Sequence record: MZ997841.1
Origin: Escherichia phage ULINTec7
Reading direction: 5' to 3' (one strand)
Length of the DNA stretch: 46,142 nt
Below are positions 1 to 46,142 of the stretch, one piece after another. How positions within the stretch are numbered: position 1 is the stretch's first letter; the number at the start of each line of letters is the position of its first letter. Made by a program: the position numbers and the translations under genes. Below the pieces are notes generated by a model that ran no database searches, was not told the origin of the DNA, and worked only from the letters and a program-made list of their open reading frames with translations.

Positions 1-634
1 CCATATGGGGTCGGTCGGCGGTTGACCTAGGAATTGGGCGGGGCGGGTCCGTCTTCAACCTGCTGCCGCAGGAAGCTCGACGGGTGGGCGAGGGCTTGCC
101 TTGTACTCGCTTAGTGGTACACAAGGAGAACGCCTAGGAAGCGCTAGGGCACGCCTTAGTATTGGACAAGGTGATTGCCTTAGTTCAACCGCTTAGGGCT
201 TACACGGGCCGTTTTAGGGCCATTCCTGAGCGTTTGACAGGGTGTGAGGGCGTGGGCTATCTGTTCGTTTCGTTCACTCCGCTTGCGCTACGTTCACTCG
301 CTCACGTGTACCTTAGGTTATTCCTTGATGGATAGCTTAGATTAGCCTTAGTGGATTACCTTAGTTAAAGCCTTAGTGCTTCACTTAGTATCAGCTTAGT
401 AGTGTACCTTAGTAAGTCTTAGTGTCTTCTCTTAGTGATTGCACATGCAAGCATGTAAGATGCCATTAGGTCGCGGTCGGTAGACCGCTAAAAGAAGGAG
501 AATAGTAATAAGATGCAGTAGGAGGAACACCAGAAGCCTAGCCAACCTAGCCTATCCTAGCTCTGTATCTATTGCTTTTCCTTAGTCTAACACGTTAGAC
601 AACCTATCTTATTCTTAGTGATGGTAACTTAGTG

Positions 635-663
635 TTGACAAGATAATCTTAGTGTAATACTAT
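635..663 (+). promoter_or_regulatory. Candidate host sigma70-type early promoter
   Basis: TTGACA at 635-640, 17-nt spacer, TACTAT at 658-663, upstream of the first early ORFs. Analogous to the T7 A-promoters. Confidence 0.45.
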
Positions 664-735
664 GCATCACGTAGGCGGTGCTGAGGCACCTAGTAGCCAG
701 CTAGTAAGGCATATGAAGAGACTAGCGCTTACATT

Positions 736-760
736 GCTCTTTAACAATTTGCTTAGTGTA
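736..760 (+). promoter_or_regulatory. Early-region conserved element, copy 1 (GCTCTTTAACAAT core, partial)
   Basis: Core GCTCTTTAACAAT at 736-748, lying 17 nt upstream of the ATG at 765. Confidence 0.4.
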
Positions 761-764
761 ACCT

Positions 765-989
765 ATGTATGCCGTGGTTAACTACTTATTGAATGAGGTA
801 TTAACTATGACATTAAACAACCGTGAACTGTCCGTTATCTTCACTCTGTTATGCTACATGATTCGTAACAACGAATTGCTTACAGATGATGAGTTGGCAC
901 TATATCACCGCTTTCTTAACGAAGGTTGGACAGATACAGTTAACCATAAACGTGACTTGATGAAGGAGTTAAGCAATGTATCAGCATGA
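765..989 (+). CDS. Hypothetical early protein
   Basis: ORF in early region. The ATG at 765 has no obvious SD; an internal ATG at 807 with GAGG 8 nt upstream is an alternative start giving 60 aa. Confidence 0.4.
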   Translation: MYAVVNYLLNEVLTMTLNNRELSVIFTLLCYMIRNNELLTDDELALYHRFLNEGWTDTVNHKRDLMKELSNVSA

Positions 990-1200
990 GGTTTTCTTTG
1001 AATCAGCTAAAGAAGCTATTCGATTGCATGATGATATGAAGTTAGCAGATATGAAGGTTGGCTTGACCAGCTTCCTGCTGGATTACAACATGGAATATCA
1101 CCGAGTTACCTTAGTATCTGAGTATGACAACCAAGTCATTACTGAGTATCTAGGTAGTGAAGATTATGATTACGATGAAGTAATCACGACAAATCTCTAA
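976..1200 (+). CDS. Hypothetical early protein, acidic C-terminus
   Basis: 74-aa ORF with AGGAG 7 nt upstream of the ATG. Confidence 0.5.
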   Translation: MYQHEVFFESAKEAIRLHDDMKLADMKVGLTSFLLDYNMEYHRVTLVSEYDNQVITEYLGSEDYDYDEVITTNL

Positions 1201-1208
1201 ATTAACTA

Positions 1209-1237
1209 TTGACAACCACGGCATACAAGGTTACATT
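1209..1237 (+). promoter_or_regulatory. Candidate host sigma70-type early promoter
   Basis: TTGACA at 1209-1214, 17-nt spacer, TACATT at 1232-1237. Confidence 0.4.
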
Positions 1238-1270
1238 AAGCATCAAGACGGCGACGTCTTTAAACATCCC

Positions 1271-1308
1271 GCTCTTTAACAATCTGGCTAGTGCCTTGGT
1301 AGGCTAAC
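1271..1308 (+). promoter_or_regulatory. Early-region conserved element, copy 2
   Basis: Core GCTCTTTAACAAT at 1271-1283 followed by CTTGGTAGGCT, 44 nt upstream of the ATG at 1327. Confidence 0.4.
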
Positions 1309-1326
1309 TACTTACTAAGGTGAAAT

Positions 1327-1539
1327 ATGAACTACTGCGACATCGCTCACGAATTACGCATGGAACGTGAGAAACAAGAAAGGCGGATTATCAAGAAGAT
1401 GGCTGTACTGCTTGCACACTATAAGGCAGACAAACAGCCAACACATGATGAGTTCGTGGACTTCTGTAACATGTATCTTAATGTGAGTAAGGCCACTGGT
1501 TACAGATGGCTTAAAGCACTGAATGATGGAGAATTGTAG
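1327..1539 (+). CDS. Hypothetical early protein
   Basis: 70-aa ORF with AAGGTGA SD, downstream of conserved element copy 2. Confidence 0.5.
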   Translation: MNYCDIAHELRMEREKQERRIIKKMAVLLAHYKADKQPTHDEFVDFCNMYLNVSKATGYRWLKALNDGEL

Positions 1540-1561
1540 CAATAAGCCAGCTTAATAGCTG

Positions 1562-1616
1562 GCCTATCAAGGCACTAACCTAGCTCTTTAACAATCTGGT
1601 TTGTGTCTTGATAGGC
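1562..1616 (+). promoter_or_regulatory. Early-region conserved element, copy 3, with flanking inverted repeat (candidate RNase III-type stem-loop)
   Basis: GCCTATCAAGG at 1562-1572, core at 1583-1595, CTTGATAGGC at 1607-1616. The two arms are reverse complements, giving a ~10-bp stem around the core. Confidence 0.45.
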
Positions 1617-1638
1617 TTACTAACAAAGGTGAACTATC

Positions 1639-1803
1639 ATGACTAACGCACAACGTAAACGCTATGATGCATTGCAAGAGAAACTTGCTGTTGCTTATGC
1701 CGCTTGGCAAGCTAACACAGATAAGAGCAAACACGATAAACTTTATAGTAAAGTGGTTGCAATTAATGCTAAAATAGATAAACTTGTGAATAGTATCTTA
1801 TGA
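1639..1803 (+). CDS. Hypothetical small early protein (54 aa)
   Basis: Hand-translated ORF below the 60-aa track cutoff, with SD AAAGGTGA and placed like its neighbours after conserved element copy 3. Confidence 0.4.
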   Translation: MTNAQRKRYDALQEKLAVAYAAWQANTDKSKHDKLYSKVVAINAKIDKLVNSIL

Positions 1804-1824
1804 GATAGTTGCTGGCACTAGCCA

Positions 1825-1888
1825 GCCTATCAAGGCACAAGCCACGCTCTTTAACAATATGGGTAGTCGCTTCTTAGTCTGGATAGGT
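1825..1888 (+). promoter_or_regulatory. Early-region conserved element, copy 4, with flanking imperfect inverted repeat
   Basis: GCCTATCAAGG at 1825-1835, core at 1846-1858, CTGGATAGGT at 1879-1888. Confidence 0.4.
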
Positions 1889-1956
1889 TAAACCTAGGGT
1901 ATTCTTTTGAGTTCCCTATAATGTAACCTAACTAACTAACTAATGAGGATTAAATC

Positions 1957-2283
1957 ATGGAACGCAATGCTAACGCTTACTACAACCTTCTGGCTGCAAC
2001 TGTTGAAGCATTTAACGAGCGCATTCAGTACGGTGCAATTCGTGAAGGTGATGATTATTCTGATGCACTTCACGAGGTTGTAGATAGCAATGTTCCAGTT
2101 TATTACAGTGAAATCTTTACTGTGATGGCTGCTGATGGGATTGATATTGAATTTGAGGATGCTGGTTTGATTCCTGACACGAAGGATGTAACCAAGATTC
2201 TACAAGCTCGCATCTATGAGTCTCTTTATAATGATGTACCAAATGATAGTGATGTAGTTTGGTATGAAGACGAGGAAAAATAA
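1957..2283 (+). CDS. ocr: Ocr-like DNA-mimic anti-restriction protein (T7 gene 0.3 homolog)
   Basis: Translation [45 protein letters not shown] aligns closely by eye with recalled T7 Ocr ([45 protein letters not shown]). Highly acidic, 108 aa. Confidence 0.88.
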   Translation: [108 protein letters not shown]

Positions 2284-2284
2284 G

Positions 2285-2398
2285 ATGGAAAGGCAATATA
2301 ACTTCATCTTCTCAGACGGTGTAACCTTGAAATGCTCCTTACGATTTGCGCAGATTCGTGAGGAAGTGCTAGGTACTACATACAAGCTATTTAGTTGA
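2285..2398 (+). CDS. Hypothetical small protein (37 aa)
   Basis: Short ORF immediately after ocr with GAGGA upstream. Confidence 0.25.
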   Translation: MERQYNFIFSDGVTLKCSLRFAQIREEVLGTTYKLFS

Positions 2399-2412
2399 CA
2401 CTATAAGAGAAG
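2389..2412 (+). promoter_or_regulatory. Phage-RNAP promoter-like sequence (variant)
   Basis: ATTTAGTTGACACTATAAGAGA matches the window consensus at most positions and resembles the SP6 promoter ATTTAGGTGACACTATAGAAG. Confidence 0.45.
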
Positions 2413-2474
2413 GCTTAACAAGGCGTTGCTACGGTAGCGCCTGATTAAACTTTCACTTACTAGAGGTTAAGATT

Positions 2475-2600
2475 ATGAAACTATCGCCATCAACTAAAGG
2501 TCTTATTGCAGAACTTAAAGACTCTTTGAGGAATCCAATCATTTGGGCACTTATCTACATACCTTATGGTATCTACCTGTTTCACCTCATCACTGAGTAA
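2475..2600 (+). CDS. Hypothetical small membrane protein (41 aa)
   Basis: Hydrophobic stretch IWALIYIPYGIYLFHLI, SD-like AGAGG upstream. Confidence 0.3.
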   Translation: MKLSPSTKGLIAELKDSLRNPIIWALIYIPYGIYLFHLITE

Positions 2601-2633
2601 CTAGCCTATAGCCTGCCTGTGTGGGCTATGTGA

Positions 2634-2654
2634 TATTTACTTACACTATATAAG
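2634..2654 (+). promoter_or_regulatory. Weak phage-promoter-like sequence
   Basis: ATTTACTTACACTATATAAGG, a degenerate match to the consensus. Confidence 0.25.
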
Positions 2655-2663
2655 GTGACTATT

Positions 2664-3548
2664 ATGACTACTGAAAACACCCTTCTGTCTGTTCGTGAAG
2701 CTGCAACCGCTGAAATCAAGCAGCACTTAGACAATATCGGCACTTCTTACATCAAAGTTGGCGCTTGTCTGAATGAATTACGCGGTGATTTCGAAGGTCA
2801 AAAAGACTTTTTAGCTTATGTAGAATCAGAGTTCGGCATCAAGAAGGCACAATGCTACAAGCTGATGAGTGTAGCCCGTGTCTTTGAAGGAGACGAACGC
2901 TTTAAAGGTGTGGCTATGCGTGTAATGCTGGCGCTTGTTCCTTTCGCTGATGAAAATATAATCATGGAGAAGGCCGCAGAACTCGCCGCAGATGGCAAGC
3001 TGGACACTAACGCCGTAAACGCCCTGATTGATCCTAAGAAAGAGACAAAGGCCGAGACGGTACAATCTAAGGCTGAGACAGTAAAACCGCAGGAGAACGC
3101 TACTGAGGCCGCAGAATCACAGGAAATGCAAGCGCCGCAGGTAGTTCCACCCGCTAGCGAGCAGGATGCCGACGAATCAGCACCGTGGGATGAGGAAAGC
3201 AAGCCGGAAGCGCCAAAGGCAGCGCCGCTGGATAACACGGCTAATACCGAAAACGCCGCTATATCTGGCCTACTGGCACAAATTAAGGCACTGACTGAGC
3301 AATTACAGGCAGCTAATGACCGCATCGCCTCCTTAAGTAGTGCACGCGAAAGCAAGAAGGCAGCCGCGCCTATGCTGCCGCAATTCAAATCTTCCTGCTT
3401 CTATGCTCGCTTAGGTTTAAGCGCTGAGGAGGCAACGAAGAAAACAGCAGTTAACAAGGCACGCCGCGAACTGGTTAAGCTAGGCTACGGTGAAGGCCAT
3501 GAAGCATGGCCCTTAATCTCTGAGGCAGTAGAAGAGTTGACTAAGTAA
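2664..3548 (+). CDS. Early protein of unknown function, in the slot occupied by kinase 0.7 in T7
   Basis: 294 aa from the ATG at 2664 (TAAGG 8 nt upstream); the ORF-track start at 2655 is a GTG. No kinase motifs seen. Has a central Ala/Glu/Pro/Lys-rich low-complexity linker. Confidence 0.6.
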   Translation: MTTENTLLSVREAATAEIKQHLDNIGTSYIKVGACLNELRGDFEGQKDFLAYVESEFGIKKAQCYKLMSVARVFEGDERFKGVAMRVMLALVPFADENIIMEKAAELAADGKLDTNAVNALIDPKKETKAETVQSKAETVKPQENATEAAESQEMQAPQVVPPASEQDADESAPWDEESKPEAPKAAPLDNTANTENAAISGLLAQIKALTEQLQAANDRIASLSSARESKKAAAPMLPQFKSSCFYARLGLSAEEATKKTAVNKARRELVKLGYGEGHEAWPLISEAVEELTK

Positions 3549-3611
3549 CCTTATCGGTGGCATCTTCTTAGGTGTCACCTATTAAGGTTTCTTTCACTAG
3601 GAGTAAACAAG

Positions 3612-6239
3612 ATGCAAGACCTACACGCTATTCAACTTCAACTTGAAGAAGAAATGTTTAACGGCGGTATCCGTCGCTTTGAAGCGGACCAACAACGCCA
3701 GATTGCATCCGGTAATGAATCAGACACGGCATGGAATCGCCGCTTATTGTCCGAGTTAATCGCGCCAATGGCTGAAGGTATTCAGGCATACAAGGAAGAG
3801 TATGAAGGTAAAAGAGGCCGTGCACCACGTGCATTAGCTTTCATTAACTGCGTAGGGAATGAAGTAGCAGCATATATCACCATGAAAATCGTTATGGATA
3901 TGCTGAATACAGACGTTACCTTACAAGCCATCGCTATGAATGTAGCCGACCGAATCGAGGACCAAGTACGTTTTAGCAAGCTGGAAGGTCACGCAGCTAA
4001 GTACTTTGAGAAAGTGAAGAAGTCGCTTAAGGCTAGCAAGACTAAATCTTATCGTCATGCGCACAACGTAGCGGTAGTAGCTGAGAAGTCTGTTGCTGAC
4101 CGTGACGCGGATTTCTCCCGTTGGGAGGCATGGCCTAAAGACACCTTGTTGCAAATAGGCATGACCTTGCTAGAAATCTTGGAGAATAGCGTATTCTTCA
4201 ATGGTCAACCTGTCTTCCTTCGTACCTTGCGCACTAACGGCGGAAAGCATGGTGTTTACTATTTACAGACCAGTGAACATGTTGGCGAGTGGATAACTGC
4301 ATTTAAGGAACATGTAGCGCAGCTCAGCCCTGCCTATGCACCTTGCGTTATACCTCCCCGCCCTTGGGTATCACCTTTTAACGGCGGTTTCCACACTGAG
4401 AAAGTAGCAAGCCGTATTCGTCTGGTAAAAGGAAACCGCGAACACGTCCGCAAGCTGACCAAAAAGCAAATGCCAGCGGTTTACAAGGCTGTTAACGCTT
4501 TGCAGGCGACTAAGTGGCAGGTTAATAAAGAAGTTTTGCAGGTAGTAGAGGACGTTATCCGTCTCGACCTTGGTTATGGTGTACCTTCCTTTAAACCACT
4601 CATCGACCGCGAAAACAAACCAGCTAATCCGGTGCCGCTAGAATTTCAGCACCTGCGAGGCCGTGAACTGAAAGAGATGCTAACGCCGGAACAGTGGCAA
4701 TCCTTCATTAACTGGAAAGGTGAATGCACCAAGCTGTACACCGCAGAAACTAAGCGTGGCAGCAAGTCGGCGGCTACGGTCCGCATGGTTGGTCAGGCCC
4801 GTAAATATAGCCAGTTCGACGCAATCTACTTCGTGTATGCACTGGACAGCCGCAGCCGTGTATATGCGCAATCTAGCACGCTCTCACCGCAATCAAACGA
4901 CTTAGGCAAGGCACTCCTACGGTTTACCGAAGGGCAGCGCCTTGATAGCTCTGAGGCGCTTAAATGGTTTTTGGTGAACGGGGCTAATAACTGGGGTTGG
5001 GATAAGAAAACTTTCGACGTGCGCACCGCTAACGTGTTAGATGGTGAATTCCAAGACATGTGCCGCGACATTGCAGCGGATCCTCTGACCTTCACTCAAT
5101 GGGTAAATGCCGACTCCCCTTACGGCTTCCTTGCTTGGTGCTTTGAATATGCGCGTTATCTGGATGCACTGGATGAAGGCACGCAAGACCAATTCATGAC
5201 GCACCTCCCAGTCCATCAAGATGGTAGTTGTTCTGGTATCCAGCACTACAGTGCTATGCTACGCGATGCAGTAGGTGCGAAAGCGGTAAACCTTAAGCCC
5301 TCTGACTCCCCTCAAGATATTTATGGTGCCGTTGCGCAGGTAGTAATTCAGAAGAATTATGCATACATGAATGCAGAGGATGCGGAAACCTTCACTTCTG
5401 GCAGCGTGACTTTAACAGGTGCAGAACTTCGTAGCATGGCTAGTGCGTGGGATATGATAGGAATCACTCGCGGCCTGACCAAAAAGCCTGTAATGACACT
5501 ACCTTATGGCAGCACACGTCTAACCTGCCGTGAATCAGTGATTGATTATATCGTTGATTTGGAAGAAAAAGAGGCCCAACGGGCTATTGCGGAAGGGCGT
5601 ACCGCCAATCCTGTACATCCTTTTGATAATGACCGCAAAGACAGCCTGACACCTAGCGCAGCTTATAACTATATGACAGCTTTAATCTGGCCTTCTATTT
5701 CGGAAGTGGTTAAAGCTCCTATAGTGGCAATGAAAATGATTCGTCAGCTTGCACGTTTCGCAGCTAAAAGAAACGAAGGCTTAGAATATCCCTTACCAAC
5801 TGGCTTCATCTTGCAACAAAAGATAATGGCTACCGATATGCTCCGCGTATCCACTTGCTTGATGGGTGAAATCAAGATGAGTCTCCAGATTGAAACAGAT
5901 GTAGTTGATGAAACGGCAATGATGGGTGCGGCTGCTCCTAACTTCGTCCATGGTCACGATGCTAGCCACCTGATTCTGACTGTATGTGACCTAGTGGATA
6001 AAGGTATTACATCCATTGCAGTCATCCATGATTCTTTCGGTACTCATGCAGGACGTACCGCAGACCTGCGGGATAGCTTAAGGGAAGAAATGGTTAAGAT
6101 GTATCAAAACCATAATGCCCTGCAAAACCTGCTAGATGTGCACGAAGAGCGTTGGTTAGTAGACACCGGAATCCAAGTACCAGAGCAAGGAGAGTTTGAC
6201 CTTAACGAAATCTTAGTTTCAGACTATTGTTTCGCATAA
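3612..6239 (+). CDS. Single-subunit DNA-dependent RNA polymerase (T7/SP6 type)
   Basis: 875 aa with [16 protein letters not shown] and [13 protein letters not shown] motifs matching the T7 RNAP catalytic region. Confidence 0.97.
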
Positions 6240-6313
6240 TATTAATAGGCCATTCCTTAGGGAGTGGCCTTTTTCTTTACCTACTACCTGTAACATTTCA
6301 TTAACATAAAAGT

Positions 6314-6329
6314 GTCTCACATGTGAGAC
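6314..6329. promoter_or_regulatory. Conserved palindrome GTCTCACATGTGAGAC, copy 1
   Basis: Perfect 16-bp palindrome immediately 5' of the promoter at 6331. Confidence 0.6.
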
Positions 6330-6330
6330 T

Positions 6331-6352
6331 TATTTACCGGACACTATAGGAT
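6331..6352 (+). promoter_or_regulatory. Phage-RNAP promoter
   Basis: TATTTACCGGACACTATAGGATAG matches the consensus. Confidence 0.7.
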
Positions 6353-6500
6353 AGCCGTCGGAGACGGGAAAGAAAGGGAAGATAAAGGATATAAAGGAAG
6401 TAATAGGTATTAAAGGTTATATAGGTTATCTAGGAATACCTAGGAATACCTATTACCTTCTTCCTTCCTCTTATTACCACTTAGAGGAAGGGCAGACCTA
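6353..6500. promoter_or_regulatory. AT-rich dyad-symmetric region, candidate primary replication origin
   Basis: Purine-rich arm at 6366-6411 and complementary pyrimidine-rich arm at 6445-6478, with direct repeat TAGGAATACC x2 at 6431-6450. Lies between two promoter copies just downstream of the RNAP gene, the position of the T7 primary origin. Confidence 0.45.
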
Positions 6501-6503
6501 GGT

Positions 6504-6520
6504 TGTCTCACATGTGAGAC
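6504..6520. promoter_or_regulatory. Conserved palindrome TGTCTCACATGTGAGAC, copy 2
   Basis: Same palindrome as at 6314, followed by a promoter-like sequence. Confidence 0.6.
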
Positions 6521-6522
6521 TT

Positions 6523-6547
6523 CGTATTTACCGGACAGTATAGATAA
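6523..6547 (+). promoter_or_regulatory. Phage-promoter-like sequence (degenerate: ACAGTATAGATAAG)
   Basis: GTATTTACCGGACAGTATAGATAAG differs from the consensus in the conserved CACTATAGAAG core. Confidence 0.35.
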
Positions 6548-6573
6548 GACTAACTTACTTTGGAGATTTAACC

Positions 6574-6711
6574 ATGCGTAACGTAGAAAAGATTACCCGT
6601 AGAAGCCGTCATGAGTGCGATGTAGATATTAGCACCCTTAAGAATCGTGCCAAAAAGTGGGTACAACAACGCGGCGGTGTCAATCGTAATATGAAACGTA
6701 ATTGGAACTAA
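6574..6711 (+). CDS. Small basic protein (45 aa), T7 gp1.1-like
   Basis: Hand-translated MRNVEKITRRSRHECDVDISTLKNRAKKWVQQRGGVNRNMKRNWN resembles recalled T7 gp1.1 (MRNFEKMTKRSNRN...). Confidence 0.5.
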   Translation: MRNVEKITRRSRHECDVDISTLKNRAKKWVQQRGGVNRNMKRNWN

Positions 6712-6721
6712 AGGGCAGACC

Positions 6722-7875
6722 ATGGCTATTATTAATAACATCCCATGTCCTCAATGTCAGAAGAATGGACACGATAAATCAGGCAACCACCTTATGATAT
6801 TCGAGGATGGTGCTGGGTACTGTAACCGTGGTCACTTCCATGATAATGGCAGACCTTACTACCATAAGCCTGAAGGGGGCATCGAGATAACCGAGTTGCC
6901 TATTACTGGCAATATCAAATATACACCTTCCCAGTTTAAAGAGATGGAGAAGGAAGGGAAGATTAGCGACCCTAAGCTACGCGCCATCGCACTTGGTGGT
7001 ATGCGTATGAAAGACCGTTGGGAGGTTATGAATGAGCAAGAAAGGGCAGACCAAGAAACAGAGTGGAAACTTGATGTTGAATGGTTCCTCACGCTTAAGC
7101 GTAAGAATCTTGTTTCCCGACACATTCGCGGCGACATTTGCGCATTGTATGATGTACGGGTCGGACACGATGAAGAAGGTAGAGTCTCACGGCATTACTA
7201 TCCACGCTTCGAAAAATGTGAGCTAGTAGGCGCTAAGTGTCGCACATTACCTAAAGACTTTAAGTTTGGTCATTTAGGTAAACTATTTGGTATGCAAGAT
7301 CTTTTCGGTATGAATACTTTGTCTCACGTGTTAGACAAGGGAAGACGAAAGGATTGCTTGCTTATTGTCGGCGGCGAACTGGATGCACTAGCAGCACAGC
7401 AAATGCTCCTTGATTCTGCCAAGGGTACTAAGTGGGAAGGCCAGCCTTACCATGTATGGTCTGTCAATAAAGGTGAGTCTTGCCTTGAAGAGATAGTACA
7501 GAACCGTGAACACATCGCCCAATTTAAGAAGATTATATGGGGTTTTGATGGAGATGAGGTAGGGCAGAAGCAGAATCAGCAAGCGGCTCGCCTGTTTCCT
7601 GGCAAATCCTATATCCTTGAGTACCCTTCTGGTTGCAAAGATGCCAACAAGGCATTGATGGCTGGCAAGGCTAAAGAGTTTGTTGATGCATGGTTTAATG
7701 CCAAGTCATCTGATGAAGTCTTTGGTAGCCAGATTAAATCTATCGCATCTCAAAGGGATAAGCTCAAGGCTGCACGTCCAGAGCAAGGACTATCATGGCC
7801 TTGGCCTAAGCTGAACAAGGTAACGCTAGGTATTCGTAAGAACCAACTTATCATTGTAGGCGCAGGCTCTGGCGT
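6722..7875 (+). CDS. DNA primase-helicase, exon 1 (zinc ribbon, TOPRIM, start of helicase Walker A)
   Basis: CPQC...C..GHFH zinc ribbon and LLIVGGELDALAAQQ TOPRIM resemble T7 gp4. The ORF continues to ...LIIVGAGSGV and then runs into a stop at 7895-7897 within inserted sequence; the proposed exon ends at 7875. Confidence 0.7.
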
Positions 7876-8662
7876 TAACATTAGCGCCGCCATGTAGTAA
7901 TACATGGGCAATAATCGTGTGAACTCAGGGGAAGACTAGAACAGTTAATCCTGAGCCAAGCTAGGCACACCTCAAATTCAAAGGAGGTGTTATGCAATTT
8001 AAAGAAGTACCAGATCACAGTAATTATATTTGTTATGAGAATGGCACGGTTGTTAATCGTAAGACTGGAAAGGTCTTGAAAGAAGATACAACTAACCGAG
8101 GTTATAAGCGGATTACAGTAAGCAAGGGCAACAAGGTAACACGTTGGAGTGTGCACCGTTTAGTTGCTTTACTGTTTATCCCTAACCCTCATAATTATGA
8201 AACTGTTAATCACATATCGGGAGATAAGACGGATAACTCTGTTAGTAATCTTGAGTGGATGAGCCAAGAACAGAACCAAGCCCATGCTAAATATACAGGA
8301 CTGTGTCCTAAAGGTGAGGCTGTTGGCACTAATAAGTTCAAAGAGGCAACTATTCATCAAGTGTGCAAGCTAATAGAGAAAGGTTTATCTCGCGGTGAAA
8401 TTATGAAAGCAACGAGCATCTCTAAAGCAACCTTTGATGACATTCGTAGAAGGAAGACTTGGAAGCACGTATCTTGTTCATATAAATGGTGACAATCTGG
8501 TGTGCCTAGAAGGTGCAACGACTATCCCGAAAGGGAGTACAGCCAAGCGGCTGGAAGCGCACGACACCCATCGTGGGTGATGATATAGTCTGGTCTATAT
8601 GGGGACATATAGCAGTTCATAAGAGAACGGGCGTGGCTTAGCGAACCACGTCGAACATAACG
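7876..8662 (+). mobile_element. Putative group I intron carrying an HNH homing endonuclease ORF, inserted in the helicase Walker A codons
   Basis: The 5' exon ends in U (7875) and the insert ends in G (8662). Exon 3' end GGCGU can pair with intron GCGCC at 7884-7888 (P1 with a U.G wobble). The downstream frame opens right after a stop at 8658-8660 with GKTEF and no start codon. Joining gives the contiguous P-loop GAGSGVGKTEF. Confidence 0.6.
7992..8492 (+). CDS. HNH homing endonuclease (intron-encoded)
   Basis: 166 aa with HRLVALLFIPNP...VNHISGDKTDNSVSNLEW, a typical HNH/AP2-type motif; AGGAGG SD upstream; a paralog of the ORF at 10976. Confidence 0.85.
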   Translation: MQFKEVPDHSNYICYENGTVVNRKTGKVLKEDTTNRGYKRITVSKGNKVTRWSVHRLVALLFIPNPHNYETVNHISGDKTDNSVSNLEWMSQEQNQAHAKYTGLCPKGEAVGTNKFKEATIHQVCKLIEKGLSRGEIMKATSISKATFDDIRRRKTWKHVSCSYKW

Positions 8663-9497
8663 AGGTAAGACTGAGTTCCTTCGTGAAGTAGTTAAGCACC
8701 TCATTGAAGAACACGGTGAATCTGTAGGCATCATTTCTACAGAAGACCCGATGGTCAAGGTGTCCCGTGCTTTTATCGGCAAGTGGATTGATAAGCGTAT
8801 TGAGTTACCGCCAACCAACGACCCGAAAGAAGATGGATACCGTGAGGTGTTCGACTACACCGAGGAAGAAGCTAACGCCGCCATTGATTATGTAGCTGAT
8901 ACAGGTAAGCTGTTTGTGGCTGACCTAGAGGGTGACTATTCGATGGAAAAGGTAGAGCAAACTTGCCTAGAGTTTGAGGCTATGGGCATTTCTAATATCA
9001 TCATTGATAACTTAACGGGGATTAAATTAGATGAGCGTGCTTTTGGTGGGAAGGTTGGTGCACTTGATGAATGCGTCAAGCGGATTGGTACTATCAAAGA
9101 CCGACACCCGGTTACTATATTCCTTGTATCACACCTTACACGTCCTCCGGCAAACCGTACCCAACATGAAGAAGGTGGCGAAGTTATCCTTTCTGACTTC
9201 CGAGGCTCAGGCGCTATCGGATTCTGGGCATCTTACGCCTTGGGGATTGAGCGTAATACAAGAGCTGAAACGCTTGACGAAAGGACTACCACGTACATCT
9301 CATGTGTCAAAGACCGCGACCAAGGTATCTGGACTGGAACCAAGGTCATGCTTAAGGGTGACATTCAAACCGGACGTTTAATGGAACCACAAGCCCGTAC
9401 TAAGTCATTTGATACAGGTGAAGCAAGGCAACAAGAAGTGCCGGATTTACCGGACACTATAGAAGAGACAACCTTTGACGATGAACAGGAGTTTTAA
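8663..9497 (+). CDS. DNA primase-helicase, exon 2 (helicase RecA-like domain)
   Basis: Frame reads GKTEFLREVV... from 8663, through the ORF-track ATG at 8751, to DDEQEF. FLVSHLTRP and SDFRGSGAIGF...LGIERN resemble T7 gp4 helicase motifs. Exon 1 plus exon 2 is 1989 nt, a 662-aa product. Confidence 0.7.
9445..9467 (+). promoter_or_regulatory. Phage-RNAP promoter inside the helicase 3' coding region
   Basis: ATTTACCGGACACTATAGAAGAG matches the consensus. Confidence 0.65.
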
Positions 9498-9658
9498 TGG
9501 AAATTATTAAACCAGTATTGAATATCGGTATTGAGATCCTATTCATGCTTGTGATCGCAGATTATGCTGCACGATATGGATTCAAGAAAGCTGTGAAACT
9601 TATCGTTGCATCTGGTTTTCTTATGTCAATGTTCTTTATTGTAACACGCCTTATCTAG
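9497..9658 (+). CDS. Hypothetical small membrane protein (53 aa)
   Basis: ATG overlaps the helicase stop (TAATG); hydrophobic segments present. Confidence 0.35.
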   Translation: MEIIKPVLNIGIEILFMLVIADYAARYGFKKAVKLIVASGFLMSMFFIVTRLI

Positions 9659-9671
9659 TGTATTTATCAGG

Positions 9672-9695
9672 GCTTGTCTCACATGTGAGACAGGC
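9672..9695. promoter_or_regulatory. Conserved palindromic hairpin GCTTGTCTCACATGTGAGACAGGC, copy 3
   Basis: Extended 11-bp stem around the 16-bp core, located at a gene end. Confidence 0.6.
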
Positions 9696-9730
9696 TCTTA
9701 TTAAGTACATTAAATAACTGGAGATTGATT

Positions 9731-10453
9731 ATGTATAAATTAGTATTGAATGTAGGTGATTATGTTCGTAACATCAATGAAGCCTCACGTCGTTATCGTT
9801 GCCGTGGTGTAGTGGCTCGTGTAAGTGAGAACATGTATCATGTAGAATATGAGGATGGTATTAAGGCTTCTTACCACAAGAAAACAGCACATAAATATCT
9901 TGAAAAGATTGTAGAGATAAACAATCAATGTAAGTGCATACATGATGAGGTTTGCGATAAGTGTGCACGTCAGGCAGTTAAAGCCTTTACCTTTGCTCAA
10001 CGTTATGGTTCTATGTATGGCGCTGGTCACAAGACCCTTGCAGAAGCAGCTTGGAAGACATTACAGTTTGAGCGTTCAAATGGACGACGCACCACAATTA
10101 AGAAAGAGCGCCGCAATGTAATCACTGGTAAGACTCAAAGTGAAATGATTAAGCAATGTGGCACTGCACTAGGTGTTACGCAGTTTAACACTCGTGCTCT
10201 TGGTAAATCCACAGGACAAGCTATGGTAAAGATTGGCGAAGCCATGATGCATCCAAATGTACCTGTACGAATCAGGGATGTTGACCATGCAATCACAGAA
10301 CACGGTACGCAACGACGTGTAATTAATAAGCATTTTGCCGACACTATAGAAGGTATTATTCGTAAGCAAGGGTTGAAAGGTCTTCACATCTTGAATGATG
10401 AAGAGTTACTGTACCTCCCTATTGTTACTGAAGAAACCTACGTGAATATCTAA
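9731..10453 (+). CDS. Hypothetical protein (240 aa)
   Basis: ORF with GGAG 7 nt upstream of the ATG at 9731; several Cys pairs in the N-terminal part. Confidence 0.55.
   Translation: MYKLVLNVGDYVRNINEASRRYRCRGVVARVSENMYHVEYEDGIKASYHKKTAHKYLEKIVEINNQCKCIHDEVCDKCARQAVKAFTFAQRYGSMYGAGHKTLAEAAWKTLQFERSNGRRTTIKKERRNVITGKTQSEMIKQCGTALGVTQFNTRALGKSTGQAMVKIGEAMMHPNVPVRIRDVDHAITEHGTQRRVINKHFADTIEGIIRKQGLKGLHILNDEELLYLPIVTEETYVNI
10334..10354 (+). promoter_or_regulatory. Phage-promoter-like sequence inside the ORF
   Basis: TTTTGCCGACACTATAGAAGG. Confidence 0.4.
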
Positions 10454-10463
10454 GGAGTTAATC

Positions 10464-10682
10464 ATGACTAAAGTATTAATTTATATGCGTGGACCTCATA
10501 AATGCTATGCAGTTGTAGCACCAAATGGTGTTAAGCCCTATAGTACTTCAAAAGGATTGGCATTAATAGGTGCTAGTAGTAGTGCAAGTTTCCAAATGGA
10601 ACTTTTTGGTCATTGGAATGAAAGGCAATTCCGTGAGGATTTTAAAGTCATTGGCAGCTTCATGGTGAAACATGCAGAATAA
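10464..10682 (+). CDS. Hypothetical protein (72 aa)
   Basis: Strong SD TAAGGAG before the ATG. Confidence 0.55.
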   Translation: MTKVLIYMRGPHKCYAVVAPNGVKPYSTSKGLALIGASSSASFQMELFGHWNERQFREDFKVIGSFMVKHAE

Positions 10683-10848
10683 ACATAGTCTTAAAATGTT
10701 CGATGGTCATGAAGACCTGCAAGCCAAGATTACTAACCAAGCCTTCCTGTTTGCACAGTTAACTATGGCTGAAGCAAAGAAGAATAGCCTGACGCGTGAA
10801 CAGGTTATCAAGGAAAGTGAAGTGAAACGTAAGATTCGCAGTCGATAA
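10672..10848 (+). CDS. Hypothetical small protein (58 aa)
   Basis: Hand-translated ORF overlapping the end of the upstream gene. Confidence 0.3.
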   Translation: MQNKHSLKMFDGHEDLQAKITNQAFLFAQLTMAEAKKNSLTREQVIKESEVKRKIRSR

Positions 10849-10854
10849 GTCAAG

Positions 10855-10878
10855 GGTTGTCTCACACGTGAGACAGCC
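10855..10878. promoter_or_regulatory. Conserved palindromic hairpin, copy 4 (loop variant CACACGTG)
   Basis: GGTTGTCTCACACGTGAGACAGCC: the stem is conserved while the central dinucleotide differs. Confidence 0.55.
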
Positions 10879-10908
10879 TTTCATCATATTGATTGGAGGA
10901 TTAACTTT

Positions 10909-11016
10909 ATGAATAACTACGACTCTGATTGGGATTTCTACGATTCAATGCAATCTAAACCAGAAAGGAGGGAGGATGAGTTCGAAACAGATCAAATGTA
11001 CGAGGATTTTTACTAA
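10909..11016 (+). CDS. Hypothetical small acidic protein (35 aa)
   Basis: Short ORF that overlaps the start of the HNH gene; weak call. Confidence 0.2.
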   Translation: MNNYDSDWDFYDSMQSKPERREDEFETDQMYEDFY

Positions 11017-11455
11017 CTACATCCTCTACTCTGATGGTCGAGTTCTTAACGAGAAAACCGGACAATATCTAAGAGGTTACTTAGATAAAGATGGGTATCA
11101 TATTATGAATATTAAAGGGAAACACCTTAAAGTTCATCGATTAGTTGCTATCCATTTCATACCTAACCCTAATAATTTACCTGAAGTTAACCATAAAGAT
11201 CATGACCGTCTAAACAATAATGATTGGAATCTAGAGTGGTGTACTCATCAAGATAACAACAAGCATAGCTTACATTTAGTAATAGCTTCTTGTGCTAAAC
11301 GCTATGACTTTATATCACCACAAGGTGTCCATGTAGAAGTCTATAACTTACGTGAGTTTTGTAGGAATAACAACCTACAGCAATCTCATATGGTTAAGGT
11401 GGCTAAAGGTAAAGTAAGACATCATAAAGGTTGGACTAATTATGCTAGATGTTGA
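10976..11455 (+). CDS. HNH homing endonuclease (free-standing)
   Basis: 159 aa with HRLVAIHFIPNP...VNHKDHDRLNNNDWNLEW; AGGAGGGAGG SD; paralog of the intron ORF at 7992. Confidence 0.85.
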   Translation: MSSKQIKCTRIFTNYILYSDGRVLNEKTGQYLRGYLDKDGYHIMNIKGKHLKVHRLVAIHFIPNPNNLPEVNHKDHDRLNNNDWNLEWCTHQDNNKHSLHLVIASCAKRYDFISPQGVHVEVYNLREFCRNNNLQQSHMVKVAKGKVRHHKGWTNYARC

Positions 11456-13988
11456 TTGGAAAGAATTTGGAAAGAATCGCATACTTGTCATGGATGCTGA
11501 AAGTAAAGGTTTACTTGATGCTATCCGATATGGACACCGTGAAGATGTGCATATCATTTGCTGTATGGATTTGCTTACTACCGAGGAGTTTCTCTTCTTT
11601 GACCCGTATGAGATGCGTGACCCTGAAGCAAGAGAACGCCTGAAGGAATGGGAAGGTCATCAAGATGGAACCTTGGTTGACGGTGTTAACTTCCTGAAGC
11701 ACTGTGAGGCTATTGTGTCGCAGAACTTCCTAGGGTATGACGGTCTTCTCTTTGAGAAAGCATTCCCTGATATTTGGAAAGGCTTTAACTATACCGAGAA
11801 GCGCGGTAAGGGCAGACTCCGTGCTGACCTGTGTCCTATCCGTGTTGTAGATACGCTGGTGATGAGTCGTCTGCTAAACCCAGATAGACGCCTTCCTCCG
11901 CAAGCATATGCCAAAGGCATGGGTAACGTCGCCCCTCACTCAATTGAGGCGCACGGCATCCGTATAGGCCGCTATAAACCAGAGAATGAGGACTGGTCTA
12001 AACTAACTGACCACATGGTTCACCGTGTACGTGAAGACGTGGCAATTGGTCGTGACCTTTTCCTATGGCTTTACAACGGAGAGTGGACGGAGCACAAACG
12101 CCGTGGCGTGAATAAACGTACTGGCCTAGGTATTGAGACAGCCTTCCACATGGAGTCCATTGTGGCGCTGGAGATGAGCCGTCAGGCCGAGCGCGGGTTC
12201 CGTCTGGACATCGACAAGGCTTTGTCCCGATGCGAAGAATTGGACGCTAAGATTGACGAGACAGTCGCAGCGTTCCGCCCTCACATGCCTATGCGTATCA
12301 AGTCTAAACCTTTTAAACCGGAAGAAAAGAATGAAGTATGCCAACGCGCAAATGAGTATGGAGCTAGCAACAATATACCTACTGTCCTTGACCCCTCACA
12401 CTTTCTTCATGCCGAGAGACGAGGAGATCGCAAGACAGTATGGAGTGTCACTACTAAGTCTGGTGATTGGTCGGCTAGTGTCAAGAAAGACTTTCCTCAC
12501 CTTAGAGGAAACCGTAATGACACGCCAAGCATCAAGTGGATTGGCGCTTACTCGCCTGTTACTTTCGAAGAGATTCCCTTGGGTAACAGGGATACAGTTA
12601 AGCAAGTGCTCTATGATTATGGATGGAAAGGTGTTGAATTTAACGATACCGAGCAAGCGCATCTCGATGAGCACGGAGTGTTACCCAAACCTTGGAGTGG
12701 TAAGATAAATGAAAAGTCCCTTACTTTATGGCAAGAAAGAGCCGCACGTGAAGGTAAAACAGTCCCTGATTGGTGCTTGGGTATCGCTGCATGGTACATA
12801 CTCGTATCCCGTCGTGGTCAGATACTCAACCGTGGTGACGTTGAAGCCTTCAACGAGAAGGGAACGTGGCCCTCGCAGGCTGGTGTACGAAAGTGTCGCG
12901 GCCTTGTACCTGTAGCATTCAACAAGGAGCTAGGAATCAATGCGCAGCAATACTACGAGAGGTACGGATATTGGCCTACGTCTGACAAAGATGACGGAGA
13001 GTGGCGTGTTCCAGCTGTTGCTATTAGTATTGGCACTTCTACGTTCCGTATGCGTCATCGTAACGTGGTTAATATTCCTGCCCGTGGCTTGTATCCTTTA
13101 CGTGATTTATTCATAGCAGGGAAAGGCAAGCTAATCCTTGGTTGTGACGGTGCAGGTCTTGAACTGCGTGTCCTGTCTCACTTCATGAATGACCCTGAGT
13201 ACCAAGAGATTGTACTGCACGGTGATATTCATACGCATAACCAGATGAAGGCTGGTCTTCCTAAGCGTGATATGGCGAAGACGTTTATATACGCCTTCCT
13301 CTATGGCTCTGGTATAGCCAACCTTGCAGCAGTATGTGGTGTTACTGAGGAGGAAATGAAGGAAGTTGTGGCAAGATTCGAGATTGAACTGCCGTCTCTT
13401 GCACGTCTTCGTGAGAATGTTATCGCACAAGGTAACAAGTTTGGCTACCTGCAAGCACCTGATGGGCATTGGGGTCGCATCCGCATGTCTGGTGGTGAAC
13501 TTAAAGAGCACACTATGCTTAACGTATTACTCCAGATGACTGGCTCTTTGTGTATGAAATATGCATTAGTAAAGGCATTTGCAGTAATGCGCAAGGAAGG
13601 TGTAGCCTTGGATGCTATGGGAAGCCCTTGTGGTGTGGCTAACGTCCACGATGAAATCCAGATGGAAGTTCCTGAAGAAGAGGTCTTGTACCTTAACTAT
13701 GACCTACCTTTCACCTTAGAAGGGTTTGAAACAGAGAAGGCTGCTGTGAAAGCAGTGTTCGATGCAGAAGAGAAACGTGTTCATGTGGATTCTGAAGGAC
13801 GTATGTGGTCTGCTGCAAACCTCGTTAGTGTTGATGCTGATGCTGGTGTACTTCATTGTCAGCGCCGTTATCACCGTGCTGGGCATATCATTGCCGACGC
13901 CATGACTTGGGCTGGTCAGTATCTGAAGATGCGTTGCCCGATGGCAGGAGAATATAAGATTGGCACAAGTTGGAAGGAAACACACTGA
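11442..13988 (+). CDS. DNA polymerase (family A, T7 gp5-like)
   Basis: N-terminal exo motif ILVMDAESKG resembles T7 MIVSDIEAN; GCDGAGLELRVLSHF, GDIHTHNQ...AKTFIYAFLYG and HDEIQ polymerase motifs. Start is uncertain between 11442 and 11490. Confidence 0.93.
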   Translation: MLDVDWKEFGKNRILVMDAESKGLLDAIRYGHREDVHIICCMDLLTTEEFLFFDPYEMRDPEARERLKEWEGHQDGTLVDGVNFLKHCEAIVSQNFLGYDGLLFEKAFPDIWKGFNYTEKRGKGRLRADLCPIRVVDTLVMSRLLNPDRRLPPQAYAKGMGNVAPHSIEAHGIRIGRYKPENEDWSKLTDHMVHRVREDVAIGRDLFLWLYNGEWTEHKRRGVNKRTGLGIETAFHMESIVALEMSRQAERGFRLDIDKALSRCEELDAKIDETVAAFRPHMPMRIKSKPFKPEEKNEVCQRANEYGASNNIPTVLDPSHFLHAERRGDRKTVWSVTTKSGDWSASVKKDFPHLRGNRNDTPSIKWIGAYSPVTFEEIPLGNRDTVKQVLYDYGWKGVEFNDTEQAHLDEHGVLPKPWSGKINEKSLTLWQERAAREGKTVPDWCLGIAAWYILVSRRGQILNRGDVEAFNEKGTWPSQAGVRKCRGLVPVAFNKELGINAQQYYERYGYWPTSDKDDGEWRVPAVAISIGTSTFRMRHRNVVNIPARGLYPLRDLFIAGKGKLILGCDGAGLELRVLSHFMNDPEYQEIVLHGDIHTHNQMKAGLPKRDMAKTFIYAFLYGSGIANLAAVCGVTEEEMKEVVARFEIELPSLARLRENVIAQGNKFGYLQAPDGHWGRIRMSGGELKEHTMLNVLLQMTGSLCMKYALVKAFAVMRKEGVALDAMGSPCGVANVHDEIQMEVPEEEVLYLNYDLPFTLEGFETEKAAVKAVFDAEEKRVHVDSEGRMWSAANLVSVDADAGVLHCQRRYHRAGHIIADAMTWAGQYLKMRCPMAGEYKIGTSWKETH

Positions 13989-14104
13989 TGGATAGGCTTG
14001 ACATTGTTTGCCTGTTCTTCACTTTCTTTCTTACACTCCTTATGCTTGCTTGTTATGGGAGTGTGAGACTAGATATACCTGATGAAGAAGAGGGTTACGA
14101 CTAA
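13988..14104 (+). CDS. Hypothetical small hydrophobic protein (38 aa)
   Basis: ATG overlaps the polymerase stop; hand-translated. Confidence 0.25.
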   Translation: MDRLDIVCLFFTFFLTLLMLACYGSVRLDIPDEEEGYD

Positions 14105-14202
14105 TGCAAACTGCTTTTATTATTCTTGGTGTCGTATTATTTATGGTAGTACTCTGGGCCTTCTCTGGCATTGACCCGGATTGTGATGGTAACTACGACT
14201 GA
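14104..14202 (+). CDS. Hypothetical small membrane peptide (32 aa)
   Basis: TAATG overlap with the previous ORF; single hydrophobic segment. Confidence 0.25.
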   Translation: MQTAFIILGVVLFMVVLWAFSGIDPDCDGNYD

Positions 14203-14259
14203 GTTATACTCAAGGTCACTTACGAGTGGCCTTTATGAATAACTTAACTGGAGAGTATT

Positions 14260-14520
14260 ATGATTAAATCACAGAAGTATTTCTCAACTAAAGATCGTAA
14301 GGTAGGTTTTGAAATCAAAGTTTGGGAAGACGGACACATTACTATTATTTATGAAGGTAAAGGTTCTAATGGTATGATGCTACGCAGATGCCGTACATTC
14401 ACAAAGAAAGAATGTATGCATATGTCTGAATGCATGTTTCTTTACATCATTGCTGATGATATTAAAGGTATGAAGCTAATTGTATCTCTACCTTTAATAC
14501 CTAAATCTTTGTTAGGTTGA
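14260..14520 (+). CDS. Hypothetical protein (86 aa)
   Basis: ORF with GGAG SD. Confidence 0.5.
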   Translation: MIKSQKYFSTKDRKVGFEIKVWEDGHITIIYEGKGSNGMMLRRCRTFTKKECMHMSECMFLYIIADDIKGMKLIVSLPLIPKSLLG

Positions 14521-14543
14521 TTTACTGGACACTATAGAAGGAA
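14521..14543 (+). promoter_or_regulatory. Phage-RNAP promoter
   Basis: TTTACTGGACACTATAGAAGGAA. Confidence 0.75.
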
Positions 14544-14606
14544 AGCCTAGACAATCTAGGTTTATAAGGTAGTATAGGTAATTAAGTAAATATAGGAGAT
14601 ATAAAC

Positions 14607-14984
14607 ATGTCTATGGTAACTACTCTGGTATTTGTAGCTCAATACTTTCGTGGTCTGGCTAATAAGTTCAAGTCCAAGGCTATCAAAGCTATTGAGTCTC
14701 GCATCGAGGTAGTACAGGCAGAGCAAGTTAAAGTTGAAGAACATCGTAGTTCTCAAATGATTGACTGCCATAACCGCTACTATGCATCTCGTGATGACCT
14801 TAATGCACGCCAAGTCAAAGAGGTTGAAGATATGATGGCACGTCACCAGCAAGAGCGTGACAGCATGAAAGCTGAATTTGAAGAGAACAAGGCATCCATT
14901 GCTCTGGTACACCAATCTGCATCTGACAGTCTGAAGAAAGAGATTGTTATGCTTGAAATCGAACTGGACAACCTGACCAAATAA
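14607..14984 (+). CDS. Hypothetical protein (125 aa)
   Basis: ORF downstream of the promoter with AGGAG SD. Confidence 0.55.
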   Translation: MSMVTTLVFVAQYFRGLANKFKSKAIKAIESRIEVVQAEQVKVEEHRSSQMIDCHNRYYASRDDLNARQVKEVEDMMARHQQERDSMKAEFEENKASIALVHQSASDSLKKEIVMLEIELDNLTK

Positions 14985-14990
14985 GGAATT

Positions 14991-15290
14991 ATGATGGAAG
15001 AAGTAATTCAAGCTAAACATGTAGGTATCATTTTTCGTGATCTAGAGCAGCGTAAAGTTGCAGGTCACACTCGTCTGGCTAAAGAGGAAGACACCGCAAT
15101 CACTACGGTAGAACAAGCAGATGCCTATCGTGGGCCGGAGTTCACTCAAGGTGAAACTTGTCACCAATTGAGCCTATCACTTTGTGACACTATGGCTATT
15201 GTAAATGTGCAAGAAGCCGAAGAAGGTGAGTGTGTCAGTTACATCTACCCTTTAGATACTATTTCACGCATTAAGGTAATCCATAAGTAA
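14991..15290 (+). CDS. Hypothetical protein (99 aa)
   Basis: ORF with AGGAA SD. Confidence 0.5.
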   Translation: MMEEVIQAKHVGIIFRDLEQRKVAGHTRLAKEEDTAITTVEQADAYRGPEFTQGETCHQLSLSLCDTMAIVNVQEAEEGECVSYIYPLDTISRIKVIHK

Positions 15291-15312
15291 TTACTGGACA
15301 CTATAGAACAAT
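15291..15312 (+). promoter_or_regulatory. Phage-RNAP promoter
   Basis: TTACTGGACACTATAGAACAAT. Confidence 0.7.
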
Positions 15313-15459
15313 AGGTCGGCTTAGTTCGGCCTATGATTGTAAAGTGTTGTTGATGTTGAACCATTGTGCATCTTGCACAACCCGATACCGTATCGGGCTT
15401 TCTAGTGAGTACATGCTTGTGCTCAGTACAAAGCTAACTGACAATAGGAGACTAAATAA

Positions 15460-16266
15460 ATGGCACGTGGTGATTTTGATTTTGGTGCTTCCGTATCTAA
15501 AGCTGAAGGTAAAGTCTTTAAGAACCCAGAAGTAGGTGATCATGAAGCAGTAATCTCTGGCATCATTCATGTTGGTTCCTTCCAAGACATCTTTAAGAAA
15601 GGTAATACCACTGAAGTTAAGAAGCCAGCAAACTTTGTTCTAGTTAAGATTGTCCTGATGGGCGACGATGACAAGAACGAAGATGATTCTCGCATGGAAC
15701 AATGGATGGCTGTTCCTCTGAAGTCTGGTGATAAGGCAACACTGACTAAGTTCCTAAATGCAGTTGACCCAAAAGAATTGCTTGGTGGCTTCGATGATTT
15801 TATCGGGGAATGCCTGACTGCAACTATGGTTGGCTCTGGTGACAAGAATGACGATGGTTCATTCAAGTATGTTAACTGGAAAGGATTCGGTGGTATGCCT
15901 GACAAGCTTAAGAAACTTGTCATTGCTCAGGTTGAAGAAGAGGGTCTGTCTATGACAGGTCACATCACCTTCGACAAGCTGACCAAAGAAATCCTTGATG
16001 ACATTCCTGCTAACTTGGTACGCCAATACTTCCTGAATGAAACGCCTCGTGGTAAGAACCTGTCTGTTGCTGGCTCTCATGTAGAAGCAATCATTAAAGC
16101 TGCTCGTGAAGAAGACCCAGAGTGGAAGAAGGCCAAGAAGAAAGATGATGAGGATGCCACTCCAGCTAATCGTAAATCTCTGGACACTGGTGAGTCTGTT
16201 CCGCAGGAAGTACCTGAAGCAGAAGATACGCCTGCACCGGAGATGGATGAGGACGCAGAATATTAA
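15460..16266 (+). CDS. Putative ssDNA-binding protein (gp2.5-like by architecture)
   Basis: 268 aa with an acidic C-terminal tail ending in an aromatic residue (PEMDEDAEY), as in the T7 gp2.5 tail. The assignment is an inference from architecture only. Confidence 0.4.
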   Translation: MARGDFDFGASVSKAEGKVFKNPEVGDHEAVISGIIHVGSFQDIFKKGNTTEVKKPANFVLVKIVLMGDDDKNEDDSRMEQWMAVPLKSGDKATLTKFLNAVDPKELLGGFDDFIGECLTATMVGSGDKNDDGSFKYVNWKGFGGMPDKLKKLVIAQVEEEGLSMTGHITFDKLTKEILDDIPANLVRQYFLNETPRGKNLSVAGSHVEAIIKAAREEDPEWKKAKKKDDEDATPANRKSLDTGESVPQEVPEAEDTPAPEMDEDAEY

Positions 16267-16275
16267 GGAGAACTG

Positions 16276-16494
16276 ATGAAAGTACAAATCGTAACTCTGC
16301 ATTGCAAGAAAGGAATCACCACGCTTGGCGGCAATACTTTCCACTCCTTCTCCGAGGGGGAGGTTTATTCTGACCTGCACTACATCTGGCGCGATGGACA
16401 GCACGTGGTGAACTACAGCGACCCAGCTACGGGTAAACGCCACGGCGTATCGCTTCCGGCGCATGACATTGCTCAGGTGAACACAGTTTTATAA
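16276..16494 (+). CDS. Hypothetical protein (72 aa)
   Basis: ORF with AGGAG SD. Confidence 0.45.
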   Translation: MKVQIVTLHCKKGITTLGGNTFHSFSEGEVYSDLHYIWRDGQHVVNYSDPATGKRHGVSLPAHDIAQVNTVL

Positions 16495-16495
16495 A

Positions 16496-16511
16496 GTCTC
16501 ACATGTGAGAC
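16496..16511. promoter_or_regulatory. Conserved palindrome GTCTCACATGTGAGAC, copy 5
   Basis: Lies 15 nt upstream of the promoter at 16526. Confidence 0.6.
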
Positions 16512-16525
16512 AAATCGGTGTCCGG

Positions 16526-16549
16526 TATTTACTGGACACTATAGAAGAG
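16526..16549 (+). promoter_or_regulatory. Phage-RNAP promoter
   Basis: TATTTACTGGACACTATAGAAGAG. Confidence 0.8.
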
Positions 16550-16598
16550 AAGAATTTTAATCGGCGATAATGCCACAACTAACAAAGGAGAATTTAAT

Positions 16599-16976
16599 AT
16601 GTTCAAGATTGAAACTATCGTAAACCGTGTTGTTAAAGGTGCTGCTCTGGTATCCGTTGAGTCTTTCATTATCGTCGATGAAGCTGATCAACTGGTAGCT
16701 GGTACTAAGGCTTACGATACCCGTGAAGAAGCTCAGGCTAAGATTGACAGCATGGGTAACTTCGCTGCTGGTCTGGAGTTCGCTCGTGCTTGCTTCCCTG
16801 AGCAGGCTGACAAAGCTCAGATTGGTAAGGCTAATATCGTAGCTGAATATCTGGATTGGATTGCTGCTGGTAAGCCGGTGAAAGAAGTTAAGTCTGCTGA
16901 AGAAGCTGAAGCTCAGGCAGTAGAAGAAGTAGCTGCACCGGTAGATGCTCCGGTAAGCGAAGAAGAAGAGTTTTAA
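16599..16976 (+). CDS. Hypothetical acidic protein (125 aa) with C-terminal SEEEEF tail
   Basis: Bracketed by a consensus promoter upstream and a hairpin plus T-run downstream; AAGGAG SD. Confidence 0.65.
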   Translation: MFKIETIVNRVVKGAALVSVESFIIVDEADQLVAGTKAYDTREEAQAKIDSMGNFAAGLEFARACFPEQADKAQIGKANIVAEYLDWIAAGKPVKEVKSAEEAEAQAVEEVAAPVDAPVSEEEEF

Positions 16977-16982
16977 TTGATG

Positions 16983-17014
16983 CCCTGTCTGCCTTAGTGT
17001 AGGCAGGGTCTTTT
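16983..17014 (+). terminator. Putative intrinsic terminator
   Basis: Stem CTGCCT/AGGCAG with a 6-nt loop, followed by GGTCTTTTG. Confidence 0.45.
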
Positions 17015-17040
17015 GCGTAATAGTTATTGGAGAATGAATT

Positions 17041-17346
17041 ATGCCGACTATTAAATCTCGTTTAGTAGCAGACTATGTGTATGGTCGTGACTTAAAGTTA
17101 ATGCAAGATTACTTTAAAGTAATCATCCTGCTGGATGGAGAAGTGTTTCACACTAAAACATTCACCCTTCCTGAATTGTTTGATTTAGGTTATTGGGTTT
17201 ATACATATCAGGCCATAGCAGACAAGGTGCTACTCAGTGTATTAGAGGAGTGGCCTACATGCGACCAAACTTCGACTTCGGAGCTACAGTATCGGAAGAC
17301 AATAATCTCATCTTGTGGCCAACTGAAGGTAATAGAATCGCTTTAA
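17041..17346 (+). CDS. Hypothetical protein (101 aa)
   Basis: ORF with GGAG SD that overlaps the exonuclease start by about 88 nt. Confidence 0.3.
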   Translation: MPTIKSRLVADYVYGRDLKLMQDYFKVIILLDGEVFHTKTFTLPELFDLGYWVYTYQAIADKVLLSVLEEWPTCDQTSTSELQYRKTIISSCGQLKVIESL

Positions 17347-18287
17347 TAGATGCTGATATGCTACCCTACATCGTAGCTTATACAATCAGTGACATGACTT
17401 ATGTGCGAGCCACAACTCGTGTTAAGTCAGGACAAGTCCCATCAATCAAAGATACACCTGAGTGTAAGCAAGCGTGTGACCGTGTGAACTCCTTGCTCAA
17501 CTCTTGGGTGTATGCAGCAGAGTGTGATGCAGCTAAGTTATTCATGACGAAATCAGAAGCTAACTTCCGTGTTCGCCTAGCCTTCACCAAGCCTTATAAG
17601 GGTCAACGTAAGACCGAGAAGCCTCCGTTCTTCTATGAATTGCGAGAGCATCTCTTAGAGGTTCATGGTGCAATCTTGGCAGATGGAGAAGAGGCTGATG
17701 ACCTCATGAGCATTGCACAATGGGACAGCCACCGCCGCTTCCAGCAAGATACAGGTAACGAGTTCCCTATCGGTAGTCCAGAGCATAAAGCATTCTCTGA
17801 TACTTGCATCGTTTCCTTAGATAAGGATTTGATGATTGTTCCCGGTTGGCATCTTCAGCCGGGTCAAGAGAAGAAATGGGTAGAGCCTATGGGTTGGCTT
17901 GAGTTACGCCGTAAGGCTAATGGTCAGGTTAAAGACCTTAAAGGTGCTGGCCTCATGTTTCATTATGCACAGATGATTATCGGTGATGATATTGATAACT
18001 ATGCTGGCATACCTGGACGTGGTGCTAAATACGCCTATGATCTTCTCAAAGATTGTAAGACAGAGAAAGAGTTGTACATGGCAGTGCTTGGTGCTTACAA
18101 GGCTAAGTTCGGACATGGACAAGTTAAGATTAAGAATTACCGAGGTGGTTATCGTATCGGCAAGGCCTTTGACCTGATGCTCGAATGTGGTCGCCTAGCT
18201 CACATGGCAAGATTCAAAGGTGATATATGGCGAGCCGATAAGAACCCAATCTTGTGGGGAGATGATGCGGAATGGTTAGCAAATTAA
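17259..18287 (+). CDS. 5'-3' exonuclease (T7 gp6 / FEN-like)
   Basis: IALIDADMLPYIVAY, IVSLDKDLMIVPG and GDDIDNYAGIPGRG resemble T7 gp6 ILVMDGDWLV, IISCDKDFKTIP and GDITDGYSGIAGWG. Start at 17259 has AGAGGAG SD; an alternative ATG lies at 17193. Confidence 0.85.
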   Translation: MRPNFDFGATVSEDNNLILWPTEGNRIALIDADMLPYIVAYTISDMTYVRATTRVKSGQVPSIKDTPECKQACDRVNSLLNSWVYAAECDAAKLFMTKSEANFRVRLAFTKPYKGQRKTEKPPFFYELREHLLEVHGAILADGEEADDLMSIAQWDSHRRFQQDTGNEFPIGSPEHKAFSDTCIVSLDKDLMIVPGWHLQPGQEKKWVEPMGWLELRRKANGQVKDLKGAGLMFHYAQMIIGDDIDNYAGIPGRGAKYAYDLLKDCKTEKELYMAVLGAYKAKFGHGQVKIKNYRGGYRIGKAFDLMLECGRLAHMARFKGDIWRADKNPILWGDDAEWLAN

Positions 18288-18682
18288 AATCATCGGAGGT
18301 AGCAGCTTATAAGAGGGAATTGCTAGAGAAGCAAGGATGGAAGTGCCCACTATGTGGCGGCAGTCTCAAGGCTGTTACTCCTATAAACCGTGTACTTGAC
18401 CATGACCATGAGACAGGATTCTGCCGTGCTGTTGTATGCCGAGGCTGCAATGGTGCAGAAGGAAAGATTAAGGGTGTTATCTCTGGTTACGGTAAGGCTG
18501 GTAACAACCGTTACTTCCAGCTTCAATGGTTAGAGCGGCTATATGAATACTGGAAGTTACATAGTACGCCTCAGACAGATAAGTTATATCACAAACACCA
18601 AACGGAGGCAGAGAAGCGCGAGGCTAAGAACCGTAAGGCACGCCTTGCTTATGCAAGAAAGAAGGAGGTTAAAGTTGGGTAA
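18272..18682 (+). CDS. Endonuclease VII-type Holliday junction resolvase
   Basis: CPLCGG...LDHDHETG...CRGCNGAEGKIKG resembles T4 endo VII (CLICQ...LDHDHEL...CNLCNAAEGQMKH). Confidence 0.8.
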   Translation: MVSKLKSSEVAAYKRELLEKQGWKCPLCGGSLKAVTPINRVLDHDHETGFCRAVVCRGCNGAEGKIKGVISGYGKAGNNRYFQLQWLERLYEYWKLHSTPQTDKLYHKHQTEAEKREAKNRKARLAYARKKEVKVG

Positions 18683-19682
18683 GCTTCGCAGCTTGTACAA
18701 AGACTCCGAGGTACTTGATGCAATTGAGCAAGCTACCGACGAGAAAGGTAATGTTAATTACAATGAGATGGCACGTGTATTATCGTGTCACCCTGTGGGT
18801 AAGAAGATTACCCGCCAGTTGGCTCGATACTGGCATGGTCAATTCAAGAAGACCAAGAAGAATGGTGATTATTACCAGACCCTTCTGCAAGAAGATAAGC
18901 GTATCAAAGAAGAGCGTAAGCTCAGGACTCCTGACCGCTACGAGGATTTGGCTATTGTACCATTGCCTGACTCGCCTCATCGAAGTGTACTGGTAATCCC
19001 TGATACTCATGCACCTTATGAGCATCCAGATACCTTAGAGTTCCTTGCAGCAGTCGCGGCACGTTACCGTCCAGATACAGTGGTTCACTTAGGAGATGAG
19101 GCAGATAAACACGCCCTCTCCTTCCATGACTCTGACCCGAATCTGGATAGTGCTGGCATGGAGCTAGAGAAGGCTCGTGTCTTCATGCACAAGTTGCACA
19201 AGATGTTCCCTGTGATGCGCCTGTGTCATTCTAATCACGGCTCTATGCACTTCCGTAAGGCAAGCGCCAAGGGTATTCCAGTGCAATATCTTCGCACCTA
19301 CCGTGAAGTCTTCTTCCCAAATGGAGGTGGCGACCAGTGGGATTGGCAGCATACACATGTTCTTGAGTTGCCGAATGGCGAACAAGTGGCATTCAAGCAT
19401 CAACCTGCTGGCTCTGTCCTAGCAGATGCAGCGCATGAGCGTATGAACCTTGTGTGTGGTCACTTGCACGGTAAGATGTCTGTGGAGTACGCACGTAATA
19501 CACATGAACAGTATTGGGCTGTGCAAGGTGGCTGCTTAATTGATGAGTCGTCCCGTGCATTTGCCTATGGGCGTGAGTCTAAATACAAGCCAGCATTAGG
19601 TTGTGTGGTTATTCTGGAGGGTGTACCTCATATTGTCCCGATGCAAACCAATAGCGACAACCGTTGGATTGGCAAGATTTAG
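18675..19682 (+). CDS. Calcineurin-like metallophosphoesterase
   Basis: Motifs VIPDTHAPYEH, HLGDEAD, SNHG and CGHLHG. Proposed TTG start at 18675 with GAAGGAGG 6 nt upstream; the ORF track extends to 18543, overlapping the endo VII gene. Confidence 0.6.
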   Translation: MGKLRSLYKDSEVLDAIEQATDEKGNVNYNEMARVLSCHPVGKKITRQLARYWHGQFKKTKKNGDYYQTLLQEDKRIKEERKLRTPDRYEDLAIVPLPDSPHRSVLVIPDTHAPYEHPDTLEFLAAVAARYRPDTVVHLGDEADKHALSFHDSDPNLDSAGMELEKARVFMHKLHKMFPVMRLCHSNHGSMHFRKASAKGIPVQYLRTYREVFFPNGGGDQWDWQHTHVLELPNGEQVAFKHQPAGSVLADAAHERMNLVCGHLHGKMSVEYARNTHEQYWAVQGGCLIDESSRAFAYGRESKYKPALGCVVILEGVPHIVPMQTNSDNRWIGKI

Positions 19683-19700
19683 TTGACACTATAGAACAAA
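19677..19700 (+). promoter_or_regulatory. Phage-RNAP promoter (variant)
   Basis: ATTTAGTTGACACTATAGAACAAA. Confidence 0.6.
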
Positions 19701-19782
19701 GGGCTAGGTAAGACTTTATCGGCTGGCGTATTCAAATGATATTGCACTAGCCCTTGATTGTATAGTGAATGGAGGATTCAAT

Positions 19783-20286
19783 ATGTCACACTATGAATGT
19801 AAGAAGTGTCATAAGCGTTATGATTACTGTACTTGTGGTCAAGAGAAAACATCTTTTAAAGTTGGAGACAAGGTATTTCGTAATGAAAAAGATTCTATTC
19901 CTTGGAATCAATACTGCAAAGAAGCTGGTATTGACCCTGATAGCCCTGTAACCATAGATGATATTGATGGCATTAACTTGTGCTTTCGTGAGGTGAGGGG
20001 TACAGGTTGGGATTCCAAAAAATTCAAACTTGCATCTGATAAGTTAGACAACAATATGGTAACTCAGCCTAAGCACTACGAGTTCTTTGATGGCGTAGAA
20101 GCAATTACTATCATCGCCCGTAGTATGACCGAGAAGCAATTCGCGGGGTATTGCATGGGTAATGCTTTGAAGTATCGTCTGCGTGCAGGTAAGAAGTTCA
20201 ATACTGAAGAAGACCTGAAGAAAGCAGACTACTACAAAGAGTTATTCCAGAAGCACCGTCACGAATGTATTGATGAGGATATTTGA
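19783..20286 (+). CDS. Hypothetical protein, DUF3310-like
   Basis: PKHYEFFDGVEAITIIARSMT...GNALKYRLRAGKK resembles the DUF3310 family from memory. Start at 19783 with GGAGGA SD. Confidence 0.45.
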   Translation: MSHYECKKCHKRYDYCTCGQEKTSFKVGDKVFRNEKDSIPWNQYCKEAGIDPDSPVTIDDIDGINLCFREVRGTGWDSKKFKLASDKLDNNMVTQPKHYEFFDGVEAITIIARSMTEKQFAGYCMGNALKYRLRAGKKFNTEEDLKKADYYKELFQKHRHECIDEDI

Positions 20287-20287
20287 T

Positions 20288-21235
20288 ATGAATATCTTTG
20301 AGTTCCTAGGTCTTCCAGAAGACCACCGCAATCACCCATTCATGCTGGTGAAGCATCGCGGTGAAGTTCCTGAGAAGAAATTAACTTTTCCATGTTATGC
20401 ACAGGTGAAACGAGATGGTATCTTTTCTGCTGTTGTTGTTCGCACTGATGGTATCGTTGGCATTTTTGGTCGCACTGGTAAGAAATTGGCAAACACTGAA
20501 GGACTCGAACAAGCCTTTGCTACCTTTCCGGTTGGCATTTATCTTGGTGAGCTTCAGTCTATGGCCATTGATATCTACCTTGAGGCAATCTCTGGGGTTG
20601 TGAACCCCAATCGCACTGAGCCACTTGATTTCATAGGCCAGCAGATTAAAGACAACCTGTATATCGACTTCTTCGATATGTTAACTATTAAGGCATTCCA
20701 TGATGGATTCACTGATGTTTCTTATCTCAAACGTTACGATGCTTTACATCGTCGTATCGGCGCTCATCTTAGCGGGTGCAACGCTATCCTTCCTATCACT
20801 CCTTGCCATAATGAGCGAGAAGTTGAAGCGTTTGCGCAAGAGCAAATAGATGCAGGACGTGAGGGTGCTGTATTCAAACTAGACTGCGATTATGAAGCAG
20901 GACACAAAGGTTATCGTCAGACTAAAGAAGTCCGTAAGGTAACCTATGACCTTACTTGTATTGGCTTTGAAGAAGGTAAAGGCAAATACAAAGGTAAGGT
21001 AGCTAACCTCATTTTCAAATGGAAAGGAGGCAAGACAATCAAAGCTATGTTAGGTAAGGGGTGGACTCATGCAGATGCAGAACAGATGTTCCACGACATT
21101 AAACATGGTGGACGATTGAATGTCATTGGTAAAATCTTTGAAGTCAAAGGTCTTCAGGATTCAAGCAAGGGCAACATTCGTCTGCCCAAAGCGGGAGAAT
21201 TAAGACATGACAAAGATGAACCAGATTTCTTTTGA
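20288..21235 (+). CDS. ATP-dependent DNA ligase
   Basis: Candidate adenylation motif I K-x-D-G-I at QVKRDGIFS; size and position fit a phage ligase. Start at 20288 follows the upstream stop. Confidence 0.7.
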   Translation: MNIFEFLGLPEDHRNHPFMLVKHRGEVPEKKLTFPCYAQVKRDGIFSAVVVRTDGIVGIFGRTGKKLANTEGLEQAFATFPVGIYLGELQSMAIDIYLEAISGVVNPNRTEPLDFIGQQIKDNLYIDFFDMLTIKAFHDGFTDVSYLKRYDALHRRIGAHLSGCNAILPITPCHNEREVEAFAQEQIDAGREGAVFKLDCDYEAGHKGYRQTKEVRKVTYDLTCIGFEEGKGKYKGKVANLIFKWKGGKTIKAMLGKGWTHADAEQMFHDIKHGGRLNVIGKIFEVKGLQDSSKGNIRLPKAGELRHDKDEPDFF

Positions 21236-21422
21236 TAGCATGAAGGCAACTCGTGCAGTTGAGGTAGCAGAAGCTATCTTCGAAACTTTATCCTGTGGCA
21301 TGGAAGTGCCATATACTTTACTTGCTGATGCAGAAGAACTTGGTCTTTCTGTAGAAGCTATCCAAGAGAAGGTTGACGAATTATATGGTACAGACGAAGA
21401 AGAAACCGACGATTTCATTTGA
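21207..21422 (+). CDS. Hypothetical acidic protein (71 aa)
   Basis: ORF overlapping the ligase 3' end. Confidence 0.4.
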   Translation: MTKMNQISFDSMKATRAVEVAEAIFETLSCGMEVPYTLLADAEELGLSVEAIQEKVDELYGTDEEETDDFI

Positions 21423-21426
21423 AGGA

Positions 21427-21555
21427 ATGGAGATGCTTGAGATGATTCTCAAGCCTTCTTCTCCGAAGGTGACTAAGACTCATGAAGAGTTAATCGTTGA
21501 TGAAGTGAAGCGTTACATCATGGATTGTGTCAGAGCACAACTGGTGGTCCAATGA
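21427..21555 (+). CDS. Hypothetical small protein (42 aa)
   Basis: GAAGGA SD before the ATG at 21427; weak call. Confidence 0.25.
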   Translation: MEMLEMILKPSSPKVTKTHEELIVDEVKRYIMDCVRAQLVVQ

Positions 21556-22013
21556 TACGTCCAGCTTCCTTCCTAGATATTCCTGAGATTATAAACCTTG
21601 GGAATAAATATGTGGAAGAGGAAGTCAAGGTAGTGGCCCATCACTCAGCCTCATGGAATGCAGAACAAAGCGCACATAACCTTTGCGCATCTCTTAGTAG
21701 AGAAGATTTATTCCTATGGGTTGCTGTAGATGAAGGGCGGATTGTAGGGTTCCTGTGGGCTGGCTATCACGAGTTGGCCCCTTGGACACCTGTAAGGGTT
21801 GCCTCTGACATTCTCTTTTATATTATACCAGAGAAGCGAGGAACCCTACTTGGTATGCGTCTCATCAAAGCCCTAAAGCAATGGGCTAGTGATAATGAAT
21901 GCTCTGAGGTTCGCCTGTCTATCGCCTCTGGTATTAATGAAGAACGTGTCGGACGTATGTATAAGCGACTTGGCTTTGAACCGTTTGGCACTGTGTACAA
22001 CCTGAAGTTCTAA
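21552..22013 (+). CDS. GNAT-family N-acetyltransferase
   Basis: Fold-like pattern ...ILFYIIPEKRGTLLGMRLIKALKQWA...EVRLSI...ERVGRMYKRLGFEP. Confidence 0.55.
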   Translation: MIRPASFLDIPEIINLGNKYVEEEVKVVAHHSASWNAEQSAHNLCASLSREDLFLWVAVDEGRIVGFLWAGYHELAPWTPVRVASDILFYIIPEKRGTLLGMRLIKALKQWASDNECSEVRLSIASGINEERVGRMYKRLGFEPFGTVYNLKF

Positions 22014-22022
22014 GGAGATAAC

Positions 22023-22232
22023 ATGGGTGTTGTAAAGAAAGCATTTAAGGCTATCGGTCTTGCTCAAGATGCACCACGTATTGAAGCCAAAGTCCCAGCA
22101 CAGCAGCTTGAGCGTAAGCCTGAAACTGAAGCTGAAGATATTCAAATTGGTGCAGGTGGTGATGATGCGACTGCATCTGCAAAAGGTAAGCGCGGCCTTG
22201 TCCGTCCGGTAGCTTCTAGCTTGAAGGTGTAA
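22023..22232 (+). CDS. Hypothetical protein (69 aa), possibly a virion protein
   Basis: ORF with AGGAG SD immediately upstream of the portal gene. Confidence 0.45.
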   Translation: MGVVKKAFKAIGLAQDAPRIEAKVPAQQLERKPETEAEDIQIGAGGDDATASAKGKRGLVRPVASSLKV

Positions 22233-22233
22233 T

Positions 22234-23784
22234 ATGAAACAGAGCACAGATTTGGAGTATGGAGGTAAGCGGTCTAAGATACCTAAGCTATGGGAGAAGT
22301 TCTCCACTAAACGTAGCTCTTTCCTTGATAGGGCGAAGCATTACTCCAAATTAACCTTGCCCTATCTGATGAATGACAAAGGTGATAACGAGACTTCGCA
22401 GAATGGATGGCAAGGTGTAGGTGCTCAGGCAACTAATCATCTAGCCAACAAGCTAGCGCAAGTACTATTTCCTGCACAGCGTGCCTTCTTCCGTGTAGAC
22501 TTAACTGCACAAGGTGAGAAGGTTCTTAATCAGCGTGGCCTGAAGAAGACAGAGCTAGCTACCATCTTCGCTCAAGTGGAAACACGGGCAATGAAAGAGT
22601 TAGAGCAACGTCAATTCCGGCCTGCTGTAGTGGAAGCATTCAAGCATCTTATTGTTGCTGGTAGCTGTATGCTATACAAGCCGAGCAAAGGTGCAATCAG
22701 TGCTATCCCAATGCATCACTATGTAGTTAACCGTGATACCAATGGCGACCTGTTAGACATTATCTTACTGCAAGAGAAAGACTTACGCACCTTTGACCCA
22801 GCTACACGTGCTGTAGTAGAGGTTGGCCTGAAAGGTAAGAAGTGCAAGGAAGATGACAGCGTTAAGCTGTACACACATGCTAAGTATCTTGGTGATGGAT
22901 TTTGGGAACTCAAGCAATCTGCTGATGATATCCCTGTGGGTAAGGTGAGTAAAATCAAATCAGAAAAGCTACCCTTCATCCCATTAACTTGGAAGCGAAG
23001 CTATGGTGAGGATTGGGGTCGCCCTCTTGCAGAGGATTACTCCGGTGATTTATTCGTTATCCAATTCTTATCTGAAGCGGTTGCCCGTGGTGCTGCGCTG
23101 ATGGCAGATATCAAGTACCTGATTCGTCCGGGTGCTCAAACTGATGTTGACCACTTTGTTAACTCTGGCACTGGTGAGGTTGTCACTGGTGTAGAAGAAG
23201 ACATCCATATTGTACAGTTAGGTAAGTACGCAGACCTCACACCTATTAGCGCGGTTCTAGAGGTATACACTCGCCGTATCGGTGTTGTCTTCATGATGGA
23301 GACAATGACACGCCGTGACGCCGAACGTGTTACTGCTGTAGAAATCCAGCGAGATGCGTTAGAGATTGAGCAGAACATGGGTGGTGTATACTCCCTCTTT
23401 GCTACTACTATGCAATCGCCAGTAGCGATGTGGGGTCTGCTGGAGGCAGGGGAGTCCTTCACTAGTGACTTAGTGGACCCTGTGATTATCACAGGTATTG
23501 AAGCTTTAGGACGCATGGCTGAGTTGGATAAACTGGCTAACTTTGCTCAGTATATGTCACTGCCATTACAATGGCCTGAGCCTGTCCTAGCTGCTGTGAA
23601 ATGGCCTGACTATATGGATTGGGTGCGTGGTCAAATCTCTGCTGAACTGCCGTTCCTTAAATCGGCTGAAGAGATGGCACAAGAACAGGAAGCACAGATG
23701 CAAGCACAGCAAGCACAGATGCTTGAAGAAGGTGTGGCTAAGGCCGTGCCGGGTGTAATTCAACAAGAACTTAAGGAGGCGTAA
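22234..23784 (+). CDS. Portal (head-tail connector) protein
   Basis: 516 aa, placed before scaffold and capsid as T7 gp8 is; size consistent. Confidence 0.8.
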   Translation: MKQSTDLEYGGKRSKIPKLWEKFSTKRSSFLDRAKHYSKLTLPYLMNDKGDNETSQNGWQGVGAQATNHLANKLAQVLFPAQRAFFRVDLTAQGEKVLNQRGLKKTELATIFAQVETRAMKELEQRQFRPAVVEAFKHLIVAGSCMLYKPSKGAISAIPMHHYVVNRDTNGDLLDIILLQEKDLRTFDPATRAVVEVGLKGKKCKEDDSVKLYTHAKYLGDGFWELKQSADDIPVGKVSKIKSEKLPFIPLTWKRSYGEDWGRPLAEDYSGDLFVIQFLSEAVARGAALMADIKYLIRPGAQTDVDHFVNSGTGEVVTGVEEDIHIVQLGKYADLTPISAVLEVYTRRIGVVFMMETMTRRDAERVTAVEIQRDALEIEQNMGGVYSLFATTMQSPVAMWGLLEAGESFTSDLVDPVIITGIEALGRMAELDKLANFAQYMSLPLQWPEPVLAAVKWPDYMDWVRGQISAELPFLKSAEEMAQEQEAQMQAQQAQMLEEGVAKAVPGVIQQELKEA

Positions 23785-24704
23785 TGTCTTTCTCATTTAC
23801 TGAACCGTCAACCACTCACCCTACTGCTGAAGAGGGTCCGGTAGAAACCAAGGAGGTAACAACTGATGCTGCTACTACTGATGCTCCTGCTGACGCTGGC
23901 ACTGCTGTACAAGATGACAATGCTGGTGCACAACCTACTGAAGACACCGGAGGAGAAGCTTCTGGACAGCCTTCAGAAAAAGGAGACAATGGCGGAGAGA
24001 ATGGTGAACCTAAGCCAGATGATACCGCGACCGACACTGAGGAAGTGCAATACTTCTTCGGAGAACATGAAGTAACAGTAGACATCCCACAGGATGTAAC
24101 TGACAGCCTTAAAGAGAAAGGCATTGATGCCAAGCAGGTTGCCAAGGAACTCTATTCCAAAGGTGGCAAGTTTGAACTGTCAGATGCAACCAAGCAGAAA
24201 TTGTATGATGCTTTTGGCAAGTTTGCGGTAGATGCTTACCTGTCAGGTCTTAAGGCTCAAAATGAAGCCTTCTTCCTGAAAGAAGCCAACGTAGCTAAAG
24301 AGTTGGAAGCAGCTAACACCCAACGCTTCTCTGATGTTTCTAAGGAAATTGGTGGCGAAGAAGGTTGGTCCCGTCTTGAGGCATGGGCGCTTGAAGCGCT
24401 GTCCGATGATGAACTAACGGCATTCAATGCGGTGATGGAATCTGGCAATCAGTACCTCCAGCAGTACGCTGTGCGTGAACTGGAGAGCCGCCGTAAGGCT
24501 GCACAGGGTGATGACAAGCCAAACTTGATTGAACCATCTGCACCTGCTGCTGCATCTGAAGATAACGGCCCTCTCTCTCGTGAGCAATATCTGCGTGAGA
24601 TGATGACCCTTAGCTCTCGCTTCGGTACAGACAAGAAAGCTGCTGCTGAGTATCAGGCTAAGCTGGATGCTCGACGCCGTGCGGGTATGGCTCGCGGACT
24701 TTAA
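23784..24704 (+). CDS. Capsid assembly scaffolding protein
   Basis: 306 aa, acidic and low-complexity N-terminus, between portal and capsid. Confidence 0.7.
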   Translation: MSFSFTEPSTTHPTAEEGPVETKEVTTDAATTDAPADAGTAVQDDNAGAQPTEDTGGEASGQPSEKGDNGGENGEPKPDDTATDTEEVQYFFGEHEVTVDIPQDVTDSLKEKGIDAKQVAKELYSKGGKFELSDATKQKLYDAFGKFAVDAYLSGLKAQNEAFFLKEANVAKELEAANTQRFSDVSKEIGGEEGWSRLEAWALEALSDDELTAFNAVMESGNQYLQQYAVRELESRRKAAQGDDKPNLIEPSAPAAASEDNGPLSREQYLREMMTLSSRFGTDKKAAAEYQAKLDARRRAGMARGL

Positions 24705-24708
24705 TCAG

Positions 24709-24733
24709 TATTTACTGGACACTATAGAAGGGA
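24709..24733 (+). promoter_or_regulatory. Phage-RNAP promoter upstream of the capsid gene
   Basis: TATTTACTGGACACTATAGAAGGG. Confidence 0.8.
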
Positions 24734-24780
24734 GAAATGTCTCCCTAAGTTATCAATTTGATTTATAAGGAGGTTTATTA

Positions 24781-25986
24781 ATGTCTACACCGAATACTCT
24801 GACCAACGTTGCAGTCTCCGCTTCCGGTGAGGTAGACAGCTTGCTCATTGAGAAATTCAATGGTAAGGTGAATGAGCAGTACCTGAAAGGTGAGAACATC
24901 ATGTCCTACTTCGATGTTCAGACTGTTACTGGTACTAACACGGTAAGCAACAAATACTTGGGTGAAACAGAGTTGCAGGTTCTGGCACCGGGCCAGTCTC
25001 CGGCTGCAACCTCTACTCAGGCCGATAAAAACCAGCTGGTAATTGATGCCACTGTTATCGCTCGTAACACCGTTGCACACCTGCATGATGTACAGGGTGA
25101 CATTGATAGCCTGAAGCCGAAACTGGCAACCAACCAAGCTAAGCAACTGAAGCGTATGGAAGATGAAATGCTGATTCAGCAGATGCTGCTGGGCGGTATT
25201 GCTAACACTCAGGCTAAGCGTACCAATCCGCGTGTGAAAGGCCATGGCTTCTCTATCAACGTAGAGGTCAATGAAGGGGAAGCGCTGGTTAATCCGCAGT
25301 ATGTAATGGCTGCTGTAGAGTTCGCTCTGGAACAGCAGCTTGAGCAGGAAGTTGACATCTCCGATGTAGCCATCCTGATGCCGTGGCGCTATTTCAACGT
25401 ACTGCGTGATGCGGATCGTATCGTTGACAAGAGCTACACTATTAGCCAGTCTGGTGCAACCATTCAGGGCTTCGTACTGTCTTCCTACAACTGTCCAGTT
25501 ATCCCATCTAACCGATTCCCGAAATTTGCTCAAGGTCAGAAGCATCACCTGTTGTCTAACGAAGACAACGGCTACCGCTATGACCCTATTGCAGAGATGA
25601 ACGGCGCGATTGCTGTACTGTTCACTGCCGATGCACTGTTGGTGGGGCGCTCCATTGATGTTACTGGTGATATCTTCTATGAGAAGAAAGAGAAGACCTA
25701 CTACATCGACACCTTTATGTCTGAGGGTGCAATCCCTGATCGTTGGGAAGCAGTTTCTGTTGTGACCACTAAGCGTAATGTCACCACTGGTGCTGCTGAC
25801 AGTACCGCTGCTGCACAGCATACTCAGGTTCTTAACCGTGCACAGCGCAAAGCTGTATACGTCAAGAATGCTGCTCCGGCAGGTGATGCCGCTGCTGCTA
25901 CTCTTTCTGCTGAAGACTTGGTTGCTGCTGTTCGTGCTGTAATGGCAAATGACATTAAGCCGACTGCAATGAAACCTACTGAGTAA
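24781..25986 (+). CDS. Major capsid protein
   Basis: 401 aa with strong SD and codon usage that looks highly optimised; followed by a terminator. Confidence 0.85.
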   Translation: MSTPNTLTNVAVSASGEVDSLLIEKFNGKVNEQYLKGENIMSYFDVQTVTGTNTVSNKYLGETELQVLAPGQSPAATSTQADKNQLVIDATVIARNTVAHLHDVQGDIDSLKPKLATNQAKQLKRMEDEMLIQQMLLGGIANTQAKRTNPRVKGHGFSINVEVNEGEALVNPQYVMAAVEFALEQQLEQEVDISDVAILMPWRYFNVLRDADRIVDKSYTISQSGATIQGFVLSSYNCPVIPSNRFPKFAQGQKHHLLSNEDNGYRYDPIAEMNGAIAVLFTADALLVGRSIDVTGDIFYEKKEKTYYIDTFMSEGAIPDRWEAVSVVTTKRNVTTGAADSTAAAQHTQVLNRAQRKAVYVKNAAPAGDAAAATLSAEDLVAAVRAVMANDIKPTAMKPTE

Positions 25987-25994
25987 TACCTATG

Positions 25995-26028
25995 CCCTAT
26001 CTACCCTGCGTAGGTAGGGTTCTTTTTG
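25995..26028 (+). terminator. Intrinsic-type terminator after the capsid gene
   Basis: 10-bp stem (25995-26004 pairing with 26010-26019), 5-nt loop, then TTCTTTTTGTT. Confidence 0.7.
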
Positions 26029-26040
26029 TTAGGAGGGTTC

Positions 26041-26778
26041 ATGCCTGTAATTAGACAAACCAGTAAAGTAGGACATATGATGGAAGATGTGGCCTTCCAG
26101 ATTATTGATAGTAAGCTGGAAGCGGTAAACTTGTGCATGCGAGCTATTGGTCGTGAGGGTGTGGATTCTCTCGACTCAGGTGACTTGGACGCAGAAGACG
26201 CAAGCAAGATGATCGACATCGTATCTCAGAGGTTCCAGTACAACAAAGGAGGTGGCTGGTGGTTCAATCGTGAACCAAACTGGCAGATTGCACCTGATAC
26301 CAATGGTGAAGTCAACTTACCTAACAACTGCCTAGCAGTATTGCAATGTTACGCTTTGGGTGAGAAGAAAGTACCCATGACTATGCGAGCAGGTAAGCTC
26401 TACTCTACATGGAGTCATACCTTTGATATGCGTAAGCATGTGAATGCTAATGGTATGATTCGTCTTACCTTACTCACCTTACTTCCATATGAGCATCTAC
26501 CTACTAGTGTAATGCAGGCTATTGCCTATCAAGCTGCTGTAGAGTTTATTGTGTCTAAGGATGCAGATCAGACTAAGTTAGCCACTGCACAGCAGATTGC
26601 TACTCAGCTTCTTATGGATGTGCAATCAGAACAAATGTCACAAAAGCGATTGAATATGCTTGTGCATAATCCTACGCAGCGTCAGTTCGGTATTATGGCT
26701 GGTGGTTCTCAGAATGTACCTGCTTACTCTCATTCACCATATGATAGTTGGACTCTTCGTCCGTGGGAGGATCGGTAA
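26041..26778 (+). CDS. Tail tubular protein A (gp11-like)
   Basis: AGGAGGG SD and position after the capsid gene. Confidence 0.7.
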   Translation: MPVIRQTSKVGHMMEDVAFQIIDSKLEAVNLCMRAIGREGVDSLDSGDLDAEDASKMIDIVSQRFQYNKGGGWWFNREPNWQIAPDTNGEVNLPNNCLAVLQCYALGEKKVPMTMRAGKLYSTWSHTFDMRKHVNANGMIRLTLLTLLPYEHLPTSVMQAIAYQAAVEFIVSKDADQTKLATAQQIATQLLMDVQSEQMSQKRLNMLVHNPTQRQFGIMAGGSQNVPAYSHSPYDSWTLRPWEDR

Positions 26779-29180
26779 TGGAAGTACAAGGTTCATTAGG
26801 GAGGCAAATCCAAGGGATTAGCCAGCAACCTCCAGCAGTACGTCTTGATGGTCAATGCACGACTATGGTGAACATGGTCCCCGATGTAGTGAATGGGACT
26901 CAGTCCCGCATGGGTACAACTCACATTGCTAAGCTCTTGGATGAAGGTACAGATAATATGGCAACGCACCACTATCGCAGGGGCGAGGGGGATGAAGAGT
27001 ATTTCTTCACCTTAAAGAAAGGGCAAGTGCCAGAGATATTTGATAAGCATGGACGCAAGTGCAATGTCGTCTCTCAAGATGCACCTATGACCTACCTTTC
27101 TGAAGTTGTCAGCCCTAGGGAAGATGTGCAATTCATGACTATAGCTGATGTTACTTTTATGCTTAACCGTAGGAAAGTGGTTAAAGCTAGTAATAGGAGG
27201 TCACCTAAAGTCGGAGATAAAGCCATTGTGTTTTGTGCATATGGTCAATATGGTACATCTTATTCTATCATAATTGATGGAACTACAGCTGCTAGTTTTA
27301 AAACACCAGACGGTGGAAGTGCAGAACATGTTGAACAAATCCGAACAGAGCATATCACTTCTGAATTGTACTCCAAGTTACAGCAATGGAGTGGCGTAGA
27401 CGGCTATGAAATACAAAGAGATGGTACGAGTATATTTATAGAGAGACGCGATGGTACAAGTTTCACAGTAACAACTACCGATGGTGCAAAAGGTAAGGAT
27501 TTAGTGGCTATCAAGAATAAAGTTAGCTCTACTGACCTACTCCCTTCTCGTGCGCCTGCTGGCTATAAAGTGCAAGTGTGGCCTACTGGCAGCAAGCCTG
27601 AGTCTCGTTACTGGCTGCAAGCTGAGCCTAAAGAGGGAAACCTTGTGTCTTGGAAAGAAACAATAGCTGCTGATGTATTACTTGGGTTTGATAAAGACAC
27701 CATGCCTTACATTATTGAACGTACAGGTATTATTGACGGCATAGCTCAATTCACGATAAGACAAGGTGATTGGGAAGATCGTAAAGTAGGGGATGACTTG
27801 ACTAACCCTATGCCCTCTTTTATTGATGAGGAAGTGCCCCAGACAATAGGTGGAATGTTCATGGTGCAGAACCGCCTATGCTTTACAGCAGGCGAAGCGG
27901 TTATTGCTTCTCGTACATCATACTTCTTCGATTTCTTTCGTTATACGGTTATCTCTGCATTGGCAACTGACCCATTTGATATTTTCTCAGATGCGAGTGA
28001 AGTCTACCAGCTAAAACATGCAGTGACCTTAGATGGCGCTACCGTGTTGTTCTCTGATAAGTCACAATTCATTTTGCCAGGAGATAAACCGCTAGAGAAA
28101 TCCAACGCCCTACTCAAGCCTGTCACAACATTTGAAGTCAACAATAAAGTTAAACCAGTGGCTACTGGTGAGTCTGTAATGTTTGCTACGAATGACGGTG
28201 CTTACTCTGGTGTCCGAGAGTTCTATACAGACTCTTATAGTGACACTAAGAAGGCACAAGCAATCACAAGTCATGTGAATAAACTTATCGAAGGTAACAT
28301 TACCAACATGGCAGCAAGTACCAATGTCAACCGATTGCTTGTCACTACAGATAAATATCGTAACATAATTTACTGCTACGATTGGTTATGGCAAGGCACA
28401 GATCGTGTACAATCAGCATGGCATGTATGGGAGTGGCCTATGGGTACAAAGGTGCGAGGTATGTTTTACTCTGGTGAATTACTTTATCTACTCCTTGAGC
28501 GAGGCGGTGGCGTCTATCTGGAGAAGATGGACATGGGGGATGCACTAACCTATGGTTTGAAGGACCGCATCCGAATGGATAGGCAAGCAGAGTTGATCTT
28601 CAAGCATTTTAAAGCAGAAGATGAGTGGGTATCTGAACCACTTCCTTGGACTCCTACTAACCTAGAACTTTTGGATTGCATCTTAATAGAAGGGTGGGAT
28701 TCCTATATTGGAGGTTCTTTCCTATTCAAATATAACCCTAGTGATAATACCTTGTCTACAACCTTTGATATGTATGATGATAACCGCGTAAAAGCGAAGG
28801 TTATTGTTGGGCAGATTTACCCTCAAGAGTTTGAACCTACACCTGTAGTCATCAGAGACAGACAAGACCGTGTATCCTATATTGATGTACCTGTTGTGGG
28901 GTTAGTTCACCTTAATCTTGATATGTATCCTGATTTCTCCGTGGAGGTTAAGAATGTGAAGAGCGGTAAAGTACGCAAGGTGCTAGCGTCAAACCGCATA
29001 GGTGGTGCTCTCAACAATACAGTAGGTTATGTTGAACCAAGAGAGGGTGTCTTCAGATTCCCACTGAGGGCTAAGAGTACGGATGCTGTTTATCGTATTA
29101 TTGTAGAATCACCTCACACATTCCAGCTCCGCGATATTGAGTGGGAAGGGAGCTACAATCCAACCAAAAGGAGGGTCTAA
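26778..29180 (+). CDS. Tail tubular protein B (gp12-like)
   Basis: 800 aa; ATG overlaps the upstream stop (TAATG). Confidence 0.7.
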   Translation: MEVQGSLGRQIQGISQQPPAVRLDGQCTTMVNMVPDVVNGTQSRMGTTHIAKLLDEGTDNMATHHYRRGEGDEEYFFTLKKGQVPEIFDKHGRKCNVVSQDAPMTYLSEVVSPREDVQFMTIADVTFMLNRRKVVKASNRRSPKVGDKAIVFCAYGQYGTSYSIIIDGTTAASFKTPDGGSAEHVEQIRTEHITSELYSKLQQWSGVDGYEIQRDGTSIFIERRDGTSFTVTTTDGAKGKDLVAIKNKVSSTDLLPSRAPAGYKVQVWPTGSKPESRYWLQAEPKEGNLVSWKETIAADVLLGFDKDTMPYIIERTGIIDGIAQFTIRQGDWEDRKVGDDLTNPMPSFIDEEVPQTIGGMFMVQNRLCFTAGEAVIASRTSYFFDFFRYTVISALATDPFDIFSDASEVYQLKHAVTLDGATVLFSDKSQFILPGDKPLEKSNALLKPVTTFEVNNKVKPVATGESVMFATNDGAYSGVREFYTDSYSDTKKAQAITSHVNKLIEGNITNMAASTNVNRLLVTTDKYRNIIYCYDWLWQGTDRVQSAWHVWEWPMGTKVRGMFYSGELLYLLLERGGGVYLEKMDMGDALTYGLKDRIRMDRQAELIFKHFKAEDEWVSEPLPWTPTNLELLDCILIEGWDSYIGGSFLFKYNPSDNTLSTTFDMYDDNRVKAKVIVGQIYPQEFEPTPVVIRDRQDRVSYIDVPVVGLVHLNLDMYPDFSVEVKNVKSGKVRKVLASNRIGGALNNTVGYVEPREGVFRFPLRAKSTDAVYRIIVESPHTFQLRDIEWEGSYNPTKRRV

Positions 29181-29902
29181 TGGCTATAGGTTCAGCCGTT
29201 ATGTCTGGTATGTCTTCTATTGGTAGTATGTTTGCAGGCAGCGGTGCAGCAGCCGCTGCTGGAGGTACTGCCGCAGGTGGCGGAGGTTTGCTAGGTTCAC
29301 TAGGCGGATTCCTAAGTGGCTCCACTGCTGGCTTCTCTAATGCTGGCCTCCTTGGTGCTGGCCTTCAAGGGTTAGGCTTGATTGGTGATCTCTTTGGTGG
29401 AAGTGATGAAGCCAAGGCAATGAAGAAAGCACAAGAAGAGCAATGGCGGCAGCAGCTTATTGCTACACAAGAGGCATACAAGACAGTGGCAGACGCAGAG
29501 CGTTCTGCTGCTAAACAGTATCATGCAGATGCAATAAGCAATCAGGCTTCACTACTACAGCAGCGAGCACAGGTTGCATTACTAGCAGGTGCTACTGGTA
29601 CTGGTGGTAACTCTGTATCTTCTATGCTGAATGACTTAGCAGCAGAGGGTGGGAGGAACCAGAGTACAATTATTGATAACTATGAGAATCAGAAGATTAA
29701 CTTCACTAATCAGCTTAAGTCCATCCAGCGAGGTGGGCAGATGCAGATGCGTGAGTTTAAGAAACCTTCTGCTGTGAGCACCTTGGTTCAAGGTATCCCA
29801 AGTCTGGCTTCTGCTTATGTAACTGGTAGCAAGTCGGGTATGGCTTTAGGTAAAGCTCTAACGGATTCTCGTACATATTCATCTGGAACAAGAGGTATTT
29901 AA
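29180..29902 (+). CDS. Internal virion protein
   Basis: Gly/Ala-rich N-terminal region; AGGAGGG SD; position. Confidence 0.55.
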   Translation: MAIGSAVMSGMSSIGSMFAGSGAAAAAGGTAAGGGGLLGSLGGFLSGSTAGFSNAGLLGAGLQGLGLIGDLFGGSDEAKAMKKAQEEQWRQQLIATQEAYKTVADAERSAAKQYHADAISNQASLLQQRAQVALLAGATGTGGNSVSSMLNDLAAEGGRNQSTIIDNYENQKINFTNQLKSIQRGGQMQMREFKKPSAVSTLVQGIPSLASAYVTGSKSGMALGKALTDSRTYSSGTRGI

Positions 29903-32850
29903 TGGCAATTGAGCGACAAGCAGTACAAGGTCTGCCACAAGTGCAGGCCACTTCTCCTAATGTCATGACCTTTGCACCTCAGCAAGCTGGAGGTGTGGAG
30001 GCTGGCGTAGCTTCTACCTCCGGTAGTCGATTTATCGAAGACCTTATTCGAGCAGCCAGTAGTGTAGCTGATGTAACCACTGGTATCCTTAATCAAAAGA
30101 TTGAGGAAGATAAGGTTGTTCAAATGGAACGGGCATATAATGGACTGATGCCTTCTGAGGATGCAACTCGTGGTGGCGCTCGTGCTAACATGCTTGTCAA
30201 AGCTCAACTGCTAGCTAATGATGAAGCAGCACGAATGAAAGACATGGCTACTCGTTTCCAAGGAACAGATGACGAGTGGACACAACTCATGGTTGACTCT
30301 CGTAATGAGATGCAGAATAAGCTGTTCCAGCAATACCCTGAGTTGCAAGGTGACAAAGATACTATGCGTATGGTCACTAATGTCTTCCAAGAACAGCAGC
30401 CTCAAATTTGGGCTACACGAACCCAGCATAAACTTGACCGTGAACAAGCAGACCGTGAGGACACCTTTGACGGGCGAGTGGCTTCTACTTGGGATTCTAG
30501 TATTGACCCAGAGGCTTCTGGTTATGCCCTACAGGAGCGAATCCGCGAGGGGTTTACTCAAGGGCTATTACCTGAGCAGATGCATAAGAAGCTGGTAGAG
30601 CGAGCTATTTCACTTGCTCAGGGTGGTGATATTAGCATGGCTGAAGCCTTGAAGTACGTGAAGGACGACAAGGGTGTTTCTGTCTATGCTAAGAATCCGC
30701 AGCTTATCACAGCTATCACTAGTGGTAATGCAGTTTGGGCTAGGAATAATGTTGCTGATGTGACTCGCATGTCTTTTGAAGTCAAAGAATCCTATCTTGC
30801 AGGTGACTTGACGGATGAAGAATTACTGGAGCGAGCACAGCACATTAATAGCCTGACAGGAAACTCTGTCTTCTCTAATCCAGAACTAGAAGCACTGATG
30901 CGTCAACGAGCTAAGCAGAATGCAGAGCTAGGTGCAATGCAGGATATGCGACGTGAACTTTACTCTGACCGCATGACTGGCTTCCAAGGTAAGACAGATA
31001 AAGAGAAGAAAGCCTACATTGATGTTATCAAACAGGATAGCCAACTATATGCAGACCAGCAAATCAAGCAGCGCGGATTGGACCCTTACAGCCAAGAGGC
31101 TGAAGCTATCCGTGGTGCAGTAGAAGTGCAGCGCCTGCAATTCATGAACTCCAAAGGCTTAGTGGATGATACCTTTGAGTCTCGTATCAAAGCCATGGAG
31201 TCTATGCTATCACCTGAGCACTTCGCTAAAGGCGAACCACAGGAGTTAATGACTATTCGTCAGTTGTGGGAACAGTTACCAGAAGAAAGCCGAGGTGTCT
31301 TTGGTGATACGGTGAATGGCTATATGGATAACTACAACACTGCATTACAAATGGGGGAGACGCCTTTGCAGGCTGCAAGGTTTGCCCGTGAAGCACAGCA
31401 GAAATTCTCTCGTACTGAGAAAGAAACCAAGAAGTTCAACTCAGCTATTGGAGATGCACTGGATGAGGTATCGGGTGCTGGCTGGTTTGATGGTAAAACC
31501 GAAGTGTCTGACTTAGGTAAAGCTATTGCAGAAGAAGAGTTACGAGCTAAGGCCAATATGCTGTGGTCTAGCGGTATGCGTAACATGGATTCCATCAAGA
31601 AGGCTTTAATTACTTGGGGCAATAAACGCTACACTCAATCAGAGGATGCAAAGACTTCCGGTGGTTATTTCATTAAAGGTGATTACACTTCTGCATCTGA
31701 CATGCTTATGTCTGTTGGGAAAGGTGTAAACCCTACCGATGTACCTCTGGCTCTTGGTAGGTATGTAGAAACACAAATGCCAGAATTGAAGAAGGAACTT
31801 CAAGAGTGGGAAACTAAGGATGATGTATACATTGATTACAATGAACAGAAAGGTACTTTCGTGATTCGTGCTGGTGCAGCAGGTCGCCCTCTTTCTGGAG
31901 TAATCCCTGTCACCTCTTTAGATACCACTTCACTGCTAGACTCTGCCTATCAGAAGAAAGTAGAAGAACGAGATAAAGGTGAATATGTTCACCCATATCG
32001 TACAGATATCGGTGCACAAGAACCCATGCCAGCTAAGCCAACTGCCAAGGATATTGGTAAATTTGGACTAGCTAATTTCCTCATGTCTTCTGCCTTTGCT
32101 TCTGGTGAGAACCTACCTTCTAACTTCGAGATTAACTATAGAGGCAATATGCAACAATTCTATGACAAGCTAGCTATGGATGAGAATGGCGATAAGCTGG
32201 GCTTCAACAAAGCCACAGGAACCTTCACACCGTACAAAGATGCACATGGCGAGTCGGTAGGCTATGGTCACTTCCTTACGGAAGAAGAAAAGAGAAATGG
32301 GTACATTAAGATTGGCGACGAACTAGTCCCGTATCGCGGCTCTATGTCTCAGCTCACTGAGAGTAAGGCCCGTGCTCTTATGGAACAAGATGCCAAGAAG
32401 CATGTACCTCCAACTCGTGATTGGAAAATCCCATTCGACCAGATGCATCCGGCACAGCAGCGCGGTTTAATGGATTTAACCTATAACTTAGGTAAAGGTG
32501 GAATCCAGAATGCACCGCGTGCTCTTGCTGCATTCAAGGCAGGTAAGCTTACAGAAGGCTTTATCGAAATGTTGGGTACTGCATCAAGTGAAGGTAAGCG
32601 TATTCCTGGTTTACTGAAGCGACGCGCTGAGGCTTACAATATGGCAGCTGCCGGTGGTGTACCTAAGATTACCGAAGTAGAGACTCGTGAAGATGGGTCT
32701 ATGTGGGTTAAGTTCGGTGGACCTATGCCAGCAGGTTCTGTATCTGCATGGACTCATAAACGTATTGGCGCTGATGGCTGGTATCAGGTTTATGAGGCTG
32801 CACCTACCAAGTTAGCTAAAGGCTCTAAGGTGGGTAAAGTTAAGTTGTAG
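29902..32850 (+). CDS. Internal virion protein with C-terminal lysozyme-like domain
   Basis: 982 aa; C-terminal YKDAHGESVGYGHFLT...LTYNLGKGGI resembles the T4 lysozyme segment YKDTEGYYTIGIGHLLT...MVFQMGETGV. Confidence 0.65.
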   Translation: MAIERQAVQGLPQVQATSPNVMTFAPQQAGGVEAGVASTSGSRFIEDLIRAASSVADVTTGILNQKIEEDKVVQMERAYNGLMPSEDATRGGARANMLVKAQLLANDEAARMKDMATRFQGTDDEWTQLMVDSRNEMQNKLFQQYPELQGDKDTMRMVTNVFQEQQPQIWATRTQHKLDREQADREDTFDGRVASTWDSSIDPEASGYALQERIREGFTQGLLPEQMHKKLVERAISLAQGGDISMAEALKYVKDDKGVSVYAKNPQLITAITSGNAVWARNNVADVTRMSFEVKESYLAGDLTDEELLERAQHINSLTGNSVFSNPELEALMRQRAKQNAELGAMQDMRRELYSDRMTGFQGKTDKEKKAYIDVIKQDSQLYADQQIKQRGLDPYSQEAEAIRGAVEVQRLQFMNSKGLVDDTFESRIKAMESMLSPEHFAKGEPQELMTIRQLWEQLPEESRGVFGDTVNGYMDNYNTALQMGETPLQAARFAREAQQKFSRTEKETKKFNSAIGDALDEVSGAGWFDGKTEVSDLGKAIAEEELRAKANMLWSSGMRNMDSIKKALITWGNKRYTQSEDAKTSGGYFIKGDYTSASDMLMSVGKGVNPTDVPLALGRYVETQMPELKKELQEWETKDDVYIDYNEQKGTFVIRAGAAGRPLSGVIPVTSLDTTSLLDSAYQKKVEERDKGEYVHPYRTDIGAQEPMPAKPTAKDIGKFGLANFLMSSAFASGENLPSNFEINYRGNMQQFYDKLAMDENGDKLGFNKATGTFTPYKDAHGESVGYGHFLTEEEKRNGYIKIGDELVPYRGSMSQLTESKARALMEQDAKKHVPPTRDWKIPFDQMHPAQQRGLMDLTYNLGKGGIQNAPRALAAFKAGKLTEGFIEMLGTASSEGKRIPGLLKRRAEAYNMAAAGGVPKITEVETREDGSMWVKFGGPMPAGSVSAWTHKRIGADGWYQVYEAAPTKLAKGSKVGKVKL

Positions 32851-32862
32851 TACCTAACTCAA

Positions 32863-32888
32863 GGCTTGTCTCACATGTGAGACAGGTC
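32863..32888. promoter_or_regulatory. Conserved palindromic hairpin, copy 6
   Basis: GGCTTGTCTCACATGTGAGACAGGTC, between the internal virion protein genes. Confidence 0.6.
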
Positions 32889-32914
32889 TTTATGATAGGC
32901 ACTATGGAGGAACT

Positions 32915-35900
32915 ATGGAACAAGATATTAATACTAATTGGGCTGGTTATGTCCAGTCTACTCCTGAGCCGTTTTCTATTGAGGCGGCTCCGGTATCGGC
33001 TCCTACGATACGCCAGCGTAATGAGCTACAAGAGCAAGTCCTTGAAGCTAAAGCAGACGCGGATATCATAGGTGCTGTAGGTGCTGCCTTCCAGAATGAG
33101 TGGTTGGCATTCGGAGGTAAGAGATGGTATGACCGTGCCACTGCTGACTTCACACCTCAACCTGATTTTGAAATCCAACCAGAGCAACGTGAAGCTCTTC
33201 GCTTCAAATACGGAACGGATATGATGCAGACAATCACTGAGGGTGTTCGTTCTGAGGATGAATTAAACTTCCGTATTCAGAATGCTGATGAAGATCTTGA
33301 GCGCAATAAGCGCATTGCTCAGGCTGGCTGGGCTGGTTCTGTGGCAACTATTGGCGCTGCTGTGCTTGACCCTGTAGGCTGGGTTGCCTCTATACCAACT
33401 GGCGGTGCAGCTAAAGTTGGCCTTGTAGGCCGTGCTGTGCGTGGCGCTATTGCCGCTGGCGTGAGTAACGCCGCTATTGAATCCGTGTTAGTCCAAGGTG
33501 ACATGACCCGTGATTTAGATGACATTATGGTAGCACTAGGCTCAGGTATGGCTATGGGTGGTGTTATCGGCGCTGTGGCGCGTGGCAGGGCCGCCAAACT
33601 CAGCGACCAAGGGGATGACAGGGCTGCGAGCGTTGTGCGAAGTGCAGACGCAGGTGATCGGTATATCCGTGCTGTTGCGGATGACAGTATAGGTGCGATG
33701 CGCGTTAAGGGCGAGGAGGTGCTTACTGAGGGCGCATTTGATATATCTAGTAAAGGCGAAGACTTGCTGAAAACATTGCAGAGGGAAGGAAACTCTATTG
33801 ATATGGCCCCTCGCCGCTGGGCCGGAACTCTGTCTGCCCTTGGTACTGTCGTACATTCCTCTCAGGATGCAAGTGTACGCGGTCTTGGTGCTCGTCTGTT
33901 TGAGTCCCCGCAAGGCTTAGGTGCACAGAAGGCATCGGCTAGTCTCATGCAGAATACTAACTTGAACCGTCTGAAATCTGCTGATATGAATCGTTTCAAC
34001 GATGGGTTCGATTTATGGCTCAAAGAGAATAATATCAATCCGGTTGCAGGTCATACTAACTCTCACTATGTGCAGCAATATAATGAGAAGGTATGGGAGG
34101 CTGTACGCATCGGTATGAATGAGTCTACGCCTAAGTCTATCCGTATGGCAGCAGAGGGGCAGCAAGCTATGTATCGTGAAGCCTTAGCATTACGTCAACG
34201 CTCTGGTGAAGCTGGGTTTGAAAAGGTTAAAGCAGATGATAAGTACATGCCTGATATTTTTGACAGTATGAAGGCTCGTCGTCAATTCGGTATGCACGAT
34301 AAAGAGGACATCATTGAGCTATTCTCTCGTGCATACCAGAATGGTTCTCGTAAGGTTCCAAAGGAAGTGGCTGATGATATTGCACGTGCACAAGTAAACC
34401 GTGTTGTGGATGCCACCCTGACAGGACGTATGAGTTTCGAAAAAGCTATGTCTGGTCAGACTAAGGCAGAATATGAAGCAATAATGCGCAAGGCAGGCTT
34501 CAGTGATGAAGAAATTGAAAAGATGGTAGAAGCTCTGGATAATAAAGAAACCAGAGATAATATCTCTAACCGAGCTAAGATGAGTTTAGGCTTAGATGTT
34601 ACTCAAGAATACAATGGCATTCGTATGCGTGACTTTATGAATACTAACGTGGAAGAGTTAACAGATAACTACATGAAGGAAGCGGCAGGTGGTGCTGCCT
34701 TGGCTCGTCAAGGTTTCTCTACCTATCAGGCTGCACTTAATGCAATTGACCTTGTAGAGCGAAATGCACGAAATGCAACTAAAGATACAAAAGCACACGC
34801 ACAATTTGAAGCGGAGTCTGCTAATATTCGTCAATCAGAACCTGATTACAAGAAGGCACAAGAGAAGATTGAAGAGTTAAAGAAGAGACTTAAATTGAAA
34901 GAGAAAGATGAAGCAGCAGGTCTGGCTATTGATGAAGAAATCCGTCAAATGCGAGAAGGTCTTCGCCTAATTATGGGTAAATCTATTGATGCGGACCCAC
35001 AGGCTTTGTCTACTAAAATGCTGCGTCGTGGTCGTGACATTACAGGTGTACTTCGCTTAGGTCAGATGGGCTTCGCACAGCTAGGTGAACTTGCTAACTT
35101 CATGGGTGAGTTTGGTATTGCTGCAACCACTATAGCTTTAGGTAAGCAATTCCGCTTTACATCTAAAGCTTTGCGGAGCGGGGATGGCTTCTTCCGAGAT
35201 AAGAACTTGGCAGAAGTAGAGAGGATGGTAGGTTACATTGGTGAGGATAACTGGATAACAACCAAGGGTGCACGTCCAGATGAGTTTGGTGATGTAACCA
35301 CAGTAAGAGGGATGATGGCTCACTTTGACCAATCCATGAACTCAATACGTCGTGCTCAGACCAACCTATCGCTCTTCCGCATGGCACAGGGTTCTCTGGA
35401 GCGAATGACTAATAGGCAAATAGCCTTGTCTTTCATTGACCACCTTGAAGGCAAGAAGATTATTCCTCAGAAGAAACTGGAGGAACTTGGTCTTACTCAG
35501 GGGTTCATGACTAACCTACAGAAGCACTATGATGCTAACTCTAAGGGTTCTGGCTTGCTTGGATTTGATACAATGCCTTATGCCATGGGTGAAACTTTAG
35601 CTAATGCTATTCGTCGTAAGTCAGGTCTAATTATCCAACGTAACTTCATTGGTGATGAAGGGATCTGGATGAACAAAGCGCTTGGTAAAACTTTTGCACA
35701 GCTTAAGTCTTTCTCTTTGGTATCTGGTGAGAAGCAATTTGGTCGAGGTATTCGCCACGATAAGATTGGTCTTGCTAAGAAGACAGCCTATGGGTTTGCT
35801 TTAGGTTCCATAGTATATGCAGCGAAAGCTTATGTGAACTCTATTGGACGAGAAGACCAAGATGAATATCTGGAAGAGAAACTATCCCCTAAAGGGTTGG

Positions 35901-36223
35901 CTTTTGGCGCTATGGGTATGATGAGTACAACTGCTGTGTTCAGCTTAGGTGGAGACTTCTTAGGCGGCCTAGGTGTTCTCCCTTCTGAGTTAGTACAATC
36001 CCGTTATGAGGCTGGCTTTCAGACTAAGGGTTTGATAGACCAAATACCACTAGTAGGTGTTGGTCAAGATGCATATCGTTTAGCAGATTCTATAACTAAA
36101 TATGCAGAGGGTGATACAGAAGGTGTAGATGTGGCACGTAGGGCTTTACGCTTAGTGCCTCTAACTAATGTAATAGGAATCCAGAACGCATTGCGTTATG
36201 GCTTAGATGAACTGGAGGATTGA
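32915..36223 (+). CDS. Large internal virion protein (gp16-like)
   Basis: 1102 aa, called by position and size. Confidence 0.65.
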   Translation: MEQDINTNWAGYVQSTPEPFSIEAAPVSAPTIRQRNELQEQVLEAKADADIIGAVGAAFQNEWLAFGGKRWYDRATADFTPQPDFEIQPEQREALRFKYGTDMMQTITEGVRSEDELNFRIQNADEDLERNKRIAQAGWAGSVATIGAAVLDPVGWVASIPTGGAAKVGLVGRAVRGAIAAGVSNAAIESVLVQGDMTRDLDDIMVALGSGMAMGGVIGAVARGRAAKLSDQGDDRAASVVRSADAGDRYIRAVADDSIGAMRVKGEEVLTEGAFDISSKGEDLLKTLQREGNSIDMAPRRWAGTLSALGTVVHSSQDASVRGLGARLFESPQGLGAQKASASLMQNTNLNRLKSADMNRFNDGFDLWLKENNINPVAGHTNSHYVQQYNEKVWEAVRIGMNESTPKSIRMAAEGQQAMYREALALRQRSGEAGFEKVKADDKYMPDIFDSMKARRQFGMHDKEDIIELFSRAYQNGSRKVPKEVADDIARAQVNRVVDATLTGRMSFEKAMSGQTKAEYEAIMRKAGFSDEEIEKMVEALDNKETRDNISNRAKMSLGLDVTQEYNGIRMRDFMNTNVEELTDNYMKEAAGGAALARQGFSTYQAALNAIDLVERNARNATKDTKAHAQFEAESANIRQSEPDYKKAQEKIEELKKRLKLKEKDEAAGLAIDEEIRQMREGLRLIMGKSIDADPQALSTKMLRRGRDITGVLRLGQMGFAQLGELANFMGEFGIAATTIALGKQFRFTSKALRSGDGFFRDKNLAEVERMVGYIGEDNWITTKGARPDEFGDVTTVRGMMAHFDQSMNSIRRAQTNLSLFRMAQGSLERMTNRQIALSFIDHLEGKKIIPQKKLEELGLTQGFMTNLQKHYDANSKGSGLLGFDTMPYAMGETLANAIRRKSGLIIQRNFIGDEGIWMNKALGKTFAQLKSFSLVSGEKQFGRGIRHDKIGLAKKTAYGFALGSIVYAAKAYVNSIGREDQDEYLEEKLSPKGLAFGAMGMMSTTAVFSLGGDFLGGLGVLPSELVQSRYEAGFQTKGLIDQIPLVGVGQDAYRLADSITKYAEGDTEGVDVARRALRLVPLTNVIGIQNALRYGLDELED

Positions 36224-37185
36224 TGAGTTATACTTTCACAGAACATATAGCCAACGGTACGCAAGTAACCTATCCCTTTAGCTTTGCTGGTAGGGATAAA
36301 GGTTATCTTCGTGCCTCAGATGTGATAGTGGAATCTCTTCAAGGTAACACTTGGATTGAGGTTACATCTGGCTGGCAACTAACTGGCACGCACCAGATTA
36401 CTTTTGATGTAGCACCAGTTGCAGGTTTGAAGTTCCGTATTCGAAGGGAAGTACAAAAGGAATATCCATACGCTGAGTTTGACCGTGGTGTTACCTTGGA
36501 TATGAAGTCTTTAAATGGTTCTTTCATTCATATACTGGAGATTACACAGGAGTTACTTGACGGGTTTTATCCAGAAGGGTACTTCATTAAACAGAATGTA
36601 AGCTGGGGCGGCAATAAGATTACTGATTTGGCTGATGGCACAAATCCGGGAGATGCAGTAAATAAAGGGCAGCTTGATGCCGTTGACAAGAAGCATACAG
36701 ATTGGAACACCAAACAGGATATTGAGATTGCTGGCCTTAAAGCAGGTATGACTTCTGGTATTGCGCACAGAACTATCCCTTGGTACACGATCGCCCAAGG
36801 AGGTGAGGTTTCCGTAAAACCTCCTTATGAATTTCAAGATGCACTAGTTTTCCTTAATGGGGTCTTGCAACACCAAATCGTAGGCGCATACTCTATAAGC
36901 AGCAACACTATCACTTTCGCAGAGCCACTTGTGGCTGGCACAGAGGTGTATGTGCTGGTTGGTAGTCGTGTGGCTACATCTGAACCTAATATTCAGTTAG
37001 AGTTGAACTTTGACTTAGTAGAAGACCAACAAGTAGTACAGATTGGCTCTGCATTTAAGTACATTGAGGTCTACCTTGATGGATTATTACAACCTAAACT
37101 TGCTTATCAGGTAGACGGTGACATTGTTACTTTCTCAGAAAGAGTACCAGAATGCCGGATGACTGCTAAGATTATCACAGCATAA
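36223..37185 (+). CDS. Tail fibre N-terminal-domain protein (tailspike adaptor)
   Basis: N-terminus TQVTYPFSFAGRDKGYLRASDV resembles the T7 gp17 N-terminal tail-attachment domain. The ORF-track start at 36220 is a TTG. Confidence 0.6.
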   Translation: MSYTFTEHIANGTQVTYPFSFAGRDKGYLRASDVIVESLQGNTWIEVTSGWQLTGTHQITFDVAPVAGLKFRIRREVQKEYPYAEFDRGVTLDMKSLNGSFIHILEITQELLDGFYPEGYFIKQNVSWGGNKITDLADGTNPGDAVNKGQLDAVDKKHTDWNTKQDIEIAGLKAGMTSGIAHRTIPWYTIAQGGEVSVKPPYEFQDALVFLNGVLQHQIVGAYSISSNTITFAEPLVAGTEVYVLVGSRVATSEPNIQLELNFDLVEDQQVVQIGSAFKYIEVYLDGLLQPKLAYQVDGDIVTFSERVPECRMTAKIITA

Positions 37186-37194
37186 GGAGGTGGG

Positions 37195-37389
37195 ATGATT
37201 AACTCCGAACTGGTAGATAGTGGTGTGAAGCTTGCGCCACCTGCACTCGTATCAGGTGGGTACTTCCTCGGTATCAGTTGGGATAATTGGGTGTTAATAG
37301 CAACATTCATTTATACCGTGTTGCAAATTGGGGACTGGTTTTATAATAAGTTCAAGATTTGGAGGGAGAAGCGTGAGCGTACACAATAA
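37195..37389 (+). CDS. Holin (T7 gp17.5-like)
   Basis: 64 aa; IATFIYTVLQIGDWFYNKFKIWREKRE resembles T7 gp17.5 VAAIAYTVVQIGAKVVDKMIDWKKANKE; one transmembrane segment and a charged C-terminus. Confidence 0.75.
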   Translation: MINSELVDSGVKLAPPALVSGGYFLGISWDNWVLIATFIYTVLQIGDWFYNKFKIWREKRERTQ

Positions 37390-37672
37390 ACATGCAGCTA
37401 CAGAGGACGAGGTTGGCATTCTGCATGGTGCTATTACCAAAATCTTTAATAAGAAAGCACAGGCAATACTGGACACTATAGAAGAAGACCCAGATGCAGC
37501 ATTGCATTTAGTGTCTGGTAAAGACATTGGAGCTATGTGTAAGTGGGTTCTTGATAATGGTATTACCGCTACACCTGCTGCACAGCAGGAAGAGTCCAAG
37601 TTATCTAAGCGCCTCAAGGCTATCCGAGAGGCATCCAGTGGTAAGATAATTCAATTCACTAAGGAGGATTGA
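37373..37672 (+). CDS. Terminase small subunit (putative)
   Basis: GTG start at 37373 with GGAGGGA SD; sits immediately before the large terminase. Confidence 0.5.
   Translation: MSVHNKHAATEDEVGILHGAITKIFNKKAQAILDTIEEDPDAALHLVSGKDIGAMCKWVLDNGITATPAAQQEESKLSKRLKAIREASSGKIIQFTKED
37466..37488 (+). promoter_or_regulatory. Phage-RNAP promoter inside the small terminase gene
   Basis: AATACTGGACACTATAGAAGAAG. Confidence 0.6.
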
Positions 37673-39570
37673 TGGCTAAGGCAAGAGAATCACAAGCGGA
37701 GGCTCTTGCCAGATGGGAGATGCTACAGGAGTTACAGCAGACCTTTCCCTATACAGCGGAAGGTTTGCTTCTCTTTGCAGATACAGTTATCCATAACTTG
37801 ATTGCAGGCAACCCTCATCTGATTCGTATGCAGGCTGATATCTTGAAGTTCCTATTCTACGGACATAAGTATCGCCTCATCGAAGCGCCTCGTGGTATCG
37901 CTAAGACAACACTATCAGCAATCTATACGGTATTCCGTATTATCCACGAACCGCATAAGCGTATCATGGTTGTATCCCAAAACGCTAAGCGAGCAGAGGA
38001 AATCGCTGGTTGGGTGGTGAAAATCTTCCGTGGCCTAGACTTCCTTGAGTTTATGCTGCCGGATATCTACGCAGGGGACCGTGCATCCGTTAAAGCATTT
38101 GAGATTCATTACACCCTACGTGGTAGTGATAAGTCTCCCTCTGTATCCTGTTACTCAATCGAAGCAGGTATGCAGGGTGCTCGTGCTGATATTATTCTAG
38201 CGGATGACGTAGAGTCGATGCAGAATGCTCGTACGGCAGCGGGCCGTGCCTTGCTTGAGGAACTGACTAAGGAGTTTGAATCTATCAACCAGTTTGGGGA
38301 TATCATTTACCTTGGTACGCCTCAGAACGTAAACTCTATCTACAACAACCTACCTGCTCGTGGCTACTCTGTTCGTATCTGGACTGCACGTTACCCCTCA
38401 GTGGAGCAGGAGCAATGCTATGGTGACTTCCTTGCACCTATGATTGTGCAGGATATGAAGGACAACCCCGCACTTCGCTCTGGTTATGGGTTGGATGGTA
38501 ATAGTGGTGCACCTTGTGCCCCTGAAATGTATGATGATGAAGTCCTGATTGAGAAGGAAATCTCTCAGGGTGCAGCTAAGTTCCAGCTTCAGTTCATGCT
38601 TAACACTCGCATGATGGATGCAGACCGCTACCCACTACGCCTGAACAACCTCATCTTCACCTCATTTGGTACAGAGGAAGTCCCTGTGATGCCTACGTGG
38701 AGCAATGACTCCATCAACATCATCGGTGATGCACCGAAGTATGGCAATAAGCCTACAGACTTCATGTATAGACCTGTGGCTCGCCCGTATGAATGGGGTG
38801 CTGTTACACGCAAGATTATGTATATTGACCCTGCTGGTGGTGGTAAGAATGGTGACGAAACAGGCGTGGCTATAGTCTTTCTGCACGGCACATTCATTTA
38901 CGTGTATCAGTGCTTCGGTGTGCCAGGCGGATACCGTGAATCGTCCCTGAATCGCATTGTGCAGGCCGCAAAGCAGGCGGGTGTTAAAGAGGTATTCATT
39001 GAGAAGAACTTTGGTCATGGCGCGTTTGAGGCCGTTATAAAGCCATACTTTGAACGAGAGTGGCCTGTAACTCTGGAAGAGGATTACGCCACAGGACAGA
39101 AAGAGTTGCGTATCATTGAGACGCTGGAGCCACTCATGGCGGCGCACAGGCTCATCTTCAATGCCGAGATGGTCAAGTCTGACCTTGAGTCAGTACAGCA
39201 CTATCCACTTGAACTACGCATGTCCTACAGCCTTTTCAATCAAATGTCGAACATCACGATTGAGAAGAACAGCCTCCGGCACGATGACCGCTTAGACGCT
39301 CTGTATGGCGCTATACGGCAATTAACTTCTCAGATAGACTATGACGAGGTTACACGGATTAATCGCCTCAGAGCGCAGGAGATGCGCGATTACATCCATG
39401 CTATGAACACACCTCACCTCCGTAGGGCGATGCTCTATGGAGATTATGGCACTGAGCGAAGAGTAACCAACACTTCCGTGGCTATGCAGCAAAGAGTGTA
39501 CGGTCAGAATTACAGGAGTAAATCGGCCAACCGAAATACACTTTCTGCAAGGATTTCAAGGACTTATTAA
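37669..39570 (+). CDS. Terminase large subunit
   Basis: 633 aa; ATPase and nuclease region with IILADDVES; position and size match T7 gp19. Confidence 0.85.
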   Translation: MMAKARESQAEALARWEMLQELQQTFPYTAEGLLLFADTVIHNLIAGNPHLIRMQADILKFLFYGHKYRLIEAPRGIAKTTLSAIYTVFRIIHEPHKRIMVVSQNAKRAEEIAGWVVKIFRGLDFLEFMLPDIYAGDRASVKAFEIHYTLRGSDKSPSVSCYSIEAGMQGARADIILADDVESMQNARTAAGRALLEELTKEFESINQFGDIIYLGTPQNVNSIYNNLPARGYSVRIWTARYPSVEQEQCYGDFLAPMIVQDMKDNPALRSGYGLDGNSGAPCAPEMYDDEVLIEKEISQGAAKFQLQFMLNTRMMDADRYPLRLNNLIFTSFGTEEVPVMPTWSNDSINIIGDAPKYGNKPTDFMYRPVARPYEWGAVTRKIMYIDPAGGGKNGDETGVAIVFLHGTFIYVYQCFGVPGGYRESSLNRIVQAAKQAGVKEVFIEKNFGHGAFEAVIKPYFEREWPVTLEEDYATGQKELRIIETLEPLMAAHRLIFNAEMVKSDLESVQHYPLELRMSYSLFNQMSNITIEKNSLRHDDRLDALYGAIRQLTSQIDYDEVTRINRLRAQEMRDYIHAMNTPHLRRAMLYGDYGTERRVTNTSVAMQQRVYGQNYRSKSANRNTLSARISRTY

Positions 39571-39590
39571 TTACTGGACACTATAGAAGG
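39567..39590 (+). promoter_or_regulatory. Phage-RNAP promoter
   Basis: TTAATTACTGGACACTATAGAAGG. Confidence 0.8.
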
Positions 39591-39690
39591 AAGGCCCAGA
39601 TAATAAGAGAAATAACAAGGATAATATAGGTTAACCTAGGTTATATAGGTATGCCTTAGTATGGGTGTACTCCTGTACACCCTATTCCTT
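39591..39690. promoter_or_regulatory. AT-rich repeat region related to the 6353-6500 origin-like element
   Basis: Shares the 12-mer GGTTATATAGGT (39639-39650 and 6415-6426) plus ATAGGTTA and CCTAGG motifs; palindrome GGGTGTAC-TCCT-GTACACCC at 39663-39682. Confidence 0.4.
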
Positions 39691-39728
39691 ACTTCCTTAC
39701 TATACTCACATAATAGGAGAGAGAGAGA

Positions 39729-40007
39729 ATGTCTAATAGTTATAGCACACAACCCCTTACAGGTAAGTCTGCTCGTAAGCAGATACAACCTGTGAGTGAA
39801 GCCCTGATGCTTCCTGTAGTTTACGAGGACACTGTTGAGAAGAAAGGTGATGTTATTAATGATGCCACCAAATCAGGTAAGCAGAAAGGAGCCATGGTGT
39901 GTCTTGATACACATGATACACTGGTTATTGCTATCGCAGTTGATGGCAAAGAAGATTCCAATTGGCTGACCACGTTATTAGCGGTCACGACTATTACCCC
40001 AGCTTAA
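39729..40007 (+). CDS. Hypothetical protein, paralog A of a tandem pair
   Basis: 92 aa; shares MSN..., LKKK.D.IN, SGKQKG.MV, IAIA and TP.A with the next ORF. Confidence 0.55.
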   Translation: MSNSYSTQPLTGKSARKQIQPVSEALMLPVVYEDTVEKKGDVINDATKSGKQKGAMVCLDTHDTLVIAIAVDGKEDSNWLTTLLAVTTITPA

Positions 40008-40019
40008 GAGGAGAATTAC

Positions 40020-40307
40020 ATGTCTAATTATGGAAACGCAGGTACTGTTACTGGTCAAGCTTTTCGAGTAAAAACTGTACAAACCACTGCAACGGCAATC
40101 CCTTTGCCTATTGTTGCTGAAGCAGACCTTAAGAAGAAAGATCACCCTATCAACATTAAACACCTATCTGGCAAACAGAAAGGCTCCATGGTTGCTGTAG
40201 AGAAAGCAGACAACTCCTTGTACATCGCTATTGCACGTGGTAGTGAACCAACTGACCCTTGGGATGCAACCACTATGGAGACGGAACCTGTAACACCTGT
40301 AGCTTAA
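40020..40307 (+). CDS. Hypothetical protein, paralog B of a tandem pair
   Basis: 95 aa; see paralog A. Confidence 0.55.
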   Translation: MSNYGNAGTVTGQAFRVKTVQTTATAIPLPIVAEADLKKKDHPINIKHLSGKQKGSMVAVEKADNSLYIAIARGSEPTDPWDATTMETEPVTPVA

Positions 40308-40328
40308 TTGTAACAGATGAGGTCAATA

Positions 40329-40673
40329 ATGCTTAACAAATATTTCAAGCGACGCGAGTTCGCTTGCCGTTGTGGGTGCGGTACATCCACTGTTGATGCT
40401 GAGGTTGATGCTGAGTTATTACATGTGCGTGAGCACTTTGGTGCTCCTGTAGTTATTACTTCTGGACACCGCTGTGCTAAGCACAATGCCAATGTAGGTG
40501 GCGCTAAGAACTCCATGCATCTTACTGGTAAGGCTGCTGACATTAAAGTGTCTGGCATATTACCTTCTGAAGTGCATAAGTATCTTACTAGCAAATACCA
40601 AGGCAAGTATGGTATCGGTAAGTATAACTCCTTCACTCACATCGATGTACGGGATGGTTGTGCACGATGGTAA
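40329..40673 (+). CDS. Endolysin, peptidase M15 (zinc D-Ala-D-Ala carboxypeptidase / L-Ala-D-Glu peptidase type)
   Basis: ITSGHRCAKHN...MHLTGKAADI...FTHIDVRD matches the His/Asp/His zinc-ligand pattern of the family. Confidence 0.7.
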   Translation: MLNKYFKRREFACRCGCGTSTVDAEVDAELLHVREHFGAPVVITSGHRCAKHNANVGGAKNSMHLTGKAADIKVSGILPSEVHKYLTSKYQGKYGIGKYNSFTHIDVRDGCARW

Positions 40674-40798
40674 GATGTGTTGAATGGTGTGAGCGTATGG
40701 TTGCCCAAGCTGCCGAGGATGGCAACTATGATGACTGGAAGAACTACTCTGACTTGTTAGCTCAATGGAAAGGGAGATGCAATGAAAAAGCTGTTTAA
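40667..40798 (+). CDS. Hypothetical small Cys-rich protein (43 aa)
   Basis: Hand-translated ORF overlapping the endolysin stop. Confidence 0.25.
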   Translation: MVRCVEWCERMVAQAAEDGNYDDWKNYSDLLAQWKGRCNEKAV

Positions 40799-40931
40799 GT
40801 CTAAGAAGGTTGTAGGTGCACTGGTTGCACTTGTTATTGCTCTTGTTTCTGTAGGTCTTGGTGTAGACCTTGGCTCTGGCACGGAATCCTCTGTGACAGA
40901 TGTGGTCTGCCAAGTGATTACCTGTGAATAA
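40782..40931 (+). CDS. Small membrane protein (49 aa), lysis-associated candidate
   Basis: N-terminal basic stretch then transmembrane segment VVGALVALVIALVSVGLGV; GGGAG SD. Confidence 0.35.
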   Translation: MKKLFKSKKVVGALVALVIALVSVGLGVDLGSGTESSVTDVVCQVITCE

Positions 40932-41145
40932 GTTTCTAGAAGTGCTGGCAGGTCTTATTGGCCTGCTTGTCTCTGCTAAGAAGAAACAAGAAGAGAAGGA
41001 GGCACAAAGTGAAGCGAATCATGTTAGTGACAATCCTGCTGATTGGTTCGCTGACCACTTCCGGGTGTCAGCAGGCGTTACCAGAGAAAGCAATGGTGAA
41101 ACCTCTGAGGCCGACGCTGACGGAAGTTTACGAGGTAGACGATAA
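40924..41145 (+). CDS. Candidate i-spanin-like membrane protein
   Basis: GTG start; N-terminal transmembrane segment FLEVLAGLIGLLVSA then a charged region; contains an out-of-frame embedded ORF. Confidence 0.3.
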   Translation: MNKFLEVLAGLIGLLVSAKKKQEEKEAQSEANHVSDNPADWFADHFRVSAGVTRESNGETSEADADGSLRGRR

Positions 41146-41218
41146 GGTCTGCTTTAGTAAGCCTGACGCTACAAAATTAGGTTTGTATATTCTTTCGCTA
41201 GAACGCGGATATAATTAA
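40958..41218 (+). CDS. Candidate o-spanin-like lipoprotein overlapping the previous ORF
   Basis: Signal-like region ending in lipobox-like LTTSGC. Start uncertain between 40958 and the internal ATG at 41021. Confidence 0.35.
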   Translation: MACLSLLRRNKKRRRHKVKRIMLVTILLIGSLTTSGCQQALPEKAMVKPLRPTLTEVYEVDDKVCFSKPDATKLGLYILSLERGYN

Positions 41219-41247
41219 TACATAGCTTTATGTATCAGTGTCTTACG

Positions 41248-41270
41248 ATTTACTGGACACTATAGAAGAG
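41248..41270 (+). promoter_or_regulatory. Phage-RNAP promoter upstream of the tailspike genes
   Basis: GATTTACTGGACACTATAGAAGAG. Confidence 0.8.
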
Positions 41271-41349
41271 GTAAGATAGCGCCGTTCTTTTGAGCGGCCT
41301 ATTACTAGCCAATCTTCATAGGGAGGGTTGGAAAGTAATAGGAGATAGC

Positions 41350-43248
41350 ATGGCTAAATTAACCAAACCTAATACTGAAGGAATCTTGCATAAAGGACAA
41401 TCTTTGTATGAGTACCTTGATGCGAGAGTTTTAACATCAAAGCCATTTGGTGCTGCAGGTGACGCCACTACTGATGATACGGAGGTTATAGCTGCTTCAT
41501 TAAACTCTCAGAAAGCTGTCACAGTCTCAGATGGTGTATTCTCTAGCTCTGGTATTAATAGTAATTACTGTAACTTAGACGGTAGGGGTAGTGGCGTGCT
41601 AAGTCACCGTTCCAGTACAGGTAATTACTTAGTATTTAACAATCTACGTGCAGGTCGCTTAAGTAATATTACGGTAGAAAGTAATAAGGAGACTGATACA
41701 ACTCAGGGGCAGCAGGTATCTCTTGCTGGTGGAAGTGATGTTACTGTAAGTGACGTTAACTTCTCAAACGTTAAAGGTACTGGTTTCAGTTTAATCGCAT
41801 ACCCTAATGATGCGCCACCTGATGGACTTATGATTAAAGGCATTCGAGGTAGCTATTCCGGCTATGCTACTAATAAGGCAGCAGGATGCGTACTTGCTGA
41901 CTCCTCAGTTAACTCACTCATAGATAACGTCATTGCTAAGAACTACCCTCAGTTCGGAGCAGTAGAGTTGAAAGGTACAGCCAGTTACAACATAGTCAGT
42001 AATGTTATAGGGGCAGATTGCCAGCATGTAACTTACAACGGCACTGAAGGGCCAATAGCCCCTTCTAATAACCTTATCAAGGGGGTGATGGCTAATAACC
42101 CTAAGTATGCAGCGGTTGTTGCAGGCAAAGGAAGTACGAACTTAATCTCAGACGTGCTAGTAGATTACTCAACTTCTGATGCTAGGCAGGCTCATGGTGT
42201 TACCGTAGAAGGGTCTGATAACGTCATAAATAATGTGCTTATGTCAGGATGTGATGGTACTAACTCTTTAGGACAAGGGCAGACTGCTACAATTGCACGC
42301 TTTATAGGTACAGCTAATAACAACTATGCGTCTGTATTTCCTAGCTACAGTGCTACAGGTGTTATTACTTTCGAATCCGGCTCTACCCGTAACTTCGTAG
42401 AGGTAAAGCACCCTGGCAGGAGAAACGACCTTCTCAGTTCTGCTAGTACTATTGACGGTGCAGCTACTATTGACGGCACTAGTAATAGTAACGTAGTGCA
42501 CGCACCTGCCTTAGGGCAGTACATAGGTAGTATGTCAGGCAGGTTCGAATGGCGGATTAAGTCCATGTCACTCCCTTCAGGAGTTCTTACTTCTGCTGAT
42601 AAGTACAGAATGCTTGGAGATGGTGCTGTGTCATTAGCTGTAGGTGGGGGCACTTCTTCTCAAGTTCGCCTATTTACTTCTGATGGTACTTCTCGGACAG
42701 TGGCCTTCACCAACGGTAACGTGCGTCTTTCTACCAGTAGCACAGGCTATTTGCAGTTAGGTGCTGATGCAATGACCCCAGATAGTACTGGTACATACGC
42801 ATTAGGTTCCGCCAGTCGAGCATGGTCTGGCGGTTTTACTCAAGCAGCATTCACTGTTACCTCAGATGCTCGGTGTAAAACAGAACCTCTTACTATCTCA
42901 GATGCCTTACTGGATGCTTGGTCTGAAGTTGACTTTGTGCAGTTTCAGTATTTGGATCGGGTTGAGGAGAAGGGTGCAGACTCAGCTAGATGGCACTTTG
43001 GTGTCATCGCTCAGCGAGCTAAGGAAGCTTTCGAACGTCACGGCATAGATGCACACCGCTATGGCTTCTTGTGCTTCGACAGTTGGGATGCTGTATACGA
43101 GGAAGATGCCAATGGCTCTCGTAAGCTGATTACACCAGCAGGTTCCCGCTACGGTATTCGTTACGAGGAAGTACTGATATTAGAGGCTGCATTGATGCGG
43201 CGGACTATTAAGCGTATGCAGGAAGCACTAGCTGCCCTTCATAAGTAA
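41350..43248 (+). CDS. Tailspike 1: beta-helix polysaccharide depolymerase-like protein with C-terminal intramolecular chaperone domain
   Basis: 632 aa from the ATG at 41350 (AGGAG SD). Repetitive Gly/Ser/Thr/Asn/Val-rich beta-helix-like sequence. C-terminus SDARCK...GIRYEEVLILEAA is homologous to the endosialidase C-terminus. Confidence 0.7.
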   Translation: MAKLTKPNTEGILHKGQSLYEYLDARVLTSKPFGAAGDATTDDTEVIAASLNSQKAVTVSDGVFSSSGINSNYCNLDGRGSGVLSHRSSTGNYLVFNNLRAGRLSNITVESNKETDTTQGQQVSLAGGSDVTVSDVNFSNVKGTGFSLIAYPNDAPPDGLMIKGIRGSYSGYATNKAAGCVLADSSVNSLIDNVIAKNYPQFGAVELKGTASYNIVSNVIGADCQHVTYNGTEGPIAPSNNLIKGVMANNPKYAAVVAGKGSTNLISDVLVDYSTSDARQAHGVTVEGSDNVINNVLMSGCDGTNSLGQGQTATIARFIGTANNNYASVFPSYSATGVITFESGSTRNFVEVKHPGRRNDLLSSASTIDGAATIDGTSNSNVVHAPALGQYIGSMSGRFEWRIKSMSLPSGVLTSADKYRMLGDGAVSLAVGGGTSSQVRLFTSDGTSRTVAFTNGNVRLSTSSTGYLQLGADAMTPDSTGTYALGSASRAWSGGFTQAAFTVTSDARCKTEPLTISDALLDAWSEVDFVQFQYLDRVEEKGADSARWHFGVIAQRAKEAFERHGIDAHRYGFLCFDSWDAVYEEDANGSRKLITPAGSRYGIRYEEVLILEAALMRRTIKRMQEALAALHK

Positions 43249-43255
43249 GCAACAG

Positions 43256-43285
43256 GCAGTGCGCAAGCACTGCTTTTCGCGCAAC
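43256..43285 (+). terminator. Putative intrinsic terminator between the tailspike genes
   Basis: Stem GCAGTGC / GCACTGC with loop GCAA, followed by TTTTCGCGCAACTTTTC. Confidence 0.5.
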
Positions 43286-43333
43286 TTTTCTTAAAGGTTA
43301 TCATGATGGTAGCCTTTCAGAAAAGGAGGTTAC

Positions 43334-45769
43334 ATGATTCAAAGACTAGGTTCTTCATTAGTTAAATTCAAGAGTAAGATAGCGGGTGCAATCTGGCGCA
43401 ACTTGGATGACAAGCTCACCGAGGTTGTATCTCTTAAGGACTTTGGGGCCAAAGGTGATGGTAAGACTAACGACCAAGATGCAGTAAATGCAGCGATGGC
43501 TTCAGGTAAGAGAATTGACGGTGCTGGTGCTACTTACAAAGTATCATCTTTACCTGATATGGAGCGGTTCTATAATACACGCTTCGTATGGGAACGTTTA
43601 GCGGGTCAACCTCTTTACTATGTGAGTAAAGGTTTTATCAATGGTGAACTCTATAAAATCACGGATAATCCTTATTACAATGCTTGGCCTCAAGACAAAG
43701 CGTTTGTATATGAGAATGTGATATATGCACCTTACATGGGTAGCGACCGTCACGGTGTTAGTCGTCTGCATGTATCATGGGTTAAGTCTGGTGACGATGG
43801 TCAAACATGGTCTACTCCAGAGTGGTTAACTGCCCTGCATCCAGATTACCCTACAGTGAACTATCATTGTATGAGTATGGGTGTATGTCGCAACCGTCTG
43901 TTTGCCATGATTGAAACACGTACTTTAGCCAAGAACGCACTAACCAATTGTGCATTGTGGGACCGCCCCATGTCTCGTAGTCTGCATCTCACTGGTGGTA
44001 TCACTAAAGCTGCAAATCAGCGATATGCAACAATACATGTACCAGATCACGGACTATTCGTGGGTGATTTTGTTAACTTCTCTAACTCTGCGGTAACAGG
44101 TGTATCAGGTGATATGGCTGTTGCAACTGTAATAGATAAGGACAACTTCACGGTTCTTACACCTAACCAGCAGACTTCAGATTTGAATAACGCTGGAAAA
44201 AGTTGGCACATGGGTACTTCTTTCCATAAGTCTCCATGGCGTAAGACAGATCTTGGTCTAATCCCTCGTGTCACAGAGGTGCATAGCTTTGCTACTATTG
44301 ATAATAATGGCTTTGTTATGGGCTATCATCAAGGTGATGTAGCTCCACGAGAAGTTGGGCTTTTCTACTTCCCTGATGCTTTCAATAGCCCATCTAATTA
44401 TGTTCGTCGTCAGATACCATCTGAGTATGAACCAGATGCGTCAGAACCATGCATCAAGTACTATGACGGTGTATTATACCTTATCACTCGTGGCACTCGT
44501 GGTGACAGACTTGGAAGCTCTTTGCATCGTAGTAGAGATATAGGTCAGACTTGGGAGTCACTAAGATTTCCACATAATGTGCATCATACTACTTTACCGT
44601 TTGCTAAGGTAGGAGATGACCTTATTATGTTTGGTTCAGAACGTGCAGAAAACGAATGGGAAGCAGGTGCACCAGATGATCGTTACAAGGCATCTTATCC
44701 TCGTACCTTCTATGCACGATTGAATGTAAACAAATGGAATGCAGATGATATTGAATGGGTTAACATCACAGACCAAATCTATCAGGGTGACATTGTGAAC
44801 TCTAGTGTAGGTGTAGGTTCTGTTGTAGTTAAAGACAGCTACATTTACTATATCTTTGGTGGTGAAAACCATTTCAACCCAATGACTTATGGTGACAACA
44901 AAGATAAAGATCCATTTAAAGGCCACGGACACCCTACTGATATATACTGCTATAAGATGCAGATTGCAAATGACAATCGTGTATCTCGTAAGTTTACATA
45001 TGGTGCAACTCCTGGTCAAGCTATACCTACTTTCATGGGTACTGATGGTGTTCGTATTATCCCTGCTCCACTTCACTTAGCAGGAGAGGTGGTTGCAGCA
45101 GATATTACTGTCGAACATCTTACCCTGAAGGCAAGTACAAGTGCTGATATTCGCTCAGAGATGCTGATGGAAGGTGAGTATGGGTTTATTGGTAAAACTA
45201 TACCAACGGATAACCCGACAGCCCAACGTGTTATCATATCTGGTGGAGATGGTACAGCAGCAGATAAAGGTGCGCAAATTACCTTACACGGAGCAGGTTC
45301 TAGTACCTCTAGACGCGCAGTATATAATGCCAATGAGCACTTGTTCCAAAGTGGGGCCATTATGCCATACAATGATAACGTGTACCCTGCTGGCGGTCCT
45401 CGTAATAGATTCACTACTATCCACCTTACAAGTGACCCTATTATTACGTCTGATGCCACTCATAAGTACGGCTCACAAGGTATTGATGAGCAAGTACTAA
45501 AGGCATGGGGTAAGGTTTACTTCAAGCAGTACAAGTTGATTGGCGAGATGTCTCGTGGTGTACATCACACTCACTTTGGTGTATTGGCACAAGATATTGT
45601 AGCTGCTTTTGCATCCGAAGGGTTAGATGCAATCGACTTCGGCATTGTCTCCTTCGAAGAAGGTCAGTTTGGTGTTAGATATAGTGAAATCTTAATCTTG
45701 GAAGCTGCCTATACTCGCTATCGTCTTGATAAATTAGAGGAGATGTATGCCGCTAATAAAATCAGTTAA
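43334..45769 (+). CDS. Tailspike 2: endosialidase-like (endo-N-acetylneuraminidase) with C-terminal intramolecular chaperone domain
   Basis: 811 aa. Two Asp-box motifs, SGDDGQTW and SRDIGQTW. N-terminal DFGAKGDGKTNDQDAVNAA. C-terminal TSDATHK...GVRYSEILILEAA chaperone-like region. AAGGAGG SD. Confidence 0.8.
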   Translation: MIQRLGSSLVKFKSKIAGAIWRNLDDKLTEVVSLKDFGAKGDGKTNDQDAVNAAMASGKRIDGAGATYKVSSLPDMERFYNTRFVWERLAGQPLYYVSKGFINGELYKITDNPYYNAWPQDKAFVYENVIYAPYMGSDRHGVSRLHVSWVKSGDDGQTWSTPEWLTALHPDYPTVNYHCMSMGVCRNRLFAMIETRTLAKNALTNCALWDRPMSRSLHLTGGITKAANQRYATIHVPDHGLFVGDFVNFSNSAVTGVSGDMAVATVIDKDNFTVLTPNQQTSDLNNAGKSWHMGTSFHKSPWRKTDLGLIPRVTEVHSFATIDNNGFVMGYHQGDVAPREVGLFYFPDAFNSPSNYVRRQIPSEYEPDASEPCIKYYDGVLYLITRGTRGDRLGSSLHRSRDIGQTWESLRFPHNVHHTTLPFAKVGDDLIMFGSERAENEWEAGAPDDRYKASYPRTFYARLNVNKWNADDIEWVNITDQIYQGDIVNSSVGVGSVVVKDSYIYYIFGGENHFNPMTYGDNKDKDPFKGHGHPTDIYCYKMQIANDNRVSRKFTYGATPGQAIPTFMGTDGVRIIPAPLHLAGEVVAADITVEHLTLKASTSADIRSEMLMEGEYGFIGKTIPTDNPTAQRVIISGGDGTAADKGAQITLHGAGSSTSRRAVYNANEHLFQSGAIMPYNDNVYPAGGPRNRFTTIHLTSDPIITSDATHKYGSQGIDEQVLKAWGKVYFKQYKLIGEMSRGVHHTHFGVLAQDIVAAFASEGLDAIDFGIVSFEEGQFGVRYSEILILEAAYTRYRLDKLEEMYAANKIS

Positions 45770-45896
45770 GCAATCTGCTGTACGCCAGAACACAGAAGAA
45801 CCCATTCAATCAGGACGTGACCCTAAGCAGGCTCATGCCATTGCAAAGGATGTACAACGTCGTGCCTTGAATAAACCTTCTGCATCTTCTGCTTAA
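45747..45896 (+). CDS. Hypothetical small protein (49 aa)
   Basis: Hand-translated ORF overlapping the endosialidase stop; weak call. Confidence 0.2.
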   Translation: MPLIKSVKQSAVRQNTEEPIQSGRDPKQAHAIAKDVQRRALNKPSASSA

Positions 45897-45904
45897 GCAG
45901 GTTA

Positions 45905-46030
45905 ATATCTTAGTGTACACAAGGGCAGACTTAGGTTTGCTCTTAGTGTCCTCAAAGGAGGTTGTAGGTATGTTATCGTTGTTGTGTATACTAAGTGATG
46001 TCCTAGGTCGTAAGAGGTACATTCTTAGTG
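45905..46030. repeat. Right-end copies of the CTTAGTG short repeat
   Basis: TCTTAGTG at 45908-45915, 45941-45948 and 46023-46030; ACTTAGG at 45929-45935; an inverted copy CTAAGTG near 45991. Confidence 0.6.
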
Positions 46031-46142
46031 AAGACCAAATAAGGGACGAGAAGATACGGAGGTCGCTCACAAAGTAACCAAAGTCAAAATTTTGATACAG
46101 GCGTGTGTGAGGTGTCTCGCCCTCGCCCTCGCCGGGTTGTCC

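Follow-up and report, generated by a model that had tools for sequence, protein, structure and literature searches.

A TTG-initiated metallophosphoesterase gene in the replication module of Escherichia phage ULINTec7 and its candidate role as a DNA-directed enzyme

Introduction

Several phage and cellular metallophosphoesterases (MPEs) provide a setting for the gene that we describe here. T5 A1 is a predicted metallophosphatase with roles in host DNA degradation and second-step DNA transfer, and its own biochemistry is unproven. According to a preprint (bioRxiv 10.64898/2026.04.02.716235), A1 is both necessary and sufficient for degrading host DNA, and a counter-nucleotide role has been predicted for the T5 A1 clade (Iyer et al. 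2021, PMC7824862). Gp48 of mycobacteriophage A10ZJ24, a Cluster A MPE, acts as a phosphodiesterase in vitro; it is toxic to the host, whose genomic DNA it disrupts (PMC12287305).

Closest of all is gp22 of coliphage K1-5. The MPE and its TTG start are already in the public record as K1-5 gene 22 (GenBank AY370674, with the same TTG), so neither the MPE call nor its place in the replication module nor the TTG is first reported here. The family to which gp22 belongs, PHROG 221, was named from motifs alone. In the literature we searched we did not find a biochemical or genetic study of K1-5 gp22, of the SP6 ortholog or of PHROG 221, and the mentions were genome descriptions only.

We analyzed a stretch of 46,142 nucleotides from Escherichia phage ULINTec7 (MZ997841.1), which we call the window. 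All positions given are those of the window.

Identity and genome context

The window is a Vectrevirus, that is, a coliphage of the K1-5/SP6 type. Positions 18675–19682 on the plus strand encode a calcineurin-like MPE of 335 amino acids (38.3 kDa) with all of its metal-binding motifs intact, ending at the TAG at 19680–19682. This is K1-5 gene 22: the length of 1008 nt, the TTG start and the place after endonuclease VII are identical, and we see nothing substantive that separates it from K1-5 gp22 or from the SP6 and K1E orthologs. Over a 1.5-kb region the DNA is 95.7% identical to K1-5 and 99.4% identical to Vectrevirus T147P9 and Sem1, and the proteins are 99–100% identical. The PHROG 221 profile ("metallo-phosphoesterase", Autographiviridae) matches over the full length with an E-value of 3.4e-105 (residues 1–334 against profile positions 16–358 of 367).

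Immediately upstream lies the endonuclease VII gene, the equivalent of K1-5 gp21 (18272–18682, plus strand; Pfam Endonuclease_7 E 1.5e-12, phrog_423 E 2e-47), with its stop codon TAA at 18680–18682. Downstream are a DUF3310 protein (gp23) and, two genes on, an ATP-dependent ligase (gp24). A sequence-only reading of this DNA had put the MPE in the replication module, and the gene context bears this out.

An SP6/K1-5-type phage RNA-polymerase promoter follows, its core (TTGACACTATAGAA, 19683–19696, plus strand) starting one base past the MPE stop codon. The upstream part of this promoter, ATTTAG, reaches back over the last sense codon and the stop of the MPE. We found 12 matches to promoters of this type in the window, while 0.42 would be expected by chance (at most two mismatches, both strands). 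The nearest one upstream (16533–16546, plus strand) bounds a segment that contains gp18, gp19, the exonuclease, endonuclease VII and the MPE. Gene 22 is of the middle class and closes the segment that runs from the promoter at 16533 to the one at 19683.

Start codon and translation signals

From the sequence and its comparison with relatives, we place the MPE initiation codon at the TTG at 18675–18677 (plus strand), which is in frame with the ORF ending in TAG at 19680–19682 and is the codon given for K1-5 in both GenBank and RefSeq. A Shine-Dalgarno sequence, AAGGAGGT (18662–18669, plus strand), lies within the endonuclease VII coding sequence, 5 nt before the TTG (6 nt when counted from the GGAGG core). 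It has the top Shine-Dalgarno score among the in-frame candidate starts, is the only strong one, and is kept in K1-5 and in SP6-like relatives. The string after which the sequence-only reading placed the TTG, GAAGGAGG, corresponds to 18661–18668. The endonuclease VII and MPE genes overlap by 8 nt (TTGGGTAA), which makes translational coupling between the two probable.

The same reading had described a TTG 6 nt after that string, overlapping the endonuclease VII stop, as the only well-placed initiation codon. The comparative data support this TTG, but it is not the only candidate, since there are in-frame ATG codons upstream at 18543 and 18651, both inside the endonuclease VII gene. We rejected both of them on comparative grounds. 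ATG 18543 has no Shine-Dalgarno, would overlap endonuclease VII by 140 nt and has no support from homologs. For ATG 18651 the Shine-Dalgarno is 12 nt away, and the SP6 clade has TAC at this position. Even homologs with as little as 47% identity have a length of about 335 amino acids and align from residue 2–5; the codon aligned to 18675 in relatives is TTG, GTG or ATG, depending on the phage; and two loci (L023 and L024) have an in-frame TAA immediately upstream of it. Across Autographiviridae the protein keeps the N-terminal pattern M-[GAS]-K-[LIV]. The GenBank record of vB_Eco_Sem1 has a 379-aa form annotated from the ATG equivalent to 18543.

In the K1-5 GenBank record, gene 22 has the sole TTG start among 52 CDS. 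The ortholog in Drulisvirus KpV48 also has an annotated TTG in RefSeq, even though that gene sits after DNA polymerase and not after endonuclease VII. Counted over 79 loci, the start codons are ATG in 40, TTG in 32 and GTG in 7; after clustering at 90% identity (46 clusters) the numbers are 31, 10 and 5, with three clusters that mix codons. Weak start codons recur in independent lineages, which we note here as new. A need for a low dose of the protein would be a reason for the TTG, and it could also be a historical accident that was not selected for low dose.

Catalytic domain and active-site motifs

The catalytic MPE domain (residues 101–335, 18975–19679, plus strand) is the sole part common to the whole family, and many members consist of only this domain of about 235 amino acids. 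We judged conservation with two alignments, A1 (24 sequences, not to be confused with the T5 protein) and A2 (61 diverse family representatives). All of the features that follow are on the plus strand. Motif I, D110-T-H112 (19002–19010), supplies metal ligands and is invariant in alignment A1 and nearly so in A2. Motif II, G140-D141-E-A-D144-K-H146 (19092–19112), includes the bridging ligand D141, which is invariant in the 61 diverse representatives. Motif III, S186-N187-H188-G189 (19230–19241), is an "SNH" variant of the canonical GNH(D/E) in which N187 and H188 are invariant. H242 (19398–19400), the probable motif IV metal ligand, is invariant in both alignments, as are H263 and H265 of motif V, G262-H263-L-H265 (19458–19469). 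In all, D110, H112, D141, N187, H188, H242, H263 and H265 are invariant or nearly invariant. All four motifs on which the sequence-only reading had based its metallophosphoesterase call (DxH, GDxxD, SNHG and GHxH) came out of direct reading and of alignment A1, with H242 in addition.

After motif II there is a family-specific conserved segment, residues 143–160 (ADKHALSFHDSDPNLDSA, 19101–19154, plus strand), in which H146, S149, H151, S153, P155, L157, S159 and A160 are invariant in alignment A1, followed by G161, also invariant. The segment, though strongly conserved, has a pLDDT below 50 in the structure model; it may be a substrate-binding loop or lid.

The full PF00149 motif set (I, II, III, IV and V) is present, with S replacing G in motif III. 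The protein passes the PF00149 gathering threshold marginally (21.6 bits vs 21.5), and 35 of the 61 family representatives match the model at E < 0.01 (best 2.5e-13). The catalytic domain is predicted by the structure model to have the MPE fold, a beta-sandwich flanked by helices. Its structural matches are generic for the fold (TM 0.35–0.6, 10–19% identity), and neither the protein nor the family profile gave anything useful in sequence searches of the PDB. NCBIfam returned sub-threshold matches only (PdeM and YfcE). The best was PdeM (TIGR04123), a model that 7 of the 61 family members match; for our protein it scored 21.9 bits against a cutoff of 150 and covered only 33 residues around motif II.

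N-terminal domain

The model divides the protein into two domains, with a basic, Myb/homeodomain-like three-helix N-domain predicted in front of the 235-aa catalytic core, an arrangement that we note as new. The N-terminal domain (residues 1–84, 18675–18926, plus strand) has modeled helices at residues 10–20, 29–37, 47–55 and 72–79. A linker (residues 85–100, 18927–18974, plus strand) is poorly conserved in alignment A1 and is modeled without regular secondary structure. The first 95 residues have a pI of 9.35, and the best structural matches of the N-domain are Myb/homeodomain-like DNA-binding domains. We infer that this domain binds DNA.

Pfam gave no helix-turn-helix (HTH) match for the window protein, and hhalign between its N-domain and the HTH-bearing N-termini of relatives gave a probability of 0.2%. 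Other branches of the family do have recognizable Pfam HTH domains as N-terminal extensions, which we also note as new. Among 20 family representatives with other N-terminal extensions, eight have an HTH-type Pfam match at E < 0.01, and three of these pass the Pfam gathering score (P0152 with HTH_23 at 33.7 bits, P0188 with HTH_24 at 27.4, and P0142 with HTH_psq at 22.6 bits plus HTH_3). Pectobacterium phage PP1 survives with the MPE N-domain deleted, which counts against a DNA-targeting reading.

Family distribution, gene neighborhoods and inteins

The MPE family is phage-only, and its gene is always within replication or nucleotide-metabolism modules; we note this as new. In approximately 80 viral loci and two metagenomic contigs, the neighbors are DNA polymerase, exonuclease, endonuclease VII or endonuclease I, ligase, ribonucleotide reductase, MazG and nucleotide kinase. 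The MPE gene often immediately follows endonuclease VII. It is conserved in the middle module across many Autographiviridae subfamilies and is not a patchy early accessory gene. We considered ligase linkage as a family-wide feature and rejected it because it is not conserved: in phiKMV-type and Drulisvirus genomes the MPE either neighbors endonuclease VII and RNA polymerase or comes after DNA polymerase, and no ligase is close by.

Some homologs have inteins in motifs I and II, which is likewise new here. In P0153 the insertion comes directly after motif I and carries a LAGLIDADG domain. In P0121, P0150 and P0131 the insertions come after the "GDE" of motif II; these had no Pfam or PDB intein match, and we called them inteins from their boundaries and a TxxH block only. 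Inteins are typical of replication and repair enzymes. We take their presence in the active site as a sign that this site matters and as pointing to a housekeeping replication or repair enzyme.

Relationship to T5 A1

A profile-profile alignment to the T5 A1 family spans the whole catalytic domain with all motifs (hhalign probability 89%, E 2e-6, 213 columns). An HMM built from eight A1 homologs found nothing in the window at E <= 10. With single sequences, hhalign scored A1 at 28.5, SbcD at 29.5 and CpdA at 29.0, so A1 was no better. We had considered T5 A1 as the closest MPE clade, and rejected this since the single-sequence controls (SbcD, LpxH, YfcE, CpdA and ApaH) do not single it out. 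For this reason we claim only a remote relationship, as judged from profile comparison, between the catalytic domain and T5 A1, and we note it as new. Agrobacterium phage Atu_ph03 (Autographiviridae) has an A1-like gene in its replication module and no PHROG-221 MPE.

Discussion

The reading that we prefer, with a probability of about 0.5, is a dose-limited, DNA-directed phosphodiesterase or nuclease. Initiation at TTG 18675, served by a near-perfect Shine-Dalgarno, would be coupled to the ending of endonuclease VII translation at the stop codon 3 nt further on, and the weak start codon would keep the dose of MPE low. The N-domain would tether the catalytic domain to DNA, where the binuclear MPE domain would act as a metal-dependent nuclease that hydrolyzes phosphodiester bonds of the DNA or else the phosphates on its ends. 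Its partners would be the 5'-3' exonuclease (gp20) and endonuclease VII (gp21), and the outcome would be breakdown of host DNA, processing of replication and recombination intermediates, or both. We infer the nuclease substrate and the biological role; the architecture suggests action on DNA and not on immune signaling nucleotides. The earlier suggestion that the enzyme acts on nucleic-acid ends fits the DNA-binding-type N-domain, the HTH fusions, the replication and recombination setting and the remote T5 A1 relation.

An end-healing enzyme would also act on nucleic acid. On broken DNA or RNA it would take off 3'-phosphates or open 2',3'-cyclic ones, after which the gp24 ligase could seal and gp23, which is kinase-like, might supply the 5'-phosphate, in a three-gene analogue of bacterial Pnkp or of T4 Pnk plus ligase. 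We consider this unlikely, because the MPE-ligase link is absent from the phiKMV-type and Drulisvirus genomes, the PdeM score is far below its cutoff, many other MPEs are stronger matches than PnkP, and PHROG calls the DUF3310 family a nucleotide kinase (T7 gp1.7-like in one record) and not a polynucleotide kinase. Nor do we favor an enzyme of the YfcE, ApaH or LpxH kind, a phosphodiesterase or pyrophosphatase for small molecules that would reshape pools of nucleotides, dinucleotides and nucleotide sugars during infection. Recurrent N-terminal DNA-binding-type domains are hard to explain for a soluble small-molecule enzyme and the structural matches are generic for the fold, and we see this as distinctly improbable. 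A protein phosphatase of the lambda PP type, acting on Ser/Thr (or Tyr), would agree with the annotation "phosphatase 2a-like protein" in some records, but the PPP signatures (GDxHG, GDxVDRG, GNHE) are absent, with PDTHA, GDEADKH and SNHG in their place, and Pfam and NCBIfam searches gave no match to PPP-family models. It is the reading to which we give the least weight, and a very small one.

The sequence-only reading had also raised the enzyme as an anti-defence candidate. It would hydrolyze host immune signals (CBASS, Pycsar, type III CRISPR, Thoeris) and so disarm abortive infection. An MPE is able to hydrolyze such substrates, and the counter-nucleotide role mentioned above was predicted for the remotely related T5 A1 clade; even so, A1 itself now appears to work via degradation of host DNA. 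We found no positive evidence for this role. No PADLOC model matched the MPE, although an anti-defence protein is poorly tested in this way, because PADLOC models defence systems and not counter-defence proteins. Acb1 and Apyc1, which are characterized signal-degrading anti-defence enzymes, have 2H and metallo-beta-lactamase folds and so differ from the MPE fold here. The wide conservation in Autographiviridae, the replication module, the phage middle promoters and the DNA-binding-type fusions all speak against it, as do the active-site inteins with the housekeeping replication or repair enzyme that they indicate. We regard an anti-defence role as highly improbable, if less so than a protein phosphatase.

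More speculatively, PHROG-221 proteins and T5 A1 may together make up a single broad clade of MPE nucleases that are specific to phages and tethered to DNA. Such enzymes would be the missing "host-chromosome killers" of the many Autographiviridae without a T7-type endonuclease I, so toxic that TTG or GTG starts limit their dose, and would serve as general counter-defence factors through destruction of host DNA, as has been claimed for mycobacteriophage Gp48. We hold this extension as tentative and rather doubtful, with less confidence than the DNA-directed enzyme itself.

As the gene has been annotated for years, confirming it changes little. The MPE is among the most widely conserved genes without an assigned function in podophages of the SP6, K1-5, KP34 and phiKMV types. 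Phage therapy makes heavy use of these phages against E. coli, Klebsiella, Salmonella, Pectobacterium and Acinetobacter. Should the MPE be a DNA-directed nuclease, for host-DNA breakdown or maturation of intermediates, a gap in replication biology would be filled and there would be a mechanistic link to T5 A1. The TTG matters in practice, since some automated annotations extend the gene 44 codons into endonuclease VII (Sem1) and others truncate it (IME184, 229 aa), and possible toxicity should be expected when the MPE is over-expressed from an ATG.

Comparison with known systems

The ligase-associated DNA-damage-response MPE endonuclease PdeM is likewise an MPE near an ATP-dependent ligase. 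Compared with Mre11/SbcD and archaeal PolD DP1, the window MPE has no evident capping domain or Rad50/SbcC partner, its motif III is SNH and not GNH, and the sequence similarity is confined to motif I. A10ZJ24 Gp48, a free-standing phage MPE that has the five motifs, serves as a functional precedent for a phage MPE nuclease, although it is expressed early, unlike the window MPE; a tblastn search with the catalytic domain (E 1e-3) returned no Mycobacterium phage in the ten commonest organism names or among the matches listed. T5 A1 differs in that it is 556 amino acids long, has HD and not GD in motif II and is a pre-early gene. Both families have extra N-terminal regions, with the one in A1 (about 280 amino acids) being unrelated. 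What the two families have in common is the SNH variant of motif III and, following motif II, a stretch rich in Ser and His.

Identity of the phage and gene

Over the 1.5 kb around the metallophosphoesterase (MPE) gene, the window shares 99.4% identity with the Vectrevirus phages T147P9 and vB_Eco_Sem1 and 95.7% with Escherichia phage K1-5, so it belongs to the K1-5/SP6-like podophages (Autographiviridae, Molineuxvirinae). The MPE ORF (18675-19682, + strand) is the counterpart of K1-5 gene 22, which lies at 16753-17760 in both GenBank AY370674 and RefSeq NC_008152, has the same length of 1008 nt, and is named "metallo-phosphoesterase" in NC_008152. Gene 22 begins with TTG, the sole TTG start among 52 annotated K1-5 genes. 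The sequence-only reading was thus correct but reproduces existing annotation; the gene is real, and its named function is putative. We found no functional studies of its family, PHROG 221, in the literature searched. Our additions are proof of the start codon by comparison, a two-domain architecture, inteins found in homologs, weak start codons that recur in the family, and a remote link to T5 A1, a predicted metallophosphatase of phage T5.

Start codon

A Shine-Dalgarno sequence (AAGGAGGT, 18662-18669, + strand) precedes the TTG at 18675-18677. The upstream endonuclease VII (endo VII) gene stops with TAA at 18680-18682 and so overlaps the MPE ORF by 8 nt (TTGGGTAA); the MPE ORF itself ends with TAG at 19680-19682 (all on the + strand, from reading the sequence). 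The TTG had been called the only well-placed start. That holds in that the only strong Shine-Dalgarno among all in-frame candidates is at 18675, but the frame is open 5' of the TTG and also contains ATGs at 18543 and 18651.

Of 2806 homologs, those with at least 47% identity have lengths of about 335 aa, and query coverage is 99–100% for nearly all of the matches listed. In an alignment of 24 sequences, conservation begins at residues 3-5, with K3 and R5 nearly invariant. In the DNA alignment, K1-5 and SP6-type genomes have TTG at the codon matching 18675, viral loci L015, L018, L020, L023, L024, L030 and L052 have GTG, and many others have ATG. L023 and L024 have an in-frame TAA immediately 5' of this codon, so an earlier start is impossible there. 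We consider the matter settled by these comparative data: translation very probably begins at TTG 18675, as first proposed, after the Shine-Dalgarno and across the endo VII stop. The ATG at 18651 was rejected as a start, the codon reading TAC in the SP6 clade.

Public annotations conflict. The vB_Eco_Sem1 record (PV717788; L003 772-1911) carries a 379-aa form starting from an ATG inside endo VII and has no endo VII gene call, and Klebsiella phage IME184 (homolog P0046) has the MPE annotated in a truncated form of 229 aa.

Weak start codons across the family

Start codons called over 79 viral loci were ATG in 40, TTG in 32 and GTG in 7; after dereplication at 90% identity (46 clusters) the counts were 31, 10 and 5, and three clusters mix ATG with non-ATG members. 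Set against the K1-5 background (TTG 1, GTG 2, n=52 genes), this recurrence points to repeated switching of the start codon, with low translation tolerated or selected for. We infer toxicity as the reason for low translation.

Klebsiella phage KpV48 (Drulisvirus, Slopekvirinae) has an ortholog whose catalytic domain shares about 50% identity with that of the window MPE. The gene is placed after the DNA polymerase and a promoter, not after endo VII, and RefSeq still annotates a TTG start with GAGAGG upstream. Drulisvirus-like orthologs with TTG are KpV48 (L087 4707), L046, L047, L049, L051, L053, L056, L060, L061, L066, L067, L069-L073, L075, L077 and L083, whereas sister genomes that are nearly identical start with ATG. 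A weak start thus recurs in the family and is not peculiar to K1-5. In L019, L021 and L022 (~3575-4000), an insertion of about 430 nt separates endo VII from MPE; it contains the end of a coding sequence that is in the MPE frame. Here the loss of endo VII coupling coincides with an ATG start, and the Shine-Dalgarno is weaker.

Catalytic domain

All five metallophosphoesterase motifs, among them the four named in the sequence-only reading, are present and are invariant or nearly so in the alignments: D110/H112, G140-D141...D144, N187-H188, H242 and G262-H263-x-H265. Motif III reads SNH, not GNH. The Pfam Metallophos match is barely over threshold (21.6 vs 21.5 bits), and the PHROG 221 match spans the full length (E 3e-105). 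An AlphaFold model (pLDDT 81) has the MPE sandwich fold; its top Foldseek match is LpxH, at a low TM-score. Right after motif II, residues 143-160 (ADKHALSFHDSDPNLDSA) are almost invariant, have pLDDT <50, and are probably a family-specific substrate loop.

Some homologs carry inserted segments of about 300 aa that show the hallmarks of inteins (Cys at the N-terminus, the TxxH block TTPNH, and Asn at the C-terminus before Cys +1) and break two metal-binding motifs at two independent sites. In P0121, P0150, P0131 and P0267 they follow the motif II GDE (window residue 142/143, nt ~19100) and had no match in Pfam or PDB. In P0153 the insertion follows the motif I DLH (residue 112/113, nt ~19010) and contains a LAGLIDADG_3 domain (30 bits).

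Two-domain architecture

Searching 1.84 billion cluster representatives with a profile gave 3052 relatives, 747 of them at E <= 1e-30. Most align only to profile positions ~100-336, and many are stand-alone proteins of ~235 aa, so the catalytic domain forms the family core and the N-terminal part is variable. We scanned 20 representatives with N-terminal extensions individually, and eight had HTH-type Pfam matches at the extreme N-terminus. Three exceeded the Pfam gathering score: P0152 (HTH_23, 33.7 bits), P0188 (HTH_24, 27.4 bits) and P0142 (HTH_psq, 22.6 bits; HTH_3, 23.1 bits). NCBIfam adds IS630 and IS21 transposase-type HTH matches. The N-domain of the window MPE (residues 1-84) had no HTH match at the sequence level; residues 1-95 are basic (pI 9.35 vs 6.6 for the remainder). 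An N-terminal M-[AGS]-K-[LIV]-...-L-[FWY]-[TS] sequence is common to all Autographiviridae subgroups.

Pectobacterium phage PP1 (NC_019542; L025 3779-4825) lacks ~364 nt relative to its 99.8% identical sister POP72, corresponding to window ~18500-18865. This joins endo VII residues 1-76 in frame with MPE residues ~64-335, giving a 348-aa ORF that lacks the C-terminal part of endo VII and the N-domain of the MPE; it is a natural, viable fusion or else an assembly artefact.

Genomic context

Upstream of the MPE gene lie gp18, gp19, the 5'-3' exonuclease and endo VII; downstream come a DUF3310 "nucleotide kinase", then an ATP-dependent DNA ligase and a GNAT acetyltransferase. SP6-type phage promoters number 12 in the window vs 0.42 expected by chance, with one at 16533 and one at 19683 that begins one base past the MPE stop. 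The SP6/K1-5-type promoter match ATTTAGTTGACACTATAGAACAA (19677-19699) overlaps the stop codon of the MPE gene and the sense codon before it; similar cores are at 9451, 10338, 14526, 15295, 16533, 24716, 37470, 39575 and 41254, and a weaker match is at 2395.

Across 80 viral loci, endo VII then MPE is the commonest arrangement. It is seen in Molineuxvirinae-type genomes and in genomes with an RNA polymerase gene after that block, by our reading a phiKMV-like order; Drulisvirus-like genomes have the MPE ~4 kb upstream of endo VII. The catalytic domain occurs in 669 records of the isolated-phage collection, mostly from Autographiviridae that infect Klebsiella, Escherichia, Pectobacterium, Pseudomonas, Aeromonas and Vibrio. 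Divergent members on two metagenomic contigs also lie in phage modules of replication or nucleotide genes, among them family-A DNA polymerase, MazG, ribonucleotide reductase, endo I and a 5'-3' exonuclease. In the Gordonia actinophages DekHockey33 and Strosahl (H88/H89), a very distant MPE (~22% identity, E 1e-4) adjoins a "nucleotide kinase" gene, which echoes the MPE-DUF3310 adjacency of the window.

Elsewhere in the window, ORFs of 166 and 159 aa (7992-8492 and 10976-11455) have similar N-termini (...YENGTVVNRKTGKVLK, ...YSDGRVLNEKTGQYLRG) and resemble homing endonucleases of the HNH/AP2 type. Both map to the region from primase/helicase to DNA polymerase; the K1-5 gene table lists no counterpart of the same size for either, and they probably account for some of the added length (46,142 vs 44,385 bp).

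Function

The most economical reading, to which we give a probability of roughly 50%, is that the MPE is a DNA-tethered phosphodiesterase or nuclease of the replication/recombination module. The TTG start, coupled to endo VII, would keep it in small amounts. We rank the other explanations lower. An end-healing 3'-phosphatase working with gp23 (DUF3310) and gp24 (ligase) is unlikely; linkage between MPE and ligase is not conserved over the 80 viral loci. Slightly less probable still is a phosphodiesterase or pyrophosphatase of small-molecule nucleotides.

The suggestion that the enzyme is an anti-defence candidate found no support: hydrolysis of immune signalling nucleotides draws no support from gene position, conservation pattern or domain architecture, and we consider it improbable. 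If the MPE degrades host DNA, an indirect counter-defence could still be possible, as proposed for Gp48, an MPE of mycobacteriophage A10ZJ24. A protein phosphatase is very improbable, as the PPP signature motifs are absent.

Comparison with T5 A1 and other phage metallophosphoesterases

We set an alignment of eight A1 sequences (from T5, Sugarland, Vibrio, Agrobacterium, Caulobacter and Flavobacterium phages) against a 61-sequence family alignment. With hhalign the two matched over the whole catalytic domain (probability 89%, E 2e-6, 213 aligned columns), pairing the family SNHG with A1 SNHD, as well as the Ser/His segments after motif II. With single sequences A1 was not set apart (28.5 vs 29.5 for E. 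coli SbcD and 29.0 for CpdA), and an A1 HMM search of the window found nothing. The link is remote.

The autographivirus Agrobacterium phage Atu_ph03 has an A1-like gene between helicase and DNA polymerase I, in the replication module (L102 5653-7110), and the PHROG 221 MPE is absent from it. This one case is compatible with functional substitution, which may have occurred between the two MPE clades. Among phage MPEs, the functional precedents are Gp48, which has phosphodiesterase activity and disrupts host DNA (PMC12287305), and T5 A1, reported as necessary and sufficient for host DNA degradation (bioRxiv 10.64898/2026.04.02.716235).

Follow-up and report, generated by a model that had tools for sequence, protein, structure and literature searches.

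To our knowledge, no phage GNAT other than Rac (gp28 of phage LUZ19) has been shown to turn host transcription off. Rac acts in Pseudomonas hosts, and its expression alone is toxic and leads to cleavage of the linker of the P. aeruginosa RNA polymerase alpha subunit (PMC7552054). This action requires the predicted acetyl-CoA pocket and is accompanied by raised cellular lysine acetylation; Rac itself is not a protease (PMC7552054). In that study, conservation of Rac was considered within Krylovirinae and Pantoea phage LIMEzero only, and a homolog from LKA1 causes no cleavage, which makes the phenotype genus-specific within Krylovirinae (PMC7552054). A second precedent is AcrVA5, a GNAT of mobile elements that, as cited in PMC7552054, inactivates Cas12a by acetylation.

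Here, we analyze a GNAT gene of Escherichia phage ULINTec7 (MZ997841.1) within a window of 46,142 nt, the whole stretch of DNA, numbered from its first nucleotide. The 1.1 kb around the gene are 99.5% identical to Escherichia phage ULINTec6 and 96–99% identical to many Vectrevirus genomes (K1E, K1-5, AAPEc6, VEc3). Judged by these identities, the stretch is a Vectrevirus (K1E/K1-5-like) of the Autographiviridae, subfamily Molineuxvirinae.

The acetyltransferase gene and its transcription unit

The gene encodes a protein of 153 residues. All homologs begin with MIR(P/Q), and the start ATG shares the four nucleotides ATGA with the TGA stop of the preceding small ORF, so we place the start at ATG 21552. 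The upstream TTG at 21525 (162 residues) is ruled out by the same MIR starts and the same coupling of ATG and stop codon. The protein exceeds the gathering thresholds of three GNAT models of the Pfam clan Acetyltrans: Acetyltransf_1 (PF00583; 38.9 bits, cut-off 20.7, E 1.2e-9), Acetyltransf_7 (PF13508; 36.3 bits, cut-off 27) and Acetyltransf_10 (PF13673; 25.6 bits, cut-off 23.6). PHROG 1249, ‘acetyltransferase’, matches residues 1–151 with an E-value of 1.1e-53. That the product of 21552–22013 belongs to the GNAT superfamily is essentially certain. The initial annotation had proposed a GNAT acetyltransferase here, to be given up if profile searches found no GNAT fold; the Pfam and PHROG profiles both find one, and profile, fold and conservation evidence bears the proposal out.

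The protein has both the full-length profile and the syntenic position of the PHROG 1249 family, that of SP6 gp28 and K1E gp27. The corresponding order (ligase, then GNAT, small ORF and portal) is seen in K1-5, SP6, Era103, phi-A318 and uligo. A protein of Escherichia phage VEc3 annotated ‘acetyltransferase’ is 100% identical to the window protein, while K1E gp27 (96% identity) and SP6 gp28 (76%) have the same neighbours and the same length. By identity and gene order, SP6 gp28, K1E gp27 and K1-5 gp27 are the same gene as the one in the window, which is already known under the annotation ‘acetyltransferase’ in VEc3, K1E, K1-5 and SP6 (PHROG 1249). The literature searched gave neither functional data on SP6 gp28, K1-5 gp27 and K1E gp27 nor experimental characterization of these homologs. 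The dN/dS of the gene is 0.13 against SP6 and 0.095 against K1-5; values of about 0.1 indicate that strong purifying selection is acting on it.

Around the GNAT, the genes follow the order known from the records of K1-5 and SP6: metallophosphoesterase, a 173-residue protein, ATP-dependent ligase, two small ORFs, acetyltransferase, a small ORF, portal, scaffold and major capsid. The features of this interval are as follows.

19675–19698, + strand: promoter of the phage RNA polymerase, AGATTTAGTTGACACTATAGAACA; the closest one ahead of the GNAT gene
20288–21235, + strand: ATP-dependent DNA ligase; annotated as ligase in ULINTec6, KMB14 and K1E
21207–21422, + strand: small ORF of 71 residues, K1-5 gp25-like (phrog_5860, E 2.4e-41)
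21385–21555, + strand: small ORF of about 56 residues, K1-5 gp26-like (phrog_6507, E 2.7e-37); its TGA overlaps the GNAT ATG
21552–22013, + strand: GNAT N-acetyltransferase of 153 residues, ATG start and TAA stop, from the ORF list, profiles, structure model and dN/dS
22023–22232, + strand: 69-residue homolog of T7 gp7.3 (phrog_1320, E 1.9e-11; phrog_9033, E 1.1e-12)
22234–23784, + strand: portal (head–tail connector), from the ORF list and annotated relatives
23784–24704, + strand: scaffolding protein, the last gene of the interval between the two promoters
24708–24731, + strand: next phage promoter, ahead of the major capsid gene

The mechanical ORF of the ligase opens at TTG 20270, and its start at 20288 is taken from the length of K1-5 gene 24 (948 nt). 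The phrog_6507 match begins at residue 5 of a 60-residue mechanical ORF. A strong Shine–Dalgarno sequence, AAGGAG, precedes the 69-residue ORF, and T7 gp7.3 itself falls in phrog_1320 (E 9.7e-30). gp7.3 is a virion protein that helps nozzle assembly onto the adaptor (PMC11784390). The location claimed in the initial annotation, between the ligase and the structural module, stands in outline; two small ORFs intervene on the ligase side, and the gp7.3-like ORF comes before the portal. The gene sits at the boundary of DNA-metabolism and morphogenesis genes.

The sequence CACTATAG occurs 13 times against 2.0 expected. A consensus, ATTTACTGGACACTATAGAAGA, is common to 11 promoter sites on the + strand, and from 19698 to 24708 there is no further one. 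A strong terminator-like hairpin is present only at 25994–26020, after the capsid gene, while sigma-70-like and terminator-like matches within the GNAT gene occur at background frequency. Because the promoter at 19675 is followed by no strong terminator before 25994, the GNAT gene shares one phage-polymerase transcript with ligase, small ORFs, portal and scaffold. Its place on this transcript, in the company of the ligase, gp7.3-like, portal and scaffold genes, would put the appearance of the protein in middle-to-late infection.

Predicted fold, cofactor site and substrate class

An AlphaFold2 model of the 153-residue protein, built on 26 homologs, has a mean pLDDT of 89.1. Its topology, b1-a1-a2-b2-b3-b4-a3-b5-a4-b6-b7, is that of a complete GNAT core in the right order. 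Foldseek returns 623 matches in the PDB at E ≤ 0.001; the best 50 of these 623 are all GNAT enzymes, with query TM-scores of about 0.57–0.79. Two elements of the cofactor side can be placed on the sequence.

21816–21863, + strand: ‘motif A’, the b4–a3 putative acetyl-CoA pyrophosphate loop, residues 89–104, FYIIPEKRGTLLGMRL, from alignments
21918–21977, + strand: ‘motif B’, b5–a4, residues 123–142, SIASGINEERVGRMYKRLGF, from alignments and the model

In this loop, R96 and G97 are invariant among the 26 close homologs, and the loop aligns to PEyRGqGiG of human SSAT2. Across 149 distant family members, R96 is retained in 98% and G97 in 89%, and position 101 keeps G or A. The loop reads R96-G97-T-L-L-G101 against a canonical R/Q-x-x-G-x-G/A, the central glycine being replaced by L, M, V or other residues. 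The contacts with acetyl-CoA come from backbone amides; the loop would therefore likely bind acetyl-CoA. In the b5–a4 element, S123, S126, G127 and I128 are invariant among the 26 close homologs, and the pattern S-G-I-N-E...Y-x-x-L-G-F is conserved. G127 and G141 are conserved in at least 82% of the 149 distant members, and G127, G141 and G146 are conserved across these relatives, as are R96 and G97. The model shows a helix at residues 130–139. Y137, where the general acid usually sits, is F in some homologs. Altogether, 29 alignment columns are invariant among the 26 close relatives. The cofactor side of the protein looks functional from this pattern of conservation.

The identity of the substrate is less readily approached by similarity. 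The NCBIfam models for RimI, AAC(6'), ArsN1 and MshD score 17–28 bits against cut-offs of 86–320, and no subfamily is reached. RimI (TIGR01575, ribosomal protein S18 alanine N-acetyltransferase) scores 22.6 bits against 86.4, AAC(6') aminoglycoside 6'-N-acetyltransferase at best 24.2 against 140, and ArsN1/phosphinothricin N-acetyltransferase 27.5 against 170 and 23.9 against 210; MshD and SSAT likewise fall far under their cut-offs. Among PADLOC defence and GNAT toxin models, the sole match is PDC-M11A (E 0.015, 12 bits), of which the protein is not a member. The initial annotation had called the target unknown, a fair description of a 153-residue protein that reaches no curated subfamily model.

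PDB sequence matches are weak and mixed (E 3e-5 to 0.4), and comprise a RimI-labelled Brucella protein, diamine, phosphinothricin, ArsN and DpA polyamine acetyltransferases, and AAC(6'). The Foldseek neighbours are the same mixture plus Naa60, and generic GNATs are what Foldseek finds in both the PDB and BFVD, which does not discriminate substrate class. The small cellular GNATs (BAR/ArsN, SSAT/SpeG/DpA, the RimI-annotated 4j3g and Naa60) have the same fold and predicted acetyl-CoA site architecture, but at query TM-scores of about 0.64–0.79 and identities of 15–23%. On the presumed substrate side, Y20, E24, H31, W69, W78, D86 and Y90 are invariant in the close family; conservation of the first six of these marks the phage proteins as a family of their own. 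Similarity to known GNATs cannot give a readout of substrate class.

These neighbours bear on whether the substrate is a small molecule. The enzyme could set polyamine levels while DNA is replicated and packaged, in the manner of SpeG, SSAT or DpA, or could detoxify an amino-acid analogue or aminoglycoside. Diamine acetyltransferases 1 and 2 (E 3e-4 to 1e-2) are among the best PDB sequence matches, beside the phosphinothricin, ArsN and DpA polyamine enzymes, Foldseek query TM-scores reach 0.79 for BAR and ArsN, the weak NCBIfam matches are to ArsN1 and AAC(6'), and a relative in phage Nerthus is annotated ‘aminoglycoside acetyltransferase’. Yet the matches, at 15–23% identity, amount to generic GNAT likeness, the curated subfamily models score 24–28 bits against cut-offs of 140–210, and a lytic phage with a very short cycle would gain little from antibiotic resistance. 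We consider a small-molecule substrate unlikely. It nonetheless counts against a protein target that the structural neighbours mix N-terminal, amino-acid-analogue, polyamine and aminoglycoside acetyltransferases, among which small molecules are possible substrates.

The slot upstream of gp7.3 and the portal

In annotated records from four Autographiviridae subfamilies, the same order is read: GNAT, a small gp7.3-like or structural protein, portal and scaffold.

Molineuxvirinae: K1-5, SP6, Era103
Colwellvirinae: phi-A318, uligo
Krylovirinae: LUZ19 (Rac), MR8, phi-2 (with an inserted HNH gene)
Studiervirinae, genus Ghunavirus: 17A, Henninger; the order is gp6.5, gp6.7, GNAT, gp7.3, portal

The window gene is the occupant of a conserved slot and no stray insert. 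In T3-like phages, gp6.7 is followed directly by gp7.3, with no gene in the slot (PMC4925675), and the slot gene is therefore dispensable; the initial annotation's description of an auxiliary enzyme, not obviously required for replication or assembly, is a fair one. Virion proteomics of phiPsa17 (Ghunavirus) detected gp6.7, gp7.3 and other structural proteins but not the ‘gp7’ GNAT (PMC4517105), an absence that argues for a non-structural slot protein.

Rac lies in this slot in LUZ19 (small ORF, GNAT, small virion protein, portal, scaffold), is of comparable length (157 versus 153 residues) and belongs to the GNAT superfamily. Like the Rac gene, the window gene immediately precedes the genes for a first small virion protein and the portal, the position of the Rac family. 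Aligned by hhalign, the window family (149 sequences) and the Rac family (five sequences) match with a probability of 96% and an E-value of 3.6e-9 over 130 columns; the Rac-family sequences were taken from phage records, and a word-indexed protein search gave one near-identical protein only. PHROG 1249 is the best foreign PHROG of Rac (E 4.9e-4, 20.9 bits), and a generic Pfam GNAT model scores Rac about as well (23 bits). BLASTP of the window protein against Rac finds no similarity (E 18), and phrog_3986, to which Rac belongs, does not match the window protein, a member of phrog_1249, at E ≤ 0.01. Rac also matches the Pfam GNAT model over the first 88 of its 116 positions only, and its C-terminal part, as the alignments suggest, resembles T7 gp7 and not the canonical b5–a4 element. 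The sequence comparison shows a likeness to Rac at superfamily level only. Because this likeness is no stronger than that of Rac to generic GNAT models, the link between the two proteins rests mainly on synteny.

Could the window protein nevertheless act as a functional ortholog of Rac, making the alpha subunit of E. coli RNA polymerase lose its C-terminal domain by proteolysis and so turning host transcription off? Slot and fold are common to both, the profile–profile probability is high, and SP6-like phages must also switch from the host polymerase to their own. The two proteins are in different PHROGs without pairwise similarity, however; the LKA1 homolog is inactive in cleavage even within Krylovirinae, and Rac has no effect in P. 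putida, a host-specific phenotype. We regard such an ortholog as very unlikely. The phenotype of Rac is narrow in genus and host, and we do not transfer cleavage to the window protein.

In T7, the slot belongs to gene 7, labelled ‘host range’ in the T7 record (133 residues, phrog_2746), which has gp6.7 on its upstream side and gp7.3 and then the portal on the other. The gene 7 protein has no Pfam domain. An AlphaFold2 model of a protein 98% identical to T7 gp7, built on 11 sequences, reaches a pLDDT of 90.6; its topology, b1-a1-a2-b2-b3-b4-a3-b5-b6, is that of a GNAT core lacking helix a4. The best 50 Foldseek matches of this model in the PDB are all GNAT enzymes, with E-values of 8e-6 to 1e-4 and query TM-scores of 0.5–0.7. 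Weak reciprocal PHROG matches connect gp7 to phrog_3986 (E 0.025) and Rac to phrog_2746 (E 0.012). By hhalign, the gp7 family is in register at b4–a3–b5 with both other families, at E 0.005 for that of Rac and E 0.008 for that of the window protein; neither match is significant, and tblastn with a Ghunavirus GNAT finds no T7-gp7-like proteins and thus no direct BLAST bridge. As the hhalign matches are not significant, the link of gp7 to the slot family rests on predicted structure and synteny only. No R-x-x-G-x-G/A cofactor loop is recognizable in T7 gp7, and gp7, a truncated GNAT fold in the model, is probably non-catalytic. In the literature searched, we found no account of T7 gp7 as a GNAT and no mechanism for gene 7.

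The constancy of these neighbours raises the question of a role in morphogenesis. The enzyme might acetylate a virion or ejection protein, for instance its gp7.3-like neighbour or some other component of tail or core, and so tune infectivity or host range. Adjacency to a gp7.3 homolog is invariant across the four subfamilies, the GNAT and gp7.3-like ORFs overlap in LUZ19, 17A, Henninger and MR8, and the window gene is co-transcribed with portal and scaffold. T7 gene 7, with its GNAT-fold model and ‘host range’ label, shares the slot, and homologs in SIO1 and YeP5 lie between very large ORFs of unknown function that are possibly structural. Autographiviridae gene order is generally conserved, however, and the adjacency may be inherited rather than functional. 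Rac, the sole characterized slot protein, targets host proteins (PMC7552054), and an acetylated virion protein is not reported in the literature searched. The cofactor loop also looks degenerate in the T7 gp7 and Rac families, which speaks against catalysis as their common role. On balance, we think a virion target improbable.

A broader reading takes the whole slot as one lineage. The window GNAT would then be the intact form of an ancestral gene that was already in place ahead of gp7.3 and the portal when the Autographiviridae had yet to diverge into subfamilies, and LUZ19 Rac and T7 gene 7 would be its diverged, partly degenerate descendants. All would have one job, to modify or escort a protein at the junction of DNA metabolism and virion assembly. 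We consider this doubtful; if true, it would account for the phenotype of T7 gene 7, which could then be tested in a homolog with its catalytic site intact.

Distribution and a possible role in infection

Searched by tblastn, the window protein matches 248 phage records, among them podophages of Escherichia, Salmonella, Klebsiella, Proteus, Pectobacterium, Erwinia, Vibrio, Aeromonas, Marinomonas and Pseudomonas syringae. More distant copies occur in Roseobacter phage SIO1 and Yersinia phage YeP5. At identities of at least 60%, the GNAT is found in 136 phage records and the portal in 146, which makes the GNAT nearly a core gene within the SP6-like clade. A profile run against 1.84 billion representative proteins yields 1,259 clusters at E ≤ 1e-10; the best 150 of these 1,259 are mostly about 150 residues long and matched over their full length. 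In longer metagenomic relatives (277–385 residues), Pfam shows GNAT domains alone and no fusion to another domain, with two GNAT stretches in three of them.

This distribution weighs on a possible role against host defence. Anti-defence genes are typically patchy and turn over fast. The GNAT gene, in contrast, holds a fixed position, is near-universal in phages of Escherichia, Salmonella, Klebsiella, Proteus, Erwinia, Vibrio and Pseudomonas, and has a low dN/dS. Acetylation of a host immune protein, as AcrVA5 is cited in PMC7552054 to do to Cas12a, has that precedent of a mobile-element GNAT modifying a host protein, and the slot gene is accessory and dispensable in some lineages. However, the PDB search gives no match to AcrVA5 or any other anti-defence structure; specific similarity between AcrVA5 and the window protein is not detectable, and the two differ in context and distribution. 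We give an anti-defence function little credence.

The reading that we favour, if tentatively and with somewhat more doubt than confidence, is that the window protein is an active acetyl-CoA-dependent protein acetyltransferase, absent from the virion, that acts in mid-to-late infection on one or a few host or phage proteins. It builds on the ORF, the fold, the conservation of the cofactor site, purifying selection, co-transcription and the conserved slot; acetyltransferase activity, a protein as substrate, and host takeover or infectivity tuning as the outcome are what we infer. Against it stand the replaced central glycine of the cofactor loop, F in place of Y137 in some homologs, the narrow effect of Rac and the missing slot gene of T3-like phages. 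The protein would be a small, catalytically competent, non-structural accessory protein of SP6-, K1E- and K1-5-like phages. Acetyl-CoA would be bound through the b4–a3 loop (R96-G97...G101) and the b5–a4 element. The enzyme would next pass the acetyl group straight to an amine, be it a lysine side chain or an N-terminus, on one protein or a few in the infected cell. The activity or stability of the target would be altered in the favour of the phage, in the general manner of LUZ19 Rac.

In itself, the gene matters little: it is annotated and widespread, and our analysis confirms the annotation. Of the occupants of the slot, which include Rac and T7 gene 7, its family is the most canonical and probably the catalytically active one. 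Whether these three have a common function makes the slot context a modestly interesting lead, and an easily handled K1 coliphage could reveal a target of phage-driven protein acetylation in E. coli. Among the close relatives, K1-5 gp27 has 22 extra residues inserted in frame after residue 29 and before residue 30, most of them a tandem duplication; the ULINTec7 copy is without them.

T7 gene 7 and the slot upstream of the portal

T7 gene 7, labelled 'host range', occupies the same genome slot as the window GNAT, an acetyltransferase-family ORF, and as Rac of LUZ19, just upstream of the gp7.3-like gene and the portal gene.

T7 locus 1631-2032 (NC_001604 19130-19531): T7 gene 7 ('host range')

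A GNAT-like fold without helix a4 is predicted for T7 gp7 (pLDDT 90.6), and the top 50 PDB fold matches of this model are all GNAT enzymes. Pfam assigns no domain to the protein, and we found no paper in the literature searched that describes such a fold for gp7.

Genes flanking the GNAT

Two small ORFs precede the GNAT and one follows it directly.

21207-21422 (+): small conserved ORF, no assigned function (phrog_5860)
21385-21555 (+): small conserved ORF, no assigned function (phrog_6507)
22023-22232 (+): 69-aa ORF directly 3′ of the GNAT (phrog_1320, E 1.9e-11; phrog_9033, E 1.1e-12)

The two upstream ORFs overlap by 38 nt in different frames, and the second, which contains the hairpin at 21435-21454, shares an ATGA overlap with the GNAT that couples their translation. 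The downstream ORF carries a strong ribosome-binding site (AAGGAG) and is a shortened homolog of T7 gp7.3, a tail and virion-assembly protein; its counterpart is named 'hypothetical protein' in most related records.

The K1-5 copy and distant relatives

Copies of the GNAT in K1-5 and in two more distant phages were located.

K1-5 locus 4353-4880: K1-5 gene 27 (GNAT copy)
SIO1 locus 2474-2935: SIO1 gp26.2, distant GNAT homolog (Zobellviridae phage)
YeP5 locus 2501-2947: YeP5 distant GNAT homolog (unclassified 35-kb podophage)

K1-5 gene 27 contains an in-frame insertion of 22 aa between residues 29 and 30, whereas the window and K1E GNATs do not. Within this insertion, HHSASWNAEQSA is repeated following a short scrambled stretch, so that most of the added sequence is a tandem duplication, located in the a1-a2 region. 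The SIO1 and YeP5 homologs are flanked by very large ORFs (~660-715 aa upstream and up to ~1,480 aa downstream) with the appearance of genes for virion or internal proteins, not of a ligase neighbourhood. Five metagenomic relatives (P0064, P0069, P0075, P0090 and P0097) are longer, at 277-385 aa; four of them contain two stretches matching the family profile, confirmed by Pfam as two GNAT stretches in three (P0069, P0075 and P0097), and no partner domain other than GNAT exceeds the Pfam cut-off in any of the five. The GNAT of PQ306468.1 ('Salmonella phage Phylax-28') is 99.3% identical to that of the Ghunavirus Pseudomonas phage 17A; Salmonella is an odd host label for a Ghunavirus.

Promoters and the metallophosphoesterase start

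The window contains a set of phage-polymerase promoters with the consensus ATTTACTGGACACTATAGAAGA.

6330, 6524, 9443, 10330, 14518, 15287, 16525, 19675, 24708, 37462, 39567, 41246 (all +): phage-polymerase promoters
18543-19682 (+): metallophosphoesterase mechanical ORF, 379 aa

The promoter at 6524 (+) reads CAGTATAG instead of CACTATAG, and a weaker site at 2387, also counted in the set, departs from the consensus at five positions. Two further matches to CACTATAG, at 35128 (+) and 5719 (-), are not preceded by the rest of the consensus and appear to be fortuitous. The metallophosphoesterase ORF spans 379 aa, compared with 335 aa in the K1-5 and SP6 annotations, and its additional 44 N-terminal residues (MNTGSYIVRLRQISYITNTKRRQRSARLRTV...) probably stem from an in-frame ATG that lies upstream of the true start.

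Follow-up and report, generated by a model that had tools for sequence, protein, structure and literature searches.

The ejection-protein genes

The window, i.e., the whole stretch of 46,142 nt that was analysed, contains a gene for a protein of 982 aa that is placed between the genes of two other internal virion proteins:

29141..29902, + strand: gp14-like internal virion protein, upstream (PF24072 T7_gp14, E 1.4e-32; PHROG 805); translation may actually begin further downstream than the ORF does
29902..32850, + strand: gp15-like internal virion (ejection) protein, 982 aa, with a lysozyme domain (ORF and translation, PHROG 4290, identity with K1E and SP6)
32915..36223, + strand: gp16-like internal virion protein, downstream, 1102 aa (PHROG 342)

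The gene order is nozzle (PF25675), T7_gp14 (PF24072), the 982-aa gp15-like protein and the gp16-like protein of PHROG 342, and the neighbours of the 982-aa protein are the same in K1E, AAPEc6 and SP6. The 982-aa protein is the orthologue of K1E gp35, K1-5 gp38 and SP6 gp36 and probably one of the internal virion proteins that a K1E/K1-5-like coliphage (podovirus) ejects. It was matched over its full length (residues 1-982, 1504.6 bits) by PHROG 4290, 'lysozyme domain-containing protein'. The Vectrevirus counterparts, K1E gp35 and K1-5 gp38, have 982 aa, occupy the same slot between the gp14-like and gp16-like genes and are in practice the same protein; the identity with K1E gp35 reaches 98% (966 of 982 residues, at equal length). 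SP6 gp36 of Zindervirus, labelled '35' in AY370673, shares the architecture and synteny at 42% identity overall, with about 63% in the C-terminal 243 aa, the terminal beta domain included, and a more divergent N-terminal body. The designation of the 982-aa product as an internal virion protein in the first-pass annotation agrees with the middle position among the three ejection-protein genes and with the best structural matches, which are T7 gp15 chains. The homologue set was obtained by a word-index search, in which the full-length query gave 29 homologues and the C-terminal 252 aa alone only 4 proteins. As to other features, no known RNA family of Rfam was detected anywhere in the window, and a terminal direct repeat, looked for over the same length, was not found.

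The 982-aa protein is divided as follows:

29902..31971, + strand: N-terminal, mainly alpha-helical region, aa 1 to ~690 (full-length AF2 model, Foldseek)
31966..32136, + strand: linker and short-helix segment leading into the lysozyme domain (pLDDT, invariant columns)
32137..32646, + strand: GH24 (T4/P22-type) lysozyme domain, aa ~746-915
32182..32184, + strand: codon of E761, putative catalytic general acid equivalent to Glu11 of T4 lysozyme (T4L) (invariance, helix position)
32239..32241, + strand: codon of D780, equivalent to T4L Asp20 (alignment to T4L)
32254..32256, + strand: codon of S785, equivalent to T4L Thr26 (alignment to T4L)
32659..32847, + strand: small beta-rich domain, aa ~920-982 (~63 aa) (AF2 model)

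For the N-terminal body, no Pfam family was found on aa 1-733 at E up to 10, and no sequence similarity to T7 gp15 was detected by phmmer or by profile search against the PDB. The full-length AF2 model (pTM 0.49, with low prediction confidence for aa 1-91) had as its best Foldseek matches 9jyy_G, 7k5c_A and 6yt5_A, which represent gp15 in the T7 core or ejectosome (E 7e-7 to 4e-6, prob 1.00), with about 700 aligned columns but a TM of only 0.17-0.29. The N-terminal ~690 aa would thus be equivalent to the periplasmic-tunnel protein gp15 of T7, the similarity being structural only and of low TM. In the T7 capsid, gp15 sits on the portal; at infection it is ejected via the tail and reassembled as a tube across the periplasm. 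The linker that follows (aa 689-707) has a pLDDT below 50, and the short-helix segment behind it (aa 708-745) is conserved, with the invariant residues T714, A715, G722, F726, S729, G735, L738, P739, N741 and E743.

The lysozyme domain and its putative catalytic residues

The match of PF00959 in the 982-aa protein (38.6 bits against a cutoff of 22.3, E 1.6e-9) spans aa 776-910 and covers profile positions 9-124 of 125. The AF2 model of the domain is confident, adopts the two-lobe fold of T4/P22 lysozymes and has structural neighbours from GH24 only, so that the lysozyme fold, whose absence would have spoken against the initial reading, is present. The nearest structural relatives are the P22/lambdoid-type GH24 lysozymes and not T4 lysozyme itself. 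The description of a T4-type domain at the C-terminus consequently holds for the T4/P22 lysozyme assignment, but the domain stands closer to the P22/lambdoid branch, and some 63 residues still follow it. Unlike P22 gp19 and T4 gpe (GH24, PF00959), unattached and soluble endolysins of about 150-164 aa serving exit, the domain is tethered here to an ejection protein of 745 aa; its Glu and Asp are also separated by about 10 additional residues, and a helix of T4L gives way to a beta-hairpin (aa 801-812).

Candidates for the catalytic Glu and Asp, of which the absence was to count against a lysozyme, are both present. The stretch Y778-K779-D780 aligns with Y18-K19-D20 of T4L, and S785, which takes the place of the T4L threonine, aligns with T26, in phmmer, hmmsearch and hhalign. 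E761 is kept in all 30 homologues of 38-98% identity; Asp stands at position 780 in 28 of the 30, and Ser or Thr at position 785 in 27 (24 Ser, 3 Thr, with Asn in the remaining 3). None of the 16 substitutions by which K1E gp35 differs falls on these three residues. The local hhalign alignments to T4L and to P22 lysozyme stop short of the catalytic Glu because of the insertion between Glu and Asp, and, owing to the same insertion, E761 is tentatively paired with T4L Glu11 on the grounds of its invariance, of its place at the C-terminal end of the predicted helix 746-762, and of a forced global hhalign alignment of low confidence. The GH24 domain with Glu761, Asp780 and Ser785 is predicted to be a muramidase that hydrolyses the MurNAc-GlcNAc bond of peptidoglycan. 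A lytic transglycosylase of the kind of lambda R or T7 gp16, which forms 1,6-anhydro-muropeptides, in place of a hydrolytic lysozyme is considered improbable; with such a chemistry the role at entry would be unchanged.

Precedents and the C-terminal beta domain

The occurrence of a lysozyme domain on a gp15-like ejection protein is already described for K1E, K1-5, SP6 and phiKMV, and the assignment made here is correct and ordinary: for podoviruses of the SP6/K1-5/K1E and phiKMV types, publications on a muralytic domain of the gp15-like protein go back to 2004. The GenBank relatives are annotated as 'lysozyme domain-containing protein', which leaves the finding little weight as a discovery, while it is useful as an annotation check. 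In K1E and K1-5, the lysozyme activity located on gp16 in T7 resides on the gp15-like homologues (PMC8954989), and a table in PMC5380687, citing Moak & Molineux 2004, gives SP6 Gp36 (107 kDa) and K1-5 Gp38 (109 kDa) as virion-associated lysozymes. In the Pseudomonas phages, phiKMV gp36 and Ar-KM gp42 are gp15-like periplasmic-tunnel proteins with a C-terminal T4-lysozyme-like domain, which is experimentally muralytic and thermostable in phiKMV (PMC5380687) and has been resolved by cryo-EM at residues 740-881 of the gp15-like protein gp42 in the phiKMV-like phage Ar-KM (bioRxiv 10.64898/2026.05.18.726046); the C-terminal-PT configuration was found in 31 of the 127 Autographivirales genomes with such a domain (bioRxiv 10.64898/2026.05.18.726046). 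Among the best 50 of the 172 tblastn records, there were no Pseudomonas phages. phiKMV gp36 has 898 aa; should Ar-KM gp42 be of similar length, the 63-aa terminal domain has no equivalent in it.

The conserved beta domain of about 63 aa in the Vectrevirus/Zindervirus lineage is the sole part not already described. Its strands (aa 923-928, 934-938, 960-964 and 978-981) and helix (949-954) are modelled with pLDDT above 90, and a Pfam search of the last 67 aa gave no match, even with E values up to 10 allowed. The profile search with this domain covered 1.84 billion protein representatives. With one exception, P0038, for which Pfam gave no match, every single-stretch match scanned lay on the C-terminal side of PF00959 in a protein of 380-964 aa; apart from P0038, the domain was found among the scanned matches only immediately behind a lysozyme domain of this type. 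The multi-stretch matches of the tail profile were repeat proteins (aRib surface proteins, WD40 and others), in which only a stretch of 20-30 residues was matched, and they were set aside as uninformative. It may be speculated, rather tentatively, that aa 920-982 form a new peptidoglycan-binding or subunit-docking module, which would hold the enzyme level with the sacculus once the ejectosome is assembled.

Entry and lysis

The three-gene ejection module and the proposed step, namely a local murein cleavage allowing the ejectosome to span the periplasm, are the same as for gp15 and gp16 of T7. However, the T7 enzyme is an SLT-type transglycosylase on the gp16 N-terminus, whereas here a GH24 lysozyme is found on the C-terminal side of the gp15-like protein, which illustrates the shifting of a murein-cutting domain between ejection-protein subunits in Autographiviridae. 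The gp16-like protein of 1102 aa, as compared with 1270 aa in SP6 (PMC8954989), yielded no Pfam family, SLT included, and its match to PHROG 342, 'internal virion protein with endolysin domain', starts at profile position 162 of 1235. The first ~160 profile positions are missing, and the protein is without the T7-type N-terminal lytic transglycosylase domain.

A second wall-degrading enzyme is encoded in a separate lysis cluster:

40329..40673, + strand: M15_3 zinc peptidase, presumed endolysin (PF08291, E 3.9e-31; PHROG 894 endolysin)
40958-41218: Rz-like spanin ORF

Around the HxxxxxxD motif, the M15_3 peptidase could be matched to 1lbu, a zinc D-Ala-D-Ala carboxypeptidase. Since it lies in a cluster of its own with the spanin, the phage has two distinct wall-degrading enzymes, as was suggested initially, the other one being the GH24 domain on the ejection protein. 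The distribution of roles between them, with GH24 for entry and M15 for exit, would follow the literature on the SP6, K1-5 and K1E orthologues (PMC5380687, PMC8954989, PMC4837284), by analogy with which the presence of the 982-aa protein in the virion, its muralytic activity and its entry role are also presumed.

A far less plausible reading, below even that of a transglycosylase, is that the domain has no catalytic function and persists as a structural remnant for core/tunnel assembly or anchoring, or that it is mainly a second lysin at the end of infection. The unusual 10-residue insertion between Glu and Asp and the beta-hairpin replacing the T4L helix would agree with it, as would the remark in PMC4837284 that the endolysin role of the M15 peptidase in this group of phages lacked biochemical proof; however, homologues down to 38% identity show no or almost no variation at the catalytic residues, the conservation is denser in the lysozyme domain than elsewhere in the protein, zymogram activity of the SP6 and K1-5 orthologues is cited in reviews (PMC5380687), and the gene is part of the operon of structural ejection proteins, with the endolysin/spanin cluster (40329-41218) 7.5 kb away.

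It is therefore held very probable as a whole that a gp15-like ejection protein carries a GH24 domain opening the murein at entry, with the M15 peptidase acting at lysis. In the proposed sequence, the tailspikes would remove the capsule and the gp14-like protein would open the outer membrane; the gp15-like 982-aa protein would then reach the periplasm, the flexible linker joining its body to the GH24 domain. Local cleavage of the glycan strands by the lysozyme domain would let the tunnel, together with the gp16-like component of the inner membrane, cross the sacculus, with the DNA following. The job of the N-terminal transglycosylase of T7 gp16 would be taken over here by the enzyme on the gp15-like protein, while lysis at the end of infection would be performed by the M15 peptidase with the holin and the spanin. 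Moak and Molineux are said to have reported in 2000 that the enzymatic activity of T7 gp16 is dispensable in good growth conditions, and that of the lysozyme domain may, by analogy, be dispensable in such conditions as well.

Ejection protein, its gene and its neighbours

The open reading frame of the 982-aa internal virion protein, as proposed in the first-pass annotation, was borne out in coordinates, strand and length; its ATG shares bases with the TAA stop of the preceding gene (TAATG), the tight coupling usual in structural operons, and the ribosome-binding site, AAGAGG, is 8 nt 5' of the start.

Structural genes referred to in the text
29902..32850, + strand: gene of the ejection protein, ATG start, 982 codons
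32915-36223: gp16-like protein, 1102 aa, 3' of the ejection protein gene, PHROG 342
41290-43248: second tailspike
43334-45769: K1 endosialidase tailspike

The gene DNA is 98.5% identical in Vectrevirus PDP21P3, 98.4% in Escherichia phage Mt1B1_P10 and 92-97% in many K1E/K1-5-like coliphages, which assigns the window to the genus Vectrevirus (Autographiviridae, Molineuxvirinae); the GenBank relatives are labelled 'lysozyme domain-containing protein' or 'DNA ejectosome component'. The K1-5 group likewise carries a K1 endosialidase tailspike and a second tailspike. The protein shares 966 of its 982 residues with K1E gp35; its identity to SP6 gp36 is 42% overall and rises to about 63% across the last 243 aa.

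The assignment as an internal virion protein was upheld by the flanking genes, which encode a nozzle protein (PF25675) and a T7_gp14-family protein (PF24072) on the 5' side and the gp16-like protein on the 3' side, and by the full-length model (pLDDT 75, pTM 0.49), for which the best Foldseek matches were the T7 gp15 chains of the mature core and ejectosome (9jyy_G, 7k5c_A, 6yt5_A; E 7e-7 to 4e-6, prob 1.00, but low TM scores). By synteny and predicted structure, it is thus modelled as the gp15-equivalent ejection protein.

In the 1102-aa protein the match to PHROG 342, 'internal virion protein with endolysin domain', does not start until position 162 of the 1235-position profile, and no Pfam SLT match was obtained. 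These results make it a gp16 homologue that lacks the N-terminal transglycosylase domain of T7 gp16; its SP6 counterpart exceeds it by 168 aa. The missing ~160 profile positions presumably correspond to the T7 gp16 transglycosylase domain, residues 1-156 (PMC8954989), and this loss complements the lysozyme gain on the gp15-like protein.

Between the two genes, a perfect 13-bp stem-loop was observed at 32861-32888 (GGCUUGUCUCAC AUGU GUGAGACAGGUC), the whole 64-nt intergenic region folding at -21.1 kcal/mol (z -2.9). It has the same sequence in K1E and in the related phage AAPEc6, and in SP6 one C-G pair is replaced by A-U, a compensatory change that preserves the stem. A simple terminator scan left it unflagged; it may serve in RNA processing, RNA stability or termination.

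GH24 lysozyme domain and its probable catalytic residues

The lysozyme resemblance noticed from the sequence is real, as Pfam, PHROG, phmmer and AlphaFold2/Foldseek agree. PF00959 (Phage_lysozyme) matches aa 776-910 with 38.6 bits (E 1.6e-9; cutoff 22.3 bits), and PHROG 4290, 'lysozyme domain-containing protein', covers the protein end to end. Among PDB sequences phmmer returned only T4 lysozyme (T4L) variants (best E 7e-4, residues 777-890 aligned to T4L 17-133), with a slightly better T4L match from a 30-homologue profile (E 1.5e-4). An alignment of 32 sequences gave a confident AlphaFold2 model of aa 700-982 (mean pLDDT 88.6, pTM 0.81), which Foldseek matched, mostly at prob 0.9-1.00, to GH24 lysozymes or to fusion constructs of T4L, including the endolysins of DLP12 and phage 21, T4L, and the muramidases AB5075UW and PHAb11. 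The domain belongs to the GH24 lysozymes, and in structure it is closer to the P22/lambdoid branch than to T4 lysozyme itself.

The catalytic Asp equivalent was found in both HMMER and hhalign alignments, which pair Y778-K779-D780 with T4L Y18-K19-D20 and S785 with T26. Of 30 full-length homologues (38-98% identity), 28 have Asp at position 780 and two have a 4-residue insertion next to Asp residues; position 785 is Ser (24), Thr (3) or Asn (3). Local alignments to T4L stop short of the general-acid Glu, because about 10 extra residues separate it from the Asp. The candidate, E761, is unchanged in 30/30 homologues, ends the predicted helix 746-762 right ahead of the beta-hairpin, in the same place as Glu11 in T4L, and pairs with it in a forced global alignment; it is likely the catalytic general acid. 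A Glu/Asp/Ser set favours a hydrolytic muramidase over a transglycosylase of the lambda type.

A lysozyme domain on a gp15-like ejection protein is already known. Virion-associated lysozymes listed by Latka et al. (2017) include SP6 Gp36 (107 kDa) and K1-5 Gp38 (109 kDa), both after Moak and Molineux (2004); the list also has phiKMV Gp36, in which the lysozyme domain at the C-terminus is active in experiment and thermostable (PMC5380687). Lysozyme activity was assigned by Swanson and Cingolani (2022) to the gp15-like proteins of K1E (gp35, 982 aa) and K1-5, and in T7 to gp16 (PMC8954989); both the lysozyme similarity of the SP6 Gp36 C-terminus and the putative endolysin, of M15_3 type, have been noted (PMC4837284). 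In a 2026 bioRxiv preprint, the domain was resolved in a phiKMV-like phage, on its gp15-like protein; of the 127 Autographivirales genomes having such a domain, 31 carry it C-terminally on the periplasmic-tunnel protein (10.64898/2026.05.18.726046). The first-pass observation was confirmed, and its interpretation supported.

Terminal beta domain

Domain layout of the ejection protein (full-length model)
aa 1-91: low-confidence region
aa ~90-690: helical body
aa 689-707: low-confidence linker
aa ~708-982: C-terminal module
aa ~920-982 (32659-32847): terminal beta domain, small, separate, confidently predicted

The lysozyme fold stops near aa 915 and the beta domain comes after it; therefore the enzyme lies near the C-terminus but not at it. 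The beta domain, which is conserved, is the sole element so far undescribed. It matched no Pfam family, and its invariant residues are I923, D931, G932, S933, M934, F938, I955, G959, W960, V963, L971 and G978. In a profile search of 1.84 billion representative proteins, all single-stretch matches scanned with Pfam carry it directly C-terminal to PF00959, in proteins of 380-964 aa, with the sole exception of one match (P0038) without a Pfam match. The other matches are repeat proteins in which no more than 20-30 residues of the tail profile are aligned, and were set aside as uninformative.

Putative lysis enzyme, proposed entry route and early-region observations

Two distinct wall-degrading activities are indeed encoded, the second by a separate peptidase gene.

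40317-40673: M15 peptidase, Peptidase_M15_3, E 3.9e-31

Its zinc motif is H-x6-D plus a terminal His, the 345-nt endolysin CDS of AAPEc6 implies a start at 40329, and an Rz-like spanin lies nearby. The AAPEc6 annotation holds no further peptidoglycan hydrolase beside the lysozyme-bearing protein and M15 endolysin. By homology, the ejection protein would be kept in the capsid core, ejected after the gp14-like protein and refolded in the periplasm, where its tethered muramidase would open the murein locally, so that the gp15-like tunnel and gp16-like inner-membrane component could span the envelope and let the DNA in. At lysis, the M15 peptidase would work together with holin and spanin.

Just 5' of the endolysin, at 39729-40307, is a tandem pair of small paralogous ORFs (92 and 95 aa), each of which matches PHROG 2725, 'acetyl-CoA acetyltransferase', a label that looks doubtful because the match is limited to profile positions 4-99 of 238.

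The primase/helicase is apparently in two pieces (6722-9497), whereas in AAPEc6 it is one 662-aa gene.

6722-7897: Toprim-bearing ORF, 391 aa
7992-8492: HNH_3 and HTH_7 endonuclease ORF, between the two
8751-9497: DnaB_C-bearing ORF, 248 aa

Insertion of a homing endonuclease or an intron could account for the split; no group I intron reached the Rfam gathering threshold. A second HNH_3 endonuclease ORF (159 aa, 10976-11455) lies directly 5' of, and overlaps the start of, an 848-aa ORF (11442-13988) corresponding by position and length to the AAPEc6 DNA polymerase (848 aa, 9542-12088), directly 5' of which no HNH_3 ORF is annotated. In the early region, three copies of a ~62-nt element with the common core GCTCTTTAACAATCTGG were observed at 1244-1880, spaced by 312 and 263 nt, which could be regulatory or origin-like repeats.

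Follow-up and report, generated by a model that had tools for sequence, protein, structure and literature searches.

A conserved lysis gene set with a candidate spanin-like pair in the Vectrevirus genome of Escherichia phage ULINTec7

The lysis genes of Escherichia phage ULINTec7 probably make up the conserved equipment with which SP6/K1-5-type podophages lyse their host in three steps, with two small overlapping genes, here called ORFs C and D, as the likelier spanin-like pair. The gene set is real, ordinary and already known for phages of this type. The analysed DNA (the window, 46,142 nucleotides, record MZ997841.1) is a Vectrevirus genome of the K1-5/K1E/SP6 group, with approximately 92-94% nucleotide identity to known phages and gene synteny shared with annotated relatives. 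The relevant features are these:

36220-37185: tail-fibre adaptor gene (PF03906)
37195..37389, + strand: holin of the T7 gp17.5 family, 64 aa (PF10746, phrog_920)
39569..39589, + strand: SP6/K1-5-type phage promoter, one mismatch to ATTTACNNGACACTATAGAAG
40329..40673, + strand: endolysin, peptidase M15A, 114 aa (PF08291, phrog_894)
40667..40798, + strand: ORF A, 43 aa, soluble (phrog_1312)
40782..40931, + strand: ORF B, 49 aa, one transmembrane domain (TMD; phrog_4712)
40924..41145, + strand: ORF C, 73 aa, hydrophobic N-terminal helix (phrog_9219)
41009..41218, + strand: ORF D, 69-aa lipoprotein precursor (phrog_8971)
41248..41268, + strand: exact-consensus phage promoter, no mismatches

The first-pass annotation placed a gp17.5-like holin at 37195, between tail-fibre adaptor and terminase, and this is borne out by matches of 37195-37389 to Pfam PF10746 (T7-family holin, E 1.5e-27) and phrog_920 'holin' (5.8e-28). 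A single hydrophobic segment and a basic C-terminus characterise the product, and records of K1-5, LL11 and ULINTec6 label the homologous gene holin or class II holin. Its 3´ end overlaps the start of the small terminase gene, which is followed by the large one, ending at 39570. The "split lysis system" proposed earlier is present as a layout, but it is not special: the same conserved T7-supergroup arrangement occurs in every relative examined, and holins encoded away from the endolysin are normal in this supergroup. In T7, holin gene 17.5 lies between genes 17 and 18, and endolysin gene 3.5 far upstream. The holin family, the position of the holin between tail-fibre (adaptor) and small terminase genes and the encoding of the endolysin elsewhere are thus common to both, which makes the split layout a trait of the lineage. 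The enzymes differ: the T7 endolysin is an early-region amidase that also regulates RNA polymerase, whereas here a M15A peptidase is encoded in a late cassette after the large terminase gene.

The M15 endolysin claimed at 40329 is likewise supported by family matches. The frame 40317/40329-40673 (an ATG at 40317 is the alternative start) matches Peptidase_M15_3 (PF08291, E 3.9e-31), phrog_894 'endolysin' (2.1e-43) and PDB 1LBU (E 8.5e-5). LysPM1, an M15A endolysin characterised by experiment (PMC13461873), has a zinc triad and (F/W)xH motif to which H64, D71, H104 and F102 of the ULINTec7 protein (our own indexing) correspond. Neither a hydrophobic N-terminus nor a signal or SAR sequence was found in the protein, which is predicted to be a cytoplasmic peptidase M15A.

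The lysis cassette is bracketed by dedicated phage promoters, of which the window holds 13 SP6/K1-5-type sites against 0 expected. The site at 39569 sits on the stop codon of the large terminase gene and heads the late cassette with the endolysin and the small ORFs; the site at 41248 opens the next unit (tailspike gene at 41290) and forms the 3´ boundary. The likeliest start of ORF A is ATG 40667, in an ATGgTAA overlap with the endolysin stop; at its 3´ end, A shares 17 nt with ORF B. ORF C starts at a GTG within the final codons of B (GTGAATAA), and D begins as AGGAGG-N6-GTG. All these junctions are kept across genera and, as far as the sequence can tell, indicate that the endolysin/A/B/C/D cassette would be translationally coupled. 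ORF A matches phrog_1312 (E 6e-19), carries a conserved CxxWC motif and is kept in Vectre-, Zinder-, Ulip-, Acade- and Gajwadongvirus relatives, with 45/34/61 substitutions at codon positions 1/2/3.

Four short ORFs after the endolysin, three of them with transmembrane or lipobox-like features, had been noticed earlier, and these features are recovered as the TMD of B, the helix of C and the lipobox of D. ORF B (phrog_4712, E 2.8e-27) has homologues in 92 clusters, all from podophage contigs of ~44-46 kb. A 9-residue N-terminus with 5 K/R precedes a 19-residue TMD and a 21-residue acidic tail (net charge -4), which contains two Cys, ends in conserved VTDVVCQVITCE and has no predicted coiled coil. 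The TMD (<H> 0.85, muH 0.14 on the Eisenberg scale) resembles those of lambda Rz and T7 gp18.5. B is predicted to be a type II (N-in/C-out) membrane protein with a periplasmic tail, and it is the sole textbook type II membrane anchor among B, C and D. Substitutions in the B-only segment fall 34/21/80 at codon positions 1/2/3, and databases label the protein either 'holin' or 'i-spanin'.

In ORF C (phrog_9219, E 6.5e-33) an N-terminal hydrophobic/amphipathic helix with KKK-rich flank is followed by the conserved core AQxEA...NPADWFADHFRV and a disordered, acidic tail; the AF2 model shows helices 2-36 and 38-45 followed by the disordered part. Across 56 sequences A27 and Q28 of the strongly conserved 20-residue core are invariant, and P38, W41, F42, H45 and F46 are conserved in at least 90%. 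The N-terminal segment has 6-13 uncharged residues (<H> 0.28-0.67, muH up to 0.65) and then 4-7 K/R. It is unlike the anchors of lambda Rz and T7 gp18.5, being shorter and more amphipathic, and export of C to the periplasm is therefore doubtful. The C-terminal part has net charge -3 here and 0 to -5 across the family. C is a candidate i-spanin of an overlapped pair, or else an accessory or cytoplasmic partner.

ORF D is the only lipobox ORF of the late region preceded by a Shine-Dalgarno sequence. The earlier suggestion of a lipoprotein-like last ORF is confirmed by its lipobox (MKRIMLVTILLIGSLTTSG followed by C, with Gln at +2), the Cys of which is invariant in 46 aligned homologues. The mature part of ~50 aa consists of a Pro-containing linker and a conserved beta-hairpin-plus-helix mini-domain with one conserved Cys (AF2 pLDDT 95-97 over residues 31-60). 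D matches phrog_8971 'Rz-like spanin' (E 9e-39), UniRef and K1-5 RefSeq name it O-spanin or Rz-like spanin, and its D-only segment shows 11/4/35 substitutions at codon positions 1/2/3. We regard it as an o-spanin candidate and predicted outer-membrane lipoprotein.

The first-pass annotation also described ORFs at 40924 and 40958 that overlap out of frame like embedded Rz/Rz1 pairs. The out-of-frame overlap stands: D is offset from C by 85 nt and read in the +1 frame. Position 40958 was rejected as the start of D, being merely the first TTG of a stop-to-stop ORF; D starts at GTG 41009, 6 nt after AGGAGG, in agreement with the 210-nt K1-5 gene. Because D continues 73 nt beyond the stop of C, the pair is "overlapped" and not "embedded". 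In the overlap, substitution patterns show constraint on both frames. Opposite the signal peptide of D lies the conserved core of C, and the conserved domain of D is encoded beyond the stop of C. As for an Rz/Rz1-like function, the +1 overlap, co-inheritance as far as Salicola phage CGphi29 and the precedent of UAB_Phi78 make it plausible; the short amphipathic anchor of C, the overlapped architecture and the pairing of D with B in curated literature and by CPT annotators keep it tentative.

Conservation of the small ORFs in relatives was checked as well. A-D are intact in 14 aligned genomes of five clades and in more distant phages, and all four recur in at least six phage genera; together with the coding-type substitution patterns, this makes the set more than chance. 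In Gajwadongvirus, Aeromonas, Edwardsiella and Vibrio phages A-B-C-D are kept beside a lytic transglycosylase endolysin, so the lysis-cassette module is independent of the enzyme. Salicola phage CGphi29 has the order peptidase, N-out/C-in transmembrane protein, C-like, D, with no B-like protein. Klebsiella phage K44PH129C1 retains holin, endolysin, A and B with neither C/D nor another plausible lipoprotein gene, and C/D are thus dispensable at least there. The PP1/phD2B sublineage has, in place of D, a Cys-less lipoprotein of 38 aa encoded upstream of the endolysin; it keeps B with both Cys lost, and lacks A and C.

The same genes are present as K1-5 gp44/gp45, K1E gp44/gp45, SP6 gene 56 with an unannotated lipoprotein ORF, and the overlapped pair of UAB_Phi78. 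Position, junctions and promoters agree, B is identical to K1-5 gp44, D differs in 2/69 residues and C in 1/73; there is no biological difference, and the window is another isolate. The spanin candidates have already been catalogued, inconsistently, as B+D in K1-5/K1E/SP6 (with the supplement entry 'SIS ... Too small?' for B) and as C+D in UAB_Phi78, where the C equivalent is the 'ovl' i-spanin (Kongari et al. 2018, BMC Bioinformatics 19:326). In the SP6 GenBank record it is the product of C that is called 'o-spanin'.

With lambda Rz/Rz1 and T7 gp18.5/gp18.7 the C/D pair shares a lipoprotein gene that overlies the 3´ part of the upstream gene in the +1 frame, an upstream product beginning with a hydrophobic helix, one conserved periplasmic Cys in the lipoprotein and a place in the lysis cassette adjoining the endolysin. 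The pair differs in being overlapped, not embedded, and in lacking sequence or fold similarity: B, C and D had no match in Pfam or NCBIfam, and Foldseek gave a best E of 4.7 against PDB and only the own family in BFVD. Lambda Rz has 153 aa and T7 gp18.5 has 143 aa; C, with 73 aa, is shorter, its amphipathic anchor is weaker and a long coiled coil is missing. D has a folded mini-domain in the AF2 model instead of the Pro-rich unstructured peptide of lambda/T7. The T7 pair lies between genes 18 and 19, whereas here the terminase genes abut and the pair follows the large one. The phiKMV-type right-end cassette, composed of pinholin, SAR endolysin, Rz and Rz1, is similarly located downstream of the large terminase gene and ends in an overlapped Rz/Rz1-like pair (classed 'overlapped' by Kongari et al. 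2018). In our phage, by contrast, the endolysin is free of SAR or signal, the holin is 3 kb upstream, and A and B are interposed. Podophage phiKT lacks canonical spanins, which are replaced by the cationic peptide gp28 'disruptin' (Kongari et al. 2018), again a small product of the lysis cassette that has been proposed to disrupt the outer membrane. This amphipathic, cationic peptide does not depend on a lipoprotein, whereas the tail of B and the C-terminal part of C are net acidic here and a lipoprotein is present. Our literature search found no experiment on any B, C or D family member.

The partner of D can be argued in two ways: on membrane topology B is the better candidate, on gene architecture and distribution C. 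A "separated" spanin of B (i-spanin) and D (o-spanin), with C as cytoplasmic or peripheral accessory or regulatory protein whose gene overlaps D incidentally, deserves attention, though we consider it rather unlikely. The N-in/C-out anchor of B is indistinguishable on the Eisenberg scale from those of lambda Rz and T7 gp18.5, which is not true of C, and the two conserved periplasmic Cys of B and one of D parallel those of Rz (2) and Rz1 (1). PP1/phD2B, where the Cys-less lipoprotein accompanies a B without Cys, fits as well, and the annotations of LL11, Premi and SP6 gene 56, the curation of Kongari et al. and the CPT annotators all follow B+D. However, B and D together offer 71 periplasmic residues with no predicted coiled coil (the curators themselves flag 'Too short'), B persists in K44PH129C1 next to no lipoprotein at all, CGphi29 combines C and D in the absence of B, and in UAB_Phi78 these authors themselves chose the C equivalent (Kongari et al. 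2018).

It is improbable, in our opinion, that there is no true spanin, D being a late lipoprotein that, for example, blocks re-adsorption of progeny or superinfection, B and/or C a second holin, antiholin or lysis-timing regulator, and the outer membrane failing otherwise. RefSeq and PHROGs do label B 'holin', a label for which we found no experimental basis. The missing homology of B/C/D to characterised spanins, periplasmic parts too short to span the envelope, the state of K44PH129C1 and the location of D directly upstream of tailspike genes agree with such a reading, and ~13% of surveyed phages lack spanins, with alternatives such as the phiKT disruptin (Kongari et al. 2018). Yet D is kept in phages of E. 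coli K1/K5, Salmonella, Klebsiella, Proteus, Pantoea, Aeromonas, Vibrio and Salicola, and such different hosts and receptors argue against receptor-specific exclusion. In transcription and translation D is also chained to the endolysin and not to the tailspike unit, for which there is a separate promoter, and a lipoprotein gene overlapping in the +1 frame is the hallmark arrangement of Rz1 (410/528 two-component spanins are embedded or overlapped; Kongari et al. 2018, Table 1). That ORF C is no gene, its frame open by chance or through constraint on D, seems hardly credible. C is missing from annotation in many records, including K1-5, K1E and LL11, and starts with GTG, lacking an obvious Shine-Dalgarno sequence; but the 77-nt C-only segment shows 26/13/41 substitutions at codon positions 1/2/3 in its own frame, the frame with its conserved core is intact in every genome examined, a plain ATG abuts the stop of B in the distant members Nufs112 and JSF38, and 121 C clusters (53-77 aa) were gene-called independently.

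We return to C/D as the more likely spanin-like pair, in the classic +1-frame overlapped Rz/Rz1 layout; B would be the real inner-membrane subunit or, alternatively, a third component coupled with C. A possible course of lysis is as follows. The gp17.5-type holin, judged by its family, would accumulate in the inner membrane and open holes late in infection. The holes would release the signal-less zinc-dependent M15A peptidase, produced from the separate late transcription unit (promoter 39569), which, given its family and intact catalytic residues, is expected to cut peptidoglycan cross-links. The four small genes chained translationally to the endolysin would supply the outer-membrane step: translation might proceed from endolysin to A, B and C, while D is started internally from its own strong ribosome-binding site. 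D would be exported, lipidated and sorted to the outer membrane, where it may engage an inner-membrane-associated partner and, like Rz/Rz1, destabilise the outer membrane or bring about its fusion after the loss of the wall. The spanin-like module is unusually short, with combined periplasmic parts of ~105 residues for C+D and 71 for B+D. The complex is probably unable to reach across an intact periplasm and would come into play only when the endolysin has done its work.

The lysis gene set of Escherichia phage ULINTec7 is real but already known, because its split layout is the norm of the T7 supergroup and its genes have been catalogued and annotated in K1-5, K1E and SP6. All the features listed in the first-pass annotation (a holin, an M15 endolysin and four short ORFs) are present in the sequence. 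Segment 37000-41400 shares 92-94% nucleotide identity with Escherichia phages ULINTec6, K1-5, LL11 and AAPEc6, and K1E matches it at 92% identity over 95% of the query; these phages belong to Vectrevirus (Molineuxvirinae, Autographiviridae). The window has the same gene order and the same gene sizes as the annotated records of K1-5, LL11 and ULINTec6. The SP6/K1-5 promoter consensus has 13 matches in the window, against 0 expected by chance, and two phage promoters bracket the unit formed by the endolysin and the small ORFs A to D that follow it:

36220-37185, tail-fibre adaptor (PF03906), followed by the holin and then by TerS and TerL
37195-37389, holin, 64 aa
39569-39589, phage promoter with one mismatch, 5' bracket of the endolysin/A-D unit
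40317/40329-40673, M15 endolysin
40667-40798, plus strand, ORF A, ATG start, 43 aa, soluble
40782-40931, plus strand, ORF B, 49 aa, membrane protein
40924-41145, plus strand, ORF C, GTG start, 73 aa
41009-41218, plus strand, ORF D, GTG start, 69 aa, predicted lipoprotein
41248-41268, phage promoter, exact consensus, 3' bracket of the endolysin/A-D unit

The lysis system had been described as split. The holin is indeed remote from the endolysin, but this is nothing special, as the same layout is found in every relative examined and is normal for the T7 supergroup. T7 itself has its holin gene, 17.5, between genes 17 and 18 and encodes its endolysin in another place. The holin proposed at 37195 holds up: it matches PF10746 over its full length (95.5 bits against a cut-off of 25.4, E 1.5e-27) and phrog_920 (5.8e-28), which makes it a member of the T7 gp17.5 family, located between the tail-fibre adaptor and terminase. 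The order adaptor-holin-TerS-TerL is identical in K1-5, LL11, ULINTec6, PP1 and K44PH129C1.

The endolysin was also correctly recognized. It belongs to Peptidase_M15_3 (M15A; PF08291, 107.8 bits against a cut-off of 23.2, E 3.9e-31), matches phrog_894 "endolysin", and has the M15A type enzyme 1LBU (E 8.5e-5) as its sole PDB relative by sequence. Direct reading of the 114-aa sequence finds the His-Asp-His zinc triad and the (F/W)xH motif (H64, D71, H104, F102-x-H104). Their counterparts in LysPM1, an experimentally characterised M15A endolysin, are H63/D70/H104 and F102; muralytic activity has been shown for only a few other M15A endolysins (PMC13461873). The N-terminus carries no hydrophobic stretch, which rules out a secreted or SAR endolysin working with a pinholin in the style of KBNP1315.

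Two paralogous proteins of 92 and 95 aa (39729-40007 and 40020-40307) open the endolysin cassette. In relatives they go under the name "acetyl-CoA acetyltransferase" (phrog_2725); they are far too short for a thiolase, and neither Pfam nor NCBIfam gives this name any support. Klebsiella relatives carry much longer proteins of 178-233 aa at the same position. A perfect 8-bp stem-loop, GGGTGTACtcctGTACACCC, at 39663-39682, separates the late promoter at 39569 from the first gene of the cassette and may serve for RNA processing or weak termination. Elsewhere in the window, a 38-aa hydrophobic ORF, MDRLDIVCLFFTFFLTLLMLACYGSVRLDIPDEEEGYD, starts at the stop codon of the DNA polymerase gene (13988-14104); it belongs to a conserved family (phrog_15860, E 6.5e-28) and contains a lipobox-like MLAC. 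The early left-end region holds three direct repeats of about 62 nt (1244-1305, 1556-1617 and 1819-1880), which show 61-77% identity to the reference copy and have a common GCTCTTTAACAAT core.

We collected the region of the small ORFs from 14 genomes of five clades (Vectrevirus, Zindervirus, Ulipvirus, Acadevirus and a second Klebsiella clade) and later added Gajwadongvirus, Pantoea, Aeromonas, Edwardsiella, Vibrio and Salicola phages. ORFs A, B, C and D are intact in 14 of the 14 genomes, and all four also occur in five of the added phages (Aer_P220, an Edwardsiella phage, MR4, JSF38 and Nufs112). Salicola phage CGphi29 has only C and D of the four, and three further relatives, K44PH129C1, phD2B and PP1, lack C and D. 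Minimum numbers of substitutions at codon positions 1/2/3, counted on the nucleotide alignment of the 14 genomes, are 34/21/80 for the B-only segment, 26/13/41 for the 77-nt C-only segment in the frame of C, and 11/4/35 for the D-only segment. Constraint is uniform (13/11/14) in the part of the overlap that codes for the conserved core of C, AQxEA...NPADWFADHFRV, opposite the signal peptide of D; the conserved domain of D, KPTLTxVYEVDDKVCFSKPDATKLGLYILSLERGY, lies mostly past the stop codon of C. Two genuine genes that share a stretch of DNA would be expected to look like this. The idea that C is a non-coding artefact was rejected on three grounds: its substitution pattern by codon position, its conserved core, and the ATG with which it begins in distant members.

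The start of A is corrected here to 40667, the most likely position; the endolysin/A junction there reads ATGgTAA, and A and B overlap by 17 nt. In the enterobacterial clades C starts with GTG within the last codons of B (GTGAATAA); in Nufs112 and JSF38 it has a plain ATG abutting or overlapping the stop of B. From these junctions we infer a translationally coupled chain running from the endolysin through A and B to C. Translation of D begins inside the chain, at a strong ribosome-binding site of its own. Pfam and NCBIfam contain no family for any of the four small ORFs. In a collection of 5.8 billion proteins, profile searches yielded 121 (C), 78 (D) and 92 (B) clusters. Their members all share the same small size and nearly all sit on podophage contigs of about 44-46 kb, which marks the three families as specific to this lineage of podophages. 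None of these searches brought up distant relatives with clearer features or canonical partners, and a scan of IMG/VR found the same clades. The tblastn count for B is left out, as so short and low-complexity a query under-reports its distribution.

The ORF now called D had been placed at 40958, which is only the first TTG of a stop-to-stop reading frame. Its true start is the GTG at 41009, six bases past AGGAGG; with its end at 41218, the gene codes for 69 aa. The claim that it forms an embedded pair with the ORF at 40924 is thus half right: the two overlap out of frame, by 137 nt in the +1 frame, but the arrangement is overlapped, not embedded. D begins 77 nt past the end of B and shares the promoter-bounded unit of the endolysin, adjoining or overlapping either candidate i-spanin gene within the lysis cassette. 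Absence of a lipoprotein signal had been named as grounds for dropping the spanin assignment. D, however, passes a lipobox pattern scan: its signal peptide, MKRIMLVTILLIGSLTTSG followed by CQ, has KR in the n-region, a hydrophobic core, TSG directly before the cysteine, and Gln, a residue other than Asp, at +2. Among 46 D homologues the lipobox Cys is invariant and the preceding SG nearly so. The mature protein is predicted to consist of a linker of about 20 residues and a beta-hairpin-plus-helix mini-domain (pLDDT 95-97) that has a single conserved Cys. No homology to an o-spanin characterised by experiment turned up: Pfam and NCBIfam gave nothing, and Foldseek with the D model returned nothing from PDB and only D's own family from BFVD; the name of phrog_8971 for D is a bioinformatic label only. 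A unimolecular spanin resembling T1 gp11 was rejected, as the C-terminus ...KLGLYILSLERGYN has no hydrophobic stretch of TMD length.

Which protein would serve D on the inner-membrane side is less clear-cut. B has five K/R among its first nine residues, followed by 19 uncharged residues and an acidic tail (the VTDVVCQVITCE tail, about 21 residues long) that ends in a conserved motif with two Cys. Across the family its 19-residue TMD has Eisenberg <H> of 0.74-0.91 and muH of at most 0.18, with 3-5 K/R before and none after, an N-terminal type II anchor like those of lambda Rz (<H>/muH 0.84/0.12) and T7 gp18.5 (0.75/0.04). The N-terminus of C, with 6-13 uncharged residues across the family, is less hydrophobic and more amphipathic than these two (<H> 0.28-0.67, muH 0.17-0.65; 4-7 K/R on the C-side, 0-2 on the N-side). 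We relied on the Eisenberg comparison because the controls behaved there; Hessa-type insertion energies are weak evidence, as they also gave poor scores to two proteins known to lie in the membrane, T7 gp18.5 and the gp17.5-type holin. TMHMM accepts the UAB_Phi78 homologue of C (Kongari et al. 2018, PMC6139136). AlphaFold2 models C (56 sequences, mean pLDDT 64) as a long helix (2-36), a short helix (38-45) over the conserved motif NPADWFADHF, and a disordered acidic tail.

B is the only one of the two with a canonical type II anchor, and its two periplasmic Cys together with the one of D echo lambda Rz and Rz1. For C speaks its gene, which overlaps the candidate o-spanin gene in the +1 frame from Vectrevirus to Salicola CGphi29; such a layout is a hallmark of Rz/Rz1, as 410 of 528 two-component spanins in the catalogue are of the embedded or overlapped type (Kongari et al. 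2018, PMC6139136). The cassette of CGphi29 runs peptidase, a 62-aa N-out/C-in TM protein (phrog_9685, not B-like), C-like protein and D. Size counts against both candidates. B has no sizeable helical periplasmic domain, and its 21-residue tail gives B+D only 71 periplasmic residues, too few for the span; C has about 55 residues past its hydrophobic segment, a helix that ends at residue 45 instead of a sizeable coiled coil, and no homologue longer than 77 aa, and C+D reach about 105. Neither sum comes near lambda Rz+Rz1, which total about 170 periplasmic residues.

C and D disappear together, but their co-loss was discounted as evidence of partnership because a single deletion in these physically overlapping genes takes out both. 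Klebsiella phage K44PH129C1 (L056) keeps a gp17.5-type holin, the M15 endolysin, A and B and has neither C nor D, nor any other Shine-Dalgarno-preceded lipobox ORF in its whole genome; it appears, as judged from its genome, to do without a spanin, which counts against B+D and C+D alike. The PP1/phD2B sublineage, which speaks for B as the partner, lacks A, C and D. In place of D it has, immediately upstream of the M15 endolysin, a conserved lipoprotein gene of 38 aa behind an AGGAGG ribosome-binding site, with a mature part of about 21 residues (CxIVxDSENV..TD..YKxGL, no further Cys); a 45-aa B-like gene is kept downstream, having lost both Cys. This arrangement recurs on five independent metagenomic contigs. 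In local coordinates of each region, the gene lies at:

41333-41449 in PP1 (L057)
1385-1501 in phD2B (L012)
around 2017-2145 in the metagenomic contigs (L058-L062)

Provided that D acts as a spanin, we favor C as its inner-membrane side, at somewhat less than even odds; B is a serious but weaker candidate, and a joint role of both is improbable.

Existing annotation reflects the same ambiguity. The spanin catalogue lists K1-5, K1E and SP6 as "separated" two-component spanins and SP6-like UAB_Phi78 as an "overlapped" pair, 39883-40090/39980-40166, and its curators flagged B+D as "Too small?/Too short", so that the shortness of this candidate pair has already been questioned (Kongari et al. 2018, PMC6139136). 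The UAB_Phi78 pair corresponds to the C equivalent and D. RefSeq names B "holin" and D "Rz-like spanin", CPT records of LL11 and Premi have B as i-spanin, and the authors of Nufs112 named C "Rz-like" and D "Rz1-like". In SP6 (AY288927.2) B is "i-spanin" and gene 48 is "o-spanin", though the translation of gene 48 is the C product, with no Cys and no lipobox; the true lipoprotein ORF, 39671-39880, was left unannotated:

39607-39804 in AY288927.2 (3608-3805 in region L019), SP6 gene 48, coding for the C product

Earlier genome papers on SP6-like phages noted only the absence of a T7 gp18.5 homologue, and we found no experimental work on the lysis genes of SP6, K1-5 or K1E in the literature.

A possible course of lysis can be read from the families and anatomy of these proteins. 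The gp17.5-type holin, by its family membership, would permeabilise the inner membrane. The cytoplasmic M15A peptidase, with its catalytic residues intact, would then escape and degrade peptidoglycan. Finally the four small proteins A to D, produced at a constant ratio to the endolysin, may complete lysis at the outer membrane, as anatomy and comparative genomics suggest, with D as the subunit anchored there and C, B or both on the inner-membrane side. The A-B-C-D module occurs with an M15 peptidase or with a lytic transglycosylase, which argues that its step is independent of the wall-degrading chemistry, and the short periplasmic parts suggest that the complex engages only after wall removal. 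In Gajwadongvirus-type relatives, where the module follows a lytic transglycosylase in place of the M15 peptidase, A and B are separated by an additional ORF of about 100-110 aa (111-134 aa from stop to stop):

419-823 in Nufs112 (L021), annotated CDS 512-823
520-855 in MR4 (L023)
605-940 in JSF38 (L026)

A bolder idea, which we hold to be rather unlikely, is that B, C and D constitute a lineage-specific minimal device for outer-membrane disruption, different in kind from Rz/Rz1. An outer-membrane lipoprotein with the folded mini-domain modelled for D would cooperate with one or two very small inner-membrane proteins, and the device would form only once the wall is gone and turgor presses both membranes together. 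Because its periplasmic parts are too short for the intact envelope, assembly would have to follow endolysin action.

A lysis set of this kind would be annotated by homology, and as a genome feature it matters little. Annotations within the family nevertheless disagree, with B called "holin" or "i-spanin", C unannotated or (in SP6) "o-spanin", and D often missing, and annotation pipelines carry these naming errors into genomes of therapeutic phages. The A-D family, with its E. coli and Salmonella hosts and 44-kb genomes, is a tractable test case for the shortest working spanin-like system. If the minimal device is true, it would give lysis a built-in order of events, and PP1-type phages would use a related version made of a 21-residue mature lipopeptide and a Cys-less B.

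Follow-up and report, generated by a model that had tools for sequence, protein, structure and literature searches.

Phased AGG-containing arrays downstream of three phage promoters in a K1E/K1-5-like Vectrevirus: a possible origin-like module of the SP6 group

Between the large terminase gene and the next gene of Escherichia phage ULINTec7 (sequence record MZ997841.1) lies a non-coding gap of 158 nt, and the question that this gap raises is whether it holds a replication origin, a binding site for a protein or a functional leader RNA. A preliminary description of the window, by which we mean the whole stretch of 46,142 nucleotides that was analysed, had proposed an AT-rich, origin-like element at this place. 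It was said to share a 12-mer with a first such element near 6.4 kb and, by analogy with T7, to be a secondary origin or a shared protein-binding site. Coordinates given here are those of the window, and the promoters, promoter-associated palindromes, arrays with their hairpins and pyrimidine tracts, and genes 8 and 41 described below are all located on the + strand.

The 700 bases around the gap are 99% identical to Escherichia phage ULINTec6, 95–98% identical to K1E-type Vectrevirus genomes and 87% identical to K1-5. Judged by these identities, the source genome is a K1E/K1-5-like Vectrevirus, a podovirus of the SP6 supergroup (Autographiviridae, Molineuxvirinae). E. coli genomes gave no homology or complementarity match to the region at E ≤ 1. 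The stop codon of the large terminase gene (37669–39570) ends at 39570, just before the promoter TTACTGGACACTATAGAA (39571–39588), and the gap extends to the homologue of K1E/K1-5 gene 41 (39729–40007), which encodes a 92-aa paralogue of gene 42 and has the ribosome-binding site ATAGGAGAG from 39713. The consensus phage promoter that had been reported to precede the element is indeed present, matches the window-derived consensus at every position and has an inferred transcript start at G39586. It is one of 13 zero-mismatch promoters in the window, all on the + strand, where 0.18 would be expected, and it drives genes 41–45. Genes 41–47 lie downstream of the element, which is located approximately 6.5 kb from the end of the window. 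The genome encodes a primase-helicase (Toprim and DnaB_C matches), and an 848-aa protein occupies the position of the DNA polymerase.

The region from 39586 to 39712 is the transcribed leader of this conserved phage promoter and consists of an eight-unit array, a hairpin and a pyrimidine tract. Each genome has three paralogous modules of promoter plus array, of which this is one, and they are conserved across the SP6/K1E subfamily. The array units have the form (A/C)TAGG(T/A)(A/T) and recur every 9–10 nt, and all three arrays, here called A1, A2 and A3, lie directly downstream of phage promoters; only three of the 13 promoters carry one. Array A3 (39586–39662) has the AG of its eight units at 39588, 39598, 39608, 39618, 39628, 39638, 39647 and 39658. 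These are phased from +3 to +73 of the transcript with a spacing of 9–10 nt, and the array reaches the hairpin at +78. Its first units are purine-rich and degenerate, and the last five are (A/C)TAGGT(T/A)-like. Array A1 (approximately 6366–6452), which comes after the RNA polymerase gene and in which the first 12-mer copy lies, has at least nine units, with GG at 6367, 6377, 6387, 6396, 6406, 6415, 6424, 6433 and 6443. Its promoter 1 (6334–6351, transcript start at 6349) and promoter 2 (6528–6545) are each preceded by a copy of the palindrome GTCTCACATGTGAGAC (6314–6329 and 6505–6520, respectively). Downstream lies gene 8 (6574–6711), a T7 gene 1.1 homologue of 45 aa (Pfam PF08200 Phage_1_1, 22.2 bits at a cut-off of 21). 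Array A2 (14537–14606), with its promoter at 14522–14539, follows the DNA polymerase block and has seven units, with AG at 14539, 14549, 14558, 14567, 14576, 14585 and 14594. The gene that starts at 14607 has the last A2 unit (TAGGAGA) as its real ribosome-binding site, and the genes downstream of A2 and A3 use an unusual, unit-like ATAGGAG ribosome-binding site.

The arrays were searched for with the pattern AGG[TA][AT] at gaps of 8–11 nt, and 500 dinucleotide-preserving shuffles served as the control. Runs of at least three units on the + strand were found at these three loci only (7, 4 and 3 units), and two runs of at least four units were observed, against a mean of 0.002 per shuffled genome. 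The consensus from 166 units in 31 distinct arrays is (A/C, 88%)(T, 66%)AGG(T, 67%)(A, 67%), in which A/C at −2 and T at −1 emerged although the search pattern did not impose them; after GG, 33% of the units have A and 67% have T. Unit spacing was 10 nt in 73 cases, 9 nt in 53 and 8 or 11 nt in nine, so that 126 of 135 spacings are 9–10 nt. When 80-nt windows of the + strand are ranked by 9–10-nt AGG periodicity, the array loci also take three of the first four places, with A1 as the top window of the genome. The fourth window, at approximately 29.2 kb, lies within coding sequence. A1 furthermore holds the most purine-rich 40-mer of the genome, and the pyrimidine tracts of A1 and A3 are both among its four most pyrimidine-rich 40-mers.

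The 12-mer GGTTATATAGGT, on which the relation between the two elements had been based, occurs at 6415–6426 and 39639–39650 and has no other match in the window even with one mismatch. Its chance expectation is 0.15, and two or more matches were found in none of 100 shuffles; chance as the origin of the shared 12-mer and array is ruled out by the shuffles. The identity between the two loci extends to the 13-mer AGGTTATATAGGT. The motifs ATAGGTTA and CCTAGG were confirmed at 39626 and 39635, respectively, and the strings ATAGGTTA, ATAGGTAT and CCTAGGT, as well as the reverse-complementary TTACTTCCTT, are common to both regions. In the copy at 39639–39650, a TA spacer links the 3′ part of unit 6 to the 5′ part of unit 7. 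Since the array is kept in all lineages examined whereas sharing of the exact 12-mer by both loci is confined to the K1E/K1-5 clade, we treat the 12-mer as a by-product of the array and not as a functional unit. Coincidences of two-unit strings are to be expected, because only 2–3 free bases separate the cores, and some other clades share different two-unit strings between A1 and A3, for example TAGGTAACCAGGTAT or TAATAGGTAGTTA. The preliminary description held that absence of the 12-mer from relatives would speak against the element, and this is partly what we found: only five of 19 paired genomes, all of K1E/K1-5 type, carry the exact 12-mer at both loci. What the two loci share is therefore the phased TAGGTA-like array, and the 12-mer itself is no discrete site. 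The AT-richness that had been ascribed to the element is modest and not distinctive. The leader is 65% AT compared with 55% for the genome, but its first 75 nt (39586–39660) are absent from the 15 most AT-rich 75-nt windows, and array-less leaders reach 67–69% AT, for example those at 9447 and 16529. Because leaders without an array are as AT-rich or more so, AT-richness was rejected as a distinguishing feature.

The arrays are conserved well beyond the closest relatives. The same three positions carry arrays in K1-5 and SP6, and the SP6 counterpart of A3 has AGG at +3, 12, 21, 31, 41, 51, 60 and 71. Loci following the polymerase and terminase genes were taken from IMG/VR, and the sequence downstream of the match was read in 25 loci each. 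With the exception of a few that are truncated or displaced, these loci show a phage-type promoter followed at once by an array, and approximately 20 IMG/VR relatives carry arrays at the post-polymerase and post-terminase loci despite differing promoter sequences. A promoter at the A3 position was found in all relatives with a clade-specific sequence; it is the part upstream of the conserved (C)TATAG core that varies by clade (TACTGGACA, TAGGGGACA, TAGTGGCGAG; TAGGTGACA in SP6 itself). We considered whether the unit sequence co-varies with promoter specificity and found that it does not: the units stay AGGTA-like while the promoter changes. The spacers do vary between clades, as in IMG/VR locus L040 (TTATAGGTAT ACCTAGGTAT TCCCAGGTAT GCCCTAGGTA ACCAGGTAT), and TA-dinucleotide expansions occur inside the array in K1-5 and in locus L062. 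Clade-matched A1 and A3 arrays could be taken as a sign of a co-evolving factor, but this is weakened by mosaic genomes such as UAB_Phi78, which combines an SP6-type A1 with a K1E-type A3. Compared with SP6, the A3 leader is 72% identical and the terminase gene's 3′ end 71%, and the A2 leader and its downstream gene are both 90% identical; the A2 leader is 94% identical to that of K1-5. The conservation of the leaders thus equals that of the flanking coding DNA.

The GC palindrome reported at 39663–39682 (GGGTGTAC-TCCT-GTACACCC) was recovered with an 8-bp stem and a 4-nt loop. As RNA it forms a hairpin at +78 to +97 with a UCCU loop and a predicted dG of −14.7 kcal/mol. The predicted dG lies between −13 and −15 kcal/mol in nine of ten lineages, which have five different stem sequences between them; these include, besides the GGGTGTAC/GTACACCC stem of the window, GGGAGGTA/TACCTCCC, GGGTACTC/GAGTACCC and GGGAC/GTCCC with an outer GG/CC. 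As the MAFFT alignments of the hairpin were not structural, pairs were tallied manually in ungapped 20-mers. The inner five pairs persist in eight of eight lineages, each with 2–3 pair types plus one G-T. The compensatory changes preserve pairing, which indicates that a single-stranded form of the hairpin matters, and the single G-T pair fits the + strand only, which favors the + sense. A1 has a 5′ hairpin of its own (CCGTC-GGA-GACGG, 6355–6367; +7 to +19 of the A1 transcript), which is predicted in most of the ten lineages folded and has the compensatory variants CCATCGGAGATGG, CCCTCGGAGAGGG, CCCTTCGGAGAAGGG and CCATCGAAGATGG in relatives. The functional single-stranded form of these hairpins is most likely RNA, a role that the earlier origin reading did not foresee. 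The A2 locus has no hairpin, unlike the other two array loci.

The A3 hairpin is followed by the pyrimidine tract TATTCCTTACTTCCTTACTATACTC (39683–39712), which lies in the second most pyrimidine-rich 40-nt window of the genome and resembles an anti-Shine-Dalgarno sequence. Its predicted pairing partner is either the 5′ sequence GAAGGAAGG or the gene 41 ribosome-binding site with the start codon, and this sequestering of the gene 41 Shine-Dalgarno sequence and start codon is predicted for the window, for SP6 and for IMG/VR loci L063 and L068. RNAalifold on whole A3 leaders returned the local hairpin only; it predicted neither a consensus structure within the array nor a long-range stem, and the folding z-scores of the whole A3 leaders are weak (+0.2 to −2.8). 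At A1, the region from 6445 to 6503 contains a pyrimidine tract, predicted to pair back onto array units, and a second Py/Pu hairpin (CCTTCCTCT...AGAGGAAGG). In most of the ten lineages folded, the array units of A1 are predicted to form a helix of 11–16 bp with the pyrimidine tract, and z-scores range from −1.4 to −5.3 in all ten. No Rfam family was matched at gathering thresholds.

The positions of the three arrays resemble those of the T7 origins. T7 replication starts at phi1.1A/1.1B, and phiOR and phi6.5 can be used as secondary origins (PMC8373140). The order at A1 is RNA polymerase gene, promoter, promoter and gene 1.1 homologue, as at the T7 primary origin; A2 lies within the DNA-metabolism block, like phi6.5; and the A3 promoter directly follows the large terminase gene, like phiOR. 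The three arrays thus match the relative pattern of the T7 origins, and the positional parallel with T7 that had been drawn for the two elements is borne out for A1 and A3. Further likenesses are a phage promoter that fires rightward into an A+T-biased leader and an encoded primase-helicase. There are also clear differences. T7 leaders have no AGG-decamer array, unlike those of the SP6 group; in the SP6 group the array lies between the two promoters and not behind the second; and phiOR is approximately 700 bp from the right end of T7, compared with some 6.5 kb between A3 and the end of the window. The AT bias, 62–74% in T7 origin leaders against 52%, is weaker and unspecific here, so that the T7-style criterion of a promoter plus AT-rich DNA fails to single out the three leaders, because array-less leaders are as AT-rich. 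Among 17 T7 promoters, the leaders of phiOR and phi1.1B have, in this order, the two highest ranks for an approximately 11-nt [AT]AG periodicity, a weak parallel from a post hoc comparison of small samples.

Two other kinds of known system are comparable. Iteron arrays occur in plasmid and phage origins and in centromeres, such as lambda ori and R1 parC, whose repeats are 11 bp long. The arrays share with them short direct repeats near helical phase beside a promoter, a conserved core and variable spacers, and the eight A3 units at 9–10 nt agree with the three or more direct repeats near helical phase that define iterons. The arrays differ in that their units are 9–10 bp long, number 7–10 per array and lie on the transcribed side from +3, and neither a cognate iteron initiator nor a ParR-like gene was found among the neighboring and small ORFs. 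Transcript-primed origins with a structured or G-rich leader are known from ColE1 (RNA II) and from mitochondria (LSP-CSBII, with a T7-like polymerase). Here the likeness consists of a promoter approximately 80–100 nt upstream of a transcription-limiting structure, a purine-/G-rich nascent RNA and a conserved RNA structure, which is compatible with an origin role; the difference is that the array has GG doublets once per turn and no long G runs.

From these comparisons, we tentatively favor, at less than an even chance, the reading of A3 as a secondary, phiOR-like origin module of the T7 type, activated by transcription, in which the array and not the 12-mer would be the element shared for recognition or structure. 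We infer that, in the SP6 group, the three modules correspond to phi1.1A/B, phi6.5 and phiOR, the 'replication promoters' of T7. The reading is favored because the array is non-random, present at three promoters, conserved and syntenic with the T7 origins, and because the leader combines a strong purine-then-pyrimidine asymmetry with a conservation as high as that of coding DNA. The phage RNA polymerase would transcribe into the array, and the purine-rich transcript, with GG about once per helical turn, may stay hybridized to the template, so that the non-template strand, which bears the TAGGTA units, would be left single-stranded. The hairpin and the pyrimidine tract could then bound the hybrid or pause the polymerase, after which the phage DNA polymerase and primase-helicase would take over. 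The SP6 primase site is reportedly 5′-GCA-3′; this trinucleotide occurs in 39586–39660 zero times on the + strand and once on the − strand, and is thus not enriched. The cumulative GC skew is monotonic and uninformative on origins, because all genes are on one strand. Several observations count against the origin reading. The AT content is not distinctive, 5′-GCA-3′ is not enriched, and no candidate sequence-specific binding protein was found among the neighboring and small ORFs. The covariation of the hairpin, including the G-T pair, and the structured A1 RNA point to a role at the RNA level that an origin does not need; the A2 array runs in phase into a real ribosome-binding site and so resembles a translational leader; and the promoter at 39571 has an ordinary job in the expression of genes 41–45.

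An RNA-level leader or small-RNA module is nearly as likely as the origin role. The transcript itself would then be functional, its unstructured, phased AGG(U/A) platform being bound by a protein or by 30S subunits, with stabilizing hairpins that bracket the array and a pyrimidine tract that pairs in alternation with the 5′ purine run and with the ribosome-binding site of gene 41; the module would set the stability, termination or translation of the downstream genes. The covarying A3 hairpin with its strand-specific G-T pair, the compensatory changes in the A1 5′ hairpin and the A1 z-scores argue for such a leader, as do the lack of consensus structure in the array itself, the true ribosome-binding site in the last A2 unit, the unit-like sites downstream of A2 and A3 and the predicted sequestering of the gene 41 start region. 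The succession of promoter, approximately 100 nt and hairpin is also the anatomy of a small-RNA gene. The strict 9–10-nt spacing, in contrast, has no obvious reason at the RNA level, and TAGGTA units are poor Shine-Dalgarno sequences in a phage whose norm is AAGGAGG. GGA is present in only a third of the units, which are therefore unlike CsrA sites, and the units lie outside predicted loops, so that the features of a CsrB/RsmZ-type sponge are not seen. The negative Rfam search, the hairpin without a clean U run behind it, the lack of a ribosome-binding site directly after A1 and the weak z-scores of the whole A3 leaders also weigh against it. If the array is instead read as double-stranded DNA, a phage or host protein would coat approximately 80 bp downstream of three promoters and regulate them by roadblock, timing switch or activation, without any involvement of replication. 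The spacing near the helical repeat, the conserved core with variable spacers, the phase anchored at the transcript start and the restriction to three of 13 promoters would suit such an iteron array. Unrelated viral contigs, too, have TAGGTA direct-repeat triplets at 9–10 bp in stretches that appear to be non-coding (for example IMG/VR loci L108/L127, L077/L100, L128 and L143), but the IMG/VR scan for these triplets was built to find the pattern and therefore proves no enrichment, and among the matches listed most were unrelated tandem repeats. We nevertheless regard this reading as unlikely: the neighboring and small ORFs contain no candidate sequence-specific binding protein and no regulator-type DNA-binding family, any binder would have to tolerate the unit variation of mosaic genomes with an SP6-flavored A1 and a K1E-flavored A3, and T7-type phages are not known to use operator-type control. 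The only helix-turn-helix match above threshold among the ORFs scanned sits in a homing endonuclease.

It is less probable still that the hairpin is a mere terminator or attenuator of the late (terminase) operon and that the array, a biased leader made by slippage, has no function in itself. The hairpin does look like a terminator and is annotated as a putative terminator in MK373773; it shares a stable, GC-rich and conserved stem and a U-containing tail with the T7 Tphi class I terminator. It differs from Tphi in lying only 78 nt from its own promoter and in its tail, UAUUCCUU instead of a U run, and it passes only the lenient terminator rule (5 T in 8); no uninterrupted U run follows it in the window (UAUUCCUU / TATTCCTT), and relatives have similar mixed U/C tails. 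The TA expansions in K1-5 and L062 show that slippage does occur in the arrays. However, core and phase are kept across lineages with diverged promoters and spacers, an array is present at three loci, one of which lacks a hairpin, and the leader is as conserved as the neighboring coding DNA. An RNase III processing site of the T7 type is the most improbable of these explanations, and we give it very little credence. The position of A1 corresponds to that of T7 R1.1, which lies between phi1.1A and phi1.1B, and the 11–16-bp helix predicted for A1 would be compatible with processing, but A3 has no predicted long helix and no consensus long-range stem, only its local 8-bp hairpin. Moreover, the only match in the window to a T7 R site (CAAGGTCA...TGGCCTTTATGA) is at 14212–14233, outside all arrays; this hairpin closely resembles the T7 stem-loop between phi1.1A and phi1.1B and is quite unlike the array. 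Three copies of a GTCTCAC palindrome carry similar CAAGG...CTTTATGA flanks and are likewise quite unlike the array.

Beyond the origin module modeled on T7, a more speculative and somewhat doubtful extension is that the array belongs to a previously undescribed class of cis-elements. A dedicated trans-acting factor would read it, either in the nascent RNA or in the non-template strand once displaced, and in all SP6/K1E-type phages it would mark either three zones of replication initiation or a regulon of three promoters. Candidate readers are the phage single-strand-binding protein and the primase-helicase, with a lattice size that would match the 9–10-nt repeat. A 268-aa protein with an acidic tail (15460–16266) is a further candidate for binding to the array. 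If this were true, the SP6 group would possess a sequence-defined origin determinant that is absent from T7 itself.

The literature that we searched contains no description of the arrays, but the two primary genome papers (Scholl 2004, Dobbins 2004) and Stummeyer 2006 were outside its scope, so that a prior description is possible. In the same literature, promoters and terminators are the only non-coding control elements mentioned for SP6-like phages, nothing is said on replication origins, and no origin activity has been shown for any SP6-group phage. Current annotation pipelines label the region only as 'terminator' or leave it blank. SP6- and K1E-type phages are the source of a widely used RNA polymerase and are therapy candidates against capsulated E. 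coli, and an array that is conserved, recognizable and present in three copies offers precise targets for functional mapping. If the arrays act in RNA, they would constitute a new kind of phage leader. If they define origins, the T7 rule of a promoter plus AT-rich DNA would have a sequence-specific counterpart in a sister subfamily.

A hairpin, CTCAAGGTCACTTACGAGTGGCCTTTATGA, lies at 14209-14238 of the window and is retained in SP6 (L004, ~12233) and in K1-5 (L003, ~12518). It is very similar to the stem-loop that T7 has between its promoters phi1.1A and phi1.1B, the R1.1 RNase III site. A palindrome, GTCTCACATGTGAGAC, is repeated seven times in the window (6314-6329, 6505-6520, 7321-7336, 9676-9691, 10859-10874, 16496-16511 and 32868-32883), and the majority of its copies are found directly 5' of a gene or a phage promoter. 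Three of them (9676, 10859 and 32868) have longer stems, and their flanks (CAAGG...CTTTATGA) are similar to those of the T7 R1.1 stem-loop. Relatives of the SP6 clade carry a different palindrome, GTCCAACGTGTTGGAC, at both of the corresponding positions that flank the post-RNA-polymerase promoters. This replacement of one palindrome by another suggests a conserved hairpin, which would act as a processing or termination site, or else as an operator.

Directly 3' of the RNA polymerase gene, a strong intrinsic terminator (6247-6280), consisting of a 10-bp stem followed by a TTTTTCTTT tail, may mark the end of early transcription by the host polymerase. T7 has a class II pause/termination signal at its concatemer junction. 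A single copy of CATCTGTT, a class II pause/termination signal for T7-type polymerases (PMC11347151), is present on the + strand of the window at 258-265, close to the left end. The early region also contains a family of four repeats of 35-62 nt, at 725-759, 1244-1305, 1556-1617 and 1819-1880, which have GCTCTTTAACAAT in common.

The primase-helicase gene (6722-9497) appears to be divided into two separate parts, a Toprim part (6722-7897) and a DnaB_C part (8751-9497), whereas gene 9 of K1-5 is undivided. Between the two parts lies a homing-endonuclease ORF with HNH and HTH_7 domains (7992-8492), and a second HNH ORF is located at 10976-11455. Two ORFs with no assigned function, 15460-16266 and 16599-16976, encode acidic C-terminal tails that end in an aromatic residue (...EMDEDAEY and ...VSEEEEF, respectively). 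Tails of this kind are characteristic of two T7 proteins, gp2.5 (the single-strand-binding protein) and gp4. The 268-aa product of ORF 15460-16266 is a candidate single-strand-binding protein.

At the post-terminase locus, the phage promoter (39571-39588) is followed by array A3, a series of TAGGTA-like units phased at 9-10 nt, and by genes 41 (39729-40007) and 42 (40020-40307). These genes are paralogues, and both match PHROG 2725; its label, 'acetyl-CoA acetyltransferase', looks dubious for them, since neither gene has Pfam support. The phage promoter is overlapped by a sigma-70-like match (39575-39604; TGGACA, 18 nt, GATAAT; 10/12 positions), and matches of this kind occur in the surrounding region at the frequency expected by chance. 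In a post hoc comparison of 17 T7 promoters, to be read as one of small samples, the leader of the origin promoter phiOR (L192, 39229-39313) ranked first and that of the origin promoter phi1.1B (5923-6007) second for an [AT]AG periodicity of ~11 nt, and the highest leader AT contents (62-74%) were those of the four 'replication' promoters phiOL, phi1.1B, phi6.5 and phiOR.

Repeats resembling the array units were also found in unrelated IMG/VR viral contigs (L108/L127, L077/L100, L128 and L143), which have 3-4 TAGGTA-type direct repeats, 9-10 bp apart, in AT-rich and apparently non-coding DNA. The direct repeats of L108/L127 are accompanied by an inverted set, an arrangement that looks like an operator or iteron block. 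Within A3 itself, TA-dinucleotide expansions, TATATATATATAGG, are present in K1-5 (L003, 37630-37650) and in a metagenomic relative (L062, ~1900-1915). As judged from these expansions, slippage alters the spacing of one unit, and the array as a whole is retained.

Follow-up and report, generated by a model that had tools for sequence, protein, structure and literature searches.

Paralogous late genes 41 and 42 of Escherichia phage ULINTec7 encode probable virion accessory proteins of a mis-named family

The gene pair analysed here has direct orthologues in genes 41 and 42 of phages K1E and K1-5 and in genes 41, 42 and 42.3 of SP6, which occupy the same locus and share the same promoter and leader hairpin. 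In K1E, genes 41 and 42 lie between the terminase gene 40B and the endolysin gene 43. More distant homologues are gp45, gp46 and gp47 of Klebsiella phage Kp7. SDS-PAGE and mass spectrometry detected all three in purified virions, and they were termed minor capsid proteins, a name given in a preprint on the basis of mass spectrometry and BLAST (bioRxiv 10.1101/2024.05.19.594906). A search of the cryo-EM and proteomics literature on the capsids of K1E, K1-5, SP6 and the Vectrevirus for reports naming gp41/gp42 returned only the Kp7 preprint. Capsid and fibre structures have been deposited by the Kp7 authors and are cited as unpublished.

Beyond these homologues, the relevant comparisons are with proteins that decorate phage heads. 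Small trimeric accessory proteins occupy the local three-fold sites of the HK97-fold shell and are dispensable for assembly (PMC7602432). By analogy, gp41 and gp42 may work like lambda gpD, T4 Soc, phage L Dec and the phi29 gp8.5 head fibre, and no sequence or fold similarity between gp41/gp42 and the trimeric decoration families was found. The gpD, Soc, Dec and gp8.5 families are not known to include single-chain pseudo-trimers or to be encoded by tandem paralogues. T5 pb10 and T4 Hoc share the layout of Kp7 gp47, with an N-terminal anchor and a C-terminal Ig domain, but the match to pb10 is limited to the Ig domain, and the anchor module showed no sequence match to the pb10 N-domain. Both pb10 and Hoc bind hexon centres as monomers, whereas a unit of three appears to apply to the gp41/gp42 module. 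[quoted passage not shown] This pair offers, by analogy, a precedent for a possible division of the lattice between gp41 and gp42, although the PhiM1 and HRP29 decoration proteins are helix-turn-helix dimers at two-fold axes, unlike the beta-rich gp41/gp42 module with its signs of three-part assembly.

The window, which is the whole 46,142-nucleotide stretch of record MZ997841.1, is a Vectrevirus genome (K1E/K1-5/SP6-like) of the Autographiviridae, subfamily Molineuxvirinae. A megablast search with positions 39500-40700 recovered 112 phage records, with the best Vectrevirus isolates at 94%, K1E at 90% and K1-5 at 84% identity. The two ORFs (Table 1) are K1E genes 41 and 42, and their products are 96% and 90.5% identical to K1E gp41 and gp42, respectively. 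Matches to gp41 occurred in 141 phage records and matches to gp42 in 164 (tblastn), and both proteins matched the phrog_2725 profile over nearly their whole length (gp41, E 3e-40, residues 1-92; gp42, E 2e-46, residues 1-94). Both genes are ordinary and conserved, and the family to which they belong is on record as K1E gp41/gp42. The placement between the terminase and endolysin genes, as given in a preliminary description made from the DNA letters, was correct, the endolysin being a Peptidase_M15_3 protein. It also agrees with the Autographiviridae late regions, where the module gene is positioned directly 3' of the large terminase gene.

Table 1. Features of the gene 41/42 locus, in positions of the window
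Feature	Position	Strand	Description
Large terminase gene	37669-39570		Upstream of gp41
SP6-type phage RNA polymerase promoter	39571..39595	+	ATTACTGGACACTATAGAAGGAAGG; exact core GGACACTATAGAAGG
Promoter core	39576-39590	+	GGACACTATAGAAGG
Hairpin	39663..39682	+	8-bp stem GGGTGTAC-TCCT-GTACACCC; 5' leader of gp41 mRNA; from terminator-like scan
gp41-type gene (module copy 1)	39729..40007	+	92 aa ORF; AGGAG RBS; phrog_2725 match
gp42-type gene (module copy 2)	40020..40307	+	95 aa ORF; AAGAGGAG RBS; phrog_2725 match
M15 endolysin gene	40317..40673	+	PF08291, E 4e-31; phrog_894

The gp41 and gp42 proteins are true paralogues. The preliminary description had presented the two ORFs as related but diverged, and its coordinates, this relationship and every motif that it listed as common to both were borne out. 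The two products share 35/93 identities (38%; BLASTP E 2e-15), and the genes still form direct repeats in register at the DNA level, 294 nt apart, within which the 27-mer coding for SGKQKG is 81% identical between the copies. Both proteins carry the motif set of the family (N-terminal TG, N, SGK(Q).G, A.G, W and C-terminal TP(A)), and the residues invariant across the family are T11, G12, N45, S50, G51, K52, G55, A72, W81 and the C-terminal TP.

In RefSeq and in PHROG 2725 the family is named acetyl-CoA acetyltransferase, which would make the two proteins thiolases. What speaks for this is the name itself, propagated through phrog_2725 and many RefSeq records, while both proteins are only 92-95 aa long. 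Thiolases have about 390 aa and two thiolase domains, one N-terminal and one C-terminal. No thiolase or acyltransferase model matched gp41 or gp42 in Pfam (E up to 0.1) or NCBIfam (E up to 1), and the sequence and fold searches of the PDB matched no thiolase-type enzyme. The name is unsupported for this family, and a thiolase activity is almost certainly not what these genes encode.

The preliminary description had assigned the pair a consensus promoter of its own. A promoter does lie directly upstream and it is real, but it is of the SP6-type phage RNA polymerase kind and not a sigma-70 promoter, and it is not private to gp41 and gp42. The window contains 12 matches to the promoter core, every one on the + strand, where chance would give 1.4; the exact 15-mer recurs at 24717, directly 5' of the major capsid gene, and the promoter sequence upstream of gp41 is kept in all the relatives aligned. 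Genes for the M15 endolysin, the holin and the spanin follow 3' of gp42. Because the terminator-like scan found no terminator 3' of gp42 and the next promoter past gp42 lies at 41255, the transcription unit probably extends to these lysis genes, and the promoter at 39576 probably heads a late unit of gp41, gp42, endolysin, holin and spanin. A promoter core identical to that of the capsid gene, combined with strong Shine-Dalgarno sequences before both genes (9 nt 5' of the ATG for gp41 and 6 nt for gp42), is in keeping with an abundant late protein.

A transcription unit held in common with the lysis cassette could also be expected of head-assembly or lysis-timing accessory factors, i.e., chaperones or regulators that are co-expressed with the lysis genes and absent from the particle, and gp41 is faintly similar to the co-chaperonin GroES (PDB E 1.3, NCBIfam E 0.08). 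The GroES score, however, was 13 bits against a cut-off of 122, and the module still follows the terminase gene where the lysis genes are of another kind or the genes are ordered differently. The mass spectrometry of Kp7 virions speaks against absence from the particle, and a role of this kind is very improbable.

The distribution of the module among relatives provides the broader context for its function. An exhaustive profile search (E up to 1e-3) yielded 267 cluster representatives and four forms of the module: a single gene, tandem genes, the N-terminal domain of longer proteins, and three modules fused in one chain. The locus after the terminase gene holds one, two or three module genes. 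The single-gene form occurs in Vibrio phage phi-A318, and in Gajwadongvirus ECBP5, MR4 and an Edwardsiella phage a single module gene stands beside a separate Sf6-type knob gene; the module was sought in the separate 'tail needle knob' protein of ECBP5 and was absent from it. PP1 has three full copies, and in SP6 the third copy, gp42.3, is truncated. Three Vectrevirus-like loci (L014, L017 and L020) have, exactly between gp42 and the endolysin gene, a third gene of 225-232 aa composed of the module and a C-terminal domain of ~140 aa. The window differs from SP6 and from these Vectrevirus in having neither kind of third copy, and a short spacer occupies the position.

The longer proteins join the anchor module to surface-display domains, which include Ig domains, Sf6-type knobs and other C-terminal domains. 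In Kp7 gp47 the module spans residues 1-90 (hhalign 97%) and the C-terminal Ig domain matches T5 pb10 (5lxk, 8zvi; E ~1e-16); a similar Ig fusion is found in protein P0213. Kp7 therefore has the module and the locus in common with the window, but with three paralogues, one of which carries a displayed Ig domain, where the window has two bare modules. Rem54 of Ralstonia phage Reminis and protein P0181 each combine the module with an Sf6-type tail-needle knob (PF16532, E 5e-43 and 2e-30), and in the structures 3rwn and 4k6b the Sf6-type knob consists of three chains of one sequence.

The fused form is represented by many proteins of 260-300 aa from uncultured Autographiviridae, which consist of three modules connected by short TP.G linkers, with the N, SGK, W and TP residues kept in each repeat. 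A further homologue search, with the fused-repeat alignment, yielded at least six proteins. None of the cultured phages in the collection has the fused three-module form. One such gene (P0271) lies directly 3' of the large terminase gene on a 44.8-kb contig of an uncultured member of the Autographiviridae, which is the same locus as that of gp41 and gp42. Orthology between individual repeats and individual genes was explored with separate HMMs of fused repeats 1, 2 and 3 against the gp41-like, gp42-like and third paralogues, but the scores did not discriminate, so the order of the genes cannot be equated with that of the repeats. A tblastn alignment in which P0271 runs collinear with the tandem genes was likewise set aside, as such a pattern is expected for any tandem array.

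Kp7 is the one family member for which experimental information, on presence in the virion, was found. Two of its virion proteins, gp45 and gp46, have 88 aa each and are homologous to gp41 and gp42, with gp45 nearest to gp41 (40%) and gp46 nearest to gp42 (48%). Combined with the anchor-plus-display architectures, the Kp7 mass spectrometry is evidence for a location at the particle surface, and gp41 and gp42 are probably late virion accessory proteins of the capsid-decoration or 'minor capsid protein' type. Of the roles that the preliminary description had suggested for the pair (anti-defence, superinfection exclusion or decoration), decoration or another minor virion role is favoured by the Kp7 virions and by the Ig and knob fusions, and nothing was found that links the pair to defence or anti-defence.

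The site at which the module is anchored could instead be the neck or the tail, because domains that accompany the module (Ig, knob and enzyme) are found on tails as well. The two proteins would then be virion proteins without being capsid decorations: a trimeric N-terminal anchor at the portal, neck, adaptor or tail, with gp41 and gp42 as bare anchors or fillers. Consistent with this, tail and neck-whisker proteins (9c2d, 9occ) are also among the matches of the Kp7 gp47 Ig domain, tail needles are the best-known source of the fused knob domain, and the pair has the tailspike genes nearby, in a late region that is tail-proximal. Foldseek matches in the BFVD placed the module N-terminally in longer proteins annotated as tail fiber, pectate lyase-like or SGNH esterase, but these names are automatic and the matches are weak (E 1e-3 to 3e-2). 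The Kp7 authors class gp45-gp47 as capsid proteins, and hhalign comparisons with the N-terminal adaptor-binding regions of both tailspikes of the window and of K1E gp46 gave probabilities of 0.2% or less. Mimicry of a tail anchor was rejected in view of this lack of similarity to either tailspike N-terminus or to K1E gp46, and placement at the portal, neck or tail is considered unlikely.

The preliminary description had regarded the pair as a duplication in the course of diverging, of a kind typical of arms-race loci. A recent duplication, or one confined to a single lineage, does not agree with the conserved order of the pair, in which a gp41-like gene precedes a gp42-like gene in K1E, K1-5, SP6, Kp7 and PP1. 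From this shared order in K1E, SP6, Kp7 and PP1, the duplication is older than these genera. Purifying selection acts on both genes: median dN/dS values (pairwise Nei-Gojobori, 13 loci) were 0.32 for gp41 and 0.28 for gp42, compared to 0.11 for the endolysin gene, and no pair among the 13 loci exceeded 1. [quoted passage not shown] Compared to SP6, the major capsid protein is 93% identical, while gp41 is ~35% and gp42 ~52% identical; among loci with a 99%-identical terminase, gp41 identity ranges over 62-94%, and in several of these gp41/gp42 are only 62-78% identical. The variation in gp42 is concentrated in four segments (residues 1-9, 34-41, 59-66 and 83-95), and residues 10-33 and 42-58 are strongly conserved among orthologues. 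Purifying selection combined with divergence faster than that of the capsid and terminase proteins fits a surface-exposed accessory protein.

Such divergence could also reflect a non-structural late protein engaged in an arms race, with anti-defence or superinfection exclusion as its function. Besides evolving faster than the adjacent core genes, gp41 and gp42 fall into discrete allelic types (at least 92% identity, then a drop to 76% and to 60-69%), the copy number of the module differs among close relatives, and no known function or fold was found for either protein. Against this, homologues are present in purified Kp7 virions, a capsid-type promoter precedes the late structural and lysis unit to which the genes belong, the pair is old, with conserved order and dN/dS of ~0.3, and proteins of the particle surface are where fusions to displayed Ig and knob domains are typically seen. 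PADLOC returned only PDC-M69C (E 0.03, 12 bits), a weak test given that its library holds defence and not anti-defence proteins. A non-structural arms-race function is quite improbable. The preliminary description had itself named the finding that would count against it, namely that both are conserved structural proteins with a known function in relatives; the proteins are conserved and have homologues in virions, but their function is known by name only.

An AlphaFold2 model of the gp42 monomer (105 sequences) had a pLDDT of 72 and a pTM of 0.51, with a small beta core and low confidence for residues 1-25 (pLDDT ~50). As residues 10-33 are conserved and residues 1-25 are modelled at ~50, the predictions fit an N-terminal arm that may be ordered only within an assembly. 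The model of the fused protein P0271 (34 sequences) reached a pLDDT of 85.7 and a pTM of 0.80, with 190 residues above pLDDT 90 and the inter-module linkers at pLDDT 70-89. From its pTM alone, P0271 is predicted to form one rigid body of three modules and not beads on a string. Neither gp41 nor gp42 matched a model in Pfam (E up to 0.1) or NCBIfam, or the PDB by sequence or fold; the best Foldseek match in the PDB had an E of 0.27, and no known decoration protein fold was recovered. Neither protein could be assigned to the lambda gpD, T4 Soc/Hoc, phage L Dec, T5 pb10, alpha-claw or jelly-roll cement families. In the BFVD, Foldseek recovered only uncharacterised family members and a small number of longer proteins in which the module is terminal. 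Besides the GroES and PDC-M69C matches, two further sets were rejected as spurious: designed 'Pizza' propellers in the PDB profile search, which consisted of seven stretches of ~3 bits each, and the 794-aa Ig-repeat protein P0193. Among solved capsids, PDB 7y3t is the nearest, with a capsid protein very similar to that of the window over residues 1-362 (E 1.5e-178), and a sequence search found no chain of the gp41/gp42 family in 7y3t or in any other PDB entry. If 7y3t is indeed Kp7, the major capsid proteins of Kp7 and the window are also close.

For the favoured role as virion accessory proteins, we infer a capsid location, a trimeric state and a cementing role. Four features point to a unit of three: the knob fused to the module in some proteins is trimeric, the single-chain triple is predicted to be rigid, some loci have three paralogues, and the N-terminal arm is conserved but not modelled with confidence in the monomer. 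Each protein is one copy of a small beta-rich module of ~90 residues with a conserved N-terminal arm, and three modules would assemble as a rigid body in three parts, in the form of a trimer or of a pseudo-trimer. The docking site of this body may be the outer surface of the mature T=7 capsid, at the local three-fold positions or at the hexon centres, where its function could be to cement or to anchor. The anchor of other phages would bear a displayed C-terminal domain (Ig, Sf6-type knob or another), and in the phage of the window gp41 and gp42 would both be bare anchors. Since this phage has two modules, a unit of three requires either a 2:1 mixed trimer or separate homotrimers. The old paralogues might co-assemble as mixed trimers or take different quasi-equivalent sites. 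Taken to its full extent, and offered tentatively, the proposal is that the module may be a new capsid-anchor fold that functions only as three (homotrimers, mixed paralogue trimers or a fused chain) and acts as a plug-in platform for the display of an Ig domain, a knob or an enzyme, with mixed trimers or a division of the T=7 sites in the phage analysed here.

Besides being mis-named and structurally uncharacterised, the family has an unusual architecture, with one, two or three genes at the locus or a single chain that forms a fused pseudo-trimer. The SP6/K1E/K1-5-like phages are widely used in therapy and in capsule-targeting work, and the pair occurs in well over 100 sequenced phages under a wrong enzymatic name; renaming it would remove a false 'metabolic gene' from phage annotations. 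Should the module be a trimeric capsid anchor with a new fold, it would add a family to the short list of decoration architectures and would provide a natural case of one assembly built from one, two or three genes or from a fused chain. Such a module might further be a candidate for displaying proteins on engineered phages of the T7 supergroup, a use to which pb10, Hoc/Soc and gpD are already put. It should be noted that no long-standing open question is touched by these results and that the genes are ordinary for the genus.

Several smaller features of the locus were also observed. The gp41 and gp42 genes are in one reading frame, with a TAA and 12 nt between them, such that read-through of the stop would fuse both proteins. 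This layout was treated as chance because it is not kept in the coordinates of Kp7 or SP6. Minus-strand ORFs across the gp41/gp42 stretch were without support. The endolysin gene probably starts at the ATG at 40329 (MLNKYF...), as its relatives begin at MLNK. The 5' leader of gp41 had no match in Rfam and as a whole was no more structured than shuffled sequence (z -0.06), so that only the short hairpin stands out. This hairpin is followed by a pyrimidine-rich tract and is identical in all Vectrevirus loci, and its stem is kept despite changes on both sides in Kp7 (GGGTACTC/GAGTACCC) and in PP1 (GGGAC/GTCCC).

The 8-bp hairpin in the gp41 mRNA leader (GGGTGTAC-TCCT-GTACACCC), which is followed on its 3' side by a pyrimidine-rich tract, shows no differences among the aligned Vectrevirus loci, even where the coding sequence is only ~73% identical. 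Both sides of the stem have changed in Klebsiella phage Kp7 (GGGTACTC/GAGTACCC) and in phage PP1 (GGGAC/GTCCC), with pairing retained in each. At the equivalent position in the Vibrio phage phi-A318 a 'phage terminator' is annotated. In the window the hairpin may act as a pause, an attenuator or an mRNA stabiliser.

The AT-rich stretch on the 3' side of the promoter includes a 19-nt tandem repeat (TAACAAGGATAATATAGGT / TAACCTAGGTTATATAGGT), a palindrome centred about GGTTAACC and recurring TAGGT motifs, the last of which are also found in SP6 and Kp7. By its placement it is a possible counterpart of T7 phiOR, a promoter and AT-rich secondary origin 3' of the terminase gene.

Features of the window and of related loci
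Feature	Location	Context	Remarks
AT-rich stretch	window 39596-39660	3' of promoter	tandem repeat, palindrome, TAGGT motifs
8-bp hairpin	window 39663-39682	gp41 mRNA leader	alignment of related loci
Endolysin ORF	window 40317-40673		start probably ATG at 40329 (MLNKYF...)
Major capsid ORF	window 24781-25986		401 aa
Third module paralogue	L014 2787-3485; L017 2796-3473; L020 2760-3473	between gp42 and endolysin	
P0093, gp41/gp42 chimera	L023 1632-1919; L024 1023-1310	two short metagenomic contigs	95 aa

The number of module genes varies among these phages. Unlike its close relatives L014, L017 and L020, the window has no third paralogue, a protein of 225-237 aa in which the module is joined to a ~140-aa C-terminal domain without a match in Pfam. 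The chimera P0093, whose gene lies directly 3' of the terminase on both contigs, combines gp41-type residues 1-57 with gp42-type residues 58-95, and the junction falls at the SGKQKGAMV motif common to both types. Either the two paralogues recombined, leaving a natural deletion, or the low coverage of these contigs led to a misassembly. In the window itself (39729-40307), gp41 and gp42 share one reading frame and are separated by TAA and 12 nt, such that read-through of the stop would yield a two-module fusion. All three copies in PP1 are likewise in a single frame, while those of Kp7 and SP6 are not, and the shared frame of gp41 and gp42 is probably due to chance.

The window large terminase (633 aa) is uninterrupted, unlike that of K1E (L001 427-3071), where the homing-endonuclease gene 40.5 splits the gene into 40A and 40B; interruptions of this kind also occur in the related loci L017, L018, L021 and L022, at residue ~390. 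The favoured endolysin start, with GAGG located 6 nt 5' of the ATG, matches the 114-aa relatives, and the protein carries TVDAEVDAELLHVREHFG where all relatives compared have TVDAELLQVVTDVREHFG. For the major capsid protein, the closest solved chain (PDB entry 7y3t, 363 aa) aligns only with residues 1-362, and the C-terminal extension (the last ~40 residues) is also present in K1E and SP6.
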